Below are positions 1-33,808 of a stretch of 33,808 nucleotides of DNA, one piece after another. Both the position numbers and the translations under genes were made by a program. Position 1 is the stretch's first letter. Every line of letters starts with the position of its first letter. The stretch covers positions 1 to 33,808 of the forward strand of contig JBKCUU010000105.1 of the NCBI GenBank assembly GCA_046318155.1. Direction: 5' to 3'. Under the pieces are notes generated by a model. The model saw only the letters and a program-made list of their open reading frames with translations. It was not told the DNA's origin and did not search any database. The stretch comes from Bdellovibrio sp. (GTDB lineage: Bacteria; Bdellovibrionota; Bdellovibrionia; Bdellovibrionales; Bdellovibrionaceae).

Positions 1-3000
1 CGTTGCTCCAAGACCACCGCCTGTGATGGTTTGTGCCGTTGCTCCTGTCACATCCACAACTGTTGTTCCACTGTAGTTTGTCGTTGTGGCAGAAATGGTC
101 GTCCCAGCTCGCGAGTTAATTGTACCGCCAGTCATCGTCACAGCATAAGCCCCTGTGCCTTGTGCAAAAGTCAACAGCCCACCAGAATTGAGCGTTGCCA
201 TATTTACTGTGATCGCGGCAGCTGGCGCAAAAGTCACCGTGCCAGCGACCGCCGTTGTTCCGGTAAACGTCAAAGTATTGCTGCCACTCAAATTTAATCG
301 AGGAATTGTCTGTGTTGTACCAGCCCCTGCCACAGTTTGAGCATTGCCGCCTGTGACGTCGACAACGCCAGTTCCTGTGTAGGTTGTTGTGGTTGCCGAC
401 AAAGTTGTGCCATTTAAAGAAGTGATTGTTCCGCCTGTAATCGTGGCCGCGACTCCGCCTCCTTGCGCGAAAGTTAAAATACCGTTGGCCCTCAAGTTAG
501 ATGCACCCAAGGTATAAGTTGTTGCTATCGTGGGTGAAAACATAACGTTATTATACGAGACTGTGCCGTTATCTGTGATCGTCGCAGCGGCCCCATTTGT
601 CGCAAAATTCAAAGTCGATCCTGTGACTGAGATTACCCCCGTCGTATAGATATAGTTTCCGGTGATATTTAAGAAGTTTGTAAATGTAACCGCGCCCGCA
701 CTGTTGATTGTCAGGTTTGGCAGCTTGCCTGCTGTCGAAGCAGTCCCCGTGATTGTTTTTGCAGCCGCGCCGGTAACATTGATAACAGTGTTTACGCCTG
801 CAGTTCGCGGCATTCCTAAATTAGTGACGTTGATATTACCTGCGGCATTGATCGTTGCAACGCCAGCAAATGTCGTGGTTCCTGTTCCATCTAAAATTAA
901 GGTTCCGTTGACGGTCATACTGCTTGCGCCAGCCAAAGTATGCGTTAAATTAAGTCCAGTGAAGGTGACGTTGTTAACCATGTTTGCAACTGCCGAAGTA
1001 TAAGTTCCTGTTCGTTGAAAATAAAGGGTCGAGCCCGTCACGGTGAAAGTGCCGGGGGCCGTATTGTAGCTGTATGACATCGGCGTCACACAACCCGAAA
1101 GCACAACGGTGCCGGCGCCGGTTCCGTTGATTTGCAATGCCGGTAGCTGGACACCCGGGCAAACTCCGCCGCTCGTTACGGTTTTTGTTTGTCCTGCGGC
1201 GGGGGCCATCGAAATGATTCCGGTTCCGACGTAGCCATTGCCAGTCGCAGTGACTGTATGCGATCCAGCACCAGTCATCGTGAGCGTCCCAGAGTTAAAA
1301 GTTCCAACCCCGACACTATCACCAATATTTAAATTTCGTGTCACAGAGGCCGTCCCGGTCATGGTGACTGTCGTTGTACCTGCCGTCGTCAGATTCAAGT
1401 TCGAGAAGGCGATCGCGGTTCCGCCACTCACCCTGATTGCAAGCGCTGCACTTGTGGTATTAAACGTCGTTAATCCGGTTGTTGGAGTAAAAGTCGAACC
1501 CGCGGAATAGTTCGGCAAAAAAGAGTTTCCAGAAAAGATATTGGGTCCCGTTCCGCCAATATAGTTACTTCCGCCCGTAACCATGTCAAAAGTATTGCTG
1601 AAGGTAATTGCTGAGCTACATCCGGCGGCGCCAAAGGTATTGGTATTTGCACCTTTTGTCTGGGTAAATGCGCCAGTAAATGTCAGTGATCCGGTTGTGC
1701 AATCAAATAAAATATTTCCGGCAGAGCTATTTAGAGAGGTCGCGCCAGCAACCGTGATGTTGCCCGCTAACCCCCGAAATGAGCCTCCGGTCATGTCCAA
1801 ATTATTGCCAAAAGCCAAAGTGCCTGTACCCGTTGGGCCATTTAAGGTCCCCGCGCTTTGAGTAAAAGCCCCTGTAATTGTATTGGTGCCGCTGCTACCA
1901 AATGACCAGGCCCCACCAGACATCAAAAAGCCCCCGGTGGTCGTCATTGTTCCCGTTGTTGCCGAAACTGTCCCAGAGGTAATATTCACCCCGCCGGTTC
2001 CGATCGCAAGGGTGTTCGCTCCGAGAGAAATCGTGCCCGCATAACTATTAAACAAGTTTATCGAAAGGGCCGTGGCCGCAACATCGATTGTGCAATCGCA
2101 ATTGGGTCCCGTGCATTGGCTTGAATCAAAAACCACCGAGCTTGTCGAGGTTGGAACAGCTCCGCCCGCCCAATTGCCTGGAGTGCTCCACTTGTTATCG
2201 CCGGCCAGACCGGTCCAGTTAAAGCCATATCCGGTGCAGCTTAGAATTCCCCCAGAATTCACAAGGGGGCTCGTCGAAGTTAATGTTCGTGTGTTGCAAA
2301 GAAGCGTTCCGCCATTATTGATTGTCAGAGCAGCAGGAGTTCCTGGGTTGACACTCATGTCACCGCTCATCGTTACGGTTCCGGTGTTGATTGTCATGGC
2401 GCCAATAACATTTGTCTGAGCGGCACCTAAGATCGTGACCAAAGTCCCTGCCGTGGCCTTGTTAACTAACAGCAGTCCATTTGGCAAAAATGTATTTGCC
2501 GAGATCGATGAGGCTGTCCCTGTCAACGTCATTTTAAGCCCGCCCCGTGCGCCTTCGCCGGTGGCGACTATATTTCCGTTTTGCAAAGTCAAAGTCATTG
2601 TGCCTGCTGAATCGACTCTGCAGTTCAGGCCGCAGCCCACGCCTGCACCAAAAGTCACATTTCCGGTGGCCGTTATTGCCGTTAGGCCGCTGAAGGCCAC
2701 GTTATTAAGGCTCGTAATGTTGCCAAAATTAAACACTAAGTTGTTTGGATTAAACATGGTGGTGTTGGTCGTAACCGTCTGCGTCCCGGTGGTCAAAAGC
2801 GTGATTGTTCCTGAGTTGGCCGAAACATTGCCGGCAGCAGTTATATTGGCAATATTGATATTGCCAGAAATTTGAGTGTCTCCACTGCTGAATCGAAAGC
2901 AAGGAGCACTGGGGCAAGACGTCACATTCCATGTTCCTGATAAAGTGAAAGGACCACCGATGGTCCAGCTCCCAGTTCCACCATTAAAGGTTGGCCCCGC

Positions 3001-4167
3001 GGCGAGCCCTCCGCCAATGTTAAAGGTAAAGCCAGTGCTTCCAACCACGTTTGTCGACGTGCCGCCGGCGAAGCTGGCTGCTGCTGTTCCTTGCGTAAAG
3101 CCGCCATTAAAATTGTTCGTTCCAGAAGTTGAGGTGTAAGATCCGCCGCTTAAGGTAAATAATCCTGTTGTCGTCACGGTATGAGTTGTGGTCGAGACCG
3201 CACCGCCGCTTGCGGTCCATGTTCCACCCACATTGAGGGGACCGCCGATTGAAATCGTGCCCGCAGACGTTGCAAGAGCACTGACTCCAGAAAGCGTCGT
3301 TGTTCCCAAGGTCGAGAGCGTTCCAGAGCTGCTAAAACTGACGTTGCCGGCAAATGTTGAAGTGTTCCTAGCTGTTGAAAAACTGCCAGTGCCGCTAATT
3401 GCAGTGGCGCCCGTCACCGCCAAAGTTGATCCAACCGTGTTGCCTCCGGTAAAGGTGCCTCCGGTTTGAGTAATGCCTCCGTTAAAGGTGCCAGAGCCCG
3501 TTGTCGAAATGTAACTTCCCGAAGATAAAGTGAACAGACCTGTCGCGGTCACGGTGGCCGCGTTGGCATTCACTGTTGCACCACTGATCGCAGACGTGCT
3601 TGTTAGGTTTGTGGTGCCGATAAAATTGACGGTGCCGCTAGAGGCAGAAAAAGCACCCAAGGAACTGGAGCCTTTGGTTGTCAAAGTTCCGCCAGATACC
3701 GTCGTGGCGACTAAAGAGTTTGTCGTCGATGATAAAGTCATCGCACCGCCTGTAACCGTCGTTGCTCCGCCAATGGTGACCGAGGCGGCATTGGTAAAAT
3801 CGACCGTGTTCGAGGCTTGTGAATAGGTTCCAGAAATCGCAATGGTGACACCGGCACTTGCGGTGATACTGCTCGTTGCTAACCAATTCGCATCAATGTT
3901 AATTCCAGCAATACTGATATTGGTGTCAATAATTGGGCTGCACCTAAGCACGCTTTGATAACAAATACCGATAAAATTTGCCGTATCGGCAGATCCAGGA
4001 ACAACGCCGCCAGACCAGTTATCAGGATTTGACCAGTTGGAATTAGAACCATTGCCGATCCAAGAGTAGGGCGGGTAGCGAAAGTTTAAGAATACGTTGT
4101 AGGTGGCATCTGCAAAGGTGACGATCGCGATAAAATAAATAGAAAGCGTCAGCAATTTTCTTTTCAT
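1..4167 (-). CDS. Giant secreted Gly/Thr/Ser/Ala/Asn-rich beta-strand-repeat (beta-helix/adhesin-like) protein, >=1389 aa, 3' end beyond window
   Basis: Not in ORF track (no stop in window). Hand translation from ATG 4167: MKRKLLTLSIYFIAIVTFADATYNVFLNFRYPPYSWIGNGSNSNWSNPDNWSGGVVP...; signal-peptide-like N-terminus; AGGTG RBS upstream; the same frame reads open down to base 1 (...VVDVTGATAQTITGGGLGAT). The Val/Pro-rich + strand ORFs here are its antisense shadow. Confidence 0.9.
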   Translation of the reverse strand, partial: MKRKLLTLSIYFIAIVTFADATYNVFLNFRYPPYSWIGNGSNSNWSNPDNWSGGVVPGSADTANFIGICYQSVLRCSPIIDTNISIAGINIDANWLATSSITASAGVTIAISGTYSQASNTVDFTNAASVTIGGATTVTGGAMTLSSTTNSLVATTVSGGTLTTKGSSSLGAFSASSGTVNFIGTTNLTSTSAISGATVNANAATVTATGLFTLSSGSYISTTGSGTFNGGITQTGGTFTGGNTVGSTLAVTGATAISGTGSFSTARNTSTFAGNVSFSSSGTLSTLGTTTLSGVSALATSAGTISIGGPLNVGGTWTASGGAVSTTTHTVTTTGLFTLSGGSYTSTSGTNNFNGGFTQGTAAASFAGGTSTNVVGSTGFTFNIGGGLAAGPTFNGGTGSWTIGGPFTLSGTWNVTSCPSAPCFRFSSGDTQISGNINIANITAAGNVSANSGTITLLTTGTQTVTTNTTMFNPNNLVFNFGNITSLNNVAFSGLTAITATGNVTFGAGVGCGLNCRVDSAGTMTLTLQNGNIVATGEGARGGLKMTLTGTASSISANTFLPNGLLLVNKATAGTLVTILGAAQTNVIGAMTINTGTVTMSGDMSVNPGTPAALTINNGGTLLCNTRTLTSTSPLVNSGGILSCTGYGFNWTGLAGDNKWSTPGNWAGGAVPTSTSSVVFDSSQCTGPNCDCTIDVAATALSINLFNSYAGTISLGANTLAIGTGGVNITSGTVSATTGTMTTTGGFLMSGGAWSFGSSGTNTITGAFTQSAGTLNGPTGTGTLAFGNNLDMTGGSFRGLAGNITVAGATSLNSSAGNILFDCTTGSLTFTGAFTQTKGANTNTFGAAGCSSAITFSNTFDMVTGGSNYIGGTGPNIFSGNSFLPNYSAGSTFTPTTGLTTFNTTSAALAIRVSGGTAIAFSNLNLTTAGTTTVTMTGTASVTRNLNIGDSVGVGTFNSGTLTMTGAGSHTVTATGNGYVGTGIISMAPAAGQTKTVTSGGVCPGVQLPALQINGTGAGTVVLSGCVTPMSYSYNTAPGTFTVTGSTLYFQRTGTYTSAVANMVNNVTFTGLNLTHTLAGASSMTVNGTLILDGTGTTTFAGVATINAAGNINVTNLGMPRTAGVNTVINVTGAAAKTITGTASTAGKLPNLTINSAGAVTFTNFLNITGNYIYTTGVISVTGSTLNFATNGAAATITDNGTVSYNNVMFSPTIATTYTLGASNLRANGILTFAQGGGVAATITGGTITSLNGTTLSATTTTYTGTGVVDVTGGNAQTVAGAGTTQTIPRLNLSGSNTLTFTGTTAVAGTVTFAPAAAITVNMATLNSGGLLTFAQGTGAYAVTMTGGTINSRAGTTISATTTNYSGTTVVDVTGATAQTITGGGLGAT

Positions 4168-4201
4168 TGCTAGCACCTAGCCAAGACTGGCCCGCACTGA
4201 A

Positions 4202-7200
4202 CTATAATCCCGAAACCCAGGAAATGAAACACGTGCCCCCGCCGACGTTCGTGGTGTAAATAATTGTGTAAATCGATCTTGTACCAGATTTGGTCGGAGC
4301 ATTGGCCGGAACAAAAGACGTGGCTGTGCATGAGCCGCCAAAAGTATATGTGCGCGAAGTGGTATCTGCAATGATCAGTGAGTAGGCTCCCCCGCTCGTG
4401 AGACCACTAATCGATAATGCTGCTCCAGAAGCATTTTGCAAAACCTGAACGTTGCCTGTAGAAAAATTAACCGCAGCCGTTGGTCCTGCAATATTATTAT
4501 CGGCAGCGACAATCGCTCCTCCAGAAGAAGCAAGACTTCTGGACGTCACATCACCATCTTTAGTCACAGCCATTCTTTCGACGCCATTGTTTGCAACCGA
4601 AAGCAGCTTAGCGCCAGTCGTGGTGTAGTTCGTCGATGAATTCAGCGTAAAGGCTTTTGCCGATGCGCTGTCTGCCACCGTTGAGGTCATTGTTCCAGCA
4701 GATAAGGTTTGACCCACAAACGTGGGTGAGGCGCCAGAGTGAATATCTTGCGGACCGCTGAGGGTAATGCTGCCAGCACCATTGGAAACTGAAATACGAT
4801 TCGTGGTTCCTGTGATTCCGGCAAGGGTATAGCCTGCGCCGTTTCCGATTGGCAAAAATCCGTTGGTTGCCGTGCTGCCATCAACGCCAGTTCCGCCTTT
4901 AGACGCTGGCACGATTCCGCCAGACCAGGCTCCTGTTGAACTGAGCACGGTAGATCCATTGATCATCAAGTCGCCATCTTTAGTAACAGCTAGTTTTTCG
5001 ACGCTATTGTTTGCAATCGAAAGAAGTTTCGCGCCCGCGTTGGTATAGTTTGTCGAAGTGTTTAGAGTGAAGGCTTTTGCCGTCCCACCATCTGCGACGC
5101 TCGAGGTTGTCTGGCCACTTGTCGTTAGAAGCGATCCATCTTGAACCACAGAGAACCGATCAACACCGTTATTTTGAACAGAAAGAAGGTTTGCCGAGGT
5201 TGTATAAGCAGCCGAGGTGTTTAACGTAAATGCTTTTGCAGCAACGCCATTTGCAACTGTCGAGGTCAGAGTCCCTGCGGACAAAGTTTGACCCATAAAT
5301 GTGGGGGACGCCGTGGCTCGAATATCCTGTGCAGTATCAAGCATGATGCTTCCAGCACCATTTGTGATGGTCACACCCTGATTGGTATTCTGAGTAATGT
5401 TGGCCAAGGTATAGCCAGCGCCATTGCCAATCGGAATTCTTCCATTTGCAGCCGTGCTGCCATCAAATCCTGTTCCGCCTTTAGACGCAGGGACGATTCC
5501 ACCTGACCAGGCCCCTGTTGAGCTGAGCACGGTAGATCCATTGATCATCAAGTCACCATCTTTAGTGACCGCCAGTTTTTCGACGCTGTTGTTTGCAATC
5601 GAAAGAAGTTTGGCCCCTGCGGTGGTGTAGTTCGCTGAAGAGTTCATAGTGAAGGCGACTGCAGTACCACTATTTGCCACATTAGAGGTCATTGTTCCAG
5701 CAGATAAAGTTTGGCCCACAAAAGTCGGAGACGCGCCCGTATGAATATCTTGTGGACCGCTGAGCGTGATCGAACCTGCGCCTGGAGTCACAGTGATTCG
5801 ATTGGCTGTGCCAGCAATGCTGCCGACAACTGGAGCTAAGCCTGTTGAACCGATCAGAAGCTGACCATTTGTCATGACTCCGCCCTCAATAATTGCTCCG
5901 CCACTAGAGACCATGATCTGATTGTTTGTGAGTGCTGTCGTGCTATTTGTCCCACCCCTATTGATCGGAACTGTGTTGAGTGTCAGGGTTCCATTGCTGG
6001 CCAGTGTGGCGGCTCCGCTGATGGCAACTGGAGTGGCAACACTCGAACCATTACCAACCCAAATATTAGCCGTCGCGAGTCCCGTCGATAATTTATTTGA
6101 AAACGTCGTCCAGTCGGCCGAGGTCAGGGCACCCCGACGAGTCGCATCAGCGTTAGGAAGATTAAAAGTATGCGTTGAGGCCGCCGAGCTAATATTGAAA
6201 TCAACTCCAGAAGTTCCTGTCGCAAAAGTTTGCGTGGAGCCCGTTATAGAATTTAGTGACGTCAAACCAGAACCCGCGATTCCAAGCGATTGTGCTGCAG
6301 CCCCATCCCAATATTTGACTTGGCCGGCCGTCGTGTTGAACCAAACTTTACCTTTATCTGTAACTCCAAGTCCCGTGGGATCCGTGGCGACTGCATTGAG
6401 TCCTAGGCTGCCTGTTAAAACATCGCCGGCCTTATTAAGTGGCGTGTATCCAAGAGCCGTTGTGATGTTTGAGGGCGAAAGAGCCGTGATACCTGTGACT
6501 CGTCCTTTTGCATCGACTGTGACATTCGAATAGGCGCCAGCCGTTACGCCGGAGCTTGCAAGTGTCGCCACGCCGGCATTGGACAACGTGACATCACCCG
6601 TGATCGCAACAGGAGCGGCCACGCTGCCGGCGCTTCCGACCCAAACATTGGCAGGTGCTAACGATGCGCCAACTGGCGAAGGACTATTTGCAGCAATTGT
6701 GATGCTACCGGGGCCTGGTGTGATCGAGATTCCAGAGCCTGCGGTGATGCTTGCTGGCACGGGAGCTGAACCCGTTGCTCCAATTAAGATCTGTCCGTTA
6801 CTTAAGACCTGCGAGGTCACCTGAGTGCCAATCGCATTCATCGCAAGAACTCCATTACCTGCTAAGCTCGTCACTCCGGTACCGCCACCAAGAACTGGCA
6901 GTGTGCCCGGAGTTTGGGCCACCCAATTTCCGCCGACAAACGTCAAATACTGACCCGCGGTTGGCACAGCCGTAAAATCAATCGGATATGATTTTAATCT
7001 GTTCACCGAAAGACTTGTATAGCCTCCTGAAACATCACCGCCAAAGGCCGAGTTGCCTTGAATTGCTGTATTGGCTGCTGAGCCATAAGTGACATTGAAA
7101 ACAGGGTCCGTTGCAGTACCTGAATTTGTAAGCCCTGTTCCTGCGGTCGCTGTTTGCACGCTTGAATTGGTATTACTTAGCGTGATCGCGGCACTTCCAT

Positions 7201-8242
7201 TCCAGTATCTTAACGTATTGGTTGTTGAATTGACCCAAACTGTTCCTGTCGCCGCAGCTCCGAGGATGGTCAACGCAGAAATTAAAGGGACTTCTTGAGC
7301 TGTGGTGTATTTGCCTAAGCCTGTCGTCCCTGCCACGGTAACAGAATTCGGAAACGCGACATTTCCCAAGGCACTAATATTGATTGCTGCCGTGGCCCCA
7401 GAATAAATAATTAAACCATTGGTTCCTTCTTGCGCAACAATCGAGGCCCGCCTTGTGGCGCCGCCATAAAAATCAACGGCCGAAGATCCGCCGCCGCCGC
7501 CAATTGCACCCAAACGAATTGTCGGCGAGACCTTTTCGATATGAATATCCGCCAAGGGGCTTGGTAAACCAATCCCCAGTCTTCCCGACGCGCTGGTCGC
7601 AAGTATATTTTGTGTTGTCGAAATATTTCCTGTTACAGAGTTAGACCCATCCGTTCGAAGATAAACAGAATCATGATGATGGAGCGTCGAGGCATCAGTG
7701 CCGTCAACCACGCCCATCAAACGAGCTTGGGTCAGGTTTGGACCTTGGACTTGCAAAATTTGATTGCTTGAGAGGCCATCTAGCATCTGAGCGTTGATCG
7801 CAAAAGGGGCCGCCGCGATCGTCTGCATCCCTGCCATCGGCGTCCCGTCAATAACCAGTTCTAAACGGCGCCAGTCATTCGAGCCCGGAGCATAAAGCCC
7901 AGCGCAAGAGTCTACCAGGGTTAATGTCGGCGAATTGTTGTACACGTTTAAAAAAGTATTTGCCGGACCGGTTGAGTTGGCTGCGGCTCCGAGCATGACC
8001 GAGATCATTCCAAATGAGGTTGGCGTAACAGCTTGAGTCTCTTCGTAAATATAGCAGCTTCCTGCCGGAGGATAGATGCGAAATTTGATGGTGACGGGGT
8101 AGTTAATGGGGTTTCCGCCCGTGTCAGTGATGCGGCCTTGAAATGGAAGAAGCTGTGGAACGCCGCCGCCAGCAAGCCCCACCTGACTGATCAGCAAGAC
8201 GGCAATCTGAAGTAATGACTTCAGCCATCGATTACTGAGCAT
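4202..8242 (-). CDS. Secreted phage-tail-fibre-like trimeric adhesin (Bdellovibrio mosaic adhesive trimer/'cell wall anchor'-like), 1346 aa
   Basis: Signal peptide, then FQGRITD..G.P...V.F.IY.P..SCYIYEE.Q N-domain typical of Bdellovibrio fibre proteins; tail-fibre motifs GVTAGAYSNVTVDAKGRVT, ALGYTPLNKAGD, repeated P..GGTG and HHHD.VY; internal repeats in the C-terminal third. Confidence 0.8.
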   Translation of the reverse strand: MLSNRWLKSLLQIAVLLISQVGLAGGGVPQLLPFQGRITDTGGNPINYPVTIKFRIYPPAGSCYIYEETQAVTPTSFGMISVMLGAAANSTGPANTFLNVYNNSPTLTLVDSCAGLYAPGSNDWRRLELVIDGTPMAGMQTIAAAPFAINAQMLDGLSSNQILQVQGPNLTQARLMGVVDGTDASTLHHHDSVYLRTDGSNSVTGNISTTQNILATSASGRLGIGLPSPLADIHIEKVSPTIRLGAIGGGGGSSAVDFYGGATRRASIVAQEGTNGLIIYSGATAAINISALGNVAFPNSVTVAGTTGLGKYTTAQEVPLISALTILGAAATGTVWVNSTTNTLRYWNGSAAITLSNTNSSVQTATAGTGLTNSGTATDPVFNVTYGSAANTAIQGNSAFGGDVSGGYTSLSVNRLKSYPIDFTAVPTAGQYLTFVGGNWVAQTPGTLPVLGGGTGVTSLAGNGVLAMNAIGTQVTSQVLSNGQILIGATGSAPVPASITAGSGISITPGPGSITIAANSPSPVGASLAPANVWVGSAGSVAAPVAITGDVTLSNAGVATLASSGVTAGAYSNVTVDAKGRVTGITALSPSNITTALGYTPLNKAGDVLTGSLGLNAVATDPTGLGVTDKGKVWFNTTAGQVKYWDGAAAQSLGIAGSGLTSLNSITGSTQTFATGTSGVDFNISSAASTHTFNLPNADATRRGALTSADWTTFSNKLSTGLATANIWVGNGSSVATPVAISGAATLASNGTLTLNTVPINRGGTNSTTALTNNQIMVSSGGAIIEGGVMTNGQLLIGSTGLAPVVGSIAGTANRITVTPGAGSITLSGPQDIHTGASPTFVGQTLSAGTMTSNVANSGTAVAFTMNSSANYTTAGAKLLSIANNSVEKLAVTKDGDLMINGSTVLSSTGAWSGGIVPASKGGTGFDGSTAANGRIPIGNGAGYTLANITQNTNQGVTITNGAGSIMLDTAQDIRATASPTFMGQTLSAGTLTSTVANGVAAKAFTLNTSAAYTTSANLLSVQNNGVDRFSVVQDGSLLTTSGQTTSSVADGGTAKAFTLNTSTNYTNAGAKLLSIANNSVEKLAVTKDGDLMINGSTVLSSTGAWSGGIVPASKGGTGVDGSTATNGFLPIGNGAGYTLAGITGTTNRISVSNGAGSITLSGPQDIHSGASPTFVGQTLSAGTMTSTVADSASAKAFTLNSSTNYTTTGAKLLSVANNGVERMAVTKDGDVTSRSLASSGGAIVAADNNIAGPTAAVNFSTGNVQVLQNASGAALSISGLTSGGAYSLIIADTTSRTYTFGGSCTATSFVPANAPTKSGTRSIYTIIYTTNVGGGTCFISWVSGL
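4555..5760 (-). repeat. Intragenic mosaic repeats in fibre gene (modules A x3, B x4, C x2)
   Basis: QDI..ASPTF.GQTLSAGT.TS x3; AFT.N.S..YT...LLS..NN.V....V..DG x4; a 51-aa block AGAKLLSIANN...PASKGGTG is identical in two copies offset by 582 nt (e.g. 4941 vs 5523). Confidence 0.92.
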
Positions 8243-8801
8243 AGACCGCCCCTAAAGAATGCGTATCGAAGCGAAAAAAACCGTTGGCGCTTGAATTGCC
8301 AGAAATTCCATTATGAATGGCTGACTGATGCCCGCGAAAGATCTCCTGATCCAAATGGGCGGCTGAAACAAAAGTAAGAATTGAACCTGCCGGCGGCAAA
8401 GTAAAGTTAATCGTCACTCTAAATGTTGGACTATACTGATTGTTGACAGACCTCGAGCGGACGTAAACTTTGATCTGACCTGTTATCGCCATTGCGGGCA
8501 AGGTGTAGCTCGAGTTCACGCAGCCTGGGGAAGAATCTGTCCAGCTTGAGTTATCGTATGAGTATTGCAGCGAAGCTGCGCTTTGATCACAAGTTCCTGT
8601 CACCGTATAGGTTTGAACTGTCGTTGAAATTGTTCCGCCATTACTAGCACCCGTGATCGTGGGACCTTTCAACTCAATCAAGTCTTGAGCGGTCGGATCC
8701 GGCGACTGCAACGAACACGCGGGTAGCCATCCAATTGCTGCAAAAAGAATCAGCCTCTTGAAGCTCGTTTCGGTGTTCGAAAAAATCCTTAAAGATTTCA
8801 T
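8232..8801 (-). CDS. Putative lipoprotein with Ig-like/beta-sandwich region, first gene of fibre operon
   Basis: Likely start ATG 8801 (MKSLRIF...); lipobox-like WLPA-C; Thr/Ser-rich beta pattern (TYTVTGTCD, LQYSYDNSSW, IKVYVRS) with two further Cys; 3' end overlaps the fibre gene start by 11 nt. Confidence 0.7.
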   Translation of the reverse strand: MKSLRIFSNTETSFKRLILFAAIGWLPACSLQSPDPTAQDLIELKGPTITGASNGGTISTTVQTYTVTGTCDQSAASLQYSYDNSSWTDSSPGCVNSSYTLPAMAITGQIKVYVRSRSVNNQYSPTFRVTINFTLPPAGSILTFVSAAHLDQEIFRGHQSAIHNGISGNSSANGFFRFDTHSLGAVYAQ

Positions 8802-8808
8802 AACTATA

Positions 8809-8836
8809 AGATCGGAAGGGCGACTCCAAGAATTGA
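8809..8836 (-). promoter_or_regulatory. Putative sigma-28 (FliA)-like promoter
   Basis: TCAA-N16-TCCGATCT on the minus strand, ending 7 nt before ATG 8801; resembles TAAA-N15-GCCGATAA; no SD upstream of that ATG. Confidence 0.4.
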
Positions 8837-8907
8837 GAAAGTCCGGTATTTCGTTAGAAATTGAGACAAACGTCTTGGAAAAAACCCGCCGATCTAACCC
8901 TTGGTCT

Positions 8908-8924
8908 TGTCTCAAGCCGAGACA
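8908..8924. promoter_or_regulatory. Palindromic candidate operator TGTCTCA-N3-CGAGACA
   Basis: Near-perfect inverted repeat upstream of the fibre operon; related sites at 8862-8868 (TGAGACA) and 9593-9609 (TGTCTCA-cct-GTTGACA). Confidence 0.4.
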
Positions 8925-9018
8925 GCTTGGGCTCGGGCCACGCCCCCTTGTTTTTCCAGAATGACATAGACACCGACTCGGCGTCAGGACTTTCTGTGAC
9001 CTGGACTGGCCTTTCGGG

Positions 9019-9456
9019 CTAGGGAACCCGAGTCCAAATGTAGGTCAAAGTTTCATCGCCGAGGTTCAGCTCTGTCTCGAGAGTGTCTTGGGTCAAGTGC
9101 AGGGGAGTTTGGCTTTTACTTCCCATCTGCATATCAGGGTCACGTCCACAGTCAGCGCCATTGTTCGGGTTGACCCAGAAGACCTCTTGGATGAGGAGTC
9201 CGTTTTGAACGGTAAATCGTGCTTTACGCTCACAAAAACCGCGTTCGCCAATGCGGGTCCAATGAAGGCGATTAGTTCCATCGCCAAAAAATTCGAAGCG
9301 CAAGACAAGATCGGGATTAGGGCGCGGTCTAACCTGTCCTTGGTAGCGGATGCTGGTGAACTCCCAAGTACCGAAAATGGCGGCGGGCGTGTCAGCAGAA
9401 AGCATCGGCGAAAAACCTAAAACAAGACTTAAAAAGACCAAGTGAGATAACGACAT
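9019..9456 (-). CDS. Secreted lipocalin-like domain protein (~145 aa)
   Basis: Start MSLSHLVF... with GGAG RBS; signal peptide; IFGTWEF (GxW lipocalin-type motif), F.F..DG, beta-barrel pattern ending ETLTYIWTRV; two Cys. Confidence 0.65.
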   Translation of the reverse strand: MSLSHLVFLSLVLGFSPMLSADTPAAIFGTWEFTSIRYQGQVRPRPNPDLVLRFEFFGDGTNRLHWTRIGERGFCERKARFTVQNGLLIQEVFWVNPNNGADCGRDPDMQMGSKSQTPLHLTQDTLETELNLGDETLTYIWTRVP

Positions 9457-9700
9457 GCCATTCTCCGCCTCTACATCTCTAAGGCCTGTAGAGAGACAGA
9501 CATATACCTGAAAACGCTGAACTCCGGTACCAGATTTCTCTGCCGGAAAAACCTTCAATGCCTCACCCTAGGGGGCTCCCCAAAAAAGGCACTGTCTCAC
9601 CTGTTGACAGGTCACATTGACAGAGGCGCCCCTTAAAGCGCTTTACAGCGGCATAGATCTTTCATTGAATCTTCTGAGGTCTGATCTAAGGGGAGTTTTT

Positions 9701-10591
9701 ATGACATTTATCGTGGCCGAGACCTTTGTTTTTTTTTCGGCACGCATGAGCTTTGCTGTGAAGCTCGCCTTTTTTTGTGTTTCGTTGTTCACGAGCCTCG
9801 TTTCGGCCAAGGCTCCTCGCCATCAAAGTATTTGCACCAATCAAACTGCCCGCCAGGTGATGTCGCAGCCCAATTTTTTTCGTCCCGTCAGTGAGCTCAA
9901 ATCTGTAATCGAAAAGAATGATCTGATCCTTTTGGGCGAGCTGCATTTTGATCTTCCGGGTTCACGCCAAGCGGTGATCCAAGCTTTGGCGGCCTTGACC
10001 ACCGAAAAAACCTGTTTTTTTTATGAGCTTCGCTCCAATAAAACGATCCAGCAGCACCTCATCGAGATGCGCAGGCCCTACTACGAGCTCAATCTTGAGC
10101 AGTTCTCCGAAATTCATAGTGCCGCGATCGCAGCAAAAATGATCGAAATCACAGTCGATTCAGATAACGAAAGCCAGTACAACATGGACCTTCCTAATTT
10201 GAACGAGCGCAACGAAGTCATGGCGCGAAACATGGCCGCGGCTCTCCAATCGGGTCTGTGCAAAAAAGGAATTTTAATCGTCGGCAAATCTCACCTCGAA
10301 AGAGAAGGTGCGGATTGGTTAAACATTCAAGACTATCTCAAACCTCATGCGATTAAGGCCGTCGCGATTAACCTCCAAAACTCGAAAGAGCGCATTGGAT
10401 TTTCGTCGGATCCAGAATTGTCTTCTTGGAATGGCGTTTGCCCCAAGCGCACCGGACTGGCAATCTTCCGTGACTTGCGATTCTTTGAACATAAAGACCT
10501 GCCGCAAACTCTCTCATTTCAGCCGATAGCCAAGCGGCCCACGGGCGCTTGGAGAGATTTTGACTATACGATATTACTCCCAGTTAAATAA
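9701..10591 (+). CDS. Secreted ChaN/EreA/TIKI(TraB)-superfamily protein
   Basis: GGGAG RBS before ATG 9701 (alternative ATG 9746); hydrophobic N-terminus; motifs LILLGELH, FFYEL, ERNEVMARN, LIVGKSHL match the GExH/E/RN/GxxH pattern of this fold. Confidence 0.65.
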   Translation: MTFIVAETFVFFSARMSFAVKLAFFCVSLFTSLVSAKAPRHQSICTNQTARQVMSQPNFFRPVSELKSVIEKNDLILLGELHFDLPGSRQAVIQALAALTTEKTCFFYELRSNKTIQQHLIEMRRPYYELNLEQFSEIHSAAIAAKMIEITVDSDNESQYNMDLPNLNERNEVMARNMAAALQSGLCKKGILIVGKSHLEREGADWLNIQDYLKPHAIKAVAINLQNSKERIGFSSDPELSSWNGVCPKRTGLAIFRDLRFFEHKDLPQTLSFQPIAKRPTGAWRDFDYTILLPVK

Positions 10592-11416
10592 TCAAATCTC
10601 GCGCCGCAAAAATTTTTGCCACCACTTTTTTTTTCGTGGTGGAACTGGGAGCGTCCAATCAAATTGCTTTAACATTTGCAGCCCCTCCTCACTCGTTTTT
10701 GCTTGGAGCAAAAACGAATCAATCTTTTGCTGCCAGACTTCTTTGGTTTGCCAATAGTGATGAATGACATCATCGCTCGGCGAAACCTTGCCTGTTGATT
10801 GCAGAAAATAAGAAACAGCCAGCTGCTCGATGACGTGCTTTTGATAACGTGCGTACGCCACATCGGTAAACTCGATCATTTGATCGAGAAGATCAAAGTG
10901 TTGGGGGTGAAGACCGATGACACCCGCGTTCCACATCGACGTGGTGCTCGGAACCTGCAAAACACCGCCCCTCAGGGGAAACACGTTCTTGCGGCAAAAT
11001 TTAGCCATTTTTTTTGTCAAAGGGTCGCGGGCCTGATCCAGCCGGCTCTCTTCGAGATGCATAAGATGATGGCCCGGGCCCATGCGAGATCTTAAAGAGT
11101 CGGGGCTTTGCAAAAAAATCGTGTCGCCGTCTAAGTACAAAAGTGGTTCGTTTAAGTTTTGCGATGCCTGTTTGAGAACTTCGAGCTTCACTCGGTGAAC
11201 GAAATCAATTTCTCCGCGCCAGGCTTTAATCTTCTCGGGAGTCATGGCGACGATCACAACACGCGGGGTGCTTTTAAAAAAAGAGGTCAGGCGCTGAACT
11301 TGATCGGTATAAATCCAAACTTCGTCTGAGGAATTCCACCTTAGAACGGTCAGGACAGAAAAAATCGACTGATCAATGATGTCTTTGCGGCCGTAAGCTT
11401 GGACGACGATTCTCAA
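10592..11416 (-). CDS. GT-A fold glycosyltransferase, GT8-like
   Basis: YLDGDTIF (DxD), WNAGVIG, EQLAV and IHHYW resemble the GT8 DxD/NxGV/DQ/HY motifs; basic-aromatic C-tail (PPRKKKWWQKFLRR); 22 nt downstream of the UDP-xylose synthase gene. Confidence 0.65.
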   Translation of the reverse strand: MRIVVQAYGRKDIIDQSIFSVLTVLRWNSSDEVWIYTDQVQRLTSFFKSTPRVVIVAMTPEKIKAWRGEIDFVHRVKLEVLKQASQNLNEPLLYLDGDTIFLQSPDSLRSRMGPGHHLMHLEESRLDQARDPLTKKMAKFCRKNVFPLRGGVLQVPSTTSMWNAGVIGLHPQHFDLLDQMIEFTDVAYARYQKHVIEQLAVSYFLQSTGKVSPSDDVIHHYWQTKEVWQQKIDSFLLQAKTSEEGLQMLKQFDWTLPVPPRKKKWWQKFLRREI

Positions 11417-11438
11417 GTTGAACGACCTTTCTTAAAGG

Positions 11439-12431
11439 CTAGGTTTGTGTCGCCAAACTCTCGAGCCAAGCTCGCATTTTAACCAAACCCTCTTCAAGAG
11501 GGACTTTGGGCGACCAACCAACCAAATGTTTTTTCGCCTTGGTCAGGTCAGGCCGGCGCTGACGAGGGTCGTCCTTCGGCATTTCCATGAAGCGTATGTC
11601 GAGCTTGCGATCAGAAAACATTTTCTGCACGATTTGTGCGAGTTCTAAAATCGTAAACTCGCGGTCGTTGCCGATGTTGACAGGTTCGATCAATTCCGTT
11701 TGCGCGTAAAGTTCGATCCCTGCGCAAAGATCATCGACAAAGCAAAAGCTACGCGTCTGTTTACCTTCACCAAAGATGGTGAGGGCTTTGCCTTCTAGGG
11801 CCTGAACGAGCAGGTTGATCACGACACGTCCGTCGGAAGGGTTCATGCGAGGGCCGTAGGTATTAAAGATCCGAACAAAGCCGTGATGGGTGTTCTTCTT
11901 TAAGTTGTGCGTGAAAATCAAGGATTCGCCAAAACGTTTGGCTTCATCGTAGCAAGATCGCACGCCCACCGTGTTGACATTACCCCAGTAAGATTCCGGC
12001 TGGGGCGAAATGTCGGGGTCTCCGTAAATTTCACTTGTCGAAGCAAAGACAACCCGGGCACCAACGCTATCGGCAAACTCAAGGGCACGGTTTGTTCCAA
12101 CTGAATTGACCCACATCGTCTCGAGCGCCATTTCTTGATAAAGCGGGGGCGAAGCCGGGGAGGCAAAGTGCAAAACATGACTGACTTTTTTCTGAACAAA
12201 ATCAGGAATCGTCTTGAGCCACGAATCCCAAGGCGCTGTGACATCAGCTTCAACAAAAAAAAGTCGGTCGGCAGCCTCAGGCAAAGACTCGAGGTAGGGG
12301 CGGTTCGCCTTCAGGCCCGTGCAAAAGTTGTCGACCGCGATGACTCGGTGGCCTTTTTTCAAAAGCCGTTCGGTCAAATGCGATCCTAAAAAACCACCGG
12401 CGCCGGTAATCAGAACGTTGTCAAAACCCAT
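11439..12431 (-). CDS. UDP-glucuronate decarboxylase (UDP-xylose synthase), extended SDR family
   Basis: ITGAGGFLGSH, HFASPASP, FASTSEIYGDP, YWGNVN..GVRSCYDEAKR, RIFNTYGPRM...DGRVV, DDPRQRRPD: UXS signature motifs; start taken at MGFDNVL. Confidence 0.92.
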   Translation of the reverse strand: MGFDNVLITGAGGFLGSHLTERLLKKGHRVIAVDNFCTGLKANRPYLESLPEAADRLFFVEADVTAPWDSWLKTIPDFVQKKVSHVLHFASPASPPLYQEMALETMWVNSVGTNRALEFADSVGARVVFASTSEIYGDPDISPQPESYWGNVNTVGVRSCYDEAKRFGESLIFTHNLKKNTHHGFVRIFNTYGPRMNPSDGRVVINLLVQALEGKALTIFGEGKQTRSFCFVDDLCAGIELYAQTELIEPVNIGNDREFTILELAQIVQKMFSDRKLDIRFMEMPKDDPRQRRPDLTKAKKHLVGWSPKVPLEEGLVKMRAWLESLATQT

Positions 12432-12622
12432 CCCTAAGGAACTATCAAATTCAAACCTGCCTTGCAATGTCGTCGTCGAGCCGGCCCCGGGGTTGATTTG
12501 GATTATTGGTCCAGTTTTAAAGCGCTGGATCTCGCCCAACTCACCGAAGCGTGAAAGATTGGTGTCATCGAGTTAGGGGGCTGTGAGGCTCTATTGAAAG
12601 ACTTAAGAGGGGGATTCCAAGG

Positions 12623-12808
12623 ATGGAAAAAGCTCCATTTCAACAAGTAATCGAATTAAGTGGCTTGCCCGAGAACGAGGCCAGCGATTTTTTGCACCAG
12701 GCGTTTCAAAAGTGCGGCTTGAGCTTTCAGGATGGCGACCTTGAGGACTTGCGTTCGGTCTTGACCGATATGCTCCAAGATCTGATTCTCGCGACCGAAG
12801 AGCATTAG
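12623..12808 (+). CDS. Small acidic helical hypothetical protein (61 aa)
   Basis: ATG with purine-rich RBS (AGAGGGGG/AAGG); amphipathic helical pattern; followed by a strong hairpin. Confidence 0.65.
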   Translation: MEKAPFQQVIELSGLPENEASDFLHQAFQKCGLSFQDGDLEDLRSVLTDMLQDLILATEEH

Positions 12809-12827
12809 CCGCAATTTTATGGCACTC

Positions 12828-12869
12828 AAGAAAAGAGAGAGCGCAATTGCGCTCTCTCTTTTCTTTTTT
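12828..12869. terminator. Bidirectional intrinsic terminator (perfect 38-bp palindrome)
   Basis: AAGAAAAGAGAGAGCGCAA|TTGCGCTCTCTCTTTTCTT (12828-12865) plus T tract, between the convergent small ORF and rplI. Confidence 0.85.
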
Positions 12870-12913
12870 AACATTTGATTTTACCCAGAGGCCAAGGCCT
12901 CCAGACTTAACGA

Positions 12914-13357
12914 TTATGTCCGCTCAACAACAACCTGGATGGTTGCCTCGAGGCCTTCGCCCATTTTGATCGAAGCTTTGTGTGTCCCCAAAACTTTGAT
13001 TTGCTCTTCCAGGTGGATGTCACGTCGGTCAATCGAGAATCCCGCTTTTTCAAGCTCACGAGAAATGTCAGAGGTCGTGATCGAACCAAAAATTTTATCA
13101 GTATCAGCTGCGGCCATTTTGAACTTCACAGATGTTCCGCTGATTTTAACCAAGGTCCCTTTGCGCTCTTCAATTGCCTTTTTCTTTTTTGATTCAGCAA
13201 CGGCCTTTAAGTGTTCCCATTGTTTTGCTTTTTTCTCGGTCGCCTCTTCAGCCAACTTGCGAGGAAAAAGAAAGTTTCGAGCAAATCCGGCCGAAACATT
13301 AACCACTTCGCCAGTTTTACCCACATCTTTAACGTCTTTATTCAGAATAACTTTCAT
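12914..13357 (-). CDS. rplI: 50S ribosomal protein bL9
   Basis: [26 protein letters not shown]-domain; KIFGSIT..DI and IK.LG.H C-domain; 147 aa. Confidence 0.98.
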
Positions 13358-14286
13358 ACATGTTCCTTATTGTTTTGGTCTTTTTCAGGCAGCGAATTCC
13401 CTCTCATCCGTCGTCTAAAATCAACCCAGTAATCGACAAGGCCAACCAGGCTCAGCAGGAAAAAGAGCTGGCCAACCACAAATACATAAATCAGCAATCG
13501 AATTAGAAAGCCGACGCGATAATGCGCAAACGCACTTTCTAAAACTGCGAGTCCTTGAAAAAAGTAGGCGCCGACCATCACGTTAAAAACATTCAACGCG
13601 ACAACAGAAACCCAAGGGTTGTCCATTTTCAAGAAGCTGAGCAAAAACGAGAACATCGCAACCCAAACCATAAAGTCGGGCATTCGGAACTCAAGCAAGC
13701 GGATTCCTGCGGCCGCTCGCTCAAATCGAAGTCCTGCTAAAAAAGCCACTCGGCGGTCCAAAATCAAGGCGAATGCCAACGAGCTCAAAACCAAAATTGC
13801 CATCATGGATGGGAGCTGGTTAATCAAGAACTGGGCATCGATCTTGACTCCCGAGAGCCAAGACGAGGGTTCTTTTGTCGACGGCATCTGCTTGAGAATG
13901 TTGTCCAAGCTTTGATGCAAGATTTCATTCAGATTGATCCCCGTCCACTGAAGCAGAAGCCAAGGTCCTACAACAGACAGAACGGTTCCCAGGAAGACAG
14001 ACCAGAAAGCGGCCGCAAAGCCAGCCTTTCCGCGATCTTCAAACTCCCCATAGACACCGATACAGACCCATATGCCGATGAGCAAAAAGGCAATGGGACC
14101 GAGCCCTAACATTGCGAGCACAAATGTCGCAACGGCTCCTGATGTCCAGTAAAGAGTCGCGCCCCCAACGTTTCGAAGGACTCGAAGCAGTGGTGCCCCC
14201 AAGAACGAAAACAAAATCGTCACGACGGCAGCCAGTGCTGTCAGGGCGATAAGTTTTTTCTTCGAGGCGGGCCGGATTATCGTCAT
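13354..14286 (-). CDS. DUF2232 (YybS-like) integral membrane protein
   Basis: Multiple TM segments, YFFQGLAV and [13 protein letters not shown]-terminal motifs; canonical position upstream of rplI with 4-nt overlap. Confidence 0.88.
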
Positions 14287-14357
14287 GGAGATGTTCTCTC
14301 TTAACTTTTAAAATTTTTCTTAAATACAAAATCAAAGGCAAAGATCAAAAGCGAAGA

Positions 14358-14900
14358 TTAGTACTCGCCTTTGCCACCGCGGTCACCACGGTCACCGCGG
14401 TCACCACGATCGCCTCTGTCGCCACGATCGCCACGATCGCCGCGGTCAAAACCGCCGCCACCCTCGCGAGCCGCTGCGAAAGCCGCACGACGTGCTTGAG
14501 CTTTTGCTTCGCGCTCTTTTTCGCGGTTTGCAGACTCGGTCAGGCCTTTTTTGAACGCCTCGAGGTACTTCGCCAATGAGGTGCGGGTGTCGAGTTTGCC
14601 GTGCATGAAACGCAAAACTTTGTCGTTGATGCGCATGGTCCGCTCGATCTCCATGATCGCAGCCGGTTGTGATTCAAACAACGCATGGAAGTAGATTCCT
14701 TTTTTTAGCTTGCCGATGGGATTTGCAAGTGTGCGTTTTCCCCAAGTTTCCAAAGAAAAGACGGATCCTTTGAAATTTGAGATGATGCTTTTGTTCTTAG
14801 TGAACAATGCTTTTTGCTCTTCGAGAGTTGCGTCGGGATGCATGATCACGACGACTTCAAAAGGGCGCTTCTGGTCTTGCGACCGTTCTACTGTAGCCAT
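14358..14900 (-). CDS. rpsF: 30S ribosomal protein bS6 with long C-terminal extension
   Basis: RPFEVVVIMHPD, ETWGKRTLANPI.K..KGIY, EIERTMRINDKVLRF; 180 aa including a charged helix and (DRG)8 tail. Confidence 0.97.
   Translation of the reverse strand: MATVERSQDQKRPFEVVVIMHPDATLEEQKALFTKNKSIISNFKGSVFSLETWGKRTLANPIGKLKKGIYFHALFESQPAAIMEIERTMRINDKVLRFMHGKLDTRTSLAKYLEAFKKGLTESANREKEREAKAQARRAAFAAAREGGGGFDRGDRGDRGDRGDRGDRGDRGDRGGKGEY
14376..14447 (-). repeat. 9-bp tandem repeat x8 encoding (Asp-Arg-Gly)8
   Basis: Plus strand accgcggtc accacggtc accgcggtc accacgatc gcctctgtc gccacgatc gccacgatc gccgcggtc; variation is synonymous. Confidence 0.97.
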
Positions 14901-14904
14901 TTAA

Positions 14905-14950
14905 GGTCCTTCCGGTTAAAGCTTGCGGGGATACCCACAAACAAGGATTT
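14905..14950 (-). ncRNA. S6:S18 ribosomal-protein leader (autoregulatory 5'UTR structure)
   Basis: UCCUU-[GUUUGUGGG uauc CCCGCAAGC hairpin]-uuuaa-CCG-g-AAGGA: the outer stem sequesters the SD and an unpaired CCG lies on its 3' side, the architecture described for S6:S18-binding leaders. Confidence 0.72.
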
Positions 14951-15058
14951 GTGTCTTGTTAAGTCTGGGCTGGTTTAGCATCTTTGAGCTGGGGCGACAA
15001 GCCCTCGACTCTGCTTTTCTTGAGGGCACACCCAAACTCGGGCTAAACTCTAGAGATC

Positions 15059-15760
15059 ATGCTGGTTTACCTCGAAATTCTAGATGGACCCTCTGCCGGA
15101 CAACGCCACCCCGTTTGGGAGGGCGTTCGTATCGGCCGAAGCACCGGCGAGGTCCTGCTCGATGATGCCAAAGTCTCGTCTTTGCACGCTCAAGTCGAAG
15201 CAGACAAGCGCGGGTCTTTGGTTCTAGCTGATCGAGATTCGGCGAACGGCCTCAAAATCAATGGGAATAAGGTCAAGCGAGTGGCCTTGCTGCTTGGCGT
15301 TAGGTTCCAAGTTGGAAGAACAACTTTGCGCGTAGCTGAAATCTCGGATGAAAAACCGCCGGAGCGGGTGATTCCGATTCAGACTCGTGCCTGGAAGGAC
15401 GTCTTGCTCGAAAAAGTCCCGATTCGCGCCAATAAAAATCGCGACAACTCGATGACGGTTGAGGCCTTTCGGCCCGCCTTGCAGCTGGACTTTATTGAGG
15501 GTCAACAAATGGACCATCAAGTTTTGCTGGGATATGGTCCTCGCCGCTTTGGTTCTGATGTTTTGGATGTCGAATTGATTGAGCCACTCTGTCCTCCGCT
15601 GGCTTTTGAAATCCGCTCCGAGGGCGGCGCTGCCTATTTTAAAACCCAGTATCCAAAGTTGGTGCTCCTGAACGACGTCGCAACGACCGAGGCTCCCTTG
15701 AAAGAGGGTGACCGTATCCGCATCGGACAAACCTTGATTCAAGTGAGTTTTGCCTTATGA
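15059..15760 (+). CDS. Double FHA-domain protein
   Basis: N-terminal FHA with IGRS..., VSSLHAQV, D.DSANGLKING; C-terminal degenerate FHA ending LKEGDRIRIGQT. Confidence 0.88.
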   Translation: MLVYLEILDGPSAGQRHPVWEGVRIGRSTGEVLLDDAKVSSLHAQVEADKRGSLVLADRDSANGLKINGNKVKRVALLLGVRFQVGRTTLRVAEISDEKPPERVIPIQTRAWKDVLLEKVPIRANKNRDNSMTVEAFRPALQLDFIEGQQMDHQVLLGYGPRRFGSDVLDVELIEPLCPPLAFEIRSEGGAAYFKTQYPKLVLLNDVATTEAPLKEGDRIRIGQTLIQVSFAL

Positions 15761-16626
15761 AAACTGTCCCAAAAGAAATCTCGAGCTTTAGAACCAAAGA
15801 TGGCGCTGAGGTTTATTATGAGGTTCGCGGCGAAGGCGAGCCCGTCGTTTTTGTTTACGGCATCGCCTGCTTACTGAATCACTGGCATCATCAACTTCAT
15901 TATTTTGCGGAGAACATGAAGGTTTACGCTTACGATTTGCGCGGCCATCATCAGAGCACCGCGGGTGACCCCGCAAAGCTCACCGTTAAGGGTATGGGCG
16001 AAGATTTGGCCGAACTGCTGGAGCACTGGGGGCTCAATCAGGTGCATTTAGTTGGACACAGCTTTGGCGTGCCCGTTTTGTTTGAAGCCTACAACATTGT
16101 ACCCCAGAGAATTAAGTCTTTAAGTTTCATCAATGGCTTTGCGCAAAATCCAATCAAAGGGATGTTTGGCCTCGATGTCGTCGAACCTTTTTTTCATTTT
16201 GCAAAAGGCCTCTACGAAAAAAATCCCGCACTTTTCAAAACGACATGGAAGGCCGCTGTCGACAATCCTCTTTCTATTTTTATGTCGGGCCTAGCGGGCG
16301 GCTTTAACCTTCAGCTCACCCAATTTAAAGATATCGAAGTGTATGCCCGAGGAGTTTCTCAACTCGATCTTTCGGTCTTCTTGCCTTTATTCGAGAACAT
16401 GATGACCTTCGACGGACGCAAAATCGCCGAACAAATCAAAGTCCCAACTCTCGTGATGGCCGGCGAGCGCGACTTCGTGACCCCCTTCAAATTCCAGGAA
16501 GACATGCACCGCCTCATCAAGGGTAGCGAACTCGTCCGTCTCCCCTATGGCTCCCACTGCTGCCAACTCGACTTCCCCGACTACGTCAACCTCCGCCTAG
16601 AAAAACACTTCCACCGCCCCTCTTAA
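15757..16626 (+). CDS. Alpha/beta fold hydrolase
   Basis: YDLRGHHQS, nucleophile GHSFG, acid GERD, His GSH; ATGA overlap with the FHA gene. Confidence 0.92.
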   Translation: MKTVPKEISSFRTKDGAEVYYEVRGEGEPVVFVYGIACLLNHWHHQLHYFAENMKVYAYDLRGHHQSTAGDPAKLTVKGMGEDLAELLEHWGLNQVHLVGHSFGVPVLFEAYNIVPQRIKSLSFINGFAQNPIKGMFGLDVVEPFFHFAKGLYEKNPALFKTTWKAAVDNPLSIFMSGLAGGFNLQLTQFKDIEVYARGVSQLDLSVFLPLFENMMTFDGRKIAEQIKVPTLVMAGERDFVTPFKFQEDMHRLIKGSELVRLPYGSHCCQLDFPDYVNLRLEKHFHRPS

Positions 16627-16700
16627 AGTAAGCGGCCTCGCAAAGAGAGTAGCCAGACGCAACCCCTTCTACAAACAAACCCTTGTCCAAACAGTCCAAT

Positions 16701-16790
16701 CGCCAGAGCGCCCGTAGGGGCGCGCACCCGAACGGACATCTATGATCACGGAGGCCCAAAGGGCCGACCAAAAGACGGAGATGTACGCAC
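16701..16790. repeat. Structured intergenic element (REP/MITE-like or ncRNA candidate)
   Basis: Hairpin GCGCCC-gtag-GGGCGC (16708-16723); hairpin GGCCC-aaa-GGGCC (16753-16765) enclosed by CGGACATCT/AGATGTACG (16733-16741/16779-16787). Single copy in this window. Confidence 0.5.
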
Positions 16791-16836
16791 AAATTGTTGG
16801 CATCCTCTTTGCCCCTACAGACATCGAGAGGTGCTT

Positions 16837-17709
16837 ATGAAAAACGTTGTTGGTTTAACGGTGTCGTGTTTCGTCGCTTTGTCTGTTGTGGTCGCATGTG
16901 GCCAAAAAGATGACAGTCAAAAGCGGCCGGTCATTCCTGTACGGGGAGCTTCCCCAAACAAACCACTGGGCAATCAGCCTACTGGAAACACGCCTCGCAG
17001 TACGCCAGCACCGGCAAATCCTGCGCGCTCCATTGATCCTGCGAAGCCCGCGCCCGCTGCTGAGGAGCCTTATTCGATTGATGAATCACGCCTGAGCGAA
17101 CAGCCCATGTCGGCCTCGGCCGAGTGCGCGCTTCCTCGCGAGCTCGAAATGTCTCGAAATGAGTCAGCGGACTTGAGCAACTTAGTGGATAATCAAGCCG
17201 GAACTTGGGAGCTCGAAAAGACCGAGGTCTGGTCTGAAGTTGAGAACACAGATACAAAAGCGAAAGCGCAGCTCCTTGCGACAGGCGACGAAACGCCTTT
17301 GAGCGCGCAGCCCAACCGATCGGTCGAAGAGCGTGTCCGCGTGACTTGCCATACAGCTAAAGCTCTCGTTTCAACAGGTATTGAGGGCATGCCCTTTTTG
17401 CGCGTTCAAATCGACTTCCCCAAAAACATTGACCGCAAGTCCGGCGACATCGCTTTGTTTCGCCAAGATCTCTTTATCGCCAGCAAAGAAAAAGCAAAAG
17501 CCGGCATGACTGTTTATCCGCGAGCGGTTAATGCGAAGCAGTCCACACAGATTTCTCAGTTCTCAGGCGTTCTTAATCAGTCCGTTGCGGTCAGTGAAGA
17601 TAAAAAGTCTGCCACGATCATGATCAAGACTGTTGAACTCTTGGGCCGCGGTGCCAATCACAAGTGGACAACGGTTCGCAAGGCAACTTACAAATCCATG
17701 GGTCAATAA
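16837..17709 (+). CDS. Hypothetical lipoprotein with Pro-rich linker
   Basis: GAGAGG RBS; signal MKNVVGLTVSCFVALSVVVA-C; Pro/Asn-rich tether, then a beta-rich domain (AGTWEL) with two Cys. Confidence 0.75.
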   Translation: MKNVVGLTVSCFVALSVVVACGQKDDSQKRPVIPVRGASPNKPLGNQPTGNTPRSTPAPANPARSIDPAKPAPAAEEPYSIDESRLSEQPMSASAECALPRELEMSRNESADLSNLVDNQAGTWELEKTEVWSEVENTDTKAKAQLLATGDETPLSAQPNRSVEERVRVTCHTAKALVSTGIEGMPFLRVQIDFPKNIDRKSGDIALFRQDLFIASKEKAKAGMTVYPRAVNAKQSTQISQFSGVLNQSVAVSEDKKSATIMIKTVELLGRGANHKWTTVRKATYKSMGQ

Positions 17710-17785
17710 AAAATAGAGAGGGGGATTTTGAATCCTTCTTCCTCTGATTTTGAGATTTTACCGGCTTATTTATAGCCGAGAAGTC

Positions 17786-17821
17786 AAAAACCCCGGCTCT
17801 CAACCGGGGTTTTCTTTTTTT
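17786..17821. terminator. Bidirectional intrinsic terminator
   Basis: AAAAACCCCGG-ctctcaa-CCGGGGTTTTCTTTTTTT between the convergent lipoprotein and subtilase genes. Confidence 0.88.
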
Positions 17822-17850
17822 CACTCATTTTTCATTGTCGCAAGGTGCGC

Positions 17851-19488
17851 TTATCGAAAGGCGGCCTTTGTGACATCAAAACCATAGCCCTCGACTGAAT
17901 CGTCCGAAGTAAAAACGATGCGAACGTAATCGCCAGAGATCGCCGGCGAGTAGGAGTCATTGTAGTTCCCAGACATTTCGGCCACCTTGTTTCCCGCACG
18001 GTCGTACAACGTGACTTTGTCATAGTTTTTTTCAGTCTCAAATCGCGAAAAGTAGAGCGCGACTTCTTTAGCGCCGGGAACATCAAGCTCAAAAATCTCT
18101 TTGGTTTTTTTTCCGTAAGGATGAGCCGAAGAAACCGAAACCGCCTTGCTTGCCCACTGTGCGGGATCATTCATATCCGGAGGGGTCACCACGTTGGCCA
18201 AAGCATTGTACGCGCTACTGAGGCCGCCGGTTTTTGTTTTGCCGACCAAGGCGGGGATTCGGCGCGCAGTCGACATGATTCGTTCCTTCATCTCAACGCC
18301 TGTAAGGCTGGGCTCGCTTGCAGCGAGCAGGCCTGCGATACCCGAAACATGAGGCGTTGCCATTGAAGTTCCCGACCAAGAATCATAGCCGCCGCCAACC
18401 ACAGCACTGTAGACGTTGACGCCTGGAGCGCCGACGTGAACTGTTTTCTTGCCGTAGTTCGAAAATGAGGCCAGGTTTCCGCGATTATCGATGGCAGCGA
18501 CCGTCAAGATATTCGGAACTTCGTAGTTGGCGGGGTATGTCGGTGACGAGTCATTATTGCTCCCATCATTGCCTGCCGCCGCGACAAACAGTGTACCGGC
18601 GGCGTTCGAGCGCTCGATGGCTTCTTTCAAAGTTTGCGAAAATCCGCCGCCGCCCCAAGAGTTGCTTAAGATTTTTGCGCCCATTTTCGTTGCGTAATCA
18701 ATCGCAAGAATCGCGCCCTCAAGAGATCCGCCGCCATCAGCACCTAGAAACTTGATCGGCATAATACGAACATTCCAGTTCAGTCCGACAATGCCACGGC
18801 CATCATCACCGCGTGCGCCTATGACACCAGAGCAATGCGAACCATGACCATGATCATCGAGGCCGTTGGCCACTGGTTTTGAAGCTTCAGTAAAGTTCAT
18901 TCCATGCACATCATCAACGTAACCATTGTTATCGTCGTCAACGCCGGCCAAGCCGTTCAATTCAACTTCGTTTACCCACACATTATCTTTTAAGTCCGGA
19001 TGGTTGTAATCAACGCCGGTATCAATGACCGCGATGACCACGCTCGATGAGCCCGTCGAGATGTCCCAAGCTTTTTCAGCGTCAACATCAAGGCCCTTCA
19101 ATCCAGAGTGGTTTTCGGAGTCCGCTTGACCGACATTCCGAAGACCCCACAAGTTTCCAAGCAGGGGGTCGTTCGGAGTGCGGTTGATTCGATAAATATA
19201 GTTGGGCTCAGCTATTTCAACCAGAGGGTTGAGGCTGAGAGTATTGACTGAGTACGCGCTGTTTTCGATAACGGGTCGCTTAACAACGACAATGTTTTGC
19301 CCAGGAATCGAACTTTTCACAAGGGCGCCTAGTTTTTGGCTGAGCGATTGAGCTGAAAACTTCTGAACAGAAACGTCCCCACGAAGCTTAACGACAAACT
19401 CTCCTGGGACCGCTTCTGGCTGAGCCGCAAGAGCTGAAAAACTAATCAAGCTCAAAAAAACAAATAGACTTCTTCCGTGAATCCCCAT
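17851..19488 (-). CDS. Secreted S8 subtilisin-like serine protease with propeptide and C-terminal CUB-like domain
   Basis: Signal peptide; VPGEFVVK propeptide; triad VIDTG / HGHGSHCSG / SGTSMATPH; oxyanion AAGN; C-terminal HPY...F.RFETEKNYDKV.LYD...F.SD.SV...GF; AAGGAG RBS. Confidence 0.95.
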   Translation of the reverse strand: MGIHGRSLFVFLSLISFSALAAQPEAVPGEFVVKLRGDVSVQKFSAQSLSQKLGALVKSSIPGQNIVVVKRPVIENSAYSVNTLSLNPLVEIAEPNYIYRINRTPNDPLLGNLWGLRNVGQADSENHSGLKGLDVDAEKAWDISTGSSSVVIAVIDTGVDYNHPDLKDNVWVNEVELNGLAGVDDDNNGYVDDVHGMNFTEASKPVANGLDDHGHGSHCSGVIGARGDDGRGIVGLNWNVRIMPIKFLGADGGGSLEGAILAIDYATKMGAKILSNSWGGGGFSQTLKEAIERSNAAGTLFVAAAGNDGSNNDSSPTYPANYEVPNILTVAAIDNRGNLASFSNYGKKTVHVGAPGVNVYSAVVGGGYDSWSGTSMATPHVSGIAGLLAASEPSLTGVEMKERIMSTARRIPALVGKTKTGGLSSAYNALANVVTPPDMNDPAQWASKAVSVSSAHPYGKKTKEIFELDVPGAKEVALYFSRFETEKNYDKVTLYDRAGNKVAEMSGNYNDSYSPAISGDYVRIVFTSDDSVEGYGFDVTKAAFR

Positions 19489-19734
19489 CGATCATCTCCT
19501 TATTGAAAATCGAGAAACCTTAAGCACGAAAATCGTATCAATCGTGTGTTCGTCGTCCAGGACCAAATCAAGAGGGTGGTTTTATTTTGGAACCAGGCGG
19601 GTGTGCGTCATAACTCCTCGAGACGAAACACCGCTATCCAAACAAACGCTTATAACTTCAATTAACCACGCTTCTTAGGTGCTGTTGTGTGTGCGGGGTT
19701 TTTGACTCTGTCGAAATCAAGAAGGGTCAGAATG

Positions 19735-19758
19735 ATGTGGCGCAGAGGTGCGCCACAT
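19735..19758 (-). terminator. Hairpin downstream of sdhB (terminator or stabilising stem)
   Basis: ATGTGGCGCA-gagg-TGCGCCACAT perfect 10-bp stem; weak U-tract. Confidence 0.5.
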
Positions 19759-19790
19759 TCGAGGGATTTATACAAATTTATTAGATTCTC

Positions 19791-20585
19791 TTAGATTCCG
19801 TCGCCTTCGGCGGCCTTTTTCTTGGTCAAAGCACTCATCAGAAGTTCGCGGTTCATGCTGGCGATGTTGCTGAGACTGATGCCCTTAGGACAAGACGCCG
19901 AGCATGTGCCCGTTGTGGTGCAGGCACCAAATCCTTCGGCATCCATCTGTGCAGACATCTTGCTGACGCGCTCGGCGCGCTCGACCTGACCCTGGGGCAA
20001 GAGCGAGAGATGCGTCACCTTTGCCCCAACAAACAAAAGCGCCGAAGCGTTTTTGCAGGAGGCGACACAAGCTCCGCACCCGATGCATGTTGCAGATGAA
20101 AACGCTTCGTCCGCATTTGGTTTAGGAATCGGAAGTGAGTTGGCGTCTTGCGCATTGCCCGTATCAACCGAAATATACCCACCCGCTGTCATCACGCGAT
20201 CAAAAGCTTGGCGGTTCACCATTAAGTCTTTCACAATTGGAAACGCTTTCGCGCGCCAAGGCTCTAGAACCAAAGTTTCGCCATCTTTAAACTGACGCAT
20301 GTGCAACTGACAAACCGTCGTCTGCCTTTGGGGTCCGTGCGCATTGCCGTTAATCATGAATCCACAAGATCCACAAATACCTTCGCGGCAGTCGTGATCA
20401 AAAACGATGGGCTCTTGTCCGCTTTGAACAAGCTTTTCATTGACCTGATCGAGCATTTCTAAAAACGACGAGTCGGTCGAAACGCCAGGCGCATCATAAA
20501 GAACAAAGTCGCCCTGATCTTTTGCCGATTTTTGTCGCCATACTTTGAGCTTCAAATTAATCAATTGAGAATTTCCACCAGCCAT
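19791..20585 (-). CDS. sdhB: Succinate dehydrogenase/fumarate reductase iron-sulfur subunit
   Basis: DHDCREGICGSC..C (2Fe-2S), CIGCGACVASC, CTTTGTCSASCP. Confidence 0.96.
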   Translation of the reverse strand: MAGGNSQLINLKLKVWRQKSAKDQGDFVLYDAPGVSTDSSFLEMLDQVNEKLVQSGQEPIVFDHDCREGICGSCGFMINGNAHGPQRQTTVCQLHMRQFKDGETLVLEPWRAKAFPIVKDLMVNRQAFDRVMTAGGYISVDTGNAQDANSLPIPKPNADEAFSSATCIGCGACVASCKNASALLFVGAKVTHLSLLPQGQVERAERVSKMSAQMDAEGFGACTTTGTCSASCPKGISLSNIASMNRELLMSALTKKKAAEGDGI

Positions 20586-20596
20586 TTGCCTGCCTC

Positions 20597-22516
20597 TTAT
20601 TTGTAAGATCGAGTTGCAAGTTTAACGTTCTCAAACTTGAGTTCTTCAATGTGGCGCGTCGGTTTTTTACCATTGCTTCCGCCCCATTCCCAGGCGGCTA
20701 CATGACAAAAGTTTTCATCATCGCGTACAGCTTCGCCATCGGGAGTTTGATACTCATCTCGGAAGTGACCTCCACAAGACTCTTTACGCTCAAGTGCATC
20801 GAGGCACATCAGCTCGCCTTGCTCCAAGAAGTCCGCGACACGGTTGGCTTTTTCGAGCTCCGTGTTGACGTCAAGGGCGTCGCCTGGAATTCGCACGTTC
20901 TGCCAAAACTCGTCTCGAATTTTTGGAATTTCACTAAGTGCATGAAGAAGCCCTTTTTCATTTCGCGCCATTCCGCAATTTTCCCACATGATGTGGCCCA
21001 GCTGTTTATGGAACGAATCTACGGTCCGGCCGCCTTTAATGCCCATCAATTGTGTGATTTGTGTACGCACATTATTCTCGGCCTCCTTAAAGGCGTCGTG
21101 CGTGGTGGTCACTTTCTCGATCTTGCTCGAGGCGATGTAATTTGAAACGGTAAAAGGAACAACAAAGTAGCCGTCACCAAGACCCTGCATGAGTGCCGAA
21201 GCTCCCAGACGATTGGCGCCGTGATCCGAAAAATTAGCTTCGCCCGCCACAAAGAGGCCGGGGATATTGCTCATCAAATTGTAATCAACCCACAAGCCGC
21301 CCATGGTGTAGTGTGGAGCTGGGTACATTCGCATTGGCGTTTCATAGGGATTCTCGCCGGTAATTTTTGCGTACATTTCAAAAAGATTGCCGTACTTTTC
21401 CTCAATCGCCTTTTTTCCCAAACGCTCGATGGCATCTTTGAAATCTAAATAAACGGCCACACCCGTGGGGCCAACGCCGTGACCTGCATCCACTAAATAC
21501 TTCGCTTGGCGAGAAGCCACATCTCGGGGTGCTAAATTGCCGAAGCTTGGGTAAATTCGCTCAAGGTAATAATCACGCTCGCCTTCAGGGATCTGATTTG
21601 CGGCCCGCTTGTCGCCTTTGGTTTTGGGCACCCAAACGCGGCCATCATTTCGAAGTGATTCTGACATCAAGGTGAGTTTTGATTGCAGCTCTCCAGAAAC
21701 AGGAATGCAGGTAGGGTGAATTTGCGTAAAGCAGGGGTTGGCAAAATAAGCGCCGCGTTTGTAAGCGCGCCATGCAGCCGTGACCGCGCAAGCCATCGCG
21801 TTGGTCGACAAAAAGAACACATTGGAGTAACCGCCGGTGGCCAAAACAACGGCGTCGGCCTCATACGACTCGAGGGCGCCGGTTGCTAAGTTGCGCACGA
21901 CGATTCCGCGCGCTTGACCATTGACAACAACTAGGTCCAACATCTCGCGGCGATTAAAAATCTTAACTTGGCCTTTGTCGACCTGTCTCATCATGGCCGA
22001 GTACGCGCCGAGCAGGAGCTGCTGACCGGTCTGACCGCGAGCATAGAAGGTCCGCGAAACTTGCGCACCACCAAACGATCGGTTTGAGAGCAATCCACCG
22101 TACTCTCGAGCAAGCGGAACACCTTGAGCGACGCACTGATCAATAATTTGAGTCGAGATTTGCGCCAGCCGGTGAACATTGGCTTCTCGGGAGCGGAAGT
22201 CGCCGCCTTTGATTGTGTCAAAAAAAAGTCGTTCAGTGCTGTCGCCATCATTCTTATAGTTTTTGGCCGCGTTGATTCCGCCTTGAGCCGCGACAGAATG
22301 GGCGCGGCGGGGACTTTCGTGGACACAAAAAGCCTGAACGTTGTACCCAAGCTCACCTAGAGAGGCGGCGGCGCTGGCGCCCGCAAGGCCTGTTCCAACA
22401 ACGATAATTTTATGTTTTCGCTTGTTGGCTGGGTTGACGAGCTTCATATGAAACTTATGGTCATCCCATTTTTCACCGATCGAGCCACCCGGAACTTTTC
22501 CATCCAAAATTGCCAT
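20597..22516 (-). CDS. sdhA: Succinate dehydrogenase/fumarate reductase flavoprotein subunit
   Basis: [22 protein letters not shown] (covalent FAD His), [25 protein letters not shown]; start at ATG 22516 (or 22522). Confidence 0.97.
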
Positions 22517-22518
22517 AA

Positions 22519-23199
22519 TCATGAACCTCGTAAAAAGCAGTAGATAGGTTGGGCCAAAAAGCCCACTGCGACCACTAGGCCGTAAATGAGTCCCAATTTT
22601 TGAATCAGCTTTTCATTATTGCTGTTTTTTAAGCCAAAGCTTTGAAACAAGGAGCCCACGCCATGGCTCAAATGAAAACCCAGGCACACCAGCGCAACAA
22701 GGTACCAAATGACGTAGCCGGGCTGTTGAAAAACTTCGATCAGCAATCGGTGCAAATCTCGCATAACGACGCCATCGACCGTTGTTTCGTAATAAGTGCC
22801 GTACTTGAAGGTCGCGATATGCAAGATCACAAAGGCCAGAACAACGGAACCCTGAACCGCCATGGTTTTTGACGCCAGCGACGCGCCCTTGCTTCCATTT
22901 GGCGTCATCGCATAGCGCTGATTTCCACGCGCGGCGCGGTTCTCGATCGTCAGTGAGATCGCGCAGATCACGTGAACAAGAAGTGACAGCACAAGGACCG
23001 TCTCAACAAAATAAATCAAGGCCCCGCTGGTCAGTGCGTGACCGTACTTATTGTAGGCATCGGCGCTGTAAAACATCAGCATGTTTCCGAGCATGTGGCC
23101 CATGACAAAGCCGGACCAAACCAGGCCTGTCAGGCCCATCAAATATTTTTTTCCGATTGTAGTTAGAAAGAACGGCTTTTCAATCAATGCTGTCGCCAT
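22519..23199 (-). CDS. sdhC: Succinate dehydrogenase cytochrome b subunit (single 5-TM anchor, b558 family)
   Basis: [40 protein letters not shown] heme-ligand His pattern; first gene of sdhCAB. Confidence 0.93.
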
Positions 23200-23322
23200 A
23201 AAGACCCCGAGATTTTTCAATGTATTTTCATTTACGAAATTACTCCTCAGTAAAGGCTCTGTCCAGCAGACCGTCGTCAGCAGGACCTAGCGGCGCAAAG
23301 TGTTAATCTGCAAAAGGACACT

Positions 23323-23361
23323 CTTGATTTACTTCTTGATTCACTACTTGATTCACTACTT
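23323..23361. repeat. 12-bp direct repeat CTTGATTYACTW x3.25 in the sdhC/etfB divergent promoter region
   Basis: cttgatttactt cttgattcacta cttgattcacta ctt. Confidence 0.85.
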
Positions 23362-23401
23362 AAGTTGGCCGATATTGCCCATGCCTTAAGGGAGTTTGAA
23401 A

Positions 23402-24175
23402 ATGAAAATCGTGGTTTGTTTGAAGCAGGTTCCAGATACAGAAACAAAGATCAAGCTCGCGGCGGATGGTCAGTCGGTTGAGACCAGCGGGATCAAGTGG
23501 GTCGTCAATCCGTATGACGAGTACGCGATCGAAGAGGCTGTAAAAACACGCGATGCCCATCCAGGATCGCAAGTCCTGGCCATTTGTGTGGGACCAAAGA
23601 AGCGCACGGCAGATGCCGTTCGTACGGCTTTGGCCATGGGTGTGGATGAAGGACTCTTGGTTGACGCTCCCGAAAATCTTGATCCCTCCACCACAGCACA
23701 AGCCTTAGCAAAGGCGATTCAGGCTGAAGGCGGCGCCCAGCTGATTCTAACCGGCAAGCTTGCAATTGATGACAACGCCTGTTCAGTTCCGCAAATGGTT
23801 GCCGAATTTTTGGGCATTCCCCATGCGGCCGTTGTTTCGAAACTGACGGTGTCCGCCGAAAACGTCACGGCCGAACGTGATGTTGAGGGCGGTGCAAAAG
23901 AAATCGTGCAAATGGCTCAGCCAGCACTCATCGCAGCGAACAAGGGCTTGAATATGCCTCGTTACGCGAGCCTCCCTGGCATCATGAAGGCAAAAAAGAA
24001 GGTTCTCAAAGAGCTTGATCTGGCAGGCCTTGGTGTCGCGACCGTCAATCTTGTTAAAATTCTTTCTCTCGAACTTCCGACTGAGAAACCCCCTGTGAAA
24101 ATGTTGACCGGGGATTCGAGCGCTCAATCGGCGCAGTTGGTACAACTCTTGCGCGATGAAGCCAAGGTTCTTTAA
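23402..24175 (+). CDS. etfB: Electron transfer flavoprotein beta subunit
   Basis: MKIVVCLKQVPDT, NPYDEYAIEEA, ALAMGVD, GKLAID, PRYASLPGIMKAKKK; GGAG RBS before ATG 23402. Confidence 0.97.
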   Translation: MKIVVCLKQVPDTETKIKLAADGQSVETSGIKWVVNPYDEYAIEEAVKTRDAHPGSQVLAICVGPKKRTADAVRTALAMGVDEGLLVDAPENLDPSTTAQALAKAIQAEGGAQLILTGKLAIDDNACSVPQMVAEFLGIPHAAVVSKLTVSAENVTAERDVEGGAKEIVQMAQPALIAANKGLNMPRYASLPGIMKAKKKVLKELDLAGLGVATVNLVKILSLELPTEKPPVKMLTGDSSAQSAQLVQLLRDEAKVL

Positions 24176-24187
24176 GGAGCGATCGAC

Positions 24188-25153
24188 ATGGGGAAAATTC
24201 TTGTTTTTACTGAGGCTTCAAACGGCAAACTCAAACGCAGCTCCCTCGAGTTGTTAACCGCCGCAAAAAAATCGGGCCTGCCTTTTCTGGCCGCGATTGC
24301 CGGTTCGCAAGTCGGGGCGGTGACCGCAGCTTTGTCCGCAACGGGAGCGACTGAAGTGCACACGCTTGAGGACGCAAAGTTTGATCAATACAACCCAGAG
24401 CTCTTTACGTCCGCGCTCACAAATTTGATTGCTAAGTCGGGCGCCACGATGGTCTTGGCGTCGGCATCCTCGCTCGGAAAAGATCTTTTCCCGCGAGTGG
24501 CCGCCCGATTGAAGTCGGCGGTTCTCTCGGATTGCACCGAGCTTCACTTTGAGGGCGATAAAGCGGTCGTCAAGCGCCCGGTCTTTTCTGGCAAGGCGTT
24601 TCAAAAAGCGATGTTTGATCAAAGCCCCGTCCAATTTGTTTTGATGCGCGCCAATCAGCTTCCGGCGGACGACCTCACGGGCGGTTCTGCAACCGTCACA
24701 AAACACGCAGCACCAGCCGGCGATCTTAAAACTTTGATTAAAGATATCGTCAAAGGAACGTCCGAAAAGATGGATCTTACCGAAGCTAACGTCATTGTTT
24801 CGGGCGGGCGCGGCCTTAAAGAGGCCGGTAATTTTAAACTCCTGAATGATTTGGCCGACGTGCTCGGCGCAACCGTCGGCGCTTCGCGCGCGGTTGTTGA
24901 TGCTGGCTGGTTTTCTCATGGGATGCAGGTTGGTCAGACTGGCAAAACCGTTGCTCCCTCGCTCTACATTGCTGTCGGCATCTCGGGTGCCATCCAGCAC
25001 TTGGCTGGAATGAGCGGCTCCAAAGTGATCGTCGCGATCAACAGCGATCCTAGTGCGCCGATTTTTCAAAAAGCAACCTACGGTATCGCCGGAGATTTGT
25101 TCGAGGTTCTTCCTAAGCTAACCGAGGAATTTAAAAAAGCTCTACACAAATGA
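24188..25153 (+). CDS. etfA: Electron transfer flavoprotein alpha subunit
   Basis: [53 protein letters not shown]. Confidence 0.97.
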
Positions 25154-25806
25154 AGCAAAGATTTTTAGGGTTGTTGGTCTGGATTGTTTACCGATTGCTC
25201 TCGATGACCTGGCGGCTTGTTCTCGTTGAGCCGCCGTCGCTCAAAAAAAATTTTCAAGATCAGAGGACCGTTCTGCTTGCGCACTGGCACGGGGACGAGC
25301 TCGCGCTTTTACAAATCATTGGTCAATACCGAATTGCGACGATCGCCTCCACCTCAACGGACGGCGAAATCATGAACACGGCCCTTCGCCTCTTTGGTGC
25401 TCTCACTTCCCGTGGGTCCTCAACCCGCGGCGGAGCGAGCGCTTTGCGCGCGCTCATCCGCCTTTTGAAGACGAACCGACGCAATAGCAGTTTTGCCGTT
25501 GACGGCCCTAGGGGACCCATTCATCAAGTGAAGCCCGGTGTTTTTGAAGTCAGCCGGTTAATGCAGGTTCCGATCTATCCTGGTGGCGTGGCCTGTGATC
25601 GAATGTGGTCCTTTCCAAAATCTTGGAACAAGACCTACCTTCCGAAGCCCTTCGCCCGCGTCGTGATTTTCTGGGGCGATGAGCTCGCGCCCGTCAGTCC
25701 TGATGTAGATCCAAGATCGCCCAAGTTATCTGAAAGACTAGAAAATGCGCTGCATTATGCGGCCTCGTTGGCTCAAAAGCAATTGGCGGGTCAAAATGGG
25801 GAGTGA
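25150..25806 (+). CDS. DUF374 / lysophospholipid acyltransferase-family protein
   Basis: AHWHG, STSTDGE, RGSSTRGG, DGPRGP, SWNK..LPKPFAR. Confidence 0.88.
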   Translation: MKQRFLGLLVWIVYRLLSMTWRLVLVEPPSLKKNFQDQRTVLLAHWHGDELALLQIIGQYRIATIASTSTDGEIMNTALRLFGALTSRGSSTRGGASALRALIRLLKTNRRNSSFAVDGPRGPIHQVKPGVFEVSRLMQVPIYPGGVACDRMWSFPKSWNKTYLPKPFARVVIFWGDELAPVSPDVDPRSPKLSERLENALHYAASLAQKQLAGQNGE

Positions 25807-25877
25807 TACCCTTTACGGGTTAAGTCTGTCGGCAAAACCGACAATTATGAGCGTCTGTTTTCTCAAAGGATGAGGTC

Positions 25878-26708
25878 ATGGCAGCAAAATCAGTTTCGGT
25901 TCTTTTTTCAGCTCTGGTGATGTTCTCTGGATGCATTGCTTTTGCGCAGGCAAACAAAGATCAGGCCGTTGCGGTCGTTGGAACAAAAAAAATTACGGTT
26001 GAAGAGTTTAACCGCAAATTTAACGAAGTCCGAAACATGGCGGTGAATCCTCCGACAAAAAGCCAATTTCTTGAGGACCTTGTCCGATATGAGCTCGGTG
26101 TCCAAGAAGCTGAACGCCGCAATCTCGAAAAAGATCCCATCGTTCAAGACCGAATGAAACAAGAGCTTTACAAGGCCTTGCTCGAAAAAGAGCTCGCTGA
26201 CCGAGTCAACAAAATCACTGTCAACGACAAAGAGATGGAAGCTTACTACAAAAAAAACCCCGAAATTCGCACGTCGCATATTTTGATCGAGCTCAAGCCC
26301 GGCGCAACACCCGAACAAAAAGCCGAGGCCCGCAAGCGCGCGAGCGAGATCTACGAAGAAGTTAAAAAATCAAAGCGCCCCTTCGAAGAGCTGGTTCGTT
26401 TGTACTCGGACGATCCCCTCACAAAGCAAACGGGCGGCGACGTTGGTTACCAGAGCCGCGTGACTCTTGTGCCCTCCTATTACGATGCCATTTTAGCAAT
26501 GAAAGTCGGCGAGATTCGCGGTTTAATCGATACTCCTTTTGGTTTTCATATTTTGAAAGTCACGGGCCGACGCTCCTTCGATAACTCGAACAAACGTCAG
26601 CTCCGCGCGGCCGTCTTTGATGAAAAGCGCAAAGGGGTTTTTAACGAATACTTCGAGAAATTGAAAAAGAGCTACAAGATTCAAACGAATCCAGGCTTGA
26701 TTCAGTAG
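25878..26708 (+). CDS. Periplasmic parvulin (PpiC-type) peptidyl-prolyl isomerase
   Basis: Signal peptide; IRTSHILI, FEELVRLYSDD, GGDVGY, TPFGFHILK. Confidence 0.92.
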   Translation: MAAKSVSVLFSALVMFSGCIAFAQANKDQAVAVVGTKKITVEEFNRKFNEVRNMAVNPPTKSQFLEDLVRYELGVQEAERRNLEKDPIVQDRMKQELYKALLEKELADRVNKITVNDKEMEAYYKKNPEIRTSHILIELKPGATPEQKAEARKRASEIYEEVKKSKRPFEELVRLYSDDPLTKQTGGDVGYQSRVTLVPSYYDAILAMKVGEIRGLIDTPFGFHILKVTGRRSFDNSNKRQLRAAVFDEKRKGVFNEYFEKLKKSYKIQTNPGLIQ

Positions 26709-26726
26709 GCTTAGCAGAGGACACCT

Positions 26727-27704
26727 GTGCGACGTTCATTTCTTCGAGGCCCCGCTCTCTGGCTGGGGCTTTTGATTTTGATGAGTTTGTCTTCCTGTAC
26801 TTCCAAAAAAAGTCAGGTCGCCAACCTTCCCGTTTTGCAAGTAAATGACCAGACCCTAACCGCGCAGGCTTTTAGCGACCGTCTCGCCCGCAAGCTCAAA
26901 CAGTTTGATGCGCTCTCGGCCAAGGACCCTAACAACTTAAGTCGAACCAAAGAGGAAGTCTTAAGAAACTACACGCTTGAGGCTCTTATTTCCGATTTTG
27001 CTCGAGCCCACTCGATTACAGTCAGCGATCAAGAGCTCGAAAATGAGGTCAATGCGTTTCGCTCGACCTACCCGGATGACGTCGCCTTTCGTAATGTGCT
27101 GGCCGAAGAGAGCCTCTCGCTGACGTCATGGCGCGAACAGCTCTCGCTGACGCTCCTTGAGCGAAAAGTGTTTCACAAAATATCTGAAAAAGTCGAGAAA
27201 CCGACGCTCGATGAAATGAAGAAGTACTACGAGGAAAACAAGGATAAATACCGGCGCAAAGAGCGGGTCTATCTGCGCCAAATCGTGTCGGACGACTTGA
27301 CGAAGGCAACTGAGCTGCGAGAAGAAGTTAAAAAGAAGGATTTTGCCAAAACTGCGACCAAGTTTTCAGTCGCTCCGGAGAGTAAAAATGGGGGCTTGGT
27401 GGGCTGGATTGAGCGCGGATCGGTGGATATTTTTGACAAGGCCTTTCAAATGCCGGTCGGCGGCGTGAGTCAAGTCCTCGAAAGCCCCTATGGATTTCAC
27501 ATTCTAAAGGTTGAGCGCAAAGCGCCTGCTGGTTTTGCGACTCTTGAAGAGGTAAAACCAATGTTAGAACAGGCGCTTATGGCGCAAAAAGAACAAGGCG
27601 AGTTCACGGCCTGGTTGGACCGCCAGATCCGCACCAGCCGAGTTTTGCGAAACCAGGACCTGATCCGTTCGATCAGCGTTGAAACCCGAAAGGGGAACGA
27701 ATGA
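26727..27704 (+). CDS. Lipoprotein parvulin PPIase/foldase (PrsA/SurA-like)
   Basis: Lipobox LSS-C; helical chaperone region; VYLRQIV, FAKTATKFS, GGLVGW, SPYGFHILK. Confidence 0.9.
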   Translation: MRRSFLRGPALWLGLLILMSLSSCTSKKSQVANLPVLQVNDQTLTAQAFSDRLARKLKQFDALSAKDPNNLSRTKEEVLRNYTLEALISDFARAHSITVSDQELENEVNAFRSTYPDDVAFRNVLAEESLSLTSWREQLSLTLLERKVFHKISEKVEKPTLDEMKKYYEENKDKYRRKERVYLRQIVSDDLTKATELREEVKKKDFAKTATKFSVAPESKNGGLVGWIERGSVDIFDKAFQMPVGGVSQVLESPYGFHILKVERKAPAGFATLEEVKPMLEQALMAQKEQGEFTAWLDRQIRTSRVLRNQDLIRSISVETRKGNE

Positions 27705-28675
27705 GGTTTTTAAGTTCGATCTTATGTACGGCTGTGATGACGCTGACTTTAAGTTCGCCGGCATTTGCCGCGCGTGAAAAAGTTGAAGGCATTGTTGCCA
27801 TCGTCAACTCTGAGATCGTCACCGAATCGGAAGTTCGCGCTTTTGCCAAAAAAGTCGAGAACGAAGCCATTATCGATGATTTGCTTTTACTGGGCGCTAC
27901 TCCACAATCTTTAAAGGCAAACAGAAAAGCGCAGCTTGATTACCTCATTAATGAAAAGTTGCTCGAGTCGGAGATCAAGCGCCTGAATTTATCCGTCACC
28001 GTCGAGCGCGTTGAACAAGAGCTCCGGGACGTTGCCAAAAAGAACAACATTTCGCGCGCCGAGCTTAACAACGCCATCAAGGCGCAGGGCATGAATTTTT
28101 CTGATTACCAGGACTTTGTTAAGGGGCGTATTGAGCGTCAGTCTCTGATCGAACAAGAGATCACATCTAAAATTCGCGTGTCCGATGAAGAGGTCTTGGC
28201 TGAGTATACAAAAATGCATCCCAACGCAGACTCTGGAATTTTTGAGTACACGGTTGCACACATTCTTTTTAACCCACGCAAAGGCGGGGTTGCCGGCGCC
28301 GAACAACGCGCAAGAGGCGTTTTAAAAAAACTCAAAGACGGACAGGTTTTCGAGACCTTGGCCGAACAGCACTCGGAAGATACGGGTTTTACGAATGGCG
28401 GATTGCTGGGCAGCTTTAAAGCCGGCGAGTTTTCGCGCGAGATGGAAACCGCCGTGGCTCGCCTTAGTCCTGGCGACACAACCGAAATTATAGAATCAAA
28501 AGCCGGACTTCATATATTAAAACTCATTTCAAAAAAAGTAGTCTCGGATCCGCGTTTCGAACGCGAAAAAGAAAAAATAAGAAATCAGCTTTTTGAAAAG
28601 GCCTTTGCGAAGCAGCTCCGTAACTGGCTCGAGCAAAAGAAAGAAGATTCTTTCATTCGAATCAATGAAGCATGA
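27701..28675 (+). CDS. surA: SurA-like chaperone/PPIase with a single parvulin domain
   Basis: VEGIVAIVNSEIVTESE SurA N-domain; VAHIL, FETLAEQHSED, GGLLG, GLHILK; directly upstream of pdxA as in surA-pdxA operons. Confidence 0.8.
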   Translation: MRFLSSILCTAVMTLTLSSPAFAAREKVEGIVAIVNSEIVTESEVRAFAKKVENEAIIDDLLLLGATPQSLKANRKAQLDYLINEKLLESEIKRLNLSVTVERVEQELRDVAKKNNISRAELNNAIKAQGMNFSDYQDFVKGRIERQSLIEQEITSKIRVSDEEVLAEYTKMHPNADSGIFEYTVAHILFNPRKGGVAGAEQRARGVLKKLKDGQVFETLAEQHSEDTGFTNGGLLGSFKAGEFSREMETAVARLSPGDTTEIIESKAGLHILKLISKKVVSDPRFEREKEKIRNQLFEKAFAKQLRNWLEQKKEDSFIRINEA

Positions 28676-29634
28676 GCGCTCTAAAAAAAATTGTTATCAC
28701 GACGGGTGACCTTGACGGGATTGGCCTTGAAGTCACCGCAAAGGCTCTAGGAAAATTAGGCCCTCAGCGGGGTCTCCAGTTCTATTACTTCCGGGGTCTA
28801 AAATCACCCCCGAGCCTACTTCGCAAGATCGGGCGCAAGTTTAAGGTGAGGCGGTTTCGCTCTTGGCCTGAGGCTTTGGAGTACGAACCAAAATCGTACA
28901 AAGAGATCATCGAGATCACGTCGGCACAGCCTCCGCCAAAGTGGGTGGAAAACGCAGCCGTTTCTGCCTTTCACAAAAAAATTGATGCCTTAGTGACGGG
29001 CCCGCTTTCAAAGCCCGAGATTATGCGCTCGGGCCTCAAGGATCTGGGGCACACCGAAATTTTAAAGCGTATCACCAAAGTCTCAAACTTGTGGATGACA
29101 TTTCTGGGAAAAAAATTTCATGTGTTGTTACTCTCTGGGCATATGCCTGTTCACAGAGCCGAGGAATACCTAACTCCTGAGCGCATCGAAGCTGGCGTGC
29201 GCGAAGCTGCCAAGCTTTTTAGGCCTAGCCCAAAAAGGCCGCTCGCGGTTTTGGGTCTGAACCCGCACGCCGGTGATTCGGGCCTGATCGGCGAGTTCGA
29301 CGGTGATGTCTTGCTACCAGTTCTTGAAAAGCTGCGCGCAGAGGAGCTTGCCATTGTGGGACCACTTGTTCCTGATGCAGCTTTTCACCCCGACAATTGG
29401 AAAAAATATTCGGCCTATGTGTGTTGTTATCACGACCAAGGCCTGATTCCGTTTAAAATGATCCATGGTTTTGAGTCTGGCGTCCACATCACGGCGGGAC
29501 TTCCGTTTGTGCGAACTTCGGTCGACCATGGTACCGCTCAAGATATTTTTGGAAAAAACAAAGCCGACGCGCGCTCCATGATTCAGGCGATTAAAGCCGC
29601 ACAAAACCTCGTGTTGTCAGAGAAAGGGATTTAG
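28672..29634 (+). CDS. pdxA: 4-hydroxythreonine-4-phosphate dehydrogenase
   Basis: ITTGD.DGIG.E, VTGPLSK, GHTE, GLNPHAG, YHDQGLIPFK, RTSVDHGTA.DI. Confidence 0.95.
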   Translation: MSALKKIVITTGDLDGIGLEVTAKALGKLGPQRGLQFYYFRGLKSPPSLLRKIGRKFKVRRFRSWPEALEYEPKSYKEIIEITSAQPPPKWVENAAVSAFHKKIDALVTGPLSKPEIMRSGLKDLGHTEILKRITKVSNLWMTFLGKKFHVLLLSGHMPVHRAEEYLTPERIEAGVREAAKLFRPSPKRPLAVLGLNPHAGDSGLIGEFDGDVLLPVLEKLRAEELAIVGPLVPDAAFHPDNWKKYSAYVCCYHDQGLIPFKMIHGFESGVHITAGLPFVRTSVDHGTAQDIFGKNKADARSMIQAIKAAQNLVLSEKGI

Positions 29635-29636
29635 AT

Positions 29637-31004
29637 ATGTATCAACCCGTTATTTTTCGCGAGTACGACATTCGAGGTGTTTACAACGAACAATTCGACA
29701 AGGACTTTGCCTACCTACTCGCCAAATCCTATGCCCAGTACATGGTGCAAAAATTGGGAAAAAAGAATCCAACGATTGCGCTCGGTCATGATGCCCGCAT
29801 CTCGGGGCTCGAGATCAAAGCCAGCCTTTCAAAAGGTCTGCAAGAGTGCGGTGTCAAAGTTTTGTATGTGGGACTTGTGACCTCGCCGATCTCTTACTTC
29901 ACCACTTTTGACATTCCAGGTGTTGATGGGGCGTTCATGGTTACGGGTTCGCACAATCCACCCGAGTACAATGGTTTTAAAATTTCTGTCGGCAAAGGCA
30001 CAATCTTTGGCGAAGAGATTCAAGAACTTCGCCGGATTATGGAAAAGGGTGTTTTTCCTGAGGGCAGGGGTTCTGAAGAAAAAATTGACATCTTCCCGCA
30101 ATACCTCGCCCGTTATAAAAAAGAGTTCGGCGAGATGAAGCCAATCAAAGTGGTCTTGGATTGTGGAAACGGGGCCGCGGGTTGCATCACGCGCCGCCTT
30201 TTTGAAGTTGTGGGACTAAAGCCCACCATTCTTTTTGAAGAACCAGATGGAAATTTTCCGAACCACCACCCCGACCCCACGGTTGAAAAAAATTTGGTCG
30301 ATTTAAAAAAGCAGGTTCTTAAAGAAGGGGCCGTCGTTGGAATCGGTTTTGACGGAGACGCCGACCGCATCGGGTTGGTCGATCATACTGGGCGCATGAT
30401 ATATGGTGATGAACTGATGGTTTTAATCAGTCGTGATGTTTTGAAGCACAATCAGGGTGCAAAAATTATCGGCGACGTGAAGTGCTCGGACCGCCTGTTT
30501 GACGACATCAAGAAAAATGGCGGAGAGCCCGTCATGTGGAAAACAGGCCATTCGTTAATTAAAGAAAAAATCAAAGTTGAAAAGGCGCCCTTTGGCGGTG
30601 AGATGAGTGGTCATATTTTCTTTGCTGATCGAAACTATGGTTATGATGATGCGCTCTATGCGGCCTTGCGAGTTTGTGAAATTCTTTCAAGAACCAACAA
30701 AACGATCCCCGAGCTTTTAAGCGGACTTCCTGTCGCCTACAATACTCCAGAACTTCGTATTGATACGACTGAGGAGAAGAAAGTGGCTATCGTCGAAAAA
30801 CTGAAGGCCGCTTTTCCCGCAGGATCAAGGGAGTACGCCCTCAACCTGATTGATGGTGTTCGCATCAGCTTTGCAGACGGCTGGGCTCTCGCACGAGCCT
30901 CAAATACTCAACCCGTTCTTGTTTTGCGATTTGAAAGCGAAACCGAGGCCGGTTTAGAAAGAATTCGCGGACAAATTGAGTCCATTGTGAACCCGCTTTT
31001 GTAG
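29637..31004 (+). CDS. Phosphomannomutase/phosphoglucomutase (AlgC-like)
   Basis: FREYDIRG, TGSHNP (phosphoserine), DGDADR, GEMSGH, RASNTQP. Confidence 0.95.
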   Translation: MYQPVIFREYDIRGVYNEQFDKDFAYLLAKSYAQYMVQKLGKKNPTIALGHDARISGLEIKASLSKGLQECGVKVLYVGLVTSPISYFTTFDIPGVDGAFMVTGSHNPPEYNGFKISVGKGTIFGEEIQELRRIMEKGVFPEGRGSEEKIDIFPQYLARYKKEFGEMKPIKVVLDCGNGAAGCITRRLFEVVGLKPTILFEEPDGNFPNHHPDPTVEKNLVDLKKQVLKEGAVVGIGFDGDADRIGLVDHTGRMIYGDELMVLISRDVLKHNQGAKIIGDVKCSDRLFDDIKKNGGEPVMWKTGHSLIKEKIKVEKAPFGGEMSGHIFFADRNYGYDDALYAALRVCEILSRTNKTIPELLSGLPVAYNTPELRIDTTEEKKVAIVEKLKAAFPAGSREYALNLIDGVRISFADGWALARASNTQPVLVLRFESETEAGLERIRGQIESIVNPLL

Positions 31005-31052
31005 TGCTATGACCGCCCCACGAAACCGAATGACTTCGATTGGGAGTAACGT

Positions 31053-31937
31053 ATGGAGCTGGGGCGCGCCGCTATTATTTTTTTTATTCTGATGCTAATC
31101 GTTTTAGGCAGCTTGCCCACGGTGGCTACTCCCAACGCAAAGAAGGCCTCGGTTCTCCTTGCGGAAGCAAAGTCACAAAGATTGGCCGACTCCTTGTCCT
31201 TTCCGGGACAGGTTCGTTCTCGCGTGAATGCAACGATGACTTCGGAAATTGAAGGACAAGTCTTGCGCCTCGAAAAAGTTTTGGGCTCAAAAGTGAAAAA
31301 AGGCGACGTCATCCTTGTCTTGCAAAACACAGATCCCGTTTACCGATACGCACCCCTCAGGGTTCGTAGCTCTTCTGATGGTTACTTGACTCAACTTGAA
31401 GTGAATCTGATGCAAAAGGTTGAGCGCGGACAAAAACTGTTCACCGTGACCGATCCCGCGAACTTGATGATTCAAGTCGAAGTACCCGCCCACGATTTGG
31501 CTTCTCTCGCGGTTGGTCAACGCGGTGTTTTTAAAGTTCGAATCAACTCGGCTGAATCAATTCCAGTCGTGATCGAAGGCCTCTCGCCTTTGATCGATGT
31601 TCGCTCGGGGACGGCAACAGCCGAACTTAAGCCTTTGGCTAAAGCAGAGACTCTACGCCAAGGACAGTTGGGACAAATCCAATTGCAAACCAATGAGCGA
31701 CAAAGCTTTCTGCTTCCTGAGTCCGCCATCGTCAATCGCGACGACAAAACTTTTGTGCGCTTTCTCGAGGCCGGAAAAATTCAGAAAAAACCAATCGAGC
31801 TCGGCAATCGCATCGGCAATTCTTTCGAAGTAAAATCCGGCGTTAAATCAGGTGACCAGATTGTCACTCGTACCAGCCGCTTTGTTGCTGATGGCGAAGA
31901 TGTTGAAGTTCAAAAAGAACAAAGCAAAGAAAACTAG
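31053..31937 (+). CDS. RND efflux periplasmic adaptor (membrane fusion protein) with minimal hairpin
   Basis: N-terminal TM; lipoyl halves (SEIEGQV...GSKVKKGD / SSSDGYL...KVERGQKLF); LPESAIV, GVKSGDQIV; GGGAG RBS. Confidence 0.88.
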   Translation: MELGRAAIIFFILMLIVLGSLPTVATPNAKKASVLLAEAKSQRLADSLSFPGQVRSRVNATMTSEIEGQVLRLEKVLGSKVKKGDVILVLQNTDPVYRYAPLRVRSSSDGYLTQLEVNLMQKVERGQKLFTVTDPANLMIQVEVPAHDLASLAVGQRGVFKVRINSAESIPVVIEGLSPLIDVRSGTATAELKPLAKAETLRQGQLGQIQLQTNERQSFLLPESAIVNRDDKTFVRFLEAGKIQKKPIELGNRIGNSFEVKSGVKSGDQIVTRTSRFVADGEDVEVQKEQSKEN

Positions 31938-31939
31938 TC

Positions 31940-33808
31940 ATGGGCGAGATTTATAAGAGCCCGCTACGGGTCTATTTACTCCTGGGCCTGTTAGGTCTTT
32001 GGGGCGTTCTCTCTGGACTTTCACTGCCAGTCTCGCTCTTTCCTAACAGCTCAAAGCCCGTCATTCAGGCGGAAGTTCCTTACGGAGATTTAACCGCCGA
32101 AGAGTTTAGCAAAACCTATGGAAACATCATTGAAACACAGCTTAAGGGTCTTTTAATTGACGGCCGCACCGTCGAAAATCTTGAGGCTCACTACACGGCC
32201 AAAGAAGCCGAGTATAAAATCGAGTTTCAATGGGAAACAAATGGCGATCGAGCTTTGCGCGAAGTTCAGACTCTGATGGCCGCACTCTCAGCGAGTTGGC
32301 CTGAGGATTCGCGCCTTTCTTACCAGGTTGAGTCCTGGCAAGAGAACGGTGGCTTCTTAGCTTTGAGTTTTTATAGCCCCTTAAGATCCTTGGATGACCT
32401 GTACGAAGAGCTTCGGCCCATTATGGATCCCATCGGTGCGCGCGTCCCGGACGCTTCATCAGTGGGTTTATTCAATCCAAATCGTAAACACGTCGAGATC
32501 ATTGCTGATCCTGAGCGATTGGCTTCGCTTAATCTATTACCCTCAGATATTGAAAATGCAGTTCGATCGTCGAATAGCTCACTGACGGGTGGACGCCTTT
32601 TGATTGGCGAAAAGCAAGTCGCTGTCGAGATTCCCCGTGATCTCTCTGGAATCGAGGGCCTTAATAATCTGCCGATCTACACTCGATCGGGCGTTCGGCT
32701 TCGGCTCCAAGACGTTGCGACGATTCAAGTTGTGACCAATACTAAAACTTTTCGCCAATTTAAAACTTCAGGAGTTCCGAGCCTCATTCTTTTTGCGAAC
32801 CCAAAGCCCGGCGGCAATATCAAGAAGATGTCTGATGATATCATGAGTGAGGTAGCGCGGCTGAAAAATCAGCTTCCTGCAGATGTCGAGTTTAAGGTGT
32901 TGGTGAACCCCTCCGAGTTTATCAATTCCAGTATTAAGTCGGTGACCAAAGAGGTCGCCCTAGCTGCTGGTCTTGCGGTGATTATTCTTTTGATCTTTAT
33001 AGGAAGTCTAAAAAACGTCATTACGGCTGCCGTCGAAATTCCGCTCTCGATCATCATGGCTTTTATATTCATGAAGCTCTTTGACATGAATCTTAACTTG
33101 ATCTCTTTGGGTGGACTCGCTTTGTCGGCTGGGATGAATGTCGATGCCTCCGTCGTCGTGATGGAAAATATTTTTCGTCATTTTGATAAAGCAGGGTCAA
33201 ATCTGTCGGCTGATGACAGGCTCAAGACCGTCATTCGCGCCGTTAAAGAAGTTTGGGGTCCCATCCTCGCTTCGACCGTCGCTAGTCTTGTTGTCTTTGT
33301 TCCGCTCATAATGACGAGCGGACTGACAAACTCAATTTTGGGTGACCTCGCTAAAGCCGTTATCTTCTCTCACGCGATGTCAGCCGTTGTTGCCTTGGTC
33401 TTGGTTCCCACGGTGCGTCTGCAAATGATGAAGACCGAAACAAATTTTCACCTGCACAGTCCCATCGAAAAGCAATTTACGTGGCTCGAGAACGCTTATG
33501 CCAAAGCCTTGGACTACTTTATTCGAACGGACGTTTTGCGATGGACCACTTATGCGGCACTGGTTGGCGTTTTAGCCGTGCTCCTCATTGTGGTTTTGCC
33601 GAAGCTCCCGAAAGAAATTATTGGTCGACCCGAAACAGATTGGGTCATTCTTGGTGTTTCTAAGCCCACGTTCACGGAGCCTCGACAGCTTGATCAGTAT
33701 ACTGAAAAGCTTGAGTACTATCTCTTGCAGAAATACAACGAAGAAACCGCATATACATTTACCCAGCTCAATGTTCCAAAAAAAGGCATGATCATGATCT
33801 CGCTCAAA
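31940..33808 (+). CDS. RND efflux permease (AcrB/AcrD/AcrF superfamily), 3' end beyond window
   Basis: Not in ORF track (no stop in window). From ATG 31940: MGEIYKSPLRVYLLLGLLGLWGVLSGLSLPVSLFP...; IPLSII; NLISLGGLALSAGMNVDASVVVMENI (TM4); PILAST..SLVVFVP; frame consistent at the window end (623 codons). Confidence 0.93.
   Translation, partial: MGEIYKSPLRVYLLLGLLGLWGVLSGLSLPVSLFPNSSKPVIQAEVPYGDLTAEEFSKTYGNIIETQLKGLLIDGRTVENLEAHYTAKEAEYKIEFQWETNGDRALREVQTLMAALSASWPEDSRLSYQVESWQENGGFLALSFYSPLRSLDDLYEELRPIMDPIGARVPDASSVGLFNPNRKHVEIIADPERLASLNLLPSDIENAVRSSNSSLTGGRLLIGEKQVAVEIPRDLSGIEGLNNLPIYTRSGVRLRLQDVATIQVVTNTKTFRQFKTSGVPSLILFANPKPGGNIKKMSDDIMSEVARLKNQLPADVEFKVLVNPSEFINSSIKSVTKEVALAAGLAVIILLIFIGSLKNVITAAVEIPLSIIMAFIFMKLFDMNLNLISLGGLALSAGMNVDASVVVMENIFRHFDKAGSNLSADDRLKTVIRAVKEVWGPILASTVASLVVFVPLIMTSGLTNSILGDLAKAVIFSHAMSAVVALVLVPTVRLQMMKTETNFHLHSPIEKQFTWLENAYAKALDYFIRTDVLRWTTYAALVGVLAVLLIVVLPKLPKEIIGRPETDWVILGVSKPTFTEPRQLDQYTEKLEYYLLQKYNEETAYTFTQLNVPKKGMIMISLK

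Follow-up and report, generated by a model that had tools for sequence, protein, structure and literature searches.

Locus and gene arrangement

How mosaic adhesive trimer (MAT) fibers are kept on the Bdellovibrio cell is posed as an open question in the Discussion of Caulton 2024 (PMC10769870), according to which the MAT N-terminal domain would bind an unidentified surface element. The locus described here, in which a MAT fiber gene stands between one gene encoding a lipoprotein and another encoding a giant secreted protein, raises the question of whether the first of these neighbors could hold the fiber and the second complete it. The window (the whole 33,808-nucleotide stretch of Bdellovibrio sp. 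DNA that was analyzed) constitutes the entire contig C105. A sequence-only reading had described three closely packed minus-strand genes with export signals, and the coordinates bear this out: a lipoprotein gene (8232..8801; 189 aa from the ATG, lipobox LPA-C29), a non-S74 MAT fiber gene (4202..8242; 1,346 aa, with a Sec signal and a mosaic Gly/Thr/Ala/Ser-rich shaft), and a gene for a giant Thr/Gly-rich secreted protein (1..4167; ATG at 4167) that runs off the window edge. The overlap between the first two genes is exactly 11 nucleotides, and the gap between fiber and giant is exactly 34. Signal peptides were called by eye and with a simple rule that is crude and errs in both directions. Pfam returned no family for any of the three proteins.

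Judged from gene order, the locus is two separable pairings, lipoprotein with MAT fiber and fiber tip with secreted follower, rather than a fixed trio, because the lipoprotein adjoins only a minority of tip-bearing fibers and the giant is one of many interchangeable followers. Each arrangement recurs across genomes; the three-gene order was also seen in another genus (G006), although the trio is not a fixed unit. The sequence-only reading had placed a sigma-28-like promoter ahead of these genes. The candidate (TCAAT-N16-CCGATC; 8810..8836, minus strand, 8 nucleotides before the lipoprotein ATG) agrees at 8 of 11 bases with the Bdellovibrio FliA consensus, TTAAG-N16-CCGATA, as given in the part of PMC3627812 consulted, but by itself this agreement is not significant and may be due to chance. 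A pattern fitted to the candidate occurs twice in the window against 0.61 expected, a count reached in 12 of 100 shuffles, and the sigma-28 pattern of E. coli did not pick the site out. Exact CCGATA was not seen in the 170 to 200 nucleotides preceding each of the two closest lipoprotein genes, no sigma-70 site was found upstream on the minus strand, and terminator-like matches numbered 4 against 6.7 expected.

The fiber and its C-terminal tip

Assignment of the fiber to the MAT family held: residues 22 to 165 (7748..8179, minus strand), placed directly behind the signal peptide like the conserved beta-rich N-domain of the family, match NF053851 (NCBIfam Bdello_MAT_N) at 84.5 bits, above the cut-off of 60, and the long mosaic shaft and variable C-terminal tip that mark the family are both found in the 1,346-aa protein. 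By analogy with that family the fiber would be a homotrimer. Relatives with the MAT N-domain occur in 29 of 41 genomes and end in S74, in the tip seen here, or in other domains. Membership of the S74 subgroup, whose C terminus is a chaperone-protease, was rejected, as SDxxxK is absent from the last 250 aa and Pfam gives no match; a PDB sequence search with the whole fiber returned chance-level rows only. The protein resembles the non-S74 MATs of B. bacteriovorus (Bd2133 and Bd1334), as portrayed in the portions of PMC10769870 consulted, in its signal peptide, N-domain (approximately 130 aa in those proteins), mosaic shaft, capping-loop-like motif (here at residue 222), and C-terminal beta-sandwich tip replacing S74. 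In the MATs described there the adhesive tip belongs to the same chain, whereas at the present locus a second gene likely supplies the adhesive part.

The tip, a beta-sandwich of approximately 100 aa (4205..4504, minus strand; predicted fold pLDDT 93), is our proposed socket for a head peptide, a role suggested by the genes that follow it. Relatives are found in 108 of 301 genomes from the same order and, at an E value of ≤0.001, in 1,440 clusters; among the 150 best matches, all 150 place the domain within 10 aa of the C terminus and 71 also carry the MAT N-domain. The nearest folds are weak (Z 7.5 to 5.4, all below 8; best Foldseek E 0.035) and comprise domains like XD1 of T4 gp9/gp10, CBA120 TSP4, and domains of CpaA and StcE. 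The TSP4 match (Z 5.6) covers residues 79 to 180, which is XD1, and the domain boundaries point away from the docking domain XD2 as the counterpart; XD1 is a spacer of unclear function, distinct from the docking domains XD2 and XD3 (PMC8825819), which have a jelly-roll fold. PDB sequence searches with the tip and with its profile gave rows at chance level only, and no MAT structure matches it among the matches listed; the supplementary tables of other MAT tips in Caulton 2024 may list it.

The tip has an ESM Atlas feature score of 0.96, which is not an alignment, with viral clusters in which 39 to 47% of members carry PF26209 (Phage_phiTE_241_C, a putative phage tail fiber C-terminal domain). 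We know of no docking role for this family. One of 34 tips matches each of two unnamed PHROGs families (E 0.005). Because none of 38 candidate relatives in viral contigs was confirmed and no tip relatives were found in GenBank phages, the phage link of the tip is drawn from the Atlas and fold leads only.

Secreted genes that follow the tip

Directly after 53 of 81 genes with this tip comes a co-oriented secreted gene; for MAT genes that end otherwise, the count is 7 of 60. The genomes compared are related to one another. With one gene drawn per genome, the counts were approximately 42/64 for the tip and 2/22 for other MAT genes; they were 5/10 and 7/59 in a set chosen by the N-domain alone and 7/14 and 2/15 in the nine genomes that hold both kinds. 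Cultured B. bacteriovorus Bd16 (CP168971.1) also carries a tip-plus-follower pair. The bodies of the followers are unrelated (LamG, RCC1, kelch, glycine-rich, and propeller types), but their first 12 mature residues contain 1.68 aromatic and 0.36 acidic residues, compared with 0.84 and 1.42 in the 257 predicted secreted proteins of the source genome. The corresponding residues of the giant (TYNVFLNFRYPP; 4069..4104, minus strand), its proposed docking peptide, include four aromatics and no acids, and 1.2% of the 257 controls have at least four aromatics.

Were the tip sufficient in itself, for binding or for trimer capping like other non-S74 tips, the giant would be an independent adhesin, merely coregulated and sitting in a surface-protein cluster, and the lipoprotein might still be the anchor. 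We regard this as rather unlikely, though it has substance: the solved non-S74 tips are themselves adhesive, according to the Results of PMC10769870; in its fold the present tip is similar to a spacer domain as well as to domains of CpaA and StcE; relatives of the giant also occur alone, away from any fiber (L049 and L054) or as a lipoprotein (L052); and about a third of the tip genes (28/81) lack such a follower. For some of the latter a head is encoded upstream or at a distance of one gene (L179, L193, L201, and L202), and for several there is no head nearby. A self-sufficient tip, however, fails to account for the specificity of followers for this tip (53/81 versus 7/60), for the aromatic N terminus common to unrelated followers, and for retention on the cell of a giant that has no barrel, lipid, or membrane segment.

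The N-terminal peptide of the followers has no single consensus. One type, YYNLGAF, occurs on bodies of three kinds (glycine-rich, RCC1, and SBBP), and the body type of the giant carries differing peptides. In 806 pairs whose bodies are unrelated, the similarity of the peptides is weakly correlated with that of the tips (rho 0.106; 55 of 2,000 permutations), and the signal peptides do not track tip similarity (996 of 2,000). This weak tracking of tip type by peptide type, together with follower families that are binding or scaffold folds and not enzymes, argues against a reading that we consider improbable, in which the tip binds the peptide as a temporary carrier whose cargo is released either to prey or to the medium, or in which the peptide is a secretion signal. 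A loosely conserved hydrophobic N terminus could indeed be a sorting signal, MAT proteins relocate during invasion (Results of PMC10769870), and neither the window nor the next genes on contig C26 include a secretion pore gene. Docking of the head onto the tip remains our preferred reading; twin-arginine-like leaders were seen by eye on some followers (L226 and the Bd16 locus, L254), and head and fiber would therefore meet after export.

The giant secreted protein

The first 141 nucleotides of the window are identical to the last 141 of contig C26, on which the frame of the giant runs for a further 334 residues to a stop codon. The minimum of 1,389 aa claimed from the window thus stands, and with C26 the protein reaches at least 1,723 aa. 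In other samples, contigs bearing the end of C26 depart from the window sequence precisely at base 142, and therefore at least one repeat of approximately 102 aa has probably been collapsed and the giant is likely longer than 1,723 aa. Its description as a beta-repeat protein agrees with the composition (Thr 20%, Gly 16%) and with 72%-identical repeats near the end; the fold itself, plausibly a beta-helix, is extrapolated from these features. Tandem Repeats Finder and self-BLAST returned no rows, but repeats are nonetheless visible on inspection, and a profile of the N-terminal 300 aa found no PDB sequence at an E value of ≤1.

The sequence-only reading had noted that a C-terminal autotransporter barrel would make the giant self-contained. 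The C terminus recovered on C26 stays repeat-like up to the stop codon and contains no barrel family in NCBIfam, and a type Va autotransporter was accordingly rejected. Two-partner secretion fared no better: Pfam and NCBIfam gave no TPS match for the giant as a TpsA, and no TpsB was matched among the scanned neighbors. The absence of a secretion pore gene, noted earlier for the window, extends to the next genes on C26. Thus, the giant is like the passengers of type V and two-partner systems in being long, rich in Thr, Gly, and Asn, and likely built of beta-helix repeats, and unlike them in having no barrel, no relevant NCBIfam match, and no transporter gene among the neighbors examined.

The lipoprotein as candidate anchor

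The lipoprotein consists of the lipobox (C29), an Ig-like middle domain (Atlas structure matches to Ig-like domains, TM 0.46 to 0.58; feature matches ≤0.80), and a C-terminal tail of approximately 50 aa (8235..8390, minus strand) that is predicted, with alignments, to form a double beta-hairpin and is our proposed binder of the MAT N-domain. A sequence search recovered the protein alone among 87 candidates; homologues precede MAT genes in genomes G006 and G007. An upstream open reading frame with a lipobox was found by rule for 33 of 87 MAT genes, and approximately 27 carry, by eye, the same hairpin tail on otherwise unrelated bodies of approximately 65 to 240 aa. The tail of the window lipoprotein is a divergent member that was missed by the genome search in G000, and its place as top local match (E 0.002) is circular.

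It is very improbable, in our estimation, that the lipoprotein is a periplasmic factor for assembly or export and not a permanent anchor, or that its tail binds the giant instead. The majority of MAT genes have no neighboring lipoprotein, as such a factor would allow: one adjoins 9 of 47 tip-bearing fibers by rule (approximately 7 by eye) and, in the complete genome G010, only 2 of 20 MAT genes. The conserved part, however, is a short tail on spacers that vary widely in length and type, as in a tether, and the lipoprotein is found ahead of MAT genes whatever their tip type, also where a follower is absent. Six of 12 nontraining tail matches were examined, and 4 of the 6 proved to be lipoproteins standing alone, none having a MAT gene within 1.5 kb. 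For the anchoring role that we favor, no candidate is named in the portions of Caulton 2024 (PMC10769870) consulted, and a text search of one of its supplements gave no match for lipoprotein, neighbor, or operon. Our literature search, whose scope took in few subscription papers, turned up neither a described MAT anchor nor a described plug-in MAT head.

A three-part adhesin and its parallels

We suggest, with somewhat better than even confidence, that lipoprotein, fiber, and giant make up one three-part adhesin. The three would assemble outside the cytoplasm: the lipoprotein, presumably displayed on the surface, would hold the base of the fiber on the cell by its C-terminal tail, through the MAT N-domain; the fiber would form a trimeric stalk; and the giant, separately exported, would dock onto the fiber tip by its first 12 or so mature residues. 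The head would be the exchangeable part, with base and tip constant, and the whole would bind prey or surfaces. Both interfaces, tail with N-domain and peptide with tip, are proposed from gene neighborhoods and sequence comparisons.

Phages T2, T6, and S16 have a trimeric gp37 fiber and a variable head, the gp38 adhesin, encoded separately in the adjacent downstream gene. The present system is similar in that the head gene adjoins the fiber gene and the body is variable, with glycine-rich heads among the followers, and differs in its place on a bacterial cell surface, its Sec or Tat export, and its many unrelated head folds; the likeness lies in gene arrangement, and no sequence relation was found. 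Docking of a peptide to a domain has precedent in second receptor-binding proteins of phages (PMC6872550, in the part consulted). The branched receptor-binding systems of K1-5, G7C, KP32, and CBA120, which have T4 gp10-like domains (PMC6872550 and PMC8825819), place a short, conserved N-terminal peptide on the second protein, and a short peptide is proposed here as well; they also give the anchored trimer a small beta domain, and the present tip weakly resembles the gp9/gp10 domain; unlike in those systems, the resemblance is to XD1 and not to docking XD2 or XD3, the domain lies far C-terminal, and the system belongs to a bacterium. Within the MAT family, a crystal contact had one peptide bound to the tip trimer of Bd2133, an observation that is no more than suggestive (PMC10769870).

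A broader view, to which we give slightly less than an even chance, is that Bdellovibrionota possess a general plug-and-socket adhesin platform, in which the lipoprotein tail would be the MAT anchor and the tip would accept any secreted protein with an aromatic start. Equally tentative is its extension to heads encoded elsewhere in the genome and to a joint shared with phage tail fibers. If the proposal is correct, the MAT anchor would be named, and many unannotated secreted proteins would be fiber heads, a second layer of prey-recognition diversity missed by single-gene annotation. Surface-binding heads could be swapped without rebuilding the fiber, and, should the platform exist, the range of prey or surfaces could change as small head genes are gained, lost, or switched.

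Results

Three minus-strand genes lie as the sequence-only reading had placed them: a lipoprotein gene (8801-8232), a gene for a mosaic adhesive trimer (MAT) fibre that overlaps it by 11 nt (8242-4202; 1,346 aa), and, after a 34-nt gap, a giant gene running from 4167 to the window edge. The window is one complete contig of a 2.75-Mb genome that is 95% complete. Freshwater metagenomes supply the public runs that match best, the first of which may be its source. The giant frame runs on through a 141-nt exact overlap into a second contig, C26, to reach 1,723 aa; the C-terminus recovered there has no barrel, which speaks against the self-contained autotransporter that the reading had named as the outcome contrary to a partner role. 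Contigs from other samples depart from the window sequence exactly at the end of the overlap, and at least one ~102-aa repeat of the giant is therefore probably missing from the assembly. The full three-gene order recurs in one related genome (G006). Giant relatives also occur apart from fibres, and some of these lone proteins (loci L049 and L053) start with a peptide like that described below for followers and could act in trans.

On C26, within locus L001, a gene for a 176-aa membrane-anchored protein (18353-18883, minus strand) overlaps the giant's stop codon. Its product weakly matches (23%, E 0.002) the N-terminal half of a DsbA/thioredoxin protein whose gene neighbours another giant-type follower, in L184, and in L179 the fibre and follower genes are separated by a gene resembling it (22%, E 0.19); it is possibly a folding or disulphide helper whose thioredoxin half was lost here. 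Two convergent plus-strand genes of L001 (15843-18348; 181 and 651 aa) have no Pfam match; the 651-aa product has, by eye, the appearance of fibronectin-type repeats with a C-terminal barrel, and genes similar in look lie near tip fibres in L188. Elsewhere the window contains a run of rpsF, a gene for a DUF2232 membrane protein, and rplI (12914-14900; rpsR was not among the ORFs at an 80-aa cut-off), a secreted subtilase that ends in a CUB domain (17851-19488), and a housekeeping context in which three SurA/PPIase genes in tandem precede pdxA and a phosphomannomutase gene (25878-31004).

A promoter candidate, TCAAT-N16-CCGATC (8836-8810, minus strand), agrees at 8 of 11 bases with the FliA consensus TTAAG-N16-CCGATA, as given in the available text of PMC3627812. 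CCGATA is enriched 10 to 30 nt ahead of start codons in this genome, and in a related genome (G010) it stands just upstream of 12 of 20 MAT genes versus 27 of 956 background windows; FliA may plausibly control the locus.

Fibre residues 22-165 score above the NCBIfam cut-off for Bdello_MAT_N. Of 41 related genomes, 29 contain this domain, and a single complete genome has 20 matches to it. The fibre has no S74 motif, and its last ~100 residues form a confidently predicted beta-sandwich (pLDDT 93), here called the tip. Of 301 genomes, 108 contain tip relatives, and the tip is C-terminal in all 150 best library matches, 12 of which have two matched stretches; the closest tips in named records come from Oligoflexia, Pseudobdellovibrionaceae, and Bdellovibrio. 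The nearest solved folds, all weak, are phage spike and baseplate domains: the Pa223 capsid spike (Z 7.5, rmsd 2.9, 90 aligned), Solidus gp83 (Z 6.2), CBA120 TSP4 residues 79-180 (Z 5.6), and T4 gp9 (E 0.35). The matched TSP4 range is XD1, which its authors take as a spacer in the accessible part of PMC8825819, and the fold match is therefore no proof that the tip is a socket. The genome's second MAT gene (contig C76, 7083-8570), truncated by the contig end, has no upstream lipoprotein, and a fibre in L064 (G192, contig C12) carries a second, internal tip-like domain, a possible side-branch site.

A follower was defined as a co-oriented gene directly after the fibre gene with a Sec-like signal and a start within -45 to +80 nt. 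This single rule was applied to 87 MAT genes in 80 regions chosen by N-domain (87 of 103 N-domain matches, omitting own-genome, G006, G007, and short contig-edge rows) and to 90 loci chosen by tip; open ends, N-runs, less than 500 nt downstream, duplicate ends, and non-tip frames below 350 aa were dropped. Followers stood after 53 of 81 tip genes (28 had none by the rule) versus 7 of 60 other MAT genes, a contrast whose p-values are overstated because the genomes are related. It was about 42 of 64 versus 2 of 22 with one gene per genome, 5 of 10 versus 7 of 59 in the N-domain-chosen subset, and 7 of 14 versus 2 of 15 in genomes holding both kinds. In one cluster (L151-L153; G029, contig C1, 199465-242467), which comprises five or more giant MAT genes, followers stand after the tip-ended genes and after none of the S74-ended ones. 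In L252 (2479-4147), a record titled Limnohabitans, a tip-ended gene lacking the MAT N-domain precedes a secreted LamG-like gene, and the tip-follower pair may reach beyond Bdellovibrionota.

Follower bodies are diverse: the 22 direct followers scanned were glycine-rich, RCC1, LamG, DUF5122, SBBP, kelch, DUF1554, TSP1, Lcl_C, or Ig/Calx proteins or matched no family. The giant's N-terminal domain is present in five directly following genes. Followers are alike where the mature chain begins: aromatic residues are twice, and acidic residues one quarter, as frequent there as in 257 control proteins, and the window giant's peptide conforms. Among unrelated bodies, after 5 of the 53 followers had been removed by eye as miscalls, peptide similarity tracked tip similarity weakly (rho 0.106; 55 of 2,000 permutations); in the permutation comparison of unrelated bodies, signal-peptide similarity did not track it. 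Twin-arginine-like leaders on followers in L254 (B. bacteriovorus Bd16, CP168971.1), L224, and L226 suggest that some of these putative fibre heads are exported folded.

The lipoprotein has a lipobox, a middle region that is likely Ig-like, and a ~50-aa tail. Among the 25 best-per-genome MAT loci, 18, the window's included, have such a tail on the upstream gene (picked by eye); in the wider set a lipobox ORF lies upstream of 33 of 87 MAT genes, about 27 with the tail, and in G010 such a lipoprotein precedes only 2 of 20. A search with a profile of the tail, which missed the window's divergent tail, matched 27 sequences across 17 of 41 genomes. Of these, 15 had been used to train the profile; six others examined comprised four stand-alone short lipoproteins, one after an S74-MAT-like gene end, and one at a contig edge. 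The lone lipoproteins could serve MAT genes that have no neighbouring one.

Discussion

Caulton et al. left the MAT anchor unidentified in the portion of PMC10769870 consulted, and it is not named in the available parts of a 2026 review (PMC13689555) or of PMC12034629. A constant tail on variable spacers fits a tether. Most likely, each of the three proteins would cross the inner membrane separately, the fibre would trimerise and bind the lipoprotein tail by its base, and the giant's peptide would insert at the tip trimer, lengthening the adhesive rod. We lean, with some reserve, toward this complete arrangement of a lipoprotein-anchored trimeric fibre with the giant docked on its tip. The phage pair gp37-gp38 exemplifies the same logic. 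Such docking is used by phages, according to the accessible text of PMC6872550. In the literature searched, no report of it for bacterial MAT fibres was found.
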